Assembly (NCBI GenBank): GCA_964562165.1
Contig: CAZLRZ010000004.1
Location: 1-41,261 of the forward strand
Length of the DNA stretch: 41,261 nt
Direction: 5' to 3'
DNA from: an uncultured Candidatus Saccharibacteria bacterium
GTDB lineage: Bacteria > Patescibacteriota > Dojkabacteria > B142 > OLB20
Positions 1-41,261 of this stretch are shown here, one piece after another (position 1 is the first letter of the stretch; each line of letters opens with the position of its first letter). The position numbers were made by a program, and so were the translations under genes. The notes below the pieces were generated by a model. That model was not told where the DNA came from and ran no database searches. It worked only from the letters and a program-made list of their open reading frames with translations.

Positions 1-268
1 TAATCATAGCTTCGGTTGAATCAAAGTCAGAAATCACCCCATCAGCCATAGGCTTTACAGCAACAATGTTTGCCGGAGTTCTCCCTATCATTCTTTTTGC
101 ATCCACACCAACAGCTAAAACTTTTTTCGTGTTTTTATTCACAGCAACAACAGAGGGCTCGTTTATGACAACACCCTGCCCTCTTACGGATACGAGGGTA
201 GTAGATGTACCTAAATCAATACCAATATCGTGGGTGAACAGTGATAAAAATTTATCAAAAACTTGCAT
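1..268 (-). CDS. mreB: Rod-shape actin-like protein MreB, N-terminal 89 codons only (gene runs off the left edge)
   Basis: Reverse-strand translation from ATG (266-268) gives [65 protein letters not shown]. This is the canonical MreB N-terminus with the DLGT phosphate-1 motif. It is absent from the ORF track because it is truncated; the listed + ORF 66..284 is its antisense shadow. Confidence 0.85.
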
Positions 269-345
269 TTATGGGTCGTGTTAAACTTACTAATTGTAGC
301 ACTAGAGTTGCAAAATTGTATAGTAAAACCAGACGATTGACTAAA

Positions 346-374
346 TTGGAATTAATATAAAATAATGCTATACT
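346..374 (+). promoter_or_regulatory. sigma70-like promoter candidate (TTGGAA, 17 nt, TGcTATACT extended -10)
   Basis: Read directly: TTGGAA at 346-351, TG at 366-367, TATACT at 369-374. Confidence 0.35.
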
Positions 375-380
375 TTAACT

Positions 381-540
381 GCCCTATCTTGTAATTAGAA
401 TAAGATATATTGAACTTTACAAGCAAATTTTAGGGTAGCCAATATCTCATTAAGACCGTCGTGTTTTAATGCTGAGGTTACCATTCTTACTTGAAGACGG
501 TTTCAAGTACTTATTCGAAAGCCTGATAGGGTTTTTTTGC
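381..540 (+). ncRNA. Candidate ~155-nt structured small RNA, class unknown
   Basis: It lies between its own promoter-like site (346-374) and a T7 run (534-540) that directly abuts the tRNA promoter. GCCCTATC (381-388) pairs with GATAGGGT (525-532). There is a hairpin CTTGTAA (388-394) / TTACAAG (417-423). AGACCGTC / GACGGTTT and CTTGAA / TTCAAG are mutually exclusive alternative helices. There is no ORF. Confidence 0.25.
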
Positions 541-569
541 TTGATTAATGTAAGGATATCATTTAAAAT
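541..569 (+). promoter_or_regulatory. Promoter candidate for the tRNA cluster (TTGATT, 17 nt, TAAAAT)
   Basis: TTGATT at 541-546 and TAAAAT at 564-569, about 22 nt upstream of tRNA-Thr. Confidence 0.4.
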
Positions 570-591
570 TGTCTGACTAATTAAGGTTTTG

Positions 592-667
592 GCTGGGATA
601 GCTCAGTTGGTAGAGCACACCCTTGGTAAGGGTGAGGTCAAGAGTTCGATCCTCTTTTCCAGCTCCA
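592..667 (+). tRNA. tRNA-Thr (anticodon GGT), CCA encoded
   Basis: Hand-folded cloverleaf: acceptor GCTGGGA/TTCCAGC, D arm GCTC..GAGC, anticodon stem CACCC/GGGTG with loop TTGGTAA, T arm AAGAG-TTCGATC-CTCTT. Confidence 0.9.
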
Positions 668-697
668 TTAATTGAGCAAGGAGATTTTTGTAAGTTC

Positions 698-780
698 GCA
701 AGGGTGGCAGAGCGGTCAAATGCTCCAGACTGTAAATCTGGCGTCGAGAGACTACGGGGGTTCAAATCCCTCCCCTTGCA
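698..780 (+). tRNA. tRNA-Tyr (anticodon GTA), long variable arm
   Basis: Acceptor GCAAGGG/CCCTTGC, anticodon loop ACTGTAAATCT context, T loop TTCAAAT, 83 nt with a class II variable arm. Confidence 0.85.
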
Positions 781-785
781 AAATT

Positions 786-858
786 GCCGAGATAGCTCAG
801 TTGGTAGAGCAACGGTTTTGTAAACCGTCGGTCAAGAGTTCGAGCCTCTTTCTCGGCT
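786..858 (+). tRNA. tRNA-Thr (anticodon TGT)
   Basis: Acceptor GCCGAGA/TCTCGGC, anticodon stem ACGGT/ACCGT with loop TTTGTAA, T arm AAGAG-TTCGAGC-CTCTT. Confidence 0.9.
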
Positions 859-899
859 TATTTTAAGATTATTAAAAATTTTTTATTAATTAAATTGCT

Positions 900-1067
900 A
901 TGGCAAAAAAAGGAAATCGTATCCTGATCAGGTTAAGAAACAAAGAAACCGGATCTTTTTATACAACAAGTAAAAATAGAATAAACTCTAAGGATAAGTT
1001 AAAGATCAAGAAATTTGATCCAAAACTAAAGAAACATATAATGTTTGATGAGGACAAGGTAAAATAA
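900..1067 (+). CDS. rpmG: 50S ribosomal protein L33
   Basis: A 55-aa ORF below the ORF-track cutoff: MAKKGNRILIRLRNKETGSFYTTSKNRINSKDKLKIKKFDPKLKKHIMFDEDKVK. It has typical L33 sequence and the classic position before tRNA-Trp and secE. Confidence 0.85.
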   Translation: MAKKGNRILIRLRNKETGSFYTTSKNRINSKDKLKIKKFDPKLKKHIMFDEDKVK

Positions 1068-1119
1068 GCGCAGGGTTAACGATTAAGGTTCGACCTCACT
1101 AGACAGAACGGGATTATGA

Positions 1120-1191
1120 AGAGCCATGGTGTCAGTGGTAGCACAGCGGTCTCCAAAACCGTTAGCAGAGGTTCGAATCCTCTTGGCTCTG
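1120..1191 (+). tRNA. tRNA-Trp (anticodon CCA)
   Basis: Acceptor AGAGCCA/TGGCTCT, anticodon loop CTCCAAA, T arm AGAGG-TTCGAAT-CCTCT, 72 nt. Confidence 0.85.
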
Positions 1192-1241
1192 TATTTAATA
1201 AAACCTTTAATTATTAAAGGTTTGTTGCTATAATAACAAAC

Positions 1242-1451
1242 ATGATTATTATTAAGTCAATTAAAAAATTCTTTAATTTTTTACGTTCCGCTTTAGGTGA
1301 GTTGAAGTTTGTTACCTTCCCCACAAAAGCAGAAACATTAAAATTAGGAACTATAGTCTTAGGAGTATCTGCAGTTTTTGGATTGGGCCTCTACCTAATC
1401 GATTGGCTGTTCCAGGTCTTAAGAAACTTACTAACTAGTGTAAATATTTAA
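1242..1451 (+). CDS. secE: Preprotein translocase subunit SecE
   Basis: 69 aa with a single C-terminal TM helix (LGTIVLGVSAVFGLGLYLIDWLF). Conserved position between tRNA-Trp and nusG. Confidence 0.8.
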   Translation: MIIIKSIKKFFNFLRSALGELKFVTFPTKAETLKLGTIVLGVSAVFGLGLYLIDWLFQVLRNLLTSVNI

Positions 1452-1452
1452 A

Positions 1453-2019
1453 ATGAAAAAAGATCAAAAAAAATTAGAAGATTCGGCTGTAAAAGAGAAC
1501 TTCAATTGGTATGTTGTGAATGCCTACTCTGGTCACGAAAAAAGAGTTGCAACACAAATTTTACAAAGAACTAAAGCAAACAATCTAGAAGATGTTATAA
1601 AAGAAGTGTTGGTTCCAACGCAAAATAAGATCGTAGTCAGTGAAGGCAAAAAAAGAACCGTTGAAGAAAAGACATTCCCAGGATATGTTTTAGTTAAGAT
1701 GATTATGAATGATCAAACATGGCAAATCATCAGAAATACCGAAGGAGTTACAGGATTTGTCGGAACAGAAAGAAAACCTACACCATTAAACCCAGATGAA
1801 GTAAAAAGTATTCTAGCTTACATGAAGGTTGAACAACCATCCTATCAAGCCTCTTTTGCAGTCGGCGACGCTGTCAAAGTTACGGATGGACCTTTCAAGG
1901 ATTTCGTTGGATCTATCTCTGAGATTAACGAAGATAAAGGTCAAGTTAAAGTTCTACTTTCTGTGTTTGGTCGCGAAACACCAGTAATATTAGACTTCTT
2001 AAAAATTACTCGATTATAA
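1453..2019 (+). CDS. nusG: Transcription termination/antitermination factor NusG
   Basis: WYVVNAYSGHEKRV NGN start, FPGYVLVKM motif, and a C-terminal KOW (GDAVKVTDGPFKDFVGSISEI). Confidence 0.92.
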   Translation: MKKDQKKLEDSAVKENFNWYVVNAYSGHEKRVATQILQRTKANNLEDVIKEVLVPTQNKIVVSEGKKRTVEEKTFPGYVLVKMIMNDQTWQIIRNTEGVTGFVGTERKPTPLNPDEVKSILAYMKVEQPSYQASFAVGDAVKVTDGPFKDFVGSISEINEDKGQVKVLLSVFGRETPVILDFLKITRL

Positions 2020-2037
2020 ATTTAAACATTATTAATT

Positions 2038-2469
2038 ATGGCTAAAGAAAAAAAAATCAAAGCTATTTTAAAGCTTGCGATTGAAGCAGGAAGAGCTACA
2101 CCAGCCCCTCCAATCGGTCCAGCACTAGGACAACATGGTGTTAACATTCAAGAGTTTGTTACTCAGTATAATGACAAGACAAGAGATAAAATGGGAGATG
2201 TTATTCCATGTATCTTAACAATATTTGAGGATAGAACTTTTACTATCGAGTTAAAAACTCCACCTGTAACCAACCTTTTATTAAAATCAGTCGGTCTTAA
2301 AAAAGGTTCCGCAAAACCAAACTTGGTTAAAGTAGGAAAAGTTACCAGAGCACAGATCAAAGATATAGCCGAAAAGAAAATGGCTGATATCAATGCTATT
2401 AGCATGGAATCTGCTATGAAAATAGTTGAAGGCTCCGCAAAAAGCTTAGGCTTAACTGTTGTTGATTAA
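2038..2469 (+). CDS. rplK: 50S ribosomal protein L11
   Basis: The sequence KLAIEAGRATPAPPIGPALGQHGVNIQEF is typical L11. Confidence 0.95.
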   Translation: MAKEKKIKAILKLAIEAGRATPAPPIGPALGQHGVNIQEFVTQYNDKTRDKMGDVIPCILTIFEDRTFTIELKTPPVTNLLLKSVGLKKGSAKPNLVKVGKVTRAQIKDIAEKKMADINAISMESAMKIVEGSAKSLGLTVVD

Positions 2470-2487
2470 TTTGTTATAACATTTTTG

Positions 2488-3168
2488 ATGAAAAGATCTA
2501 AAAAATACCAATCAGTCTTATCAAATATTGATAAGTCTAAAAAATACTCCCCTACTGATGCTTTAAATTTAATGCCAAAGCTATCTTTAACAAAATTTGC
2601 AGGTAGCATCAGCATTCAACTTTTTTTGAATTTAAATGAAAAACAGAAAAAGGATTCAATTCGAGGCTCATATACCTTGCCAAATACTTTTGGCAAATCT
2701 TTAAAAGTTTTAGCAGTTGTAGATAAAGCCGATTTAGAAAAGGCAAAAGATGCAGATATAGTCGGTGGCGAAGAATTGTTCAAAGACATCGAATCCGGTA
2801 AATTAGAATTCGACCTAGTTTTAACAACCCCTATGATGATGGGCAAATTAGCTAAACTAGGCAAAACTTTAGGCTCAAGAGGCTTAATGCCAAATCCTAA
2901 AAATGGAACCATTTCAACCAATTTAAGCGAAAGTATTAAAAAGTTCAAACAAGGAATGAAAAACTTTAAATCGGTTAATGGCGCACCAATTACAGCAGTT
3001 ATTGGTAAATCGGATATGACAAGTGAACAGCTACAAGAAAACTTAAATGCTTTTGTAAAAGCTGTAAGTAATGAAACTAAGAAGTACTCTACTACTCCTA
3101 TTAAAAGAGCTATTTTGACCACAACAATGGGGCCAAAAGTTGAACTAGATGCCAATTACTTGGTCTAA
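2488..3168 (+). CDS. rplA: 50S ribosomal protein L1
   Basis: L1-like sequence (GSRGLMPNPKNGT). The first codon of the track ORF at 2485 is TTG; the ATG at 2488 is the likelier start. Confidence 0.9.
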   Translation: MKRSKKYQSVLSNIDKSKKYSPTDALNLMPKLSLTKFAGSISIQLFLNLNEKQKKDSIRGSYTLPNTFGKSLKVLAVVDKADLEKAKDADIVGGEELFKDIESGKLEFDLVLTTPMMMGKLAKLGKTLGSRGLMPNPKNGTISTNLSESIKKFKQGMKNFKSVNGAPITAVIGKSDMTSEQLQENLNAFVKAVSNETKKYSTTPIKRAILTTTMGPKVELDANYLV

Positions 3169-3343
3169 ACTTGGGAAATTGACAAAATAATAGTATTAGG
3201 TTAGAATTACTAAGTTTTCGTTTAAGACAATAGGCTTTCGTTTTTTGAAATAAGACCTATCGAGACGGATACAGTTAAACTCATAGAATTATGTATTTAT
3301 ACTGTGCCGACTCGTTCGGCACATTTTTTTATTTAATTTAAAT
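3169..3343 (+). promoter_or_regulatory. rplJ (L10) leader with terminator/attenuator-like hairpin
   Basis: A 175-nt untranslated gap before rplJ. Hairpin GTGCCGA (3304-3310) / TCGGCAC (3316-3322) is followed by ATTTTTTT (3323-3330). An autoregulatory L10 leader at this position is established for many bacteria. Confidence 0.5.
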
Positions 3344-3871
3344 ATGTCAAAAACCAAAAATCAGAAAAAGGAGTTGATGACTGAATATGCAGAAAAGCTC
3401 AAGGCACAACCTAACTTTTTTGTTGTAAAACCTCTTGGAATTAATCCAAATGAGGCTACCGCAATGAAAAAAGAATTGGGTGCACTTGGATCAAGCTACA
3501 ATTTAGTCAAAAATACTATCTTTGTGATTGCTATGAAAGAAGCTGGTTTCCCACTTACTGATCTAGGGGATGGTCAACATTCTATAGTCTTTTCAAGTGA
3601 GAAAATAAGTGAAACAGCAAAAATCATTAGTAAGTTCACAAAAGCAAAAGACAAAGATCGTCTTGAGGTAATCGGTGGCGTATACAATATGACATCCATT
3701 TCCCCAGCAGAGGTAAAAGCTCTAGCAGATCTTCCAAGCAAGGACGTTTTGATTGCTCAACTATTAAGTGTAATGGTTGGTCCAGTCAGAAATTTCATGT
3801 TTGTGTTAAAAGGAAATATGCAAGAATTTGTATATTTACTTAATTCAATTCAAGAGAAAAAAGCTGTTTAA
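3344..3871 (+). CDS. rplJ: 50S ribosomal protein L10
   Basis: Position between rplA and rplL, with L10-like sequence. Confidence 0.9.
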   Translation: MSKTKNQKKELMTEYAEKLKAQPNFFVVKPLGINPNEATAMKKELGALGSSYNLVKNTIFVIAMKEAGFPLTDLGDGQHSIVFSSEKISETAKIISKFTKAKDKDRLEVIGGVYNMTSISPAEVKALADLPSKDVLIAQLLSVMVGPVRNFMFVLKGNMQEFVYLLNSIQEKKAV

Positions 3872-3916
3872 ACAGCATTCAATTAATTTTAATTTAATTT
3901 ATTTATAAAAACTAAA

Positions 3917-4315
3917 ATGGCAGACGATAAAAAAATCGAATTATCTGGTGATTCTGCAAAAATCGCAGAAATGCTAGAAAAAATGACAGCATTAGAACTT
4001 TCTCAATTAGTAAAAGCTCTAGAAGAAAAGTTCGGTGTCTCAGCAAGTGCTCCAGTAGCAGCAGCAGCAGCTCCAGTAGCAGCAGCAGCTTCAGAAGAAG
4101 AGAAATCTTCATTCAACTTAGAATTGACTGAAACTGGCGCAAATAAAATTGCAGTCATTAAAATTGTCAAAAACGTCACAGGTTTAGGCTTAAAAGAAGC
4201 CAAAGACTTAGTTGATGGTGCTCCTAAGATTGTCAAAGAAGACATGAAAAAGGAAGATGCAGAAGCTTTAAAGAAAGAATTAGAAGAAGCTGGTGCAAAA
4301 GTAACTTTAAAATAA
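3917..4315 (+). CDS. rplL: 50S ribosomal protein L7/L12
   Basis: Ala/Pro hinge ([15 protein letters not shown]) and C-terminal domain [37 protein letters not shown]. Confidence 0.95.
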
Positions 4316-4339
4316 TAAGTTACAATTTCCAAGAAATTA

Positions 4340-4375
4340 AACCCTCCCCTATTTTTGTGGGAGGGTTTTGTTTTA
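4340..4375 (+). terminator. Rho-independent terminator after rplL
   Basis: 9-bp stem AACCCTCCC (4340-4348) / GGGAGGGTT (4359-4367), followed by TTGTTTT. Confidence 0.8.
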
Positions 4376-4418
4376 AAAGGAATTAAGATATATAATATTT
4401 TTTAGTTAAAAACAAAAG

Positions 4419-5099
4419 ATGATAGATATTTTTATCAATAGCGGGCTGGATAAAGGCGCAATTATAACTTTGTTGTTATTGCCGGTAGTTGTTACTTTAA
4501 TTGCCTTTGCCAGACATATTCTAGGGATGAGGTCGCTTGGCATCTATTTGTCTTTTGTAATCACCTTTATTTTCTTTCAATTGGGAGTTACTTCTACAGA
4601 GTTCCCTTACTACTCGGATCCACTTATAGGTTTTAAATACGGCCTCCCAATGATTTTAGTTGTTTTTTCTGCAACTTTGCTTTGTTATTTATTAATAAAA
4701 AAATTAGGACTACATTATTATCCAAAGCTTGCAATTGTTTCGACGGGCGTTACTGTTATACTTATTGCTGTGACAATGATCCTGGGTTTGCTTGGCTTTA
4801 AAAACTTCTTAAAAATTGATATTTTTACCCTAGTCTTAATTGTTGCTATCACAGAAAAATATTTCTCAATTTTAGCCAGAAAAAATTTAAAAACTACCAT
4901 TTTTATCACCCTAGAGAGCATAATGCTTGCAGGGATCAGTTACTTAATAATATGTATCCGCCCTCTAATTGATTTATTACTTCAATATCCATACGTAATT
5001 TTAATTCTCTTTCCTGTTAATTATTTAATTGGAAGGTTTACGGGCCTTAGATTAAGCGAATATTTGAGATTCTGGGACATTTTAACTGAGAAAGATTAA
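4419..5099 (+). CDS. Seven-TM membrane protein resembling the 7TM module that accompanies RimK-related ATP-grasp ligases
   Basis: I count seven hydrophobic helices. The N-terminal stretch LLPVVVTLIAFARHILGMRSLGIY matches my memory of the 7TM domain normally fused to an inactive transglutaminase. It ends 5 nt before the ATP-grasp gene. Confidence 0.55.
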   Translation: MIDIFINSGLDKGAIITLLLLPVVVTLIAFARHILGMRSLGIYLSFVITFIFFQLGVTSTEFPYYSDPLIGFKYGLPMILVVFSATLLCYLLIKKLGLHYYPKLAIVSTGVTVILIAVTMILGLLGFKNFLKIDIFTLVLIVAITEKYFSILARKNLKTTIFITLESIMLAGISYLIICIRPLIDLLLQYPYVILILFPVNYLIGRFTGLRLSEYLRFWDILTEKD

Positions 5100-5104
5100 T
5101 AAGA

Positions 5105-6535
5105 ATGTTTAAAACCCTCTCTTTATTATTAAAAAACAGACGAAAAGTCCTTGGAATGAATGAAAGGAACTTGGATTATATTCGTAAATACAATAAGAGC
5201 AAGAATATTGAAATTGCCGACAACAAAATCCTTACTAAAGAAGTCTTAATGAAAGCAGGAATTCCAACTCCTAATTTAATTACTGTAATAAAATCTTATC
5301 AGGAATTAAATAATTTTGACTTCTCTACCCTTCCTCCTTCGTTCGTTCTAAAGCCTGTTACAGGGCTTGAAGGCGGTGGCATCGATTTGTTTTATAATCA
5401 AGATAAAAACGGAGCATGGATTAGGGCCGATAAATCAAAGGCCACAATTGACCAATTAAAAAAACAAATCGCAGACATTCTTGACGGCAAGTATTCTCTC
5501 AATCAAACACCGGATTTTGCCCTTTTTGAAGAGAGGATAAAAACCCATAAAGTCTTTAAATACTATACATATAAAGGGACTCCAGATATCAGAATAATAA
5601 CCATAAGTGGGGTTCCAGCAATGGCATTCTTAAGAATACCTACAAAGGAATCTAAAGGAAAAGCCAATTTAGCACTAGGTGCGGTTGCCACAGGAATAGA
5701 CATAGCAAATGGAGTAACCACCTTTGCTATTCAGGGCAAGCACGGATACATCCAAAATGTTCCAGGGACAAAAATCCCTTTAAGTGGATTAAGGATTCCT
5801 TACTGGGATAGGATTCTTCGCTACTCAATTGAAGCGCAAAAATCTTCCGGGCTCAATTATCTTGCGGTAGATTTCTTAATAGATAGAGATCTAGGCCCAG
5901 TGATAGTTGAACTTAACGCACGCCCAGGCCTTTCGATTCAGCTTGCTAATAAAGATGGTTTAAGATGGAGAATTAAGAAAACTAGAGATATTAAAGTTAC
6001 GTCAGTTGAAAAAGGTATTAACCTCGCTAAATATCTATTCGGAGGTGAAATTGAGAATGAAATTGAAGGTATTTCAGGAAAAGATGTTATAGGAATTTAT
6101 GAAAATATTAGTTTAATAACCCCCAAAGACGAAGAATTGAAAACAATAGCTAAAATTGACACAGGAGCTGATTCCACATCAATCGATCGTAAATATGCCG
6201 AACAGTTAGGCTTTAAAGATATAGTAAATGAATTTGATGATTTGAACTTACCTGTAAATATCGAACGAAACAAAGGAATAGCCTTGATGAAAGAGCTTGC
6301 CGAAAAATTAGTCCCTAAATACCAAGGTAGATTGGTAGATGTATCCTTTATTAAATCTAGTCACGGAACAACTTTAAGACCCTGTGTTTCTATAAAGCTA
6401 AAAATCAAAGATACTACCTTTGAAACCAACGCTAATATACTAGACAGAAGTAACCTTACATATTCTGTAATCGTAGGGAGAAAATCACTCTCAAGATTCT
6501 TAATTGATCCTTCTAAAAAGCAAAATAATAAGTAA
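5105..6535 (+). CDS. alpha-L-glutamate-ligase-related (RimK-related) ATP-grasp enzyme fused to a C-terminal retropepsin-like domain
   Basis: The N-terminus VLGMNERNLDYIRKYN is typical of the RimK-related ligase family. ATP-grasp features are FVLKPVTGLEGGGI, DIRIITISGVP and VELNARPGLSIQ. The C-terminal ~130 aa carry IAKIDTGADSTSID (an aspartyl-protease D-T-G-A signature), as in the protease-like domain found beside RimK. Confidence 0.7.
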   Translation: MFKTLSLLLKNRRKVLGMNERNLDYIRKYNKSKNIEIADNKILTKEVLMKAGIPTPNLITVIKSYQELNNFDFSTLPPSFVLKPVTGLEGGGIDLFYNQDKNGAWIRADKSKATIDQLKKQIADILDGKYSLNQTPDFALFEERIKTHKVFKYYTYKGTPDIRIITISGVPAMAFLRIPTKESKGKANLALGAVATGIDIANGVTTFAIQGKHGYIQNVPGTKIPLSGLRIPYWDRILRYSIEAQKSSGLNYLAVDFLIDRDLGPVIVELNARPGLSIQLANKDGLRWRIKKTRDIKVTSVEKGINLAKYLFGGEIENEIEGISGKDVIGIYENISLITPKDEELKTIAKIDTGADSTSIDRKYAEQLGFKDIVNEFDDLNLPVNIERNKGIALMKELAEKLVPKYQGRLVDVSFIKSSHGTTLRPCVSIKLKIKDTTFETNANILDRSNLTYSVIVGRKSLSRFLIDPSKKQNNK

Positions 6536-6540
6536 TCTTA

Positions 6541-7539
6541 TTATTTCATTAAAACTCTTTGAATATTTTCAATATTATCGAGGGCAATCATAATTCCTTT
6601 AATAACAGCCCACTCGGGCTCTTCAACTACGTGAAAAGATACCCCCACAGCCTTTGTGAACAAATCGTCAATATTTCTTAATTTGACGGTTCCTCCGGTT
6701 AATACTATTCCCCTATCAATGATATCCGAAGACAGCTCGGGAGGTGTTCTTTCAAGGACTTCTTTTATGGAATTTATCATTTCGTTAAGAACCGGTCTAA
6801 ACCCCTCAACAATATCGTTTGAATTTAAGTCGATAGTTGTAGGCATTCCCGAAGTTCCATCTCTACCCCTAACCTCCATTGTTAAAGGCTCTTCCATTGG
6901 CATTGCTGATCCAATTTGGATTTTAATTTTTTCGGCCATTTGTTCTCCAATTACTAAGCCCGTTTTCTTTCTAATATGTACTACTAAAGCTTCGTTTAGA
7001 GCATCTCCAGCAATCCTTTTAGATTCAAACGTAACTATACCGTTTAATGACAGTACTGCAATTTCACAAGTTCCTCCGCCTATACTCACAATCATATTGC
7101 CTGATGATGCCCCTATTGGTAAATTTGCGCCAATTGCTGCAGCGATAGGTTCGGGAATCAAATAGACTTTTCCGGCTCCAGCCTGAACACTGGCTTCAAT
7201 TACTGCTCTTTCTTCTACCGAGGTTATTCCGGCAGGAACGCTAATCATAACTTCAGGCTTGAAGAAACGCATTCGCCCTAGAACCTTTTCCATTAAATGG
7301 GTAATTAACATTTCGGTAAGCTTGTAACTAGCAATAACACCCTGCCTGATTGGCAATCTTGCTTCAATATCAATGGGAACTTTACCCAACATACCTTTAG
7401 CCTCTGCTCCTATTGCAACTACTTTTTTATCTCTTGTGGAAATTGCTACAACTGTAGGTTCGGAATAGATATTATTCTTGCCTGCTATTGCAATTACTGA
7501 ATTTGATGTACCAAGATCGAGGCCAACTTTAGTAGGCAT
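6541..7539 (-). CDS. Divergent MreB-like actin-fold protein (second paralog in the window)
   Basis: GLDLGTSNS phosphate-1 motif, EPTVVAI, VPAGITSVEERAV, LIPEPIAAAIGA, SIGGGTCEIAV, IVLTGGT. It is full length (332 aa). Confidence 0.85.
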   Translation of the reverse strand: MPTKVGLDLGTSNSVIAIAGKNNIYSEPTVVAISTRDKKVVAIGAEAKGMLGKVPIDIEARLPIRQGVIASYKLTEMLITHLMEKVLGRMRFFKPEVMISVPAGITSVEERAVIEASVQAGAGKVYLIPEPIAAAIGANLPIGASSGNMIVSIGGGTCEIAVLSLNGIVTFESKRIAGDALNEALVVHIRKKTGLVIGEQMAEKIKIQIGSAMPMEEPLTMEVRGRDGTSGMPTTIDLNSNDIVEGFRPVLNEMINSIKEVLERTPPELSSDIIDRGIVLTGGTVKLRNIDDLFTKAVGVSFHVVEEPEWAVIKGIMIALDNIENIQRVLMK

Positions 7540-7557
7540 TTTGAAAAAATTGAACTA

Positions 7558-9060
7558 ATGTTAAACAATTGCTATACTTCAAAGTATAGTACACGCATGA
7601 GAAAACACAAAATTAAAACAAGTCTCTATCTATTTATCGCTTCGATATTCATATTCTTAGCTACTGCTGTTGCGATTATTATATCACAAGGGGCATCTGT
7701 TACAGAAAACGGTGTAAAAACCAATATGGGCGTGCTAAGAATAAACATTTACCCGGAAAATATTAACTATTCCTTATTTGTAGATGACGTTGCCGTAGAA
7801 AACATAATTAATAAAGGAGTTAATTTACCTGCCGGAGTTAAAGACATCCGTATTGAATCCGTAGGCATGAATTCCTGGAAAAAGAAAGTTGAAATTCAAG
7901 AAGGGATAGTAAAAGATATTTTTGTAAAACTATTCCCTACCGAATTAAAACTTGAACAAGTTACAAATACCAATGTTTCAAAAATGGTTTTTTCAGAGCT
8001 AGGAGATTATATTTTTTATACTGTAGAAACAAATCCTATTACCACCGAAAACGGAATTTGGAGATTACAGATAGAAAATAATAATTTGTTCATTTTTAAC
8101 AACAATCAAAATCTCATAAAATTTGCTGAACTAAATGAAGAATTGGTTCAAATTTTAAATGACAAAGAGGTAAAACTCATTCCAAGCCCAGACAATAACA
8201 AAATGCTAGTGATTTCACCAACAAATAAAAAGGCTCTATTACTCAATAATGCATTAGGCAATGAATCATTAAAAACGGTTGATATGGTAAGTGTTTTAGG
8301 GTTTTACCCCAACAATATCGATTGGTTAAATGACTCAATCAGCTTGATTATCGAAGATAACACAACCCTATTTGAATATAATTTAACAAACAACAAAACT
8401 ACATTAATTAAATATAATCAAAAAGGACCGGTTATCTTTGGATATAATAAAACACAGTTAATTTGGTTTGATTCAATTAATAAAACCTTGAATCAATTTA
8501 AAAATGAGGCAAATCAAGAGATTATTTTTCCAAAAAGTATAGTTTTTAATGAAATATCAAACATTTTCATTCCGGACAATTCTTCTAGGTATGCCCTAAT
8601 AAGCGATCAAAGCGAATATTATTTAGTTGATCTAGACAAAAAGACTGTTCAGAAAACTGGGCTAGACCCGAATTTAAATCTGCTAATAGACATTAGCGCC
8701 GATGCAACTACATTCCTGTTTAATAACTCAGGTAAAATTGTTTCGCTTGTTGCAAGAGAAAACTTAGCGCTTGGGAAAATTGATATAAATGTTTATAGTT
8801 CAAATGAAGCTTTCCTCGAAAACGATAAAATTGCCTTCACTCCAAAAGATTCAACGGTTTTAATATATTCCGATTTACTAAAAACAATTCAATCCTCTGA
8901 TCAGGATGGCCTAAACAAAAACTTAATTATAAACAACATTAATATTGTACCCTACTTTAATACCGATTCAAGGCTTGAAAACCTATACCTATTGTTAAAT
9001 GATGGTCAGGAGGAGGTTTCGAATGCAAACATTTACAAGATTAACCTACTATTAGATTAA
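7558..9060 (+). CDS. Membrane-anchored hypothetical protein with a PEGA-like domain and an Asn-rich, probably beta-rich, C-terminal region
   Basis: TM helix LYLFIASIFIFLATAVAIII. The segment LRINIYPENINYSLFVDDV..LPAGVKDIRIE..GMNSWKKKVEIQEG resembles a PEGA domain. The start could instead be the ATG at 7597. It is divergent from the MreB-like gene. Confidence 0.6.
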   Translation: MLNNCYTSKYSTRMRKHKIKTSLYLFIASIFIFLATAVAIIISQGASVTENGVKTNMGVLRINIYPENINYSLFVDDVAVENIINKGVNLPAGVKDIRIESVGMNSWKKKVEIQEGIVKDIFVKLFPTELKLEQVTNTNVSKMVFSELGDYIFYTVETNPITTENGIWRLQIENNNLFIFNNNQNLIKFAELNEELVQILNDKEVKLIPSPDNNKMLVISPTNKKALLLNNALGNESLKTVDMVSVLGFYPNNIDWLNDSISLIIEDNTTLFEYNLTNNKTTLIKYNQKGPVIFGYNKTQLIWFDSINKTLNQFKNEANQEIIFPKSIVFNEISNIFIPDNSSRYALISDQSEYYLVDLDKKTVQKTGLDPNLNLLIDISADATTFLFNNSGKIVSLVARENLALGKIDINVYSSNEAFLENDKIAFTPKDSTVLIYSDLLKTIQSSDQDGLNKNLIINNINIVPYFNTDSRLENLYLLLNDGQEEVSNANIYKINLLLD

Positions 9061-9084
9061 TGGTATAATCAATTCAGGTAATTT

Positions 9085-9161
9085 GCACTAGTAGCTCAGA
9101 CGGATAGAGCGAGGCACTCCTAACGCCTAGGTCAGAGGTTCAACTCCTCTCTAGTGCACCA
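9085..9161 (+). tRNA. tRNA-Arg (anticodon CCT), CCA encoded
   Basis: Acceptor GCACTAG/CTAGTGC, anticodon loop CTCCTAA, T arm AGAGG-TTCAACT-CCTCT. There is one A-C mismatch at 31-39. Confidence 0.8.
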
Positions 9162-9173
9162 TAAATTGGAATT

Positions 9174-9776
9174 TTAGTCTTTCGACATTCTCCCTTTAAC
9201 ACCGCTAAAATGAGCAGATAGTACATCATAATCAAACAATTCTTGATTGCCAAACCAAAGTGAGATTTCTTCTTGTGCTTCGGCAACTTCGCCAGATGCA
9301 TGGATGATATTGTAAAGGGGTCTTTTTTGTTCGTTTGCAAATTCAACACTATCCGTGCCAAAATCTCCCCTAATTGTGCCGGGCACTGCAATTGCTGGTA
9401 TTGTGTCACCTGCTAATTTTCTGCCGGTAAGAACTGCATTTGGTCCTTCAAAAACCATTGCCATTACTGGACCAAAGTTCAAATATTCAATTAACCACTT
9501 CTTTACCAATTTACCGATATCCATAGCATTATTCGTCCCTAGTATTAGGGTTGCATCTAGGCCTCGTTCCTGGTATTCCTTTAAAGTTCTCTCACCAACC
9601 TTTGTGAACCATTTTTCTGAAACTGGATAATGGCTATCACCCATTTCCTCTGTGGATTGGATGAATTCCATTGCTACGATTTTCAATCCTACTCTTTCAA
9701 AACGAGCTATTACTTCTCCAATTAATCCCCTGGCTACTCCATCATGTTTGACAATTATTAGTGTTTTTTCGGACAT
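9174..9776 (-). CDS. ndk: Nucleoside diphosphate kinase, long form with internal insertion
   Basis: TLIIVKHDGVARGLIGEVIARFERVGLKIVAM, GTIRGDFG, and active-site context NIIHASG. It is about 50 aa longer than the ~140-150 aa canonical NDK. Confidence 0.85.
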   Translation of the reverse strand: MSEKTLIIVKHDGVARGLIGEVIARFERVGLKIVAMEFIQSTEEMGDSHYPVSEKWFTKVGERTLKEYQERGLDATLILGTNNAMDIGKLVKKWLIEYLNFGPVMAMVFEGPNAVLTGRKLAGDTIPAIAVPGTIRGDFGTDSVEFANEQKRPLYNIIHASGEVAEAQEEISLWFGNQELFDYDVLSAHFSGVKGRMSKD

Positions 9777-9803
9777 TTTTAAAAATTTAAAAAAGTATTT
9801 TAA

Positions 9804-10406
9804 TTACAGCATTCCAATATAATCGACCCTATTGTATTCGCCTAAATATTTAAATTTATCGCCAAACCAATGCGCGATTTCTCTTTGGGCTTCTTCTACA
9901 GAATCTGATCTATGAACTAAAGTTTTAAAAACGATTCGGCCAGATTTAACGGCCATTTTAGGAGTGTCAAAACCAAAATCCCCCCTCACTGAACCAATAT
10001 CAGCGGTTAGTGGATTGGTTTCTCCCATTAACTTAGCAATAATTTCTACTGCATTATTACCTTCCCAGACACTGATAACAACAGGGCCTTCGGTTAAATA
10101 ATCAACTAGGGATTTGTATACGATTTTACCGATTGCTAATCTATCTGTTGTGCCCATATCTTCCATCATTGCTTTTTCATCACCTTTGTAATTAGCATAT
10201 GTTTTTTCGCCCATTTTTATCATCCATTCATCAGTCCCGGGATAATTACCTTTAGCTTGTTCCTTTGTGGCCCAAATCATTCTCGTGGCAACAACTTTAA
10301 GCCCCATTCTTTCTACTCTTTTAAAAATATCCCCTATTAAACCTCGCTTAACGCCATCAGGCTTAATCATTAAGAAGGTATGCTCTATTGTGTCTATTTT
10401 CTTCAT
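9804..10406 (-). CDS. ndk: Nucleoside diphosphate kinase, second tandem long-form paralog
   Basis: TFLMIKPDGVKRGLIGDIFKRVERMGLKVVA, GSVRGDFG, LVHRSDS. I place the start at Met26 of the track ORF (ATG 10404-10406), which forms an ATGA overlap with the tmk stop. The longer ORF would overlap tmk by 79 nt. Confidence 0.85.
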   Translation of the reverse strand: MKKIDTIEHTFLMIKPDGVKRGLIGDIFKRVERMGLKVVATRMIWATKEQAKGNYPGTDEWMIKMGEKTYANYKGDEKAMMEDMGTTDRLAIGKIVYKSLVDYLTEGPVVISVWEGNNAVEIIAKLMGETNPLTADIGSVRGDFGFDTPKMAVKSGRIVFKTLVHRSDSVEEAQREIAHWFGDKFKYLGEYNRVDYIGML

Positions 10407-11023
10407 ATTATTTTTGTTAATTTTTTTAAAATATTTTTTTTGACTTCTTCGATTGTGCCATTTCCATCGACAATTATCCATTCACCAAAGATTTTATTTT
10501 TTGCTAAATATAAAAAGCCATCACGAATTTTATATTGTTTTTTGAGATCTCTTTCGTTTATATCTAAACCCTTCTCATGACCTTCTTCTTTTGATTTTCG
10601 ACTTAATGCAACTTCGGGCAAAACGTCTATAAAGATATTATAATCGGGCTTACTAATTTTAAAAGTATCAGCAAATTTTAAAGCATCGTCAATATCAACT
10701 GATTTGTTCACTAAACAGTTATAAACTATGTTTGTTGTAAAATACCCATCACAGAGGAAAAAGCTCGAATTAGACCCCTTAGACGCCTTAATTTTGTCTT
10801 GAAACATAAGTTGATCAAGTCCAAAACTAACAAACAATGCTTCGGGGGATAGTTTAATTTCTTCTAACAAAAAAGGTTTAATATAATTTTTATACAATAC
10901 ACCTTGGTGATCAGGGAATTCCATACTCTCTATTTGAAGATTGAGAGTTTTTAAGTATTCAAAAAGCTCTAAACGCTGGCGTCCTTTTCCAGCCCCATCA
11001 ATGCCCTCAAGTACTAAAAACAT
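10403..11023 (-). CDS. tmk: Thymidylate kinase
   Basis: P-loop FLVLEGIDGAGKG at the N-terminus; length and layout fit dTMP kinase. Confidence 0.85.
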   Translation of the reverse strand: MFLVLEGIDGAGKGRQRLELFEYLKTLNLQIESMEFPDHQGVLYKNYIKPFLLEEIKLSPEALFVSFGLDQLMFQDKIKASKGSNSSFFLCDGYFTTNIVYNCLVNKSVDIDDALKFADTFKISKPDYNIFIDVLPEVALSRKSKEEGHEKGLDINERDLKKQYKIRDGFLYLAKNKIFGEWIIVDGNGTIEEVKKNILKKLTKII

Positions 11024-11071
11024 ATGTTTAGCTTTTAAATTTGAATGTATTTTAACATAAAATTTATATTT

Positions 11072-11959
11072 TTATTCAAAACTTTCTTTAAAATTCATTA
11101 TATATGAACAGTAATAATTACATTTACCTGATTGATAATGTTTGAGGCCATCTTCATTAACTATTACAATTTGGCTGCCTCCTAAATCTGTTCTAAATGT
11201 TTGAACCTTTGCCCTTCCTAAATTATTAACAACTTCAGTATTTGGATGCCCATAGCTATTTTTGCCTACTGAAATAAAAGCAATTTCCGGCCTAGTTTTT
11301 TGAAGAAAGTATTCGCTAGTACTATTTTTGCTTCCATGGTGGCTGACTTTTAAAAAATCAATATCACCGATTGCATCCACTAATGAATCTTCTTCTGAAA
11401 AAGAGCTATCGCCAGCAAAAAAGAACATTTTAGAATCATACTCCAAACTAAAAGCTAGCGATGAACTATTGGAGTTCTCTTCTTTAACCGATGAAGAAAG
11501 TGGCCTATACCAACGAATGGAAACACAACATCCGATTTGTGTTATTTGACTAGAATAAGGAGAAAATGTGTTTCGGTTCGCAAACAAAGACTGCCAAATC
11601 AAATTATAATCTGGGTCCTGCTTATTAAAAGCAATGTTTTTAACTTGATATTGATTCAATAACTGCGGAAATGAGCCAATATGATCTGTATCAAAATGAC
11701 TTACTATTACCAAATCAATTAAATTCGTTCCAAGTGGGAAGTATTTGGCTAACTCATCAAGGGATTTTGGATTTGAACCACCAGTATCAATTAGAATAAA
11801 TTTTTTATCAGGAGTTTTTATTAATGTAGCATCACCCTGCCCTACATCTAATACAACCAAATTAAAAGAAGAATCATTTTGGACGAAAACAATTTCATAA
11901 ACCAATAAAATTATTAACATTAGCAAAACAAATAAGTTTTTCTTTTTCACTTTAATCAA
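11072..11959 (-). CDS. comEC: ComEC/Rec2 C-terminal metallo-beta-lactamase domain as a separate ORF
   Basis: VLDVGQGDATLI, VIVSHFDTDHIGS, KVSHHGSKNS motifs, with an N-terminal TM helix. The track start codon is TTG (11957-11959). Alternatives are GTG at 11950 and ATG at 11920. It overlaps the upstream comEC ORF by 8 nt in a different frame. Confidence 0.75.
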   Translation of the reverse strand: MIKVKKKNLFVLLMLIILLVYEIVFVQNDSSFNLVVLDVGQGDATLIKTPDKKFILIDTGGSNPKSLDELAKYFPLGTNLIDLVIVSHFDTDHIGSFPQLLNQYQVKNIAFNKQDPDYNLIWQSLFANRNTFSPYSSQITQIGCCVSIRWYRPLSSSVKEENSNSSSLAFSLEYDSKMFFFAGDSSFSEEDSLVDAIGDIDFLKVSHHGSKNSTSEYFLQKTRPEIAFISVGKNSYGHPNTEVVNNLGRAKVQTFRTDLGGSQIVIVNEDGLKHYQSGKCNYYCSYIMNFKESFE

Positions 11960-13154
11960 AAGTTAACTGTGAAGAAAAATTAATTATTAAAAGGATTAGT
12001 TGCAATAATGCATCGGTGAATCTGACAAATATTAAGGAGAAAGGCATATTAAGCATTGAAAAGATCACCGAAACAAAGCCGAACACCATTGTAACGGGGA
12101 TTATGGGCACCACCAATACATTTGCTATTAGGCCCTTTACAGTAACTGTGCTGCCTAAATACATAGAAACAGGTAAAACCCCTATCGAACAGAAGAATGT
12201 AACGAGCGCACTTGAAAGTATCCAGTTCTTTATAACAATATCTAATTTTGAATAAATGGCATCTAACACAATTAAGCCAAGGGTAGCTAAAAACGAGAAC
12301 TTGAGGCTAAAACTAAAAACCGAAACCGGTGAAATTAACAAAATTATTAATAAGGCCATCCCCCAAATGTTTAAATACGAAGCCCTTCTACCCACTAACA
12401 ACGCTATGGACCTAAATACAAACATCAGTAAAGCGCGCAGGCATGGGATATTATCAAAACCTACAAGGCAATAAAAAACAAATAACACAAATACAATAAT
12501 TAGACTAAGTTTTTTCCTAGGCACAAAAAAGACCAGCAAGCTTAAAAACTCTGCCAGTAAATTAAGATTAAAACCCGAAATCGCGATAATATGCGAAGTA
12601 TTAGTTGTTTTTAGAGCCGCCTCTGTTTCTGCAGGGAAGGTAATGTCTGCGCCAATTAGGAGCCCTGATAAAAGGTTTGCCGATTGTCCATGGTAGTTTT
12701 GATAAATTTCTTCAAGTATTTTGTAATGAAAAGCGCTAATAAGAGCCAACGGTCCATAAGCTTTTTCTGAAATTATGATTTTAGGATTGCGAAAGATTCC
12801 ATAAATTTGTTGCGAATAAAAGTAATCATTAGCTATGTCTGCCCTTTTGAATTCGCCTGAAATAATTAGCTTATCCCCAATATTAAAATAGTTTTCTTTA
12901 AGATTGTTCGTCTTAATCAAGTAAATATTACTGGTCAAGGCCTTTATCTCGCGGACTTTAAAAGAAACAACTGTATTTTCGAACTTACAATATGAAATCA
13001 CTTCATAGATATTTGAATCCACAAATAAGGGCTGACTTTCGGGCGGATTAACTCGCGAAGCTCCTAAAAATAGGAAAAAAAGAATATATAAAATAACTGC
13101 AGAAAAGAAAAACAAGTATTTCTTAAGCCAGCCTTTAAACCTTTGACGTAACAT
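11952..13154 (-). CDS. comEC: ComEC/Rec2 N-terminal and polytopic competence (channel) domain
   Basis: 400 aa with an N-terminal TM helix, an OB-like segment and multiple TM helices (HIIAISGFNLNLL motif typical of the competence domain). comEA is directly upstream on the same strand (at 13166-13741). Confidence 0.8.
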   Translation of the reverse strand: MLRQRFKGWLKKYLFFFSAVILYILFFLFLGASRVNPPESQPLFVDSNIYEVISYCKFENTVVSFKVREIKALTSNIYLIKTNNLKENYFNIGDKLIISGEFKRADIANDYFYSQQIYGIFRNPKIIISEKAYGPLALISAFHYKILEEIYQNYHGQSANLLSGLLIGADITFPAETEAALKTTNTSHIIAISGFNLNLLAEFLSLLVFFVPRKKLSLIIVFVLFVFYCLVGFDNIPCLRALLMFVFRSIALLVGRRASYLNIWGMALLIILLISPVSVFSFSLKFSFLATLGLIVLDAIYSKLDIVIKNWILSSALVTFFCSIGVLPVSMYLGSTVTVKGLIANVLVVPIIPVTMVFGFVSVIFSMLNMPFSLIFVRFTDALLQLILLIINFSSQLTFD

Positions 13155-13165
13155 AGGAAGAAGAA

Positions 13166-13741
13166 CTATAAAATCGCTTTGGTTTTTAATTCATCAAGTG
13201 CGCTTTGCCTAATTCCTGTTTGGGCCTTTAGTTCTTCCCAACTTGAAAAAGGACGATTTTTAATGATTTTTTCTGCCGTTACTTTACCTATTCCCTTTAT
13301 ATCTTCTAGCTCTGAACTTGTGGCGGTATTTATTGAAAAGAATCCTGTACTCCCCTGCCAAGGCTCCAGGCCTAAATCTATTGACTTACCCTTTGGCGGA
13401 ATATAGATTTTCATTTCTGGGCTTACTTTTTTGGAAAGTGTAATAAATTGGTGCACATATGGAATGTCGGCATTTGGGGCATAACCACCTGCAAGCTCTA
13501 TTGCATTAAAGACCAATATTGGGCTTGAAACTTCAAACACTCCGGGGTTATTAACCTCACCTAAAACCTCAATAAAAAATGTGCTTGGAGTTACTGTTAC
13601 TTCACTAATTTGAGTGGTGATAATTTCATTTTTATTATCTGTGGCTGGTAATATACTTTGCAAATTGTTTGCATAAGTCAGCAAAAGGACTAGTGAAATA
13701 ATGATGGAGATGAAAATTATTGTGTTTTTATGTTTTTTCAT
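13166..13741 (-). CDS. comEA: DNA receptor ComEA (SLBB plus helix-hairpin-helix)
   Basis: N-terminal TM helix, SLBB-like VNNPGVFEV, and C-terminal INTATSSELEDIKGIGKVTAEKII HhH. Confidence 0.85.
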   Translation of the reverse strand: MKKHKNTIIFISIIISLVLLLTYANNLQSILPATDNKNEIITTQISEVTVTPSTFFIEVLGEVNNPGVFEVSSPILVFNAIELAGGYAPNADIPYVHQFITLSKKVSPEMKIYIPPKGKSIDLGLEPWQGSTGFFSINTATSSELEDIKGIGKVTAEKIIKNRPFSSWEELKAQTGIRQSALDELKTKAIL

Positions 13742-13776
13742 AAGGAGATTTTATTCTTAATCTCCTTAAGTTTTCC

Positions 13777-14550
13777 TTAATTCTTATAAGAAATTTCTAC
13801 TCTATAAATTGATAGATGGACAGGCCTTGGATCTTGCCCTGCGACTTCTGTTGTGGGCATTTCATTTATTTCGTTAAGTACTGAAAAGCCTCCAATTACA
13901 TGGGCAAAAACTGTGTATTTTCCCTCTAAATTTTCCAACCTTGGATCGTCATTTTCTGCTAAAACTATGAAGAACTGACTACCTGAGGTGTTTGGGCCAT
14001 TTGAAGCCATAGCCACTGAATATTTGCCAAGCTTTTCGGATGTGACTGAATTTGCGCTGGAATAACCTTCTCGTTTTAAAGCGCTCTTTTTTTCTTCGCT
14101 ATAACCCAAGCTATCCCAATTAATTTCGTCGTCAATAGTATAGCCTGGACCACCAAAAACATCGTCGTTAATATCAGAGGTTAAAGTATTTCTACTTCCC
14201 CCCTGAACTAAAAGGCCTTTGATTAGTCTGTAGAAATTAAGCTGGTCATAATAATGTTGATTTGTAAGTGAAATGAAATTGCTAACTGTATTTGGAGCTT
14301 GCTTTTCGAGCAAATCAATTTCAATTATTCCCTTGCTAGTAGTGATTTTGGCTCGATAATCTAAAGAGGTGTCGATTTTAACATCTTGTTTTTTTAACAC
14401 TAGGGATTCGTTTTTAAAATATCCAAAGGGGAAGCCTGAATACATAAAAGAAGATTTTGAAAACCCCTGCTGTAACGAAGTAAATATAATAAAAAACAGG
14501 ATTACAATACCGATAAGAAAGAGCCAAAAATCTCTATTTTCTTTAAACAT
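13777..14550 (-). CDS. Membrane-anchored cyclophilin-type peptidyl-prolyl isomerase
   Basis: FYRLIKGLLVQGG, GGPGYTIDDE, MASNGPNTSGSQFFIV, with an N-terminal TM helix. Its ATG overlaps the leuS stop (TAATG). Confidence 0.88.
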   Translation of the reverse strand: MFKENRDFWLFLIGIVILFFIIFTSLQQGFSKSSFMYSGFPFGYFKNESLVLKKQDVKIDTSLDYRAKITTSKGIIEIDLLEKQAPNTVSNFISLTNQHYYDQLNFYRLIKGLLVQGGSRNTLTSDINDDVFGGPGYTIDDEINWDSLGYSEEKKSALKREGYSSANSVTSEKLGKYSVAMASNGPNTSGSQFFIVLAENDDPRLENLEGKYTVFAHVIGGFSVLNEINEMPTTEVAGQDPRPVHLSIYRVEISYKN

Positions 14551-17183
14551 TACTTAACAATAAAATTTATAATTTTATCTTTGACGAAGATCACCTTTAA
14601 AATTTGCGACTTTGAAAGATAGTTAATGATTTTCGGATCTTTTTCGGCAAGTTTTTGAACCGCATCTTGCTCTAAACCCTTATCGATTAAGACTACGGAT
14701 CGTAGCTTCCCATTGATTTGGATTGGCATTTTAAATTTAAAATTTTCCAATTTTGATTCATCAAAATCAGGCCATTTCTCATTGTGGATACTAGGATTAT
14801 TACCAAGTAACGCCCAAAATTCCTCAGATAAAAACGGCATAAATGGAGCAAGAATCAAGGCAAACTTGGTTAAGCACTCTTTTTTATCTTTATAATTCAA
14901 ACCTTCTGAGGAATCGTTATACCAGTTAACAAACTCCATCATCCTTGCTACAGCAGTATTAAACTTCAATTCTTCAAGATCATCCCCTACCATTTTTACA
15001 GTTCTGTGAATCATTGAGATATCTGAAGATTTATCTGAAGTATCACCGGAATCTTTGCTCTCAGAAAAGTTCACAAAAAGTTTATAAACCTTGTTAATAA
15101 ATTTGGCCATTCCAAACATACCGGAATCTCGCCAATCGCCGGAGGAATCAAAAGGTCCAATAAACCTTAAATACATTCTTACCGAATCAGCACCGAACCT
15201 ACCTATGAATTCATCAGGATTGACAATGTTTCCTTTTGATTTACTCATTTTGGCTCCATCTTTTGTGATAAGACCGTGTCCGATGAATTTTTTGAAGGGT
15301 TCTTCAAAATCAATATAGCCTAAATCATGGAAAACCATTGTAATAAATCTTGCGTACAAAAGGTGCAAGACTGTGTGCTCTTTTCCACCGATATACGAAC
15401 TTACAGGGCCCCACTTTTTCATTCTTGCAATAAGTTCAGCTTGCTCATTCTGAGTTAGTTCAGGATTAAAAAGCGACTTGTCATTCTTAAAATCTCCGCC
15501 AAAAGGCACATTATTATATTCAGTAAAAGGATATCTCAAAAAATACCAGCAGGAATCGACAAATGGATCTGAAACGTCAGTTTCTCTTTTAGCATCACCT
15601 CCACAATGAGGACATTTTACATTCACAAAAGAAGACTCTCTAGATAGAGGTCCACGGCCTGATCCGTCAGGTTTAATTTTTTCAAAATCCTCAATATCGG
15701 GAAGTTCAACTGGTAAATTTTCATCCGGGAACCAACCCTTCATTGTGTTTACCAAATCATTTAAATCATCTTTTTCTATGTGTTTTGAAGAAGAATTATC
15801 AGTATTAAACCAACTAAAACCCTTTTCTGCGCAATCTTTACAGAATATAAGGGGGATTGGAGGACCCCAATACCTTTGCCTACTTACGCACCAATCTCTT
15901 AAATTATAGTTAATTATTCTTGTACCCCACCCATTTTCTTCAATATGATCCATAATTTTTCGGGTGGCATCTTTTACGCTTAGGCCATTTAAAAAGCCTG
16001 AGTTTATCATTAAGCCATCTTCTTCTTGGACATCACCAATATCATTAATTGGACCGGTTTTACCATTTTCGCTAACTACCCTAATAATTGGCAATTCAAA
16101 CTTTTTCGCAAATTCAAAATCTCTTTTATCATGCCCAGGAACTCCAACTACAGCACCCGTTCCAAAGTGGCCTAGGACGAAATCAGATATGTAAATCGGC
16201 AATTCTTCATTGTTCAAATTGTTAACTGCATAAAGCCCAGTGAAAACGCCTGTTTTCTCTTTGCCTTGGGCAATTCTTTCTTGATCAGATCTTGATTTGG
16301 ACTTCTCAACATACTCTTTAATTTGCTCAATTAGCGATTTTTGAGTCTGGTAATTGCCTTCTAGGATTGAGTTTACTAATTCATATTCTGGGGCAATTAC
16401 TATAAAAGTAGCGCCAAAATTTGTATCTGGCCTTGTAGTAAAGCAAGTCACAAAGGCATTCGAGCCTTTAATTTTATAAGCAATATTGATCCCCTCTTTT
16501 TTGCCGATCCAGTTCTTTTGACCCAATTTAACATCTTCTACCCAGTCAATATTCTTTAAGTTTTCATAAAGTCGATCAGCATATTTGGTGATTTTAAAGA
16601 ACCATTGCTCCAAAGGCTTGGATTCAACTAATGTTGAACATCTTTCGCATCTATCATCTATCACCTGTTCATCAGAAACAACAGTTTTGCAACTTGGACA
16701 ATATTTAACATTTGCAACCTTTCTATATGCTAACCCAGCTTTAAAAAACTGCGAAAAAAGCCATTGTGTCCATTTATAATATTCAGGAGAGCTGGTTTCT
16801 AAAAAAGCACTCCAGTCATGCATATTCCCCATCTGATGGAATTGCTCAGTAAAATGTTTATGAGTTCTTTTTGAAACACTTTTAATGTGCTCACCGATCT
16901 TTAATGCATAATTTTCGCTGTGGATACCAAAGGCATCAAGCCCAATAGGCTCAAACACATCAAAGCCCTTCATCTTTTTATATCTTCCGAAAGTATCAAT
17001 CCCAGTAAAAGTAAACATACTACCTATGTGTAAGCCTTCTGCTGAAGGATATGGAAACATCATAAGGTTGTAAAAGGGATTTTTAGCATTTTGAAGATCA
17101 ACCTTGTATAGAGATTTTTCATCCCAATATTTTTGCCATTTGGCCTCGATACCTGCAAACTTATTGACAGTATTAGATTCCAT
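14550..17183 (-). CDS. leuS: Leucyl-tRNA synthetase
   Basis: 877 aa with HIGH-type motif (GLHIGSMF), KMSKS (GAKMSKSKGN), the LeuRS zinc motif (CPSC..CERC) and a CP1 editing region. Confidence 0.95.
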   Translation of the reverse strand: MESNTVNKFAGIEAKWQKYWDEKSLYKVDLQNAKNPFYNLMMFPYPSAEGLHIGSMFTFTGIDTFGRYKKMKGFDVFEPIGLDAFGIHSENYALKIGEHIKSVSKRTHKHFTEQFHQMGNMHDWSAFLETSSPEYYKWTQWLFSQFFKAGLAYRKVANVKYCPSCKTVVSDEQVIDDRCERCSTLVESKPLEQWFFKITKYADRLYENLKNIDWVEDVKLGQKNWIGKKEGINIAYKIKGSNAFVTCFTTRPDTNFGATFIVIAPEYELVNSILEGNYQTQKSLIEQIKEYVEKSKSRSDQERIAQGKEKTGVFTGLYAVNNLNNEELPIYISDFVLGHFGTGAVVGVPGHDKRDFEFAKKFELPIIRVVSENGKTGPINDIGDVQEEDGLMINSGFLNGLSVKDATRKIMDHIEENGWGTRIINYNLRDWCVSRQRYWGPPIPLIFCKDCAEKGFSWFNTDNSSSKHIEKDDLNDLVNTMKGWFPDENLPVELPDIEDFEKIKPDGSGRGPLSRESSFVNVKCPHCGGDAKRETDVSDPFVDSCWYFLRYPFTEYNNVPFGGDFKNDKSLFNPELTQNEQAELIARMKKWGPVSSYIGGKEHTVLHLLYARFITMVFHDLGYIDFEEPFKKFIGHGLITKDGAKMSKSKGNIVNPDEFIGRFGADSVRMYLRFIGPFDSSGDWRDSGMFGMAKFINKVYKLFVNFSESKDSGDTSDKSSDISMIHRTVKMVGDDLEELKFNTAVARMMEFVNWYNDSSEGLNYKDKKECLTKFALILAPFMPFLSEEFWALLGNNPSIHNEKWPDFDESKLENFKFKMPIQINGKLRSVVLIDKGLEQDAVQKLAEKDPKIINYLSKSQILKVIFVKDKIINFIVK

Positions 17184-17398
17184 CTTAAAACAGTTGTTAA
17201 TATGCCTTAATTATAATACTTTTAACAGTTTTCTACTATATTTTTAGTAGTCCTCAAGTTGTCCATATCACACTCCCCATTGTTACGATATTTTTGTTCC
17301 ACGAAATAACACATGTAAAACTCAAATGTAAAAAGTTTTTACATTTACGTTGTCGCAAAGATAGGGCCGAATGTTTTTGAAAATAACCTATCGAGGAA

Positions 17399-18379
17399 TT
17401 AGATTTTCTGCACAACACCCTTACTCGAGTAGTTTTGTGAAAATTCTTTGAAGGCATAACCCAAACTAACAACTTGAGAAGAAACCCTTTTTAATCCGCC
17501 GTTAGTTTTTACAAACGGGTCAACAAACCTAGGCTTTAAAGGTCCCCAAAATTCGGCAGCCGACTTATCTGCATACTCAAATTCCAAACCCGAGTTTAAT
17601 CTTTTTAAATATTTTTTTACATTTGAATTCTTACTCTTCACAAGCTTAGCCATTAAAGTCTCATCATCTGTAAAGAAATCATCTTCAGTTACCTCCCCAG
17701 CATTAAGAGCTGATTTTATTGCATTTGAGAGCAAAAAAAACGACCCATGGCTTGTTGGATCAGCCCAAAGAAGCCTAGACAAACTCATAAACATCGTGGC
17801 ATATAGCCCCGCCACACTTACATCCTTAAAAAAAAGGATATCATTCTTTTCAGCAATGTTGCGTAAGAACATATTCACAGTCTCTTTTGGTAAGAAGCCC
17901 AAGGCAATACCATCCCTCAAAAAGTAATCTAGACGATCAAAAGATATGTCGGGCAATTCATTATCAAGTAATGGAAATTTAGATTTATCTAATACTTTTT
18001 CAATACTAAATCCGTACTTTTTAATAATTTGGGGTATTTCAGAATTTAAAATTATTTCATTCAACTTACCATCTGCATATTCATGCCTAGTATTGCCTAC
18101 CACATAATCAATTACGTGAGAAAAGGCCGTATGGGATAAATCGTGTAGCAAACAGGCAACCTGTTCTTCTATTCCCCTTTTATACTTAGCAGATAAATAC
18201 CAAACACCTATAGAATGTTCATACCTAGTAACGTTTCTTGCTGACTGTATGAAGTGAGGCGCCCCATCTTGGGAAATTTTCTTGAGTCGCTGGAAGACTT
18301 TAGAATTGACTAAGTCTTTTATAAGAGCACTCTCTATTTGAATCTTTCCGTAAAAGCGATCGTTAATTTCCATATTCAT
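17399..18379 (-). CDS. HD-domain metal-dependent phosphohydrolase
   Basis: RYEHSIGV, LLHDLSHTAFSH and DRLDYFLRD motifs. Confidence 0.8.
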   Translation of the reverse strand: MNMEINDRFYGKIQIESALIKDLVNSKVFQRLKKISQDGAPHFIQSARNVTRYEHSIGVWYLSAKYKRGIEEQVACLLHDLSHTAFSHVIDYVVGNTRHEYADGKLNEIILNSEIPQIIKKYGFSIEKVLDKSKFPLLDNELPDISFDRLDYFLRDGIALGFLPKETVNMFLRNIAEKNDILFFKDVSVAGLYATMFMSLSRLLWADPTSHGSFFLLSNAIKSALNAGEVTEDDFFTDDETLMAKLVKSKNSNVKKYLKRLNSGLEFEYADKSAAEFWGPLKPRFVDPFVKTNGGLKRVSSQVVSLGYAFKEFSQNYSSKGVVQKI

Positions 18380-18391
18380 TGAGGGGGAATT

Positions 18392-18421
18392 GTTGTAATT
18401 AAAATGGAGCTGAGGGGAATC
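18392..18421. repeat. 30-nt perfect direct-repeat copy A (duplicate of the tRNA-Ala 3' end plus 13 nt of flank)
   Basis: GTTGTAATTAAAATGGAGCTGAGGGGAATC is identical at 18392-18421 and 18571-18600. The last 17 nt are the reverse complement of the T-stem and acceptor 3' strand of tRNA-Ala(GGC). Confidence 0.9.
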
Positions 18422-18549
18422 ACTTCGCTAACAAATACACAACTACGTTGGTATTTGTAAAGCTCAGTATCAATTCGGGTAAGCTCAAACTTCATTTCAT
18501 TCGTTTTCGCCAACCCCTCATTGTCGAACCGTCGGCTCTTTCATCCACT

Positions 18550-18588
18550 CTCCATTTTAATTACAACATAGTTGTAATTAAAATGGAG
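18550..18588. repeat. Perfect 18-bp inverted repeat with 3-nt spacer, overlapping the tRNA-Ala 3' end
   Basis: CTCCATTTTAATTACAAC (18550-18567), ATA, GTTGTAATTAAAATGGAG (18571-18588). The left arm is also the inverted partner of 18392-18409, so 18392-18567 is bounded by 18-bp terminal inverted repeats. Confidence 0.9.
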
Positions 18589-18657
18589 CTGAGGGGAATC
18601 GAACCCCTAACCTTTTCTATGCCATAGAAACGCTCTAGCCAATTGAGCTACAGCCCC
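18584..18657 (-). tRNA. tRNA-Ala (anticodon GGC), no encoded CCA
   Basis: The reverse complement folds as acceptor GGGGCTG/CAGCTCC with the G3:U70 identity pair, anticodon stem TTTCT/AGAAA with loop ATGGCAT, and T arm AGGGG-TTCGATT-CCCCT. Confidence 0.88.
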
Positions 18658-18716
18658 GATGGAAGTAATTATAAAACAAACAAGAGAAATAATAAAGGAG
18701 AAACTAAAAAGCAAGC

Positions 18717-19901
18717 CTATCTTAATTTAACATAAGATTCTGGGTTGACCTTACCACCGTTTACCTGAAGTTCAAGATGAAGATGTGTTCCGAAAGAATA
18801 TCCGGAATTACCCATATACATAATGTCCTGACCGGCCTTCACGTAATCACCAGCCTTTACAGCATATTGGCCACTACCATGACCGTAAATAGAAACTAAA
18901 CCATTTCCATGGTCAATCATTGTAGTAAAACCCCAACCTCCCCAGCCAGCTTTTTTTACATAACCATTACCAATAGAATTAATCCAGCAACCTCCACCTT
19001 TAGCCATATCAACTCCGCCGTGATAAGAACTGTATCCTCTGGACCAGCTCCAGCCAGAACAGTGCATTAATGGATGCACGAAGGAACCGGAAGGTACGAC
19101 TATACCGGTGTTAGGCTTGGTTCCACCGGTTACGACCTTTCTAGGAGCCACAGTAGTTGGGATAATTCCGCCCGGTACGAATAGTTCCATACCAGTAGCC
19201 AATACAGGATTATCATAGTCGATAATATTACTGTTTAAATCCCAAATATCAACAGCATTACTATTTGTATACTTGGCAATCTTTTCGAGGGTGTCCCCGC
19301 TTTTTACTTTGTAATACGCTCCATTAATTGCAGGAATTCTTAGAACCTGCCCAACTTTTAACACGGCGTTTTCGTTAGCTAGATTATTTGCCCAAACTAA
19401 AGTTCGAATATCTTTGTTATAAATTTTCGCGATACTAGATAAAGTATCACCCTGCTGTACAATATATTTATACACTTCAAAGTCCGCCTCATTTGCAGCG
19501 ATAACGGATAGCGCCTCTGCAGTACCAGCCTGAATGATAAGATCTTTTCTTCCAATGACACTTTCGTTTAGAGCAAGGCCAGTTGTTTTGGCCGAGATGT
19601 TTAGTTTAGTTGATATGCCACTAACGACAATAACCAACGTTAAAGCAAAAATGATTACATGAAAAGAGGTTCTATATAAAGAACCCCTACCCCAAAACAT
19701 TCTTTGAACTATCCAATCCTTGAGGGAATCAAATAATCCCAAAATTAAACTGACAAAGGCAAAAACAAAGAAGAACAGCTGTCTAAATCTTAAGATTAAA
19801 TATGGGGCTATATCTTGGAAAAAGCTAACTATGTCTAACTCACCCTTCTTGGATGATGTATAAATATTTTCTACATTTTCTGAGGTTTTATCTGTACCCA
19901 T
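18717..19901 (-). CDS. Membrane-anchored LysM-LysM-M23 peptidoglycan endopeptidase
   Basis: Two LysM repeats (YIVQQGDTLSSIAKIY, YKVKSGDTLEKIAKY) and M23 motifs (HGGVDMA, GTHLHLE). Confidence 0.88.
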   Translation of the reverse strand: MGTDKTSENVENIYTSSKKGELDIVSFFQDIAPYLILRFRQLFFFVFAFVSLILGLFDSLKDWIVQRMFWGRGSLYRTSFHVIIFALTLVIVVSGISTKLNISAKTTGLALNESVIGRKDLIIQAGTAEALSVIAANEADFEVYKYIVQQGDTLSSIAKIYNKDIRTLVWANNLANENAVLKVGQVLRIPAINGAYYKVKSGDTLEKIAKYTNSNAVDIWDLNSNIIDYDNPVLATGMELFVPGGIIPTTVAPRKVVTGGTKPNTGIVVPSGSFVHPLMHCSGWSWSRGYSSYHGGVDMAKGGGCWINSIGNGYVKKAGWGGWGFTTMIDHGNGLVSIYGHGSGQYAVKAGDYVKAGQDIMYMGNSGYSFGTHLHLELQVNGGKVNPESYVKLR

Positions 19902-19944
19902 TAGAATATTTTAACATATTAGTTAAAACAATTCACAATGTGAA

Positions 19945-21525
19945 CTATAAGTCCTCGTGCAAGGTAGCCAAGAATTCTTTATTGGTCTTGGTCTTCTTCA
20001 AGCGATCAATCAGCATTGTTGTAGCATCTTCATCTTTAAAGATATCCAACATTCTTCTGACTCTCCAAGATGAATTTAGGACCTCTTTTGAAAGAAGCCT
20101 GTCTTCGTTTCTGGTTCCAGAAGCTTTGACGTCGATTGCAGGATAAATTCTTTTTTCGGCTAAATGCCTATCTAGTTTTAATTCCATGTTACCGGTACCT
20201 TTGAATTCTTCGAAAATGACCTCATCCATTCTACTACCGGTTTCAACCAAGGCTGTAGCGATAATTGTTAAACTACCACCTATTTCAAAGTTTCTAGCTG
20301 CACCAAAGAATCTCTTTGGTGGGTAAATAGCAACTGGATCAAATCCACCTGATAAAGTTCTTCCTGATGGAGGAGCTGTGATATTGTATGCTCTTGCAAG
20401 TCTAGTTAGACTATCCATCAAGATGACTACATCTTTACCAAGTTCAACCAACCTTTTGGCTCTTTCGATGGCCATTTCGGCTATTTTAGTATGTAACTCT
20501 GGTGGTTCATCAAAGTTTGCGGCAACCACCTCACCTTTTACTGAACGTTCCATATCAGTGACTTCTTCTGGTCTTTCTCCGACCAAGACAACCATCAAAT
20601 GAATGTCTGGATGATTTTTTGAAATACCATCGGCAATTTCTTTTAACAACCAAGTCTTACCAACCTTTGGAGGAGCAACGAGCATACCTCTTTGGCCCTT
20701 ACCGATTGGAGATAATAGATCAATCATTCTTGTAGATAGAATATGTGGTTCAGTTTCTAATCGAATTTGTTCGTTTGGAAAAATTGGAGTTAATTTATTG
20801 AAGTATGGTCTTGTTAAAGCATCATCAGGGCTACTATTATTAATGGCCTCGATTCTCAACATACTTAAATATCTTTCCCCTTCTTTGGGAGCTCTAGCTT
20901 GCCCGGAGATAAAATCCCCTTGTTTTAAATTAAATCTTTTAATTTGCGATCCTGATACATATACATCATTTTCACCAGCTAAAAGTTTTAAAGTTCTAAG
21001 TACTCCATGTGAGCCATCATTAATAATTTCAAGGACACCCTCAACAAAGATATTTCCGCCACGCCTTGTCTGCTCTTCTAAAATTTTAATAATTAAATCG
21101 TTTTTGTTATAACTTGCAACATCTCTAACTGACAAGGCCTCTGCAATTTTTCTAAGATCTCCTAAAGATTTTTCATCAAGTTCTCTTAAAGTCATTGCTT
21201 TAGCAATTTTATCTTTTTCAAAATTATGAGTCTTAATCAATCCAGGCTTTGGCGCACTTTCAATTGGAACTGTTTCAATAACAGGCAATTGCAGTTCTGT
21301 TTTTGCTTCAGCCTTTACCTCGGCTTTAACTTCGGCCTGTGTAGCTGTACTGACTTTGCCTTCAGAATTAATAATTACTGCGGTTTCGGCCTTTACGGGC
21401 TCAACAACAGCAACATTTTGAATAACAGGCTCACTAGCGACTATGCTTTTGGCATCAGGTTCGCTAACGACTGTAGGTTTAACTGGTTTTTTTAGAATTG
21501 TACGTTTTTTCTTTACGATTTCCAT
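19945..21525 (-). CDS. rho: Transcription termination factor Rho with a ~110-aa N-terminal extension
   Basis: Walker [11 protein letters not shown], and Rho RNA-binding and ATPase cores ([38 protein letters not shown]). The N-terminus is low complexity ([12 protein letters not shown]). Confidence 0.93.
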
Positions 21526-21615
21526 AAAATGAATGCTAAATTAAATTTGAATAGGATTGACGGGAGCTGAATAAAAAACATTGGGAAACAATTTATTGGT
21601 AGATAATTCGATTAG

Positions 21616-21644
21616 AGTATAAGAAAATGGGAAATATATGTCAA
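21616..21644 (-). promoter_or_regulatory. Promoter candidate proximal to rho (TTGACA, 17 nt, TATACT)
   Basis: On the minus strand, TTGACA is at 21639-21644 and TATACT at 21616-21621. It lies about 90 nt upstream of the rho ATG. Confidence 0.5.
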
Positions 21645-21660
21645 GATTTTTTAATAATTA

Positions 21661-21840
21661 GGGATCGGCACTGCCCCCACCGACCCCTATTAAAAGGCCC
21701 AATTGATTAGGTATTTTCATAGGAATCAGTGAGAACTTAAATAGAGTTCCAAGAGCCCAGTAGATTGCAATTCAAATTAACGAATTGTATGTACGCGAAC
21801 CAGACTCTGGGAACTCTATTTAAGCAAATTATTAAAGAAC
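21661..21840 (-). ncRNA. Candidate structured RNA of unknown class, or a long structured rho leader
   Basis: A 15-bp perfect stem CTTAAATAGAGTTCC (21736-21750) / GGAACTCTATTTAAG (21810-21824) is extended by 4 bp and has an apical hairpin CAATTC/GAATTG. A GC-rich hairpin GGGATCGG..CCGACCC sits at 21661-21687 in otherwise AT-rich DNA. There is no ORF. A consensus promoter lies just upstream on the minus strand. Confidence 0.3.
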
Positions 21841-21846
21841 AACTAT

Positions 21847-21875
21847 ATAATATCCCATAATAAATAAAGTGTCAA
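21847..21875 (-). promoter_or_regulatory. Promoter candidate (TTGACA, 17 nt, TATTAT) directed into the structured region
   Basis: On the minus strand, TTGACA is at 21870-21875 and TATTAT at 21847-21852. Confidence 0.45.
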
Positions 21876-21936
21876 GCCCATAGTAATAAATTTATTTACA
21901 AATATAGTAGCCAGGTTTACTTAACTTTTCCTAAAA

Positions 21937-23247
21937 TTAGAGATCTTTAAAGAAGAAATATAGCTGAGAAACGTGTTTTATTGTAGGATACTTTTTTAAG
22001 AAAGAAGAATAGCCGAGTCTTTTACATTCCTTTTCCATCTGCTCCGCTCTTTTACTCACTCTTATCTGGCCAGTTAAAGATACCTCACCGAATGCCACCA
22101 TATCATGGGGCAAAGATTTTCCGGTAAAAGACGAAATGATTGCCAGCACTATTGGGAGATCTAGCATAGAATCCGAAGATCTTAAGCCACCGGCTATATT
22201 TATATAAACATCTTGATCCTGAAGATTATACTTTGTGAACTTAGCCAATACAGCAGTTAGAACTTCGAGTTTTGTTCTGGAGAATCCTTCTGCCACCCTT
22301 TTAGGTAAGGCAAAAAGAGTCCTTGAGGTTAGGGATTGCATTTCAACCAACATAAGCCTGATACCCTCCTGAATCACTGCGGGACAAACCCCCACCCTTT
22401 CTACACCCTTTTCTTTGTCTAAGAAATACAACGAAGGGTTTGTGACTTCTTGCATACCAGTTTCTATCATTTCAAAAATGCCAATTTCGTTTGTTGGTCC
22501 AAATCGGTTTTTTAAACAGCGTAAAATTCTAAAATCAAGCTTTTGATCACCTTGAAGCTCTAGGACCACATCAACTAAATGCTCTAAAAGCTTAGGTCCA
22601 GCAACCGAACCCTCTTTAGTGACCTGACCGACAAGAAAAAGAATTATTCCTGCTTCCTTGGCAAACTTAATCAATTTTGAAGAAACAGCCTTGATTTGAG
22701 CCACACCGCCCGGAAGGCCTCGGACTTCTTCGGCATAGACGGTTTGAATGGAATCGACTACAACTATTGAGGGGTTAGTTTCTTTAATTTTCTCAATGAT
22801 TCCATTCACTTCGTAGCCTGACAAGATTTGAATATCGTCCATTGAACCGAGTTTTATCCTTTTGCCTCTTAAGGCGACCTGCTGGATTGATTCTTCAGCG
22901 CTGACATATAGAGCATTCTTCATATACGAGATCACTTGCATCAATAGCGTGGATTTACCAATGCCGGGCTCTCCACTGATTAGGATTACACCAGAAGGGA
23001 CCATTCCGCCACCTAACACTCTATCAAATTCGCCAAAGCCCGTTGAATGCCTAAGCTTGGCTTCATCATCAGAAACATCTTTGAGTCTTTTGATGGTTAA
23101 CTTGCTTGAACCGATCGAGGAAAAAGAAATTACAGGATCCGTTTCATCAAAAGTATTCCAATCTTTGCAGTTGGGGCATTGCCCTAACCACCTTATTGAT
23201 TCGTAAGAACAATTATTGCAGACATAGATTTTTGATGATTTCGACAT
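21937..23247 (-). CDS. radA: DNA repair protein RadA/Sms
   Basis: N-terminal zinc ribbon (CNNCSYES..CPNC), Walker A GEPGIGKST, KNRFG motif, and a Lon-protease-like C-terminal domain. Confidence 0.93.
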   Translation of the reverse strand: MSKSSKIYVCNNCSYESIRWLGQCPNCKDWNTFDETDPVISFSSIGSSKLTIKRLKDVSDDEAKLRHSTGFGEFDRVLGGGMVPSGVILISGEPGIGKSTLLMQVISYMKNALYVSAEESIQQVALRGKRIKLGSMDDIQILSGYEVNGIIEKIKETNPSIVVVDSIQTVYAEEVRGLPGGVAQIKAVSSKLIKFAKEAGIILFLVGQVTKEGSVAGPKLLEHLVDVVLELQGDQKLDFRILRCLKNRFGPTNEIGIFEMIETGMQEVTNPSLYFLDKEKGVERVGVCPAVIQEGIRLMLVEMQSLTSRTLFALPKRVAEGFSRTKLEVLTAVLAKFTKYNLQDQDVYINIAGGLRSSDSMLDLPIVLAIISSFTGKSLPHDMVAFGEVSLTGQIRVSKRAEQMEKECKRLGYSSFLKKYPTIKHVSQLYFFFKDL

Positions 23248-23254
23248 ATATTTT

Positions 23255-25708
23255 TTAAGAGAATTTTATTTTGTTTTTTTCATAGCCTACCCTAATTTTG
23301 ATTTGTTCAACTTGCTTGTTCACATAGCCCTTATCGATAAGGTAGTCCACCAAATTGTTCTCGAGCATCTCCTGAACAGAACGTTTCAAATTGCGAGCGC
23401 CATACTCATCTGAAAAGCCAGATTGTATAATATAATTGATCATACTTTCGTCAACAACCAGAGAAATCTTTCTTTCTTTCATTTTCTCTTTAACATCATC
23501 AACCATTATCTGGACGATCTTTTTGGCGTCTTGTTTATCTAGCTTTTTGAAAACCAAAACCTCGTCTATTCTATTAAGGAATTCTGGGGTTAGAGTTTCT
23601 TTTAAGACCTCAATTAACTTGGCTTTCATTTTTTCATATGATTCTTCGTCTTTAGCTTTTAAGCCTTCGGAGAGATCAAAGCCAAGGCCGGCAACATCCG
23701 AAGATTCCCATGCTCCGATATTTGAAGTCATTATTATCACCGAATTTTTGAAGTTTACAATTCTACCCTTTGAATCTTGAATATGTCCCTCATCAAGGAT
23801 TTGCAACAATATGTTTAACAAGTCTGGGTGGGCCTTTTCGATCTCATCAAAAAGGATTACAGAGTAAGGCTTTCTGCGAACTTTTTCTGTGAGCTGACCA
23901 CCTTCTTGAAAACCGACATATCCCGGAGGAGAACCGATCAATTTAGAAACACTATGTTGCTCCATATATTCACTCATATCCACTTGAATCAAACTGTCTG
24001 GACTTCCATATAATTTTTCCGCAATCTCTTTAGCAGTCTGGGTTTTGCCCACACCCGTTGGACCTAGGAATAAGAAGGAAGATAAAGGCCTATTTGGATC
24101 AGATAATCCCATTCTCGACCTCTTTAACGATGAGGAAATTTTGTCAATAACGTTGTCTTGACCGACAATTCTTGTTTTTAGGACTTTATCAATATTGTGT
24201 AATTTGTTCACCTCGTTCCCCGAAAGAGAATTTACAGGAACACCACTCCACTTAGAAATCACGTTACGGACATCTTCAACTCCAACCATTTTCTTTCTTG
24301 ATTTTAAACGTTTTTCATTTAAGTCCTTAATATTATTAATTAACAAAAGCTCTTTTTCACGCAGGCCAGTTGCCTTTGTAATATTTTTATTCTTTATGGC
24401 CTGCTCTTTTTTCTTAATCAATTGTTCTAATTCTTTCACTTTTTCGTTGTCAATTTTTACCCGTTTATCAACTGAGATTTTGATCGCTGCGGAAGCCTCA
24501 TCAATCACATCAATCGCTTTATCAGGCAGGTATTTATTAGCGATATACCTAGAGCTCAAATCTACTGCCTCATTTACCACATCATCGTTTATTTTCACAT
24601 TATGAAATTTTTCAAATTGTGGCCTTAGCATTTTCAAAACTTCAACAGCTTCGGATTTTGAGATTTCATTGACCATTACGGTTTGAAATCTTCTAGCTAA
24701 TGCATCGTCTTCTTCAATATATTCTTGATATTCATCAAAAGTCGTTGATCCTATTACTCTTAGATCGCCATTGGTTAGATACGGCTTGATGATATTTGCT
24801 ATGTCCATTGTGTTGCCCGGCCCCGCAGTCCCAGCACCAACAATCATGTGGATTTCATCGATAAAAATAATTACATCTTTGTTTGCGGCCATTTCAGAAA
24901 TTATTCCAAGGAGCCTTTCTTCGACATCGCCTCGGATCTTACTACCGGCAATAATCGCAGACACATCCAATTGAACAATTTTTTTGTTCAAAAAACTTGG
25001 TGGTACATCACCGGCAACAATTCTTTGAACTAACCCTTCGACAATAGCTGTTTTACCGACCCCTGCTTCACCTACTAACAATGCATTATTCTTGGTTTTT
25101 CGAGATAAAATATGGATAATCCTTTCAATTTCGTCTTCACGACCCCAAACTTTTAAATACTTACCTTCTTTTGCAAGCTCATTCATATCTCTCGAAAAGA
25201 AAGCTAATGGTTTTTGCTTTTCCAAATCATCAAATTTATCTGACATTGAAGAAAAGACACCAGGCTGATAAACGCCAAACGACACAACCGACTGAAGAAT
25301 TTTTTCATAATTTAACCCTACCTTGGCAAGATCTTTTACGAAATCGAAATTTTCCTCGGCAATGATTGATAATAGAAGATGTTCACTGCCTACATAAACA
25401 TGGTTAAGTTCGTTAGAAATTAGGAAAGCCCGAGTCAACATTCGTTTTGCATTTTCGCCGAATTCAACTTTTCCAGGCTTTTGGCTAGATCCTTTTTGAT
25501 ATTTTAATTCAATACCAAGCCTTGTGCTTTCACTTTCCACTCCAAGCCTTTCCAGTAGCCGTGTGGCGAAAGATTCTTTTTCAGACAAAATTGAGCAAAA
25601 TAGATCTTCGGCGTTGAGATCTTTCGCACCCCTATTTTGGGCAAAATCAAAAGCCTTCACTAAAATCTTTGCTAAGTGATTTGTAATTTTATTTAATACT
25701 TCATTCAT
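23255..25708 (-). CDS. clpC: ClpC-type AAA+ chaperone (Clp_N plus two AAA modules)
   Basis: Walker A motifs [13 protein letters not shown] and [14 protein letters not shown] place the start at ATG 25706-25708 (Met29 of the track ORF). The longer ORF starts with a TTG inside the rpsA terminator hairpin. Confidence 0.9.
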
Positions 25709-25761
25709 ATCTAATTTTATCACATGAGGTGAAAATCTGGCACGGATGGATTTAAGAATAG

Positions 25762-25800
25762 TAAAGAAAAAGTCCCGATTGACCTTGGTCAATCGGGACT
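25762..25800 (-). terminator. Rho-independent terminator after rpsA
   Basis: Perfect 14-bp stem AGTCCCGATTGACC (25771-25784) / GGTCAATCGGGACT (25787-25800) with a 2-nt loop. It is followed by a T-rich tract on the minus strand and flanked by an A-run on the other side. Confidence 0.8.
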
Positions 25801-25824
25801 TTAAAAAATCACAAAGAAAAAATA

Positions 25825-27246
25825 TTATGCCAAAGGATCGTCATCCTCGCCTAATAATTCTTTTAGACGTTCCATTTCTGGTGATACGCCCATTTCTTTT
25901 GCTAGTTCTTTTTTGCTCTTTGGAGTCTCTTCGACAACTGGAGTCTCTTCGATGACTGGAGTCTCTTCGACGACTGGGGTCTCTTCGACTACTTTTTCCT
26001 TTGGAGCCTTTTCGACTTCCTCGACCTTTTCTACTTTCTCAACTTTTTCAGATTTTTCGACTTTTTCGGCTTTTGGTTCTGGTTTAACTTCTTCAGCTTC
26101 GGCCTTTGGAGCTCTACTGACTCGTTTTAAACTTAGACCTAAGTGTCTGTCGTCTCTTGAAATTGAGATGATTTCTAATTCGTATTCTTTGTTGGCTTCG
26201 ACAATCTTACTTGGGTCTTTGACCAATCTATCTGAAAGTTCAGAGATATGAATCAATCCATTTAATCCTTCTTCGATTCTGACAAATGCACCGTAGTCAA
26301 CGATTTTGGTGATTTCTCCCATTACTCTTTGACCGACTTTGTATTTTTTAACAATAGCCTCCCATGGATCGGGCATTAATCTCTTGATTGAATATGCGAT
26401 TCTCTTACCGCCATCATCGATTCCGATGATTTCGACTTTTACTGGATCGCCAATCTTGAAGAAGTCTGCAGGATTAGTGACTTTATCCCATGAAATTTCG
26501 GATAAGTGGACCAAACCTTCGAGACCTTTTGCATTAACGAATAATCCAAATGGTGCAATACCTGTGATTTCACCCTCTAATTTATCTCCAACCTTAACGT
26601 GCTTAAGCGTTTCGGCTCGTTTATCCATATCTTCTTTACCTGTGTCTTTCTTCTTTTCTGAGAAGATGACTCTATTTTTTTCTCTATCAATTTCAATGAC
26701 TTTAACTTCAAGCTCTTTACCGATCAATTCGGCCAATTTACCTTGTAGTTCTTTGTCTGCATCTTGTTTGCTTGCATAACCACCTAATGGGTAAATTCTG
26801 GAATTATCTAGTTGAGAGGTTGGAACAAAGCCTCTTAAGCCACCGCCGATGTTTACAATAACACCACCGGTATTAGCTTCGATGACTTCGACTTTAACAT
26901 TTAAGTCATTTTCAAGAGCATTGTTAAGCTCGAACCACTTTCTAGCGGTTCCGGTCCTTCTAATAGAAAGTTCTATTTGCCCTAAAGGATTTTCTCCTTT
27001 TAAAACATAAACTAAAATTTCGTCTCCTACTTGATAGTTTAGTTTTTCTCCGGTTAACTTCATTTCTTTACCGGAAACTATACCTTCGGCACGGCCTCCA
27101 ATATCGCAAATGATTTCTCCTTTTGAGATTGAGAGAACTATACCTTTAATGATTTGTCCCCTTTTGAAAGTCTTGGGGAAGACTTCTAAAGATGCTAAAT
27201 ACTCTGAAATAGGATCTGTAGAATTAATTTGGGCTTTATTAGCCAT
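25825..27246 (-). CDS. rpsA: 30S ribosomal protein S1 with a repetitive acidic C-terminal tail
   Basis: Multiple S1 OB repeats (e.g. GEITGIAPFGLFVNAKGLEGLVHLSEIS, GEITKIVDYGAFVRIEEGLNGLIHISELS). The tail is KVEKSEKVEKVEKVEEVEK..VVEETPVVEETPVIEETPVVEETP. Confidence 0.9.
   Translation of the reverse strand: MANKAQINSTDPISEYLASLEVFPKTFKRGQIIKGIVLSISKGEIICDIGGRAEGIVSGKEMKLTGEKLNYQVGDEILVYVLKGENPLGQIELSIRRTGTARKWFELNNALENDLNVKVEVIEANTGGVIVNIGGGLRGFVPTSQLDNSRIYPLGGYASKQDADKELQGKLAELIGKELEVKVIEIDREKNRVIFSEKKKDTGKEDMDKRAETLKHVKVGDKLEGEITGIAPFGLFVNAKGLEGLVHLSEISWDKVTNPADFFKIGDPVKVEIIGIDDGGKRIAYSIKRLMPDPWEAIVKKYKVGQRVMGEITKIVDYGAFVRIEEGLNGLIHISELSDRLVKDPSKIVEANKEYELEIISISRDDRHLGLSLKRVSRAPKAEAEEVKPEPKAEKVEKSEKVEKVEKVEEVEKAPKEKVVEETPVVEETPVIEETPVVEETPKSKKELAKEMGVSPEMERLKELLGEDDDPLA
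25921..25992. repeat. 18-nt in-frame tandem repeat x4 within the rpsA tail
   Basis: TGGAGTCTCTTCGACAAC, TGGAGTCTCTTCGATGAC, TGGAGTCTCTTCGACGAC, TGGGGTCTCTTCGACTAC. These encode (V/I)EETPV units on the minus strand. Confidence 0.9.
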
Positions 27247-27317
27247 AGTGAATAATTGTACTACTGTTTAGTTTATCTAAAAATATTTAGATTCAGTAAT
27301 ACCCTTTCGAAGAAAGA

Positions 27318-27347
27318 ATTATATCAAAAAATGTATGCATCCGTCAA
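27318..27347 (-). promoter_or_regulatory. Promoter candidate for rpsA (TTGACG, 18 nt, TATAAT)
   Basis: On the minus strand, TTGACG is at 27342-27347 and TATAAT at 27318-27323. Confidence 0.45.
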
Positions 27348-27349
27348 AA

Positions 27350-28402
27350 TTACATTACTGGATTTACCGGACCAATTGAATCGGTGGCCGCTACAGGATT
27401 TGCATCGGAAATCGGCGCTACTGGAGGAGCCTGATTGACTGGGCTAGCCTGACTTGTGGATTCTGAAGGACCATCATCTAGGTTGATCCCCATATCTTGC
27501 AATTGAGAGATCAGATTCGGTGATGATGATGCTTTAACTTCCTCAACTGGTTCAGGTGTAACAGGTTCCATTGGTTTTATAGGTGCTACCGCCTCTTCTA
27601 AGGGTTTTTCAATTACAGGACTAACTTTTACCGGAGCAACTTCAACTGCTTCGGGTTTAACTGTTTCCGGCTGAACTGGTGCAGGTTCTACAGGTGTAAC
27701 TTCAACAGTCACAGCTGGCTTGGCTTGTGCTTCTACAACGTTAGCTAGCCATTCAGGGAGTTCAGGTTCTGTTTTTGTACCATCTTTAATTTCGCCTATA
27801 TCATCCATAATTGTCGCAACGACTGGTTTATTAAGGGTATCAACAGGTTCTGTAGCTGCCTGTGTATCAGTTGGGACTTCTGTTTCTGAGATTAAACCCT
27901 TAGATTGTTGAGCCAACTTTTCTGTTTCAGTTGCGTTATTGTTTAGATTTTCAAGATCTATTTCTTTTATTGTGTTTGTATCCAAATCTATCAAGCTACT
28001 CAACGATAATAATGTATTGTATTTGATTATTGGATTCATAGCATCAAGATATCTGGCAATTTCCTTACGATCTTCTGCAGGTAAAACCGGTAAGAGGTTG
28101 TCATAGAACATCTTACCAAAAGAATCTATTGATTCGGTAAGTAATTTAATCAACTCTTCTTCCCTTAATATTGCTTTTATATCTTCATCTACTGTTGCAT
28201 TATCAGGGTTTTCGAGAGACTGCATTAATGCATTTATTTTGTTTGGATCTATCTTTTTTTCGTTGAGATAATATTTTATTGTTTCCTCTATAAGTATAAA
28301 CAGCTTTGACATTAGGCTGCTATAAGTAGCAAAAGTTTCTTCATCATCTTTTGTTTGAAAGAGAATTGATATTATGTACGGATCGAGTAGATATTTTCTC
28401 AT
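27350..28402 (-). CDS. Hypothetical protein: helical N-terminal half and Pro/Val/Glu-rich low-complexity C-terminal half
   Basis: 350-aa ORF, the last gene of the unknown operon. No TM helix or signal peptide is visible. The tail reads PAVTVEVTPVEPAPVQPETVKPEAVEVAPVKVSPVIEKP. I recognise no family. Confidence 0.75.
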   Translation of the reverse strand: MRKYLLDPYIISILFQTKDDEETFATYSSLMSKLFILIEETIKYYLNEKKIDPNKINALMQSLENPDNATVDEDIKAILREEELIKLLTESIDSFGKMFYDNLLPVLPAEDRKEIARYLDAMNPIIKYNTLLSLSSLIDLDTNTIKEIDLENLNNNATETEKLAQQSKGLISETEVPTDTQAATEPVDTLNKPVVATIMDDIGEIKDGTKTEPELPEWLANVVEAQAKPAVTVEVTPVEPAPVQPETVKPEAVEVAPVKVSPVIEKPLEEAVAPIKPMEPVTPEPVEEVKASSSPNLISQLQDMGINLDDGPSESTSQASPVNQAPPVAPISDANPVAATDSIGPVNPVM

Positions 28403-28424
28403 TTGTATTTTAATTAATATTTAA

Positions 28425-29744
28425 TTAAGAAATTGTTGCGCTTTGTGCAGCAGCCGCCGCTGCATTTAGGTTCTTTGCAAATCCAAGGCCGGTTGAAAGC
28501 TCAATTTGCTTTTTAATCGTATCAAACTGCTCTTGTGATAATATTCTACCAGTTTTAGCTGCTTCGCCCCTTGTTGCGATTTCAATAAGGAACCCTAAAT
28601 AATCAGCTTTACTGTTTGCGTTTTTGGATAACTTTGTTTTGGCTGCAACCTCAGCCTTTTGCAGAGCTGCATTAGATGTACTCTTTAAAGCATCGATCGC
28701 TCTCCAACTCTTGAGTCCCCCTCTTTCCTGATAATTTGCGATCCCAGCTAAAATACCAACAGACCCAAGTGCAGCACCACCCACCAGCATACCCAAGGTG
28801 ACATTGCTTATTAACGCTCCAGCCCCCACTCCAGCACCAGTAAACAACAAGGCTACTAATAATGCTGGACCCCCATACTTAATCAAATTCCCAACTTTTT
28901 TACCAAAAATTTCAAGGTTTGTAACTTCCTCTGATTTTGCAGTTGCGACATCTGCCGCTGCAGAAGCTTCTGCATATCTAGTTTGGGCATCGCTAAGATC
29001 TTTCGCTCTTTGAATCATTTCAATATATATTCCCTTCATCGGAGGAGACATCCCATCTAAGGCATGACTAATAACGCTAGTTGCTAAATTAGCCCCAGTA
29101 GTTCTAAAAATCTCTCTTCTGTCTTCTATTTTTCCAAATTCAATATTTAAACGATCTTTAACCTCTAAATTTTGTATAGCGTCAATTTTCGTCCTTAAAG
29201 CATCAAGGCTTTCAATTGTTCCTTTATTATAATCTGCCAATAAATCGTCTACCTCTTTTTGTACGCTAGTATTAATCCTTTCTTGTATTTTGTTTTTTAG
29301 ATCTGCATTAATATTTGTGCCAGCCGCTAATTCAGTATTCCATATAGCCCTAGTATAGATAGGACTGCTCAAATATTTATCTGCATATGCTTCAATAGCG
29401 GCGGTTTCTATCTCTACCTGCTTGGCAGGATGATTTGTAATAATATCGTTAATATCCCCAGCAATAGGATTTTCAGCTAATCTTCTAGCTTCCATTTTAG
29501 AAGCAACTGTACGTCCATCAGGTTCTAAAAGTGGCCTTAATCCATCTAATACAACCACTGCATCATTTTTTATTGTTTCTACTTCAGTGACATTTTTGGC
29601 ACCCTCAAATTTAGCATTAATTACTGCTATATTTAAGCTAGCTTTTAAAGCTTCAACAGGATTATCTTTTACTGAGGCTTCTATTGGCCCCTTAGCTAAT
29701 TCTTGAAATTTTACTGCAGCTTGATGTCCTGGAGTTGTTGACAT
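28425..29744 (-). CDS. Hypothetical large protein B (439 aa) with a C-terminal glycine-zipper TM hairpin; paralogous at the C-terminus to 30048-31916
   Basis: Helical N-terminal region, then KYGGPALLVALLFTGAGVGAGALISNVTLGMLVGGAALGSVGILAGIANY, GGLKSWRAIDA, and AKTGRILSQEQFD. The start is 2 nt after the stop of the 94-aa ORF. Confidence 0.8.
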   Translation of the reverse strand: MSTTPGHQAAVKFQELAKGPIEASVKDNPVEALKASLNIAVINAKFEGAKNVTEVETIKNDAVVVLDGLRPLLEPDGRTVASKMEARRLAENPIAGDINDIITNHPAKQVEIETAAIEAYADKYLSSPIYTRAIWNTELAAGTNINADLKNKIQERINTSVQKEVDDLLADYNKGTIESLDALRTKIDAIQNLEVKDRLNIEFGKIEDRREIFRTTGANLATSVISHALDGMSPPMKGIYIEMIQRAKDLSDAQTRYAEASAAADVATAKSEEVTNLEIFGKKVGNLIKYGGPALLVALLFTGAGVGAGALISNVTLGMLVGGAALGSVGILAGIANYQERGGLKSWRAIDALKSTSNAALQKAEVAAKTKLSKNANSKADYLGFLIEIATRGEAAKTGRILSQEQFDTIKKQIELSTGLGFAKNLNAAAAAAQSATIS

Positions 29745-29746
29745 AG

Positions 29747-30031
29747 TTAATCGTTAATAGCTTTAGGATCTTTAGAAATTAAATCCAGCTTATCATCGTC
29801 AAGTTTTTCGTTTTCAACTAGTTCATCAAGTGCCATTACTAATTCTAAAATATCGTGATCCGACATTTTTTTTGAATATCTATAAATATACACAAATTCC
29901 CTTAACGCAGAATTTCTAATTCTATATCCAGGAATAATTAATTTAAGCTCCTGCGCTGCTTTACCTGCTGCAACATCTTTAGCCTTATTATTATCTAGGA
30001 ACTTTGTTAAATCGTTGTTTGAATTTGTCAT
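29747..30031 (-). CDS. Hypothetical small protein b (94 aa), paralog of 31913-32176
   Basis: It shares the core IIPGYRIRN..KKMSDHDILELVMALDELVEN with IVGPRVRN..EKMSHEDIVQKILDYDEYVEK of the 87-aa ORF. It has an acidic C-terminus and no TM helix. Confidence 0.75.
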   Translation of the reverse strand: MTNSNNDLTKFLDNNKAKDVAAGKAAQELKLIIPGYRIRNSALREFVYIYRYSKKMSDHDILELVMALDELVENEKLDDDKLDLISKDPKAIND

Positions 30032-30047
30032 TGTACTTTCTTAATAT

Positions 30048-31916
30048 TTAAGCTATCGCTAAATTAAATAATCCCTTTGTTGGACGACCTGCACTCTCGG
30101 GACTATACCCGATTAAGCCATAAGCCCTTCTTAACATTTGGTCATATGCACGTTTATCAACTATTCTACCCGTTTTAGCAATTTGGGCTTGCACCGCCAT
30201 TTCTGCAATACTCCCTAAAGTTGCCTCTTGTGATGCAGCCAAATTGCCCTGCATAGCAAGTATTTTTGGCTCTACAGCAGCCAACCCGGCAATAGCCCTA
30301 GCTTTTTCAGCCTCTATGTTTCTCCACTCTTTTAAACCACCACCAAAGGCGTATTTACCACCACCGATAAGGCCTGGAACACCAACACCAACCAGTAATG
30401 GTATTAATTTATATGCACCATTAATATTACCCGTCAGCGCAATTAACCCACCTATACCAAGGCCTAAAAAAGCAGGTCCAAAATATTTACTGATAAGGCC
30501 AGCCTTTTTCCAAAAAGCATTGAAGTCTTTAGCTTTAGCCTCTTTTTGAAGTGCAACACCTTCTGCTGCTACGGCTATACGATTGGCCTCATTTAATTTA
30601 GATTGATTAAGTAGTTTTTCTCTTTGAATACTTTTTGAGGGTTCTGGTAAGCCCTCAAGGGTTTTTTCGATGATTTGGTTAATTACTACTTCCCTCATGA
30701 CGGCACGATCTGATCTTTCTTTGTCAGACATTTTAGCTAGTTCTTCTGGTGTTTTATCTCTACCATAAAAGATGTCATATGGTATTTTATTTACATCTGT
30801 CCTATTCTGACCTGAAAGAAGAGTACCAAATCTTTCGCTGGTATCTTTAAAATCCCTTTTACTCGCCATTATTAGATCGAAGAATTCAGAACCTTCTTGA
30901 TAACCTAATTCCGCTGCTTCGATCTCCAACTCAGTCAATTCAATTTCACCCCTTGTAAATCTTTCAATTAATTTATCTGCTTCACTTCGGGATTCTTCTC
31001 TAATTGTGCTTCGAACTCGATTCGCTGTATCTTGATCAATCCTCCCTTTTGATACCATATTATTGATTGTTTTTTCTGCAGCATCCCTACTGCTAAACTT
31101 CAAATCTTGCACCATACCGCTTACAGCTGCATCCCTTATTCCTTTTTCATTACCTGGATCTTCCGTAATTAGAGCACTAAGGGAAGGACCATCATAGCCA
31201 TCAGGATTCACTGAATCAAAACCTTGCGAAATCCCTCTAGCTTTGTTAAGTCGTAAATTTGTTTTATCTGCTTCTGTTTGAAGTTCATCTGAATGTCTAC
31301 CTATAAAATCTTGAATAGCTTTTAACCTATCCGTGGTGCTTTCTTTACCCTTTAGCTCTGCTGCCAACCTTGCGACTTCTAAACTAAATTGGATGTTTCC
31401 TTTTGCTGATTCATTTAGTATTCCAAGTATACGTAAAGTATCTTCATCTAATTTATAGCTTCCAGCTTTTTCATCTATAACTGTACTATTTTCACTAGCT
31501 CTTTCACTTTGGGTATCTCCAATTTGGTTGTTTGATGAGACTACCGAATCATCTATGTTTCTAATAGATTCTGTTGATGGTGTATCATCGGTGGATATTT
31601 GAGCGAACTCTTTTACTGCCTGTAATTGATCCTGTGAGGCTTCGTTTGGTTTTGCAGCATCAAGGGTTGCAAGTTGTGCCATTCTATTATCATACAAATC
31701 TCTTTGACCCTTCGTCAAAGCCGTCTGATCAATTTTTCCCAAGTCTTCTATTGTCCCAGCCCTATTAATTGCAGCTGTCCTAATCAATTTTTCACCACCC
31801 ATCGGATCCATCGGATTCGGCACAGAAGCAATATCAACAACAGCGTCTATTACAGAAGTTTGCTGAGTATCTTTTTCCCTGCCTGAATTTCCAAGTTCTG
31901 GATTACCTGTGCTCAT
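30048..31916 (-). CDS. Hypothetical large protein A (622 aa) with a C-terminal glycine-zipper TM hairpin
   Basis: Long charged, helical N-terminal region, then KYFGPAFLGLGIGGLIALTGNINGAYKLIPLLVGVGVPGLIGGGKYAF, GGLKEWRNIEA, and AKTGRIVDKRAYD. Its ATG overlaps the stop of the 87-aa ORF (ATGA at 31913-31916). Confidence 0.8.
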   Translation of the reverse strand: MSTGNPELGNSGREKDTQQTSVIDAVVDIASVPNPMDPMGGEKLIRTAAINRAGTIEDLGKIDQTALTKGQRDLYDNRMAQLATLDAAKPNEASQDQLQAVKEFAQISTDDTPSTESIRNIDDSVVSSNNQIGDTQSERASENSTVIDEKAGSYKLDEDTLRILGILNESAKGNIQFSLEVARLAAELKGKESTTDRLKAIQDFIGRHSDELQTEADKTNLRLNKARGISQGFDSVNPDGYDGPSLSALITEDPGNEKGIRDAAVSGMVQDLKFSSRDAAEKTINNMVSKGRIDQDTANRVRSTIREESRSEADKLIERFTRGEIELTELEIEAAELGYQEGSEFFDLIMASKRDFKDTSERFGTLLSGQNRTDVNKIPYDIFYGRDKTPEELAKMSDKERSDRAVMREVVINQIIEKTLEGLPEPSKSIQREKLLNQSKLNEANRIAVAAEGVALQKEAKAKDFNAFWKKAGLISKYFGPAFLGLGIGGLIALTGNINGAYKLIPLLVGVGVPGLIGGGKYAFGGGLKEWRNIEAEKARAIAGLAAVEPKILAMQGNLAASQEATLGSIAEMAVQAQIAKTGRIVDKRAYDQMLRRAYGLIGYSPESAGRPTKGLFNLAIA

Positions 31917-32176
31917 TTATTTTTCCCCTTCGCTAAATTAATTTTCTCTTCCGTTACCAAACCCTTTTCTACATATTCATCATAATCAAGTATCTTTTGG
32001 ACAATATCTTCGTGACTCATTTTTTCATTTAAATATTTTTTAACTAGGTTTCGCCAGATAACATTCCTGACCCTTGGCCCCACAATTATTGTTGGATTTG
32101 GTTTTTTTATTCCTGCTAAATCCCCCTTCAGAATTGAAGAGAGTTGTTGTTGTGATGATAGATCAGAACTGGACAT
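31913..32176 (-). CDS. Hypothetical small protein a (87 aa)
   Basis: It is translationally coupled to the 622-aa ORF and is a paralog of the 94-aa ORF. Confidence 0.75.
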   Translation of the reverse strand: MSSSDLSSQQQLSSILKGDLAGIKKPNPTIIVGPRVRNVIWRNLVKKYLNEKMSHEDIVQKILDYDEYVEKGLVTEEKINLAKGKNK

Positions 32177-32259
32177 AGGTTATTTTAAAATTAGCAAATT
32201 ATAGACCCATTTAGCCTATATAATAGCTTTGCAGGAAACAAAAAAGAAGTCAAGAAATT

Positions 32260-32526
32260 TTACAAATTGATATCTTCATCCATATAACCCATTCTGCGTT
32301 CGATTTTTTTTCGAAGATATTCGATGAGATCAAGCATGCCTTTTTGGCTTTCTTCATCTAGAGAGAGCTTAAGAATGCCATCTTTGAATTTGTTTAGTGA
32401 ATCAAGAGCGACATAAAAATCGGTGCCAACTTCAAGGTTTGCCTCGGAATAGGTGTCATTTAAAGCCTTGCCTACTCTGGCAAGATGACTGATTCTTTCT
32501 TTTGTGGCTTCGTCGGGCTCGATCAT
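32260..32526 (-). CDS. Hypothetical small acidic helical protein (88 aa from ATG 32524-32526)
   Basis: The track ORF (to 32577) starts with the TTG of a TTGACA box. The first ATG gives MIEPDEATKERISHLARVGK... I recognise no family. Confidence 0.6.
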   Translation of the reverse strand: MIEPDEATKERISHLARVGKALNDTYSEANLEVGTDFYVALDSLNKFKDGILKLSLDEESQKGMLDLIEYLRKKIERRMGYMDEDINL

Positions 32527-32547
32527 TTTATTGAAGTAATATAAATA

Positions 32548-32577
32548 TAATATGGGGTATGAGGGGAATTTTGTCAA
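32548..32577 (-). promoter_or_regulatory. Promoter candidate for the unknown operon (TTGACA plus an AT-rich -10 region)
   Basis: On the minus strand, TTGACA is at 32572-32577, followed 17-19 nt later by CATATT/TATTAT. It lies just downstream of the 5S terminator. Confidence 0.35.
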
Positions 32578-32657
32578 ATTTTTTGAGAGGGGGAAGGATA
32601 GTTCAGAGTGGAAAATTTTAAAGGCAGAAGGTAAAACAAATCCGGCAGAATTTGGGC

Positions 32658-32685
32658 AAAAAAAATCCCGACATTTCTGTCGGGA
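32658..32685 (-). terminator. Rho-independent terminator after 5S rRNA
   Basis: 8-bp stem TCCCGACA (32666-32673) / TGTCGGGA (32678-32685). On the minus strand it is followed by T8 (the A-run at 32658-32665). Confidence 0.85.
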
Positions 32686-32695
32686 CCTTTTTTAC

Positions 32696-32811
32696 TCTGG
32701 CGATTACCTATTTTCCCAATCCCTTTCGAAATAAGTATTTTCGGCGCTACAGCGTTTCACTTCTCTGTTCGGTATGGGAAGAGGTGGGGCCACTGCGCTA
32801 GAATCACCAGA
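32696..32811 (-). rRNA. rrf: 5S ribosomal RNA
   Basis: The reverse complement reads TCTGGTGATTCTAGCGCAGTGGCCCCACCTCTTCCCATACCGAACAGAGAAGTGAAACGCTGTAGCGCCGA...GGTAATCGCCAGA. This has the conserved CCGAAC loop and paired ends. Confidence 0.9.
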
Positions 32812-32872
32812 TGAATTGTGTCAAAAATTTTAACAAAACTCATCCGGTTACCAGATATATATTTAATTGTAA

Positions 32873-32944
32873 AATTAAAACGACTTACAATCAACATTTT
32901 TCATGTTGAAAATACTAGAAATAATCTAGTTCATGGAGGTCCTA
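32873..32944 (-). promoter_or_regulatory. 3' strand of the 23S processing stem (pairs with 36120-36167)
   Basis: TAGTTCATGGAGGTCCTA (32927-32944) is complementary to TAGGAACCTCCATGAACTA (36120-36138) with one bulge. ACGACTTACA (32880-32889) is complementary to TGTAAGTCGT (36149-36158). The two strands bracket the 23S at about 65-70 nt on each side. Confidence 0.7.
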
Positions 32945-33007
32945 TCCAATAGTTACACTTAAAATTAAACTTGCGTCTAATATAAAAGCAACTATTGGAT
33001 TAAAAAA

Positions 33008-36050
<3,043 letters not shown>

Positions 36051-36119
36051 ACAAGTTTTTTACAAATTTGAGTAGCGCTAATTAAATTTCATTGAAAATT
36101 AACCGCGCTAAAAAAAAAT

Positions 36120-36167
36120 TAGGAACCTCCATGAACTAAATTAGTTCATGTAAGTCGTATTTAATTA
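36120..36167 (-). promoter_or_regulatory. 5' strand of the 23S processing stem
   Basis: See 32873-32944. It also contains a local palindrome, CATGAACTA AA TTAGTTCATG. Confidence 0.7.
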
Positions 36168-36251
36168 TCAAAGATCTCAAACCAAAAAAAGGTATCTAAA
36201 CTTTTATAAATCGTCACGCCTTAAATATGTATAACTGTTCGAAGCGGTAGA

Positions 36252-36266
36252 GGTTTAAACAGCAAG
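36252..36266 (-). promoter_or_regulatory. boxA-like antitermination element in the 23S leader
   Basis: The minus strand reads CTTGCTGTTTAAACC, compared with the E. coli rrn boxA TGCTCTTTAACAA. It is preceded by the hairpin CTTACC TGAAAA GGTAAG. Confidence 0.35.
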
Positions 36267-36304
36267 AAAATCTTGAAGCAAACTTACCTTTTCAGGTAAG
36301 AATG

Positions 36305-36334
36305 ATAATATCACAAAAATCAGAATTTTGACAA
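36305..36334 (-). promoter_or_regulatory. Promoter candidate for 23S-5S (TTGTCA, 18 nt, TGaTATTAT extended -10)
   Basis: On the minus strand, TTGTCA is at 36329-36334 and TATTAT at 36305-36310, with TG one nt upstream. Confidence 0.5.
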
Positions 36335-36422
36335 GTATTTTAACAAAAGAAATTAAGATAATTTTCAAACATTTTTTACCCCCTACCAGCCTTAAAATCC
36401 AAAGGCCGAAATTGCGGAAATA

Positions 36423-36451
36423 TTGCAAATAATATGAATATCACTTAGATT
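36423..36451 (+). promoter_or_regulatory. Promoter candidate for the LOG-methyltransferase gene (TTGCAA, 17 nt, TAGATT)
   Basis: TTGCAA at 36423-36428 and TAGATT at 36446-36451. Confidence 0.3.
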
Positions 36452-36474
36452 GTATTCATATTAAAAAACTTACT

Positions 36475-37764
36475 ATGCCACCAAACATTGTTCAATTGCC
36501 AAAAGAAAAATCCGTATCCGAAGCGAAGGTTAAAGACAAAGACAAACTAATTGATACCGTTACCTTTTTTGGAGATTCTGCTTTTCCTGAGGATGACGAA
36601 AACTACAAGGCAGCCTGGGAAACAGCGAAATATTTATCCGAACACGGCTACACCATAGTTAATGGAGGAGGCCCCGGTATTATGAAAGCGGCCACAGATG
36701 GAGCTGAATCCGTTAACGGAGAAACAATGGCAATTTATTGGCAACCAAAATTGGCCTCGTTTTTTGAAGGAAGAAATTTGGCAAACGTTACAGATGAATC
36801 AGATACAGCGTCAAACTATCTAATTAGAACTCTTGGTTTAATTGAAAATGGCGACGCATACATAATATTTAAAGGTGGTACTGGAACGATTTCTGAATTT
36901 GGAATGGTTTGGTGTCTCGCGAAACTTTACTATGGAGCCCACAAGCCAGTTATCCTTTTTGGGAAATTTTGGGACAATGTAATCGAAAGTATTCAAAAGA
37001 ACCTAGCCATTGATGAAATTGAGCTTTCGGTCTTAAATCAGGCTAACTCTCCAGAAGAAGTCTTAGACATTCTTGTTAAACACGAAGAAAAACTTAAAAA
37101 AGTATTTCCCAAAAATCGAAAATTTGGATCCGACGAACAAGGCTTCATCCTTGGTGGAGACACCGATTCTAGTAAAAAAACTTATCAGGCATATAACGAA
37201 ATTGCATCAGATTATCACTCAAAACATGCCGGTAAACTTACAGCACAAGTTCAACTTGATGATTTTAGATCGATGGTAAATTCACCAGCACAAGTGCTTG
37301 ATATCGGATCAGGCCCTGGCCATGACGCCAATTACTTATCAGAAAAGTACTCCGTTACGGGCATCGAACTTAGCAAAAGATTTTTTGAAATTGCAAAATA
37401 CGAAAATCCTTCCGTTAATTTTATAAATGGAGACATTACAAAAGTTGAATTAGATAAAAACAAATACAAAGGAATCTGGGCAAGAGATGCATTACATCAT
37501 ATTAAAAAAGAAGATCTCGAAAGTGTTTTCAAAAAAATAGCCGATTCCCTAGTGGAAGGCGGAATCCTATACACTTTAGTTAGAGAAGGTACCGGTGAAA
37601 TTATTGAAGAAGAAAAAACACAATACGCCACAACCGAAAAATTCTTCCACCTATTTTCAGAAGAGGAACTAATTGGATACGCAAGTAGGGCCGGTTTAAA
37701 ACTGGTTAAAACTGAACACACAAAGAGAAGTCACAAATGGATTATTGGAGTATTTAAGAAATAG
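36475..37764 (+). CDS. Fusion protein: LOG/SLOG-family Rossmann domain (N-terminal) plus class I SAM-dependent methyltransferase (C-terminal)
   Basis: The N-terminal half has VNGGGPGIMKAATDGA and FKGGTGTISEFG (compare the LOG GGGxGxMG and PGGxGTxxE motifs). The C-terminal half has VLDIGSGPGHDANYL (SAM motif I) and GGILY. Confidence 0.75.
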   Translation: MPPNIVQLPKEKSVSEAKVKDKDKLIDTVTFFGDSAFPEDDENYKAAWETAKYLSEHGYTIVNGGGPGIMKAATDGAESVNGETMAIYWQPKLASFFEGRNLANVTDESDTASNYLIRTLGLIENGDAYIIFKGGTGTISEFGMVWCLAKLYYGAHKPVILFGKFWDNVIESIQKNLAIDEIELSVLNQANSPEEVLDILVKHEEKLKKVFPKNRKFGSDEQGFILGGDTDSSKKTYQAYNEIASDYHSKHAGKLTAQVQLDDFRSMVNSPAQVLDIGSGPGHDANYLSEKYSVTGIELSKRFFEIAKYENPSVNFINGDITKVELDKNKYKGIWARDALHHIKKEDLESVFKKIADSLVEGGILYTLVREGTGEIIEEEKTQYATTEKFFHLFSEEELIGYASRAGLKLVKTEHTKRSHKWIIGVFKK

Positions 37765-38341
37765 ACTTCACCAATAATACACTTTGGTAATCTTTTAAGC
37801 CGTAAAGCTCAGTCTTTTTTAACTCGGCCACAACTTTAAATCCATTTTTTTTATGGAAATGAAGTGATGGCTTATTTGGGATAGGATTAGTCGCAACAAA
37901 AGAGAAAATGTTTCTCCTTTGTAGCCTAATCGCTTCGGCCTTAACAGTTTTATAAAGTTGTTGGCCAATTCCTTGATTTGCAAAGTCTCTACTTACAAGT
38001 AATCCCCCAAGTTCAAAATGTGGTTCGTGTAAGTATTCGGCTTTGAACTTTTCATCAATCCAAACGATACCACCGGTAATGTTTCTTCTAACAAAATCTT
38101 CATCATGCCCTTCTTCTATACGAATGTACCCGATAATTTGGTTGTCGTCTGAAAAGGCAAGATAAATTTTCCCTAAAAATTTTTCAAGGAATTTATCATC
38201 AACACCACCTATTAGATAACCTTCGTTTTCTAGCTTTTTTGTGTATTCCGAAGAATCGCACTTAGATATATCAATGATATTGTCATTAATAAAGGCAGAT
38301 AAGGCTAATAAGTCTTTAGCCTCAGCTTTTTTAATTAGCAT
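37754..38341 (-). CDS. GNAT-family N-acetyltransferase
   Basis: The acetyl-CoA motif A context LLVSRDFANQGIGQQLY, with length and layout typical of GNAT. Its 3' end overlaps the convergent gene by 11 nt. Confidence 0.75.
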   Translation of the reverse strand: MLIKKAEAKDLLALSAFINDNIIDISKCDSSEYTKKLENEGYLIGGVDDKFLEKFLGKIYLAFSDDNQIIGYIRIEEGHDEDFVRRNITGGIVWIDEKFKAEYLHEPHFELGGLLVSRDFANQGIGQQLYKTVKAEAIRLQRRNIFSFVATNPIPNKPSLHFHKKNGFKVVAELKKTELYGLKDYQSVLLVKSIS

Positions 38342-38346
38342 AAAGT

Positions 38347-39036
38347 TTATTTGAATCTTAAAGTACTAATCATTATATCAAACTTTGATTCATTCCCATC
38401 ATAAGTATTGTTACTACCTATCAAATTAACAACAAATTCCTTTGATCCAACCTTCACATAACCCAGCTTGGTATAGCTTCCGGTCTGTAACTCATTATCT
38501 TTAAATTTTCCTTCAATTACTAGCCAACTGTTGCCATCAATGGATTGGCTAACCTGACTATAGCCCGGTTCTAATTGAGTAATATAGTCACTGTTCCATG
38601 CTGAAGCGCTTTGTAATTGAGAAATGCTTAATTTGCCGGCATATTCGGATGCTGCGGGCAATTGATTTGGATCTAAGCCCAAGGTTGCAGGTGAAAAATA
38701 TCTAAACCACCAGCCATTTGGTCTATAAACCGTATATGGCAAGAAACTCATAGTATCTAACAACTTCCAATCTGCTGGAGGAGTAACCTCTGCAATAGGA
38801 GTCGTTGTTACAATTGTAGTTGTTGGAGCAACTGTTTTTGTTACACTTGCTGTAGCTGTTGCGGTTGTATTTGGAGACGCAGTTACATCAACATCATTTT
38901 CTACAGGTGTTGGAGTAGGTTCGTTGATAACATTTACTTGATTTGGAGCTACTAATAAATAGTACATTAATCCAAAACCTAAAACGGCAACGACAATGAC
39001 TACCAAAATAGAAACAAGAGTATTTGCTTGCTTCAT
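38347..39036 (-). CDS. Membrane-anchored hypothetical protein with a Thr/Pro-rich linker and a small C-terminal domain
   Basis: TM helix LVSILVVIVVAVLGFGLMYYLL, linker TPTPV..TTATATASVTKTVAPTTTIVTTTP, then PPADWKLLD..WWFRYF..MISTLRFK. Confidence 0.75.
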   Translation of the reverse strand: MKQANTLVSILVVIVVAVLGFGLMYYLLVAPNQVNVINEPTPTPVENDVDVTASPNTTATATASVTKTVAPTTTIVTTTPIAEVTPPADWKLLDTMSFLPYTVYRPNGWWFRYFSPATLGLDPNQLPAASEYAGKLSISQLQSASAWNSDYITQLEPGYSQVSQSIDGNSWLVIEGKFKDNELQTGSYTKLGYVKVGSKEFVVNLIGSNNTYDGNESKFDIMISTLRFK

Positions 39037-39124
39037 AATTTAAAAAGACTAAAAAATAATCTAATAATTGTATTGTAGTTAATTTTTAGAGATAAGCCAA
39101 GCTTTTAAAAGAAATCTAAGTTTG

Positions 39125-39511
39125 TTAGGGGGTAGATTCTTGAATTGACAAATTTTTTGAGTTTAATAATTCTAACAATTGGGGATCTATTGAAGTTACA
39201 TCTACATTGCCCTGCCGCATCTCACGTAAGATTTGGGATAAATAGATGTCTAAATCTGAATTTGATTCACCATTTTTTATATGGTTTAATAACATTTTTT
39301 GGGTTTCAGGAACAATAGTAGTTTTTCCAGGATTTTGTAAATCTGCAAAGGTTTTATTTGCTTCTGCCATTTTAGCATCCAAATCTTTTGGTACATTTCC
39401 ATTTTCAATCTGTTCCAAATATAAATCTGCTGGATCTGCTGGATCTGCTGGATCTGTTGGATCTGTTGGATCTGTTGTAACTTCTAACTCTCGTTGGGGA
39501 TTTTCATTCAT
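39125..39511 (-). CDS. Hypothetical acidic protein with an N-terminal (DPT)3(DPA)3 repeat
   Basis: 128-aa ORF: MNENPQRELEVTTDPTDPTDPADPADPAD.. Confidence 0.65.
   Translation of the reverse strand: MNENPQRELEVTTDPTDPTDPADPADPADLYLEQIENGNVPKDLDAKMAEANKTFADLQNPGKTTIVPETQKMLLNHIKNGESNSDLDIYLSQILREMRQGNVDVTSIDPQLLELLNSKNLSIQESTP
39425..39478. repeat. 9-nt in-frame tandem repeat x6 (3 x ATCTGCTGG, 2 x ATCTGTTGG, 1 x ATCTGTTGT)
   Basis: Read directly from the sequence. It encodes the DPT/DPA repeats of the 128-aa ORF. Confidence 0.9.
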
Positions 39512-39597
39512 ACTTGTTTACTTTTTTCTATTTTAATTCAATATAAAAAGCATTTAAATACCTTGTGTGTTTTTTTGAAAATATTTTAGAAAGATCT

Positions 39598-39673
39598 TGG
39601 TGGAGCTGGGGAGATTCGAACTCCCTACCTTTTCATTGCAAATGAAACGTTCTACCAAGTGAACTACAGCCCC
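39598..39673 (-). tRNA. tRNA-Ala (anticodon TGC), CCA encoded
   Basis: The reverse complement is GGGGCTGTAGTTCACTTGGTAGAACGTTTCATTTGCAATGAAAAGGTAGGGAGTTCGAATCTCCCCAGCTCCACCA, with the G3:U70 pair and anticodon loop TTTGCAA. Confidence 0.9.
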
Positions 39674-39686
39674 TTAAACTTAATTG

Positions 39687-39908
39687 TTATTTTAGTTCTT
39701 TGTAATATACCATAACCGTTTCCAATATTATCATACCCTTGGCATTTGATTGTTGATATTGTACATCAAGGACTTCAATTTCAATACCATCTTTACTTAA
39801 AAAATCGTTAACATCTTGTTCTAAATGTGCGAACTTATTTTCACCAGAGCCAAATATATTTGAAACTGTTCTTTGCACATTGTAAGTAAATAGTTTGATT
39901 TTTTTCAT
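39687..39908 (-). CDS. Small protein (73 aa), possibly Cse60-like
   Basis: The pattern KIKLFTY..LEQDVNDFLSKDGIEIEVLDVQYQ..ILETVMVYYKE resembles the pattern I recall for the small Cse60 family (KVKxFD..LEdxvNxFL..IevvDIkY..alvxY). This is a resemblance from memory only. It sits between two tRNA genes. Confidence 0.5.
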   Translation of the reverse strand: MKKIKLFTYNVQRTVSNIFGSGENKFAHLEQDVNDFLSKDGIEIEVLDVQYQQSNAKGMIILETVMVYYKELK

Positions 39909-39926
39909 AATTTTTAAAAAAGATTA

Positions 39927-40003
39927 TGGTGAGCCAGAATGGAGTCGAACCATTGACCCCGGTCTTATCAGGACCGTGCTCTAACCAACTGAGCTACTGG
40001 CTC
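39927..40003 (-). tRNA. tRNA-Ile (anticodon GAT), CCA encoded
   Basis: The reverse complement is GAGCCAGTAGCTCAGTTGGTTAGAGCACGGTCCTGATAAGACCGGGGTCAATGGTTCGACTCCATTCTGGCTCACCA, with anticodon loop CTGATAA. Confidence 0.9.
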
Positions 40004-40044
40004 AAAAAATGCTGTTCTATACAGCGTTTATAAAAGAACAAATT

Positions 40045-40102
40045 TATTATAGCTTAAAGCTTTAATTGTGCCAAGATTATATCAGAAAGAAGTCTTATAA
40101 CA
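40045..40102 (-). promoter_or_regulatory. Two tandem consensus-like promoters upstream of tRNA-Ile
   Basis: On the minus strand, the first is TTGGCA (40068-40073), 17 nt, TATAAT (40045-40050). The second is TTGTTA (40097-40102), 16 nt, TATAAT (40075-40080). Confidence 0.5.
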
Positions 40103-40187
40103 ATAGTGATCCTGAACATAAATCCTAGCAGGATTAGTTAATTATAGTTCCTTTACACTCCCCTAATTAAAACGGGAGCCCTTTTAC

Positions 40188-41051
40188 TTAATAAATAAAT
40201 TCAAAAGTTTTTAATGTTTCGAGCATATTATTACTAAAAGGCTCTCTAATACCAAGGGCAAAAACTAATTGGTCTTTTTTGGAAAGTATACCAAGAGCTT
40301 CAGCAGGCCCAAAGATACCACCATTATTGTCATTGCAGGTGTAGGTAACATCAACAGTAGCTTTATTCCATGTATAAGTACCCAGCTTTAGATATGAGTG
40401 CTTAACAGAATCTTTCCATTCATTTATAGAAGGAATACAGTCATGTGCCTGCAATTCCATCGCGGTAAGACTTTTTAGTGTATCTGAGCCAGCCAATTTA
40501 TAGCCAGGAGCTCTAATATAATAAGATTTGGCATTTGTTGCAATATCTCCTTCAAACACTTCAACTAAGATTCCTCCATTTCCTACCTCATAACTTGCAC
40601 GAACACTCATGCCTTCCGGATATCTAAAGTGAAATTCAGAAAGCAATCCTTTTTCTGGTTTAGCGCCATAAATATATGCAGTCCTACTATCGAAGACATT
40701 CCAATCAGGATGTGCAGAAAAATTTGAGATTGTTGGAGAAATAGTTGGTAAAGCCGTAGATGTTGTAACAGGTTCGTCTGTTGCCGTAATTGAAACCGTA
40801 TTAGTAACCTCAACATCATCTGTCGTGACAACAGTCGAAGTAGGTGTGACTTTAATTAAATTATCGTTATTTTGATCTTTAGGTAAAATTGCTATTAATA
40901 ATATGACCACCAGGAGTAAAAACAGTCCTACAATAATACCAATTATTAAAAGAGTATTATTCGTTTTGTTTGAAGGTGATTTTTGAACATCGGATGACAA
41001 AATATTTGTCGATTCTGATGGTTTATCGGGTAATATTTCCTGAGGATCCAT
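40188..41051 (-). CDS. Membrane-anchored hypothetical protein with a Thr/Val-rich linker and C-terminal domain (same architecture as 38347-39036)
   Basis: TM helix LLIIGIIVGLFLLLVVILLIAIL, linker TPTSTVVTTDDVEVTNTVSITATDEPVTTSTALPTISPT, then AHPDWNVFD..FHFRYP..LETLKTFEFIY. Confidence 0.75.
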   Translation of the reverse strand: MDPQEILPDKPSESTNILSSDVQKSPSNKTNNTLLIIGIIVGLFLLLVVILLIAILPKDQNNDNLIKVTPTSTVVTTDDVEVTNTVSITATDEPVTTSTALPTISPTISNFSAHPDWNVFDSRTAYIYGAKPEKGLLSEFHFRYPEGMSVRASYEVGNGGILVEVFEGDIATNAKSYYIRAPGYKLAGSDTLKSLTAMELQAHDCIPSINEWKDSVKHSYLKLGTYTWNKATVDVTYTCNDNNGGIFGPAEALGILSKKDQLVFALGIREPFSNNMLETLKTFEFIY

Positions 41052-41079
41052 AGATTAATTTATAAAAAATATCTAAGAA

Positions 41080-41107
41080 ATTCTAACAGGATTAATTATC
41101 TTAAGCA
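41080..41107 (-). promoter_or_regulatory. Promoter candidate for the 287-aa ORF (TTGCTT, 16 nt, TAGAAT)
   Basis: On the minus strand, TTGCTT is at 41102-41107 and TAGAAT at 41080-41085. Confidence 0.35.
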
Positions 41108-41112
41108 AAAAA

Positions 41113-41133
41113 ACAAAAAACCACCTTACGGTG
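41113..41133 (-). terminator. Short GC hairpin plus T-run downstream of the 16S 3' end (weak terminator candidate)
   Basis: CCACC (41120-41124), TTAC, GGTGG (41129-41133). On the minus strand it is followed by TTTTTTGTTTTTTT. The stem is only 5 bp. Confidence 0.4.
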
Positions 41134-41243
41134 GATTATTGTTTTTAGAATTTAACAACTGAAAAAGGTAGCAGAAAGTCAACGCCTTGTGAGTATTCTT
41201 TTCGTACACTTAATAAACAAAGTGTTTATAATCTAACTCCTTA

Positions 41244-41261
41244 GAAAGGAGGTGATCCAGC
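41244..41261 (-). rRNA. rrs: 16S ribosomal RNA, extreme 3' end only (gene continues right of window)
   Basis: The reverse complement of the window end is GCTGGATCACCTCCTTTC, the universal 16S 3' terminus with the anti-SD CCTCC. Confidence 0.8.

Follow-up and report, generated by a model that had tools for sequence, protein, structure and literature searches.

The window, i.e., the whole analyzed stretch of 41,261 nt from an uncultured member of the Saccharibacteria, contains between the rRNA genes and rpsA six minus-strand open reading frames (g1, s1, b1, s2, b2, and g6; Table 1), all present at the sizes given in an earlier note on this DNA. The successive gaps from g1 to g6 are 83 nt, -4 nt (an overlap), 16 nt, 2 nt, and 22 nt, in agreement with the tight spacing (22 nt or less) described for the part of the cluster beyond the second gene. 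The proposal of a single six-gene operon is supported by the common orientation and close packing of the genes, but the 83-nt spacer between g1 and s1 holds a promoter-like element. This 37-nt element, TTGACTTCTTTTTTGTTTCCTGCAAAGCTATTATATA, is identical in the window and seven other loci, is unique in the window, and represents a candidate internal promoter or operator for s1-g6; its boxes TTGACT and TATTAT are 22 nt apart, which is a non-canonical spacing. The TTGACA box upstream of g1 and the promoter-like site on the rpsA side, both pointed out previously, were located, but such sites are not more numerous in the region than expected by chance (13 observed vs 18.2 in shuffles), and the boxes are therefore suggestive at best. 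The statement that all flanking genes are readily named proved to be overstated, as the products of 38347-39036, 39125-39511, 40188-41051, and 7558-9060 also have no Pfam match.

Table 1. Features of the locus and its immediate surroundings (positions in the window)
Feature	Position	Strand	Description
23S rRNA	33008-36052
5S rRNA	32695-32811
5S terminator hairpin	32666-32685
Promoter-like site	32549..32577	minus	TTGACA-17-CATATT; 3' of the 5S terminator, upstream of g1; 10/12 match
g1 ORF	32260-32577	minus	105 aa from TTG; 88 aa from ATG at 32526
g1	32260..32526	minus	88-aa acidic three-helix-bundle protein; strongly conserved family
Invariant intergenic element	32217..32253	minus	37 nt, within the g1-s1 spacer
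s1	31913..32176	minus	87 aa, basic, pI 9.4; stop overlaps b1 start by 4 nt
b1	30048..31916	minus	622 aa, helical; partly low-complexity N-terminal region, conserved helical core, Gly-rich hairpin, ~100-aa tail
b1 hairpin	30351..30482	minus	Gly/Ala-rich, hydrophobic; aa 479-522; 16 Gly in 50 residues; K/R-flanked
s2	29747..30031	minus	94 aa, acidic, pI 5.1; 2 nt upstream of b2
b2	28425..29744	minus	439 aa; paralogue of b1
b2 hairpin	28731..28874	minus	Gly/Ala-rich, hydrophobic; aa 291-338; GAGVGAGA motif
g6	27350..28402	minus	350 aa, acidic, pI 4.2
g6 N-domain	27998-28402	minus	Conserved; ~aa 1-135
g6 C-terminal motif	27473-27517	minus	Conserved, NLISQLQDMGINLDD; alignment A7
Promoter-like site	27347..27318		TTGACG-18-TATAAT; rpsA-side end of the block
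Hypervariable replacement island	27329..31926	.	b1, s2, b2, and most of g6; blastn vs L003

Genes 2 and 3 and genes 4 and 5 are, judging by the similarity of s1 to s2 (E 1e-8) and of b1 to b2 (BLASTP E 3e-14), a tandem duplication of one module that combines a small protein (s, ~90 aa) with a large helical protein (b). The block is thus not a set of six unrelated unknowns, as it consists of a duplicated two-gene module, s1-b1 and s2-b2, plus g6. The genes of the s-b pairs overlap or lie at most 16 nt apart. Relatives of b1 are limited to 9 representatives among 1.84 billion proteins, and b2 shows 34% identity (E 1.5e-52) to P0003, the b2 protein of the locus L088. Profile comparisons place all b proteins in one superfamily, which is deeply divided into the sequence types X and Y (hhalign of type X vs type Y: probability 96%, E 2e-9 to 6e-9), and the b protein of the locus L091 is matched by both X and Y HMMs. 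The small proteins differ in their evolution: s1 is basic in 7 of 7 loci, tracks the species tree (62-72% identity among close relatives, dN/dS 0.01) and does not co-vary with b1, whereas s2 co-varies with the cassette type (46-51% identity within type X, 24-35% across types).

No significant match to Pfam, NCBIfam, PHROGs or PADLOC was found for any of the six proteins, a Pfam search of 20 orthologues gave none, and profile searches of PDB sequences with alignments A2, A3, A4, A7, and A8 returned nothing meaningful, so that the description of the block as lacking recognizable domains stands. In PADLOC, g1 alone gave matches (E >= 0.002), which were below the curated cut-off. No phage or plasmid relatives were found by tblastn in 50,697 phage and 72,556 plasmid records. 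In GC content, the block (0.30-0.39) does not differ from its flanks and matches the host in every genome compared (7 genomes); therefore, the idea of a foreign origin, for which a GC comparison had been suggested, is not supported. A prophage or mobile-element remnant was rejected on the basis of these searches and the GC content, and an anti-phage defense system was rejected because no PADLOC match reaches the cut-off and every clade member sampled carries the block at the same site.

The C-terminal part of each b protein is made up of a hydrophobic hairpin rich in Gly and Ala (~50 aa) and a tail of ~100 aa. Fifteen b proteins share this architecture: their hairpins contain 9-17 Gly per 50 residues and are flanked by K/R, and their tails are 45-137 aa long. 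The hairpins were detected on the Kyte-Doolittle scale; on the Hessa scale they are marginal or fail, with values of -0.26/+1.49 kcal for the b2 hairpin, b1 being among several b proteins that contain no 19-mer below 2.5 kcal, and values for other membrane proteins in the window range from -7 to +1. It is thus uncertain whether the hairpins insert constitutively in the membrane of the cell itself. The earlier note assigned transmembrane segments to the two large proteins only; hydrophobic stretches are indeed restricted to these proteins, but their status as transmembrane segments is marginal on the Hessa scale. It was correct that signal peptides are missing, since none of the six proteins has an N-terminal hydrophobic segment.

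Glycine-zipper (GxGxGxG) hairpin membrane proteins include the Mic10 type and pore-forming toxins. The b proteins share with them a two-helix hairpin rich in Gly, in which motifs like GAGVGAGA and GLGVGGGVG occur, and the conservation of this part of the protein suggests oligomerization in a membrane; however, they are 5-10 times larger, their N-domains are long and helical, their tail is conserved, and they give no Pfam glycine-zipper match. Adjacent paralogous all-helical proteins with a hydrophobic hairpin are also a feature of tripartite alpha-pore-forming toxins (AhlB/SmhB, ClyA family). Foldseek matches of b2 to AhlB/SmhB were dismissed as meaningless (E 7-10, TM-score ~0.1, no sequence similarity), the AF2 model of b2 being all-helical and of low confidence (pLDDT 52).

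The gene order 23S-5S-g1-(s-b)x1-2-g6-rpsA-clpC was found in at least 9 Saccharibacteria contigs, with two s-b modules in L003, L071, L083/84, L088, and L089, and a single module in L077, L091, and L092. The set, which is specific to Saccharibacteria, consists at minimum of one s, one b, and the acidic g6, the s-b pair being duplicated in the subclade of the window. The block is present at one site in every sampled member of the clade, and no presence/absence polymorphism was observed. Other Saccharibacteria and Dojkabacteria have no block, and the corresponding site of Southlakia epibionticum, a cultivated species, lacks it. As the genes are syntenic in relatives and no domain has been assigned to them, the view of the block as a distinct set of unrecognized genes is retained.

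g1 is a separate, independently conserved family (74 clusters; 92% identity between the window and the L003 orthologue), which also occurs without the block: in Dojkabacteria it is located directly before rpsA, and in more distant lineages it adjoins secA, the block being missing in both cases. Its AF2 model is a confident three-helix bundle (pLDDT 86, pTM 0.77), for which Foldseek retrieved only generic three-helix bundles, e.g., BAG and MIT (E >= 0.15). Of the two genes previously proposed as possible accessory parts of one system, the last one, g6, belongs with the s-b modules, and the first one is conserved independently of them. In some relatives the distance between g1 and s is just 4-29 nt, and there g1 may still be co-transcribed with s.

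In a blastn comparison of the window with L003, identity is 91% up to ~31926, nothing is aligned across the island, and identity is 89% again from ~27329; the island is the sole unalignable stretch in the approximately 21 kb compared. In two independent sister pairs, the distribution of the two deep cassette types contradicts the rpsA/g1 tree. L071 and L088 share 96% identity in rpsA and 99% in g1, yet only 23% in b1, 24% in s2, and 21% in b2, which is at noise level; L088 and L089 share just 81% in rpsA, yet 41% in b2 and 51% in s2. The b2 protein of the window, which matches that of L088 with the E-value given above, has no BLAST match to that of L003, though the rpsA identity between the window and L003 is 86%. 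The types of s2, b2, and the g6 N-domain co-vary, and b1, s2, b2, and the g6 N-domain form a cassette whose parts are inherited together. The g6 protein is a mosaic: its N-domain follows the cassette type (56% identity between the window and L088, 32% between the window and L003), and its C-terminus follows the species tree (77% between the tails of L071 and L088, 23% between those of the window and L088), the two being connected by a disordered linker rich in P, E, V, and T. Lineages have exchanged cassettes of the different types as a whole, by homologous recombination within the conserved flanking sequences. Natural competence has been demonstrated in Saccharibacteria (PMC10633639), and comEA and comEC are encoded in the window.

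With its fixed site, conserved flanks, discordant deep types, and mosaic breakpoints, the locus has the properties of a recombination-swapped allelic cassette. The S-layer cassette of Clostridioides difficile and the capsule loci of pneumococci are variable cassettes of this kind at fixed chromosomal sites, and the similarity extends to mutually unalignable deep types, discordance with the core tree, and the position of the breakpoints in a boundary gene. However, those cassettes encode secreted surface structures with export signals, whereas here there is no signal peptide, hairpins located in the cell's own membrane would expose only a few residues of their loops, and the proteins are unrelated.

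Our preferred explanation, held tentatively and with somewhat less than even confidence, is a clade-specific co-adapted membrane complex that is swapped by homologous recombination and probably acts at the interface with a host, phage or competitor. The b1 and b2 proteins would sit in the cell's own cytoplasmic membrane via the glycine-zipper-like hairpin and would oligomerize through the GxGxGxG faces. The K/R residues flanking the hairpin at either end point to an N-in/C-in topology, in which the variable helical N-domains and the conserved tails would face the cytoplasm. The translationally coupled s proteins could bind their b partners during synthesis and thereby help to hold or assemble them. 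The type-specific N-domain of g6 would dock on the cassette proteins, and its species-conserved C-terminal peptide would tie the assembly to a conserved cell component; by pure conjecture, g1, as a three-helix bundle of the peptide-binding type, is a candidate for the latter. That deep cassette types persist and are exchanged suggests that a co-adapted complex is under selection by an agent from outside, such as a host cell, a phage or a competing strain; such an agent is harder to explain if the variable domains face the cytoplasm. The lack of co-variation between s1 and b1 is odd for a dedicated partner and counts against the membrane-complex explanation, as does the missing block in S. epibionticum.

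In pairwise comparisons of the b proteins, dN/dS is 0.05-0.3 for the region of the hairpin and tail and reaches 0.6-0.8 in the N-half; the highest windowed value is 0.84, and no window in any pairwise comparison exceeded 1. Thus, the hairpin and tail are under purifying selection, and the N-terminal halves of b evolve almost freely. Given the absence of dN/dS above 1 and of evidence for secretion, relaxed constraint is a live rival: the locus could encode an ordinary lineage-specific structural or housekeeping membrane scaffold, whose N-termini drift almost neutrally and whose apparent exchange is the normal recombination background among competent relatives, made visible by fast divergence. 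This would agree with the fixed position among housekeeping genes in every sampled clade member, native GC, repeat copy-number changes and low-complexity segments (e.g., in the b protein of L092), and also with the b1 differences between the window and a near-identical strain (4 nonsynonymous, 0 synonymous), which are not significant. We nevertheless consider it rather unlikely, as the types run against the rpsA/g1 tree in both sister pairs, the island has sharp edges, and the block is missing in other Saccharibacteria and in Dojkabacteria; moreover, the co-variation of s2, b2, and the g6 N-domain points to co-adapted allele sets and not to independent drift.

Another possibility is that the b proteins are exported and insert into the host membrane, in the manner of the Inc proteins of chlamydiae or the translocators of type III systems. 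The s proteins would keep b soluble, a specialized system, e.g., the type IV secretion system (T4SS) of Saccharibacteria, would secrete b into the host membrane at the contact site, and the cassette would be a host-specificity determinant in an arms race. The type III translocon operon comprises a class II chaperone, SctE, SctB, and a tip protein, and the succession of small, hairpin, small, hairpin, and hydrophilic acidic proteins in the block resembles such operons. Further points of similarity are the helical/coiled proteins, a bilobed and weakly hydrophobic hairpin (unlike ordinary transmembrane segments of the same genome), translationally coupled small genes immediately upstream of each hairpin gene, and lineage-specific fast evolution; missing signal peptides and the swapping of a cassette whose proteins are hypervariable throughout would also fit. 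In contrast to translocators and Inc proteins, there is no sequence or profile similarity to any of them or to a chaperone family, and the hairpin is near the C-terminus; unlike class II chaperones, the s proteins are ~85 aa long, have no TPR repeats, and one of them is basic. A type III translocon operon proper was rejected, as neither Pfam nor PDB searches matched SctE/SctB and the small proteins give no TPR signal. No type III secretion apparatus genes are present within the 41-kb window, and we know of no such system in Saccharibacteria. A T4SS is essential for epibiotic growth of S. epibionticum (PMC10633639), which speaks for export; however, this very epibiont has no block. As no secretion signal was identified, the K/R residues on both hairpin flanks fit ordinary insertion in the own membrane, and s1 is basic and varies independently of b1, we regard export as unlikely. 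Equally doubtful is the more specific proposal that the cassette is a host-specificity (or self/non-self) determinant, the exported b hairpins serving as an anchor, conduit or pore in the host membrane and the partner range changing by cassette swaps through natural transformation.

A membrane-damaging conflict module, with b proteins as glycine-zipper pore formers (an inter-strain toxin or abortive-infection effector) and s proteins as antidotes or inhibitors, could account for hairpins resembling those of membrane-depolarizing toxins, a small gene paired with each b, s2-b2 co-variation, and hypervariability, but is very unlikely in view of the empty PADLOC, PHROGs, and Pfam toxin/immunity searches, the lack of phage or plasmid relatives and of mobile-element genes, the constant presence at one site, and the small gene being upstream, with s1 conserved independently of b1. 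The polarity also speaks against such a module, as it is the reverse of that in polymorphic toxins: variation affects the N-terminus, and conservation the C-terminal hairpin and tail. A polymorphic toxin-immunity pair was rejected for this polarity and the upstream small genes, and the independence of s1 from b1 further counts against such pairing.

To our knowledge, the ways in which ultrasmall episymbiotic Saccharibacteria and other CPR bacteria recognize, attach to, and exploit host bacteria are largely unknown, and about half of the genes in such episymbionts have no assigned function. The locus defines a new protein superfamily with dedicated partners and no known relatives, and it combines a fixed chromosomal address with a behavior akin to that of exchangeable cassettes for antigens or specificity in pathogens. 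If the complex does act at a host, phage or competitor interface, the locus would become a concrete specificity-determinant candidate that is accessible to genetics; if it is merely a fast-drifting scaffold, it would still be a clean example of co-adapted gene sets exchanged as a unit. Genetic access would come from the natural transformability of Saccharibacteria and from the conserved flanks (g1/s1 and rpsA), which would lend themselves as recombination arms.

The six minus-strand genes lying between the 5S rRNA gene and rpsA were found with the coordinates and sizes claimed for them in an earlier note on this DNA; the spacers following g1 are, in order, 83, -4, 16, 2 and 22 nt. A TTGACA box, a 5S terminator and a promoter-like site of rpsA, described in the same note, are all present, but promoter-like matches as a class are not above those in shuffled sequences. 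The statement that every flanking gene is readily named holds for clpC, radA, rho, leuS, comEA, comEC, mreB and ndk, but not for four other ORFs of 128-500 aa without a Pfam match (38347-39036, 39125-39511, 40188-41051 (-) and 7558-9060 (+)), the last two of which encode a strongly hydrophobic N-terminal segment. Two nucleoside diphosphate kinase paralogues are encoded in tandem (9174-9776 and 9804-10481 (-)), both extended at the N-terminus; the match to Pfam NDK begins at approximately residue 94-118. Beyond the 23S and 5S rRNA genes, the next upstream genes code for proteins and tRNAs. As 23S and 5S rRNA are present, while no 16S rRNA was found by Rfam anywhere in the 41-kb window, the rRNA operon appears divided, 16S being unlinked from the rest, in the window genome and in that of the related locus L003.

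Features of the block, its surroundings and the adjoining variable spot in related loci
Feature	Sequence	Position	Strand	Remarks
g1	window	32260-32526	-	88 aa from ATG; open frame reaches TTG at 32577
s1	window	31913-32176	-	87 aa
b1	window	30048-31916	-	622 aa
s2	window	29747-30031	-	94 aa
b2	window	28425-29744	-	439 aa
g6	window	27350-28402	-	350 aa
37-nt intergenic element	window	32217-32253	-	TTGACTTCTTTTTTGTTTCCTGCAAAGCTATTATATA; in g1-s1 spacer of window and nearer relatives
5S rRNA	window	32695-32811		upstream of block
23S rRNA	window	33008-36052		upstream of block
rpsA	window	25825-27246		downstream of block
Extra ORF, 5S-g1	L071	8519-9082
Extra ORF, 5S-g1	L083	7232-7939
Extra ORF, 5S-g1	L089	8360-8977
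Extra ORF, 5S-g1	L091	8282-8995
Extra ORF, 5S-g1	L092	8342-8908

No significant match was obtained for any of the six proteins in Pfam, NCBIfam, PHROGs or PADLOC, searching PDB sequences by profile was equally unsuccessful, and 20 orthologues from relatives had no match in Pfam, in agreement with the earlier observation that the block has no recognisable domain. Apart from a copy 99% identical to it, b1 matched nothing in a word-indexed search, and with a nine-sequence C-terminal profile this type of search yielded only three proteins, the pre-filter probably being swamped by glycine-rich words. A full HMMER scan of 1.84 billion representative proteins yielded only nine matches to the b1/b2 C-terminal profile, several of them on the L088 and L089 contigs. 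The AF2 model of b2, built from a four-sequence alignment, has a pLDDT of 52, and its Foldseek matches are meaningless. Our literature search found no description of the locus, nor anything relevant on hypervariable or syntenic regions of Saccharibacteria, on ALTTAQ, or on glycine zippers in Patescibacteria. No component of the block belongs to any described family. An artefactual origin of the ORFs was rejected in view of the conservation of the genes in more than 10 contigs and of purifying selection on the hairpin.

The six proteins are not all unrelated to each other. The small proteins s1 and s2 are paralogous (38% identity, E 1e-8), and so are the large proteins b1 and b2, over the last ~330 residues or more (E 3e-14); the core of the block is therefore one two-gene module, a small protein followed by a large one, duplicated in tandem. 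Each s gene is translationally coupled to its b gene, and in every locus s1 is basic (pI 9.3-9.8) and s2 acidic (pI 4.6-6.2). All b proteins examined (n=15, 9 loci) share one plan: a helical N-region, variable in length and partly low-complexity or repeat-containing; a core, also helical but conserved, in which Y-x-x-G-E-I and L-P-E-P-x-K-x-I are among the motifs; a Gly/Ala-rich hydrophobic hairpin of ~50 residues, flanked by K/R, with 9-17 Gly, often in GxGxGxG runs; and a tail of 45-137 residues. The hairpins account for the transmembrane segments noted earlier in the two large proteins but are only marginally hydrophobic on the Hessa scale compared with ordinary transmembrane segments encoded in the same window, so that this label should be used with caution. 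In the product of the last gene, g6, a conserved N-domain of ~135 aa is followed by a linker rich in P/E/V/T (0-250 aa) and by a C-terminal part in which the motif QLxx(M/L)GI(D/N)L(D/N)D is conserved; the peptide is NLISQLQDMGINLDD in the window.

A scan of representative genomes with rpsA found two close relatives, including L003 (uncultured Candidatus Saccharibacteria, rpsA 86% identical). The gene order recurs in relatives, as the earlier note had proposed to check, with either two modules or one; the widespread arrangement is LOG-methyltransferase(-), 23S, 5S, g1, s, b, s, b, g6, rpsA, clpC. Complete two-module loci are L003, L071, L083/L084, L088 and L089, and partial ones are L001, L002, L070 and L072. 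As only one s-b module, with g6, is present in L077, L091 and L092, the minimal set is s, b and g6, the duplication being specific to a subclade. In the cultivated Southlakia epibionticum other genes lie between 5S and S1 (the rpsA product), and its Tn-seq and structure-annotation tables are therefore not transferable. Between 5S and g1, many relatives carry a further ORF (187-237 aa; see the table) that is poorly conserved and absent from the window; this site is a second small variable spot adjoining the cassette.

The g1 protein is confidently predicted to be a three-helix bundle (pLDDT 86, pTM 0.77), the only similar structures being generic bundles, for example BAG and MIT domains (best E 0.15). 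Its family, a conserved one, comprises 74 clusters and is wider than the block: in Dojkabacteria (L080/L081), g1 directly precedes rpsA-clpC with no block in between, and in three more distant genomes (L085, L086, L087; 8001-83xx) a g1-family gene lies just downstream of ftsW-secA. Some members are labelled 'predicted DNA-binding protein' by JGI. The 37-nt element in the g1-s1 spacer is unique in the window and invariant, except for one R position, in eight sequences (the window and seven related loci), being more conserved than the neighbouring genes, as the surrounding coding DNA is 79-91% identical. It is probably an internal promoter or operator, or both, although its box spacing, 22 nt, is non-canonical; it could also be a leader element. 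In other lineages the g1-s distance is only 4-29 nt; hence co-transcription of g1 with the block would vary by lineage.

By BLASTP, the b proteins fall into two groups with no cross-matches, type X (window, L088, L089) and type Y (L003, L002, L070, L071, L072, L083). Profile-profile comparison joins the two collinearly over the core, hairpin and tail (probability 96%, E 2e-9 to 6e-9), the single-module L091_b matches both HMMs, and b1 and b2 form distinct orthology groups inside each type. Between the window and L003, DNA identity is 91% across 23S, 5S, g1 and s1 as far as ~31926; no alignment is obtained for the next 4.6 kb, and then identity is 89% from ~27329, 83 nt upstream of rpsA. Nowhere else in the ~21 kb compared does the alignment fail; the island comprises b1-s2-b2 and most of g6. 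Protein identity is 92% for g1, 64% for s1 and 86% for rpsA vs 24% for s2 and 27% for g6, with no BLASTP match for b1 and b2.

The distribution of cassette types contradicts the core-gene tree. L071 (Y) and L088 (X) are sisters, with rpsA 96% and g1 99% identical, but their b1, s2 and b2 are at the noise level of 21-24% identity; L088 shares type X with the more distant L089 (rpsA 81%, b2 41%, s2 51%); and the window (X) and L003 (Y) are likewise sisters. The g6 protein is a mosaic: its N-domain tracks the cassette type (window-L088 56% vs window-L003 32%), while its last 60 residues track the species tree (L071-L088 77% vs window-L088 23%), and at the DNA level L071 and L088 align again from 160 nt before the g6 stop codon onwards. 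Foreign origin, for which a GC comparison had been suggested, or a prophage was rejected in view of the native composition (block GC equals flank GC in 7/7 genomes, 0.31 to 0.46) and the absence of phage matches; tblastn against phages and plasmids gave no match. The simplest account is the exchange of whole co-adapted cassettes among Saccharibacteria lineages by homologous recombination in the conserved flanks. It is supported by comEC (400 aa) and comEA (191 aa), which lie in the window 13 kb away from the cassette (11952-13741 (-)) and would fit an ability to undergo natural transformation, and by the natural competence that has been shown for the phylum (PMC10633639). Differential loss from an ancestor with both types is less parsimonious, as none of the nine genomes carries both X and Y.

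Selection was estimated by the Nei-Gojobori method between L070 and L003, whose flanks are 98.3% identical. The first ~200 b1 codons are unalignable and the remaining cassette is 86% identical. The dN/dS ratio is 0 for g1, 0.01 for s1, 0.16 for s2 and 0.53 for b1 overall, with 0.6-0.8 in its N-half and 0.05-0.3 in the hairpin and tail; no values above 1 were found window by window. Thus, the b1 hairpin and tail prove to be constrained and the N-half to be evolving almost freely, which is no proof of positive selection. L001 (Logan SRR29243425), 99.7% identical to the window, differs from it by four nonsynonymous and no synonymous changes in b1 (window 30848-31603), one synonymous change in s2, seven changes in the 5S-g1 spacer and none in g1, s1 and b2; a claim of positive selection from these b1 changes was rejected, as they are too few (p ~0.3 under a 3:1 expectation). 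Y-type b1 proteins contain K/R-rich tandem repeats of ~37 aa, with weak, below cut-off matches to the Pfam ALTTAQ repeat and with different copy numbers in the near-identical strains L003 (5961-7286) and L070 (2368-3885), and L092_b (9630-10592) has about ten tandem copies of PEVTATEAEAPESS.

Structure and evolution are read here directly from the data; as to function, we infer, tentatively, a clade-specific complex in the cell's own membrane. The glycine-rich hairpin would anchor b1 and b2 there and oligomerise them, the s proteins would be co-translational partners, and g6 would be an adaptor between the cassette proteins, to which its type-specific N-domain would bind, and a conserved partner, possibly g1, which would be bound by the conserved peptide at the g6 C-terminus. 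The upkeep and exchange of deep types suggests that an external agent selects. A housekeeping scaffold under low constraint, combined with ordinary recombination, is a doubtful alternative. Export into a host membrane like that of Inc proteins or type III translocators would agree with the marginal hydrophobicity of the hairpins, the lack of signal peptides, gene pairs that recall chaperones and a T4SS known to be essential, but we consider this reading unlikely. A pore-forming toxin or abortive-infection module with antidotes is quite improbable, as the polarity of variability is reversed, there are no defence or toxin matches, and the block is universally present at one site. Cassettes swapped by recombination are familiar in pathogens, so the kind of locus is already known and its content is new; CPR genomes commonly carry unannotated genes, which tempers the surprise. 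With its fixed address, duplicated module and discordant deep types, the locus is a good target for understanding episymbiont biology.

The neighbouring S1 protein is extended at its C-terminus by a long low-complexity stretch that is rich in E/K/P/V and contains EETPVV and VEKVEK repeats (window 25825-26150, the 3' part of rpsA). This extension ends in the conserved peptide KELAKEMGVSPEMERLKELLG, shared with L002, L003 and L071, and differs in length among relatives (430-498 aa). Short motifs occur at the g1 C-terminus (RRMGYMDEDINL, 32260-32300), near the g6 C-terminus (QDMGINLDD, 27473-27517) and in the S1 tail (EMGVSPEM); this recurring MG[YIV] / (D)INL pattern may be a coincidence or a shared short linear motif.

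Follow-up and report, generated by a model that had tools for sequence, protein, structure and literature searches.

A six-gene operon of uncharacterised proteins with a hypervariable cassette in an ultra-small patescibacterium

The 41,261-nt stretch of DNA analysed here (the window), from an uncultured Candidatus Saccharibacteria bacterium, carries a six-gene operon, U-S1-L1-S2-L2-D, built from four ORFan families (U, S, L, and D). The operon consists of wholly uncharacterised proteins of an ultra-small CPR/Patescibacteria bacterium. Comparison with related contigs indicates that L1-S2-L2-D is a co-inherited cassette that moves between lineages by homologous recombination in conserved flanks, and that the N-terminal part of L1 is its fastest-changing piece. 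S1 and S2 are ancient paralogs of a soluble protein of about 85 aa, each with its gene immediately 5' to that of a large partner. The large proteins, L1 and L2, are also ancient paralogs, predicted to be all-helical with two long helices flanking a hydrophobic hairpin. We hold this description as a whole with high confidence.

Operon layout and position

All six genes lie on the minus strand. An earlier note on this DNA had recognised four minus-strand ORFs as two small-plus-large modules, and these are present: S1 (87 aa; 31913..32176) with L1 (622 aa; 30048..31916), and S2 (94 aa; 29747..30031) with L2 (439 aa; 28425..29744). The unit is nevertheless larger than the four genes then proposed, since the operon also takes in its first gene, U, an 88-aa soluble ORFan (32260..32526), and its last, D (350 aa; 27350..28402). 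A candidate sigma-70-like promoter, TTGACA-17-CATATT (32549..32577, minus strand), lies upstream of U and comes after the 5S terminator hairpin at 32666-32685; it is a consensus match only, scoring 10/12 in a consensus scan. U is the best-conserved member of the operon, with 64-92% identity among relatives, and shows no relation to S, L, or D by hhalign. Its gene calls in the related contigs L001 and L004 begin at the ATG. In D, an N-domain of about 130 aa and a C-terminal motif, L..MGI(D/N)L(D/N), are conserved; the protein also has a long low-complexity region rich in Pro, Glu, and Val.

In all relatives found, the operon is located between the 23S-5S rRNA genes (rrl-rrf) and rpsA. These relatives are small-genome Patescibacteria MAGs of a single clade, with Saccharibacteria or Dojkabacteria as their label, and the gene order U-S-L-S-L-D-rpsA-clpC-radA-rho is found in L004 (an 844-kb contig), L005 (988 kb), L008, L013 (808 kb), L018, and L024. 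The locus is thus chromosomal and fixed in position rather than a mobile island, as had been proposed: synteny is the same in all relatives, the GC content is like that of the rest of the window, and flanking repeats are absent. The neighbours are all housekeeping genes, and secretion-system genes are absent from the window and the sampled flanks.

The small and large genes are tightly coupled, small soluble gene upstream, at all loci. In the window this is seen as an ATGA overlap at 31913-31916 (S1/L1) and a 2-nt gap at 29745-29746 (S2/L2), and a check across relatives found the adjacency kept at each related locus, in at least eight distinct cassette versions. The paralogy of S1 and S2 is borne out by a pairwise BLASTP alignment (34.3 bits, E 1e-8, 38% identity over 53 aa), and their shared core is retained in a 16-member family alignment. 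The module exists as two paralogous copies, and the duplication is ancient and fixed rather than a recent tandem one.

No family had been recognised for any of the four module proteins, and searches of Pfam, NCBIfam, PHROG, and PADLOC likewise gave no significant match. A profile search of PDB sequences returned nothing at E <= 10. Foldseek against the PDB with the L2 model gave no significant match (best E 0.49, probability <= 0.14, TM <= 0.19); the top-ranked of these non-significant matches were mostly ClyA-family alpha-pore-forming toxins (SmhB, AhlB, PaxB, and MakA). A weak Pfam match to C19orf12 (E 0.026, below threshold) in one of nine large-family members is explained by composition. 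The families are also rare: a profile of type-A large proteins found 9 proteins among 1.84 billion representatives, and a small-protein profile found 21 clusters among 5.8 billion, all matches being named 'hypothetical protein' in their sources.

The large proteins and their hairpin

L1 and L2 are paralogs by pairwise BLASTP (65.1 bits, E 2e-15), and their homology reaches well beyond the C-terminal module of about 160 aa to which it had been limited. It covers about 350-400 aa, with residues 249-594 of L1 aligned to 101-410 of L2. Nor are the N-terminal regions simply unrelated, as the earlier note had it, because in a nine-member alignment motifs well upstream of the hairpin are conserved (P...I..AA, G.ID, Y..GEI.TLE.L, and VI..L.G..EP.K.IY). 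What L1 has in addition is confined to an extension of roughly its first 165-250 residues, which is poorly conserved and poorly predicted; it is followed by the core common to L2, the glycine-rich hairpin, and a 96-aa tail. The 18-nt DNA match between 28542-28559 and 30162-30179 is identical at 17 of 18 positions.

In agreement with the C-terminal hairpin first described, both L1 and L2 contain two hydrophobic segments next to each other, with about 100 aa of tail behind them. In the window, the hairpins are glycine-rich stretches of 55-57 aa with no acidic residues and two or three Lys/Arg: residues 472-526 of L1 (30339..30503, minus strand; 29% Gly, maximum KD19 1.48) and residues 283-339 of L2 (28728..28898, minus strand; 23% Gly, maximum KD19 2.18). 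The L1 hairpin is thus only moderately hydrophobic. L2-type hairpins are strongly hydrophobic, with KD19 values of 2.0-2.2 over 57-65 uncharged or nearly uncharged residues, and basic residues stand on either side of the hairpin. Every allele examined keeps the layout of a hairpin (37-65 aa, 16-34% Gly) and then a tail of 77-114 aa. An N-terminal hydrophobic segment is absent in both large proteins, consistent with the lack of a signal peptide noted before.

The label 'GxxxG zipper' needs correction, since the periodicity of neither window hairpin exceeds that of composition-matched shuffles: L1 has 3 GxxxG motifs against 4.1 expected, and L2 has 5 against 2.6, a count reached in 70 of 1000 shuffles. 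'Glycine-rich hydrophobic hairpin' is the safer label. In the AF2 model of L2, a long helix (236-291) runs into the hairpin and a second (343-398) follows it, the confidence of the models being low exactly at the hairpin.

A hypervariable cassette

Aligned by blastn to L013, a close relative, the window is 88% identical in DNA as far as the end of S1, shows no detectable similarity over L1-S2-L2-D (27329..31926), and is 89% identical from rpsA onwards. The same break in identity is found among L004, L014, L015, and L018. Between L004 and L018, rpsA is 99%, clpC 91%, and U 95% identical, while L1, S2, and L2 are only 21%, 24%, and 20% identical. L004 and the more distant L008 share only 74% identity in rpsA, yet 39% in L2 and 52% in S2. 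There are at least two deeply diverged allelic classes whose distribution is discordant with the flanks, and S2 co-varies with the cassette type. Type A and type B large proteins nevertheless belong to one superfamily (hhalign: probability 96%, E 1e-9; probability 90%, E 2e-6).

The left recombination breakpoint lies in the middle of S1 or at its 3' end, and the right one within the last ~150 nt of D or just past it. In L018 and L020, S2, L2, and D are identical despite dS values of 0.09-0.5 in the flanking genes, which indicates a recent transfer of the cassette. The locus is therefore 'core', as it had been called, in position but not in sequence, because from one close relative to the next deeply diverged alleles stand in for each other over all of L1-S2-L2-D. 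For the same reason, the proposal of a variable N-terminus on a conserved anchor understated the extent of the variation.

Recent changes in L1 are almost all nonsynonymous and N-terminal. Compared with L001, a contig 99.7% identical to the window, L1 has four nonsynonymous and no synonymous differences; between L018 and L020 it has 19 and 2, respectively, with 15 of 18 amino-acid changes within the first 230 residues. The numbers of changes are low, and for L018/L020 the excess does not differ significantly from neutrality. L1 also varies in length among alleles (441-712 aa), with a (PDAQ)n repeat and helical repeats of about 25 aa. For the cassette genes L2, S2, and D, dN/dS is 0.11-0.17, compared with 0.01-0.04 for rpsA, clpC, and radA. 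The variation of S1 is not coupled to that of the variable part of L1: S1 of the window and S1 of L018 are 69% identical, although the two L1 proteins are unalignable (22%). Allele replacement in otherwise near-identical genomes is the pattern expected of an arms-race locus.

Possible functions

Our best guess, which is tentative, is that the operon encodes two proteins that insert into membranes, work as a pair at the host interface, and are served by chaperones. L1 and L2 would be this pair and would form a joint hetero-oligomer by way of the core, hairpin, and tail in which they are homologous. The small proteins S1 and S2 would be dedicated cytosolic partners of the holdase or adaptor type, keeping the hairpin proteins soluble and export-competent. 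Where epibiont and host meet, the complex might be placed in a target membrane to work like a translocon, a pore, or an anchor; there the variable N-terminal regions would meet a fast-evolving counterpart, leading to allele turnover. Type IV secretion systems are widespread in Patescibacteria (PMC12102498), and one that is essential for the epibiotic growth of Saccharibacteria has no named substrates (PMC10633639, PMC12857230).

By analogy, the lack of a signal peptide, the moderate hydrophobicity of the L1 hairpin, the coupled upstream small gene, the helix-hairpin-helix model, and the ClyA-family toxins heading the non-significant Foldseek list weakly suggest membrane insertion with a chaperone partner. 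The data are compatible with the chaperone/adaptor-client or membrane-inserting-effector reading of the earlier note. Counting against our best guess are the absence of secretion genes nearby, the insignificance of all fold matches, the low model confidence at the hairpin, the small nonsynonymous counts, and the failure of S1 to track the variable L1. Moreover, the strongly hydrophobic L2-type hairpins would favour insertion in the producer's own membrane, and the basic residues on both sides would fit a topology with both termini in the producer's cytoplasm.

These last features also count in favour of a rather doubtful alternative, a cytoplasm-facing complex in the cell's own membrane that is directed against phages or mobile elements. 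L1 and L2 would be inserted by their hairpins, with N-terminal domains and tails in the cytoplasm, where S1, S2, and D would serve as further subunits; the hypervariability would reflect an arms race against invaders inside the cell, for example in abortive infection or exclusion via a membrane-permeabilising hairpin effector. A signal peptide and nearby secretion genes are absent, and allele replacement at a fixed hotspot with raised dN/dS is also typical of defence loci. However, defence systems usually vary by presence or absence, whereas this operon is present in every relative found, with constant architecture and position. In addition, PADLOC gave no match for any of the six proteins or for the type-B alleles, and the proteins have no detectable domain of a nuclease, an NTPase, or another sensor or effector.

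It is unlikely that the operon is a lineage-specific housekeeping scaffold of the envelope or cell biology (e.g., for division, shape, or membrane organisation), in which weakly constrained low-complexity helical proteins evolve fast and allele discordance is a by-product of frequent homologous recombination. Coiled-coil-like helical proteins do tolerate many substitutions, and the fixed position among housekeeping genes, the clade-wide presence, the high conservation of U, and dN/dS values that still reflect purifying selection on L2, S2, and D would all fit. A clock-like fast rate fails, though, where rpsA is 99% and clpC 91% identical and L2 only 20%; long-lived, very divergent alleles kept side by side are required. 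The almost exclusively nonsynonymous, N-terminally clustered recent changes of L1, and its length and repeat variation, also speak against a scaffold.

Very unlikely is a contact-dependent or secreted pore-forming toxin pair, that is, a cassette for a bacteriocin or for kin discrimination in which S or D would provide immunity or export. Glycine-rich hydrophobic hairpins are known in membrane-depolarising toxins, the block is a hypervariable, co-inherited multi-gene cassette, and S2 co-varies with L2. But polymorphic toxins keep an N-terminal trafficking domain and vary the C-terminal toxin, the reverse of what is seen here; the candidate immunity proteins are soluble and not membrane proteins, S1 is conserved across unalignable L1 alleles, and matches to LXG, WXG, Rhs, CdiA, and colicins are all absent.

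A prophage remnant with a tape-measure-like protein and its chaperone, an analogy drawn in the earlier note, is effectively refuted: it has in its favour only glycine-rich hydrophobic segments, helical character, and a tape-measure protein at ranks 11 and 45 of insignificant BFVD matches (best E 0.13), but PHROG gives no match, a search of 2.9 million viral contigs found no relative, phage genes and att-like repeats are absent, and the neighbours in all genomes are rRNA, rpsA, clpC, radA, and rho.

Comparison with known systems

For the chaperoned membrane-inserting pair that we prefer, the ClyA-family alpha-pore-forming toxins (AhlB/SmhB, YaxAB/XaxAB/PaxB, and MakA) are one parallel, being likewise all-helical with long helices that bear a hydrophobic hairpin. 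The toxin hairpin goes into the target membrane, the paralogous components, two or three in number and encoded side by side, act jointly, and some members lack signal peptides. However, the L proteins match them significantly neither in fold nor in sequence (PDB profile, Pfam), and their hairpin is far richer in glycine. The toxins have no small partner genes, unlike the S-L modules, for which no toxin activity is known.

Small partners are found with the translocators of type III secretion systems (IpaB/IpgC, SipB/SicA, and YopB-YopD/SycD), a helical pair with internal hydrophobic hairpins that goes into a target membrane and that a small dedicated chaperone, encoded adjacently, keeps soluble in the producer. 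The S-L modules resemble them in having a helical hairpin pair with a neighbouring small gene, but here each large protein has its own small partner. The S proteins, at about 85 aa, are roughly half the size of the TPR class II chaperones (about 160 aa) and match no TPR model in Pfam. Type III secretion genes are absent from the window and sampled flanks, as are IpaB/SseC-type matches in the Pfam and PDB-sequence searches.

In type VII secretion, the PE/PPE and LXG-Lap modules have a helical protein of about 100 aa encoded directly upstream of a large partner, with which it forms a secretion-competent complex; these modules are tandem-duplicated and highly polymorphic. Their N-terminal domain is conserved and the C-terminus varies, which is the opposite of the L proteins. 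Pfam matches to WXG100, LXG, PE, and PPE are absent, and no T7SS genes were seen.

What defines the chlamydial Inc proteins, which end up in a host-derived membrane, is a bilobed hydrophobic motif and not sequence similarity, most of them being unrelated in sequence (PMC6717882); the two-lobed hydrophobic stretch of 37-65 aa in the L proteins is the same kind of signature. Unlike the S-L modules, inc genes are not paired, and their products are T3SS substrates made by pathogens that live inside eukaryotic cells, with the motif usually near the N-terminus. Mic10 and C19orf12 likewise have a short glycine-rich hydrophobic two-helix membrane hairpin, but are small and lack the helical N-terminal region of about 300-550 aa of the L proteins.

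At the level of the locus, the comparison is with replacement loci such as capsule/O-antigen clusters, pilin and surface-protein cassettes, and idiomorph-type recognition loci. Although the cassette described here draws on four ORFan families in a constant architecture, with no signal peptides and neither sugar-biosynthesis enzymes nor recognisable secreted surface proteins, it shares with these loci a fixed position, sharp identity breaks at conserved flanks, and deeply diverged allelic classes discordant with the genome phylogeny.

Organisation of the operon

The window has a low GC content (~36%) and is a housekeeping stretch of a small-genome bacterium. The 23S (33008-36052) and 5S (32695-32811) rRNA genes, both on the minus strand, lie upstream of the operon, with a terminator hairpin after the latter, and rpsA, clpC, radA, rho, an M23/LysM peptidase gene, leuS, comEA/comEC and mreB lie downstream. 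Six tightly packed genes occupy the interval from the 5S terminator to rpsA behind a single promoter-like site: the first gene (U), two pairs encoding a small protein and a large hairpin protein (S1-L1 and S2-L2), and the last gene (D).

The paired genes, all on the minus strand, encode proteins of 87 aa (S1, 31913-32176), 622 aa (L1, 30048-31916), 94 aa (S2, 29747-30031), and 439 aa (L2, 28425-29744), exactly where the earlier note had placed them. The layout that it read as translational coupling is present: S1 and L1 share an ATGA overlap, and 2 nt separate the end of S2 from the start of L2. Pairwise comparison bears out the proposed paralogy of S1 and S2 (34.3 bits, E 1e-8) and of L1 and L2 (65.1 bits, E 2e-15), and the AKTGRI codons of L1 and L2, said to be conserved at the DNA level, are identical at 17 of 18 nt. 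S1 and S2 are soluble by hydrophobicity. L1 and L2 have no N-terminal hydrophobic segment, as was also claimed; in each, two neighbouring hydrophobic segments, which form the hairpin, lie within a 55-57-aa glycine-rich stretch with no acidic residues and 2-3 Lys/Arg.

Two parts of the earlier description had to be revised. The large proteins were thought to have unrelated N-termini and to share a module of ~160 aa; given that L1 249-594 aligns with L2 101-410, and that conserved motifs lie far upstream of the hairpin in a nine-member alignment of the L family, the shared region is ~350-400 aa, and what L1 has in addition is limited to its first ~165-250 residues. As to the proposed GxxxG zipper, the periodicity in the window's two hairpins is not above that of composition-matched shuffles; small-residue i, i+4 periodicity exceeds shuffles in the L2 proteins of two relatives (L004 and L008), but not in L1 or L2 of the window or in most other alleles.

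The architecture of the L proteins is conserved, and consists of a variable helical N-terminus, a core, a long helix, the glycine-rich hairpin, a second long helix, and a tail. At the extreme C-terminus, a hydrophobic pattern in the last 7-10 residues is common to all L alleles, whichever the paralog and whichever of the two allele types described below (for example FN.QFS, FNLAIA, and MAFNFN in type A; NAILAV and EDLLAV in type B). This conserved end might serve in helix packing, or as a signal for export or recognition.

The operon opens with U, an 88-aa ORFan that, with the promoter-like site, occupies 32260-32577 (minus strand). Its true ATG start is at 32526; a 105-aa ORF with a TTG start is over-extended, its TTG being the -35 hexamer of the promoter-like site. 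At 64-92% identity, U is much better conserved than the genes that follow it. The last gene, D (27350-28402, minus strand), encodes 350 aa, with a conserved N-terminal domain of ~130 aa (LDPYIxSILF ... LLPxL..RKEL.RYL), a long low-complexity middle rich in Pro, Glu, Val, and Thr and variable in length, and a short C-terminal motif, L..(M/L)G(I/V)(D/N)L(D/N), present in both allele types. No family match was found for D.

Several features of the surroundings deserve mention. The 23S-5S pair has no adjacent 16S gene, and this arrangement is kept in all relatives, as is the next gene, a divergently transcribed fusion of a SLOG/LDcluster4 (lysine-decarboxylase-like) domain and a SAM methyltransferase (36475-37764, plus strand). 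The C-terminal part of rpsA (25825-26100, minus strand) encodes a repetitive tail rich in Lys, Glu, Val, and Pro, with KVEK and EETPVV units; its length and sequence vary among relatives (rpsA 424-498 aa), while the S1 domains are 72-99% identical. Further away, two tandem nucleoside-diphosphate-kinase-like genes (9174-9776 and 9804-10481, minus strand; 200 and 225 aa) both have a match to the NDK model that is split into two parts, which suggests insertions in the domain.

Family and structure searches

Consistent with the earlier statement that no family could be recognised, S1, S2, L1, and L2 have no significant match in Pfam, NCBIfam, PHROGs, or PADLOC, and neither do the flanking U and D. 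When all sequences in the L and S alignments were scanned one by one, no consistent weak match emerged, and profile searches of PDB sequences with both alignments found nothing, the L profile having 0 matches at E <= 10. At E <= 0.1, the only PADLOC matches were those of U to PDC-M40C (E 0.0023, 15.6 bits) and of L1 to PDC-S05 (E 0.074), both insignificant.

AlphaFold2 models of L1 and L2 are all-helical. The L1 model, built on a 2-sequence alignment, is poor (mean pLDDT 52); that of L2, built on 9 sequences, is moderate, with a mean pLDDT of 62, residues 80-270 being at 70-88, and consists in its C-terminal half of a 55-residue helix (236-291), an unresolved hairpin, and another 55-residue helix (343-398). 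Foldseek gave nothing significant against the PDB (best E 0.49 for L2, TM <= 0.19; 0.51 for L1) or BFVD (best E 0.13). The top of the insignificant PDB list for L2 is mostly pore and pre-pore forms of SmhB, AhlB, PaxB, and MakA; at TM <= 0.19, this prominence of the ClyA family in comparisons of predicted models is an architectural lead only.

Relatives and distribution

When 1.84 billion representatives were searched exhaustively with HMMER, an L1+L2 profile returned 9 proteins, a rarity to be read with the caveat that this two-sequence type-A profile missed type-B proteins present in the databases; still more divergent versions may exist elsewhere in Patescibacteria. The nine split into L1-type (611-712 aa) and L2-type (439-461 aa) proteins. 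Full-length L1 as a query matched only a 99%-identical copy, and an L2-type alignment matched nothing among GTDB representative genomes and two short contigs in metagenomes. A 16-sequence S profile found 21 clusters among 5.8 billion, of 47-114 aa and all unnamed; the source records name these proteins 'hypothetical protein'. With the conserved U as query, five loci were found in GTDB representative genomes, one on an 808-kb contig. Compared by hhalign, U, S, L, and D fall into four families with no relation to one another.

The adjacency of small and large genes, on which the earlier note had staked its module, is kept in relatives. All L-encoding contigs have the identical order: the LDcluster4-methyltransferase gene on the opposite strand, 23S, 5S, U, S, L, S, L, D, rpsA, clpC, radA, and rho. 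They include contigs of 844 kb and 988 kb, which indicates near-complete small genomes. S1 orthologs cluster together, as do S2 orthologs, and L1 and L2 follow the same pattern; the duplication is thus older than the divergence of all these genomes. The six genes, all from ORFan families, form an operon that is fixed in position and vertically syntenic, and that contains two ancient S-L modules.

The public labels of four locus-bearing records (L013, L014, L017, and L024) disagree, being Candidatus Saccharibacteria, Candidatus Dojkabacteria, Anaerolinea sp., and Dehalococcoidia. The two Chloroflexi labels, on 3-5-kb contigs, look like binning errors. Because the remaining labels conflict between Saccharibacteria and Dojkabacteria, the lineage is called only Patescibacteria/CPR here.

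A hypervariable replacement locus

The main new result of this analysis is the hypervariability of the locus. The related contig L013 is 88% identical to the window at the DNA level from the tRNA/rRNA region up to 31926, in the last codons of S1. From 31926 to 27329, across L1, S2, L2, and D, blastn detects no similarity, and from 27329 into rpsA the identity is 89% again. The gene order across the divergent block is the same (L of 441 aa, S of 82 aa, L of 451 aa, and D of 311 aa), and both L proteins have the glycine-rich hairpin and a ~85-aa tail, although BLASTP does not connect them with those of the window. At least two deeply diverged allelic classes of the L1-S2-L2-D cassette can be distinguished: type A in the window, L004, L005, and L008, and type B in L013, L014/L018, and L015/L024. 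Profile-profile comparison connects type A with type-B L1 (probability 96%, E 1e-9) and with type-B L2 (probability 90%, E 2e-6), as well as L1 and L2 within type B (probability 98%, E 2e-13).

The alleles do not follow their surroundings. Between L004 and L018, protein identity is 99% for rpsA, 91% for clpC, and 95% for U, and only 21% for L1, 24% for S2, and 20% for L2. Between L004 and L008, the values are 74%, 62%, and 65% for rpsA, clpC, and U, and 30%, 52%, and 39% for L1, S2, and L2. At least two allelic classes are therefore distributed discordantly with the flanking genes. The breaks in similarity fall within S1, either midway or at its end, and within the final ~150 nt of D. Since its flanks are conserved, similarity is lost abruptly, and its divergent alleles disagree with the phylogeny of the flanks, the cassette is a hypervariable replacement locus, which is an evolutionary category rather than a protein family.

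Replacement proceeds cassette-wise, and the N-terminus of L1 changes fastest. S2, L2, and D are identical between L018 and L020, yet the flanking U, S1, and rpsA of these two relatives differ (dS 0.09-0.5), the signature of a recent cassette transfer. Their L1 genes differ by 19 nonsynonymous and 2 synonymous substitutions, small counts that are not significantly above neutrality, and 15 of 18 amino-acid changes fall in the first 230 residues; the window and the relative L001 differ in L1 by 4 nonsynonymous and 0 synonymous substitutions. At larger distances, dN/dS is 0.11-0.17 in the cassette genes compared with 0.01-0.04 in rpsA, clpC, and radA. L018 and L015 share 76% DNA identity over S2-L2, yet their L1 N-terminal regions differ, with ~25-aa helical repeats in L018 and a (PDAQ)n repeat in L015.

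The L1 allele with this long repeat lies at 10589-11968 in L015 and 6586-7996 in L024; in GCA_035388705.1, the (PDAQ)n L1 gene is called as two pieces (116 and 319 aa), probably owing to a frameshift or to collapse of the repeat. For the L1 allele of L018, the 90% cluster includes length variants of 668 and 693 aa. Such repeat and length variation resembles that of the hypervariable PTD-repeat gene described from a Gracilibacterium (PMC6851277).

Neither a mobile element nor a site-specific inversion explains the exchange. The GC content of the cassette is not foreign and no flanking repeats point to an element, and a shufflon is ruled out as there are no substantial direct or inverted repeats. 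Between 5S and U, some relatives have an extra gene, a 494-aa acidic helical ORF in L015 (8470-9954) and L024 (4467-5951) or, in L005 (8696-9313), an ORF of 205 aa that begins with a hydrophobic segment, so insertions also occur in the interval that precedes the operon.

Possible functions

Since both are always present and always of matching type, L1 and L2 probably work together, and the exchange of the cassette as a block suggests that its genes are co-adapted. The S proteins would be dedicated partners of the hairpin proteins.

It is tempting to speculate that the cassette product is deployed at the epibiont-host interface, and this reading is tentatively favoured. It draws on the arms-race signature and universal retention in a genome of ~0.8-1 Mb, the coupling of each hairpin gene to a preceding small gene for a soluble protein, the only modest hydrophobicity of the L1 hairpin, and parallels with translocators, Inc proteins, and alpha-pore-forming toxins. 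T4SSs are common across Patescibacteria (PMC12102498), and a saccharibacterial T4SS is essential for epibiotic growth, its substrates not being named (PMC10633639, PMC12857230). However, L2-type hairpins are highly hydrophobic, basic residues flank the hairpin on both sides, there are no secretion genes nearby, and S1 is conserved across unalignable L1 alleles. A fuller and rather doubtful version of deployment at the host would have the cassette encode a previously unrecognised two-component, chaperone-assisted membrane-insertion device, acting as a feeding pore, translocon, or anchor in the host membrane and possibly exported by a T4SS, with idiomorph-like alleles that set or track host range in an arms race.

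An inward-facing complex engaged with phages is a somewhat unlikely alternative; it would be an unusual case of a minimal genome in which a membrane complex that faces the cytoplasm is under balancing or diversifying selection. That the cassette is simply a weakly constrained housekeeping scaffold is unlikely.

Only pili, a T4SS whose substrates are not named, and a few adhesins have so far been linked to the way in which CPR/Patescibacteria epibionts penetrate or draw on their bacterial hosts and to their host range (PMC10633639). The compact four-family operon is kept in every genome found of a clade with genomes of ~0.8-1 Mb, and its membrane-hairpin proteins are exchanged, between genomes that are nearly identical, for versions beyond the reach of alignment. 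At a locus of this kind, one would expect a determinant of specificity or the interface of an arms race. If deployment at the host interface is correct, the cassette is a defined, genetically testable candidate; whichever way the complex faces, the four families merit names and structures.

Comparison with known systems

All tests of membership based on sequence or fold failed. The L proteins show no significant resemblance, in sequence or in fold, to the helical bundle of ClyA/Hbl/AhlB/YaxB, whose hydrophobic head marks the ClyA-family alpha-pore-forming toxins; a true fold relation is nevertheless possible because the models have low confidence at the hairpin. Class II chaperones of T3SSs are TPR-type proteins of ~160 aa, whereas the S proteins have 79-114 aa and no TPR or other Pfam match. 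The L proteins lack translocator Pfam matches, and no T3SS genes occur in the 41-kb window or the ±10-kb flanks of relatives. A toxin or kin-recognition cassette is improbable: the WXG100, LXG-Lap, and PE-PPE domains of T7SSs were not found by Pfam in L or S, and T7SS modules have a conserved N-terminal and a variable C-terminal part, the reverse of the L proteins. No PADLOC model of a known anti-phage defence system is matched significantly.

A phage remnant is scarcely credible. The likeness of the glycine-rich hairpin to tape-measure proteins, raised in the earlier note, failed every test: there is no PHROG match at E < 0.07, no relatives were found in viral contigs, the best BFVD match is insignificant (E 0.13), and the neighbours are housekeeping genes.

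We found no description of this locus in the literature, and a true but undetectable relation to helical pore-formers or translocators is possible. The operon system is rated as lying outside known kinds, its mechanism being unproven. Two likenesses hold, one purely architectural and the other evolutionary: every L allele has two adjacent hydrophobic lobes in a 37-65-aa uncharged or nearly uncharged stretch, the bilobed hydrophobic motif that defines chlamydial Inc proteins (PMC6717882), and the cassette behaves as a hypervariable replacement locus.
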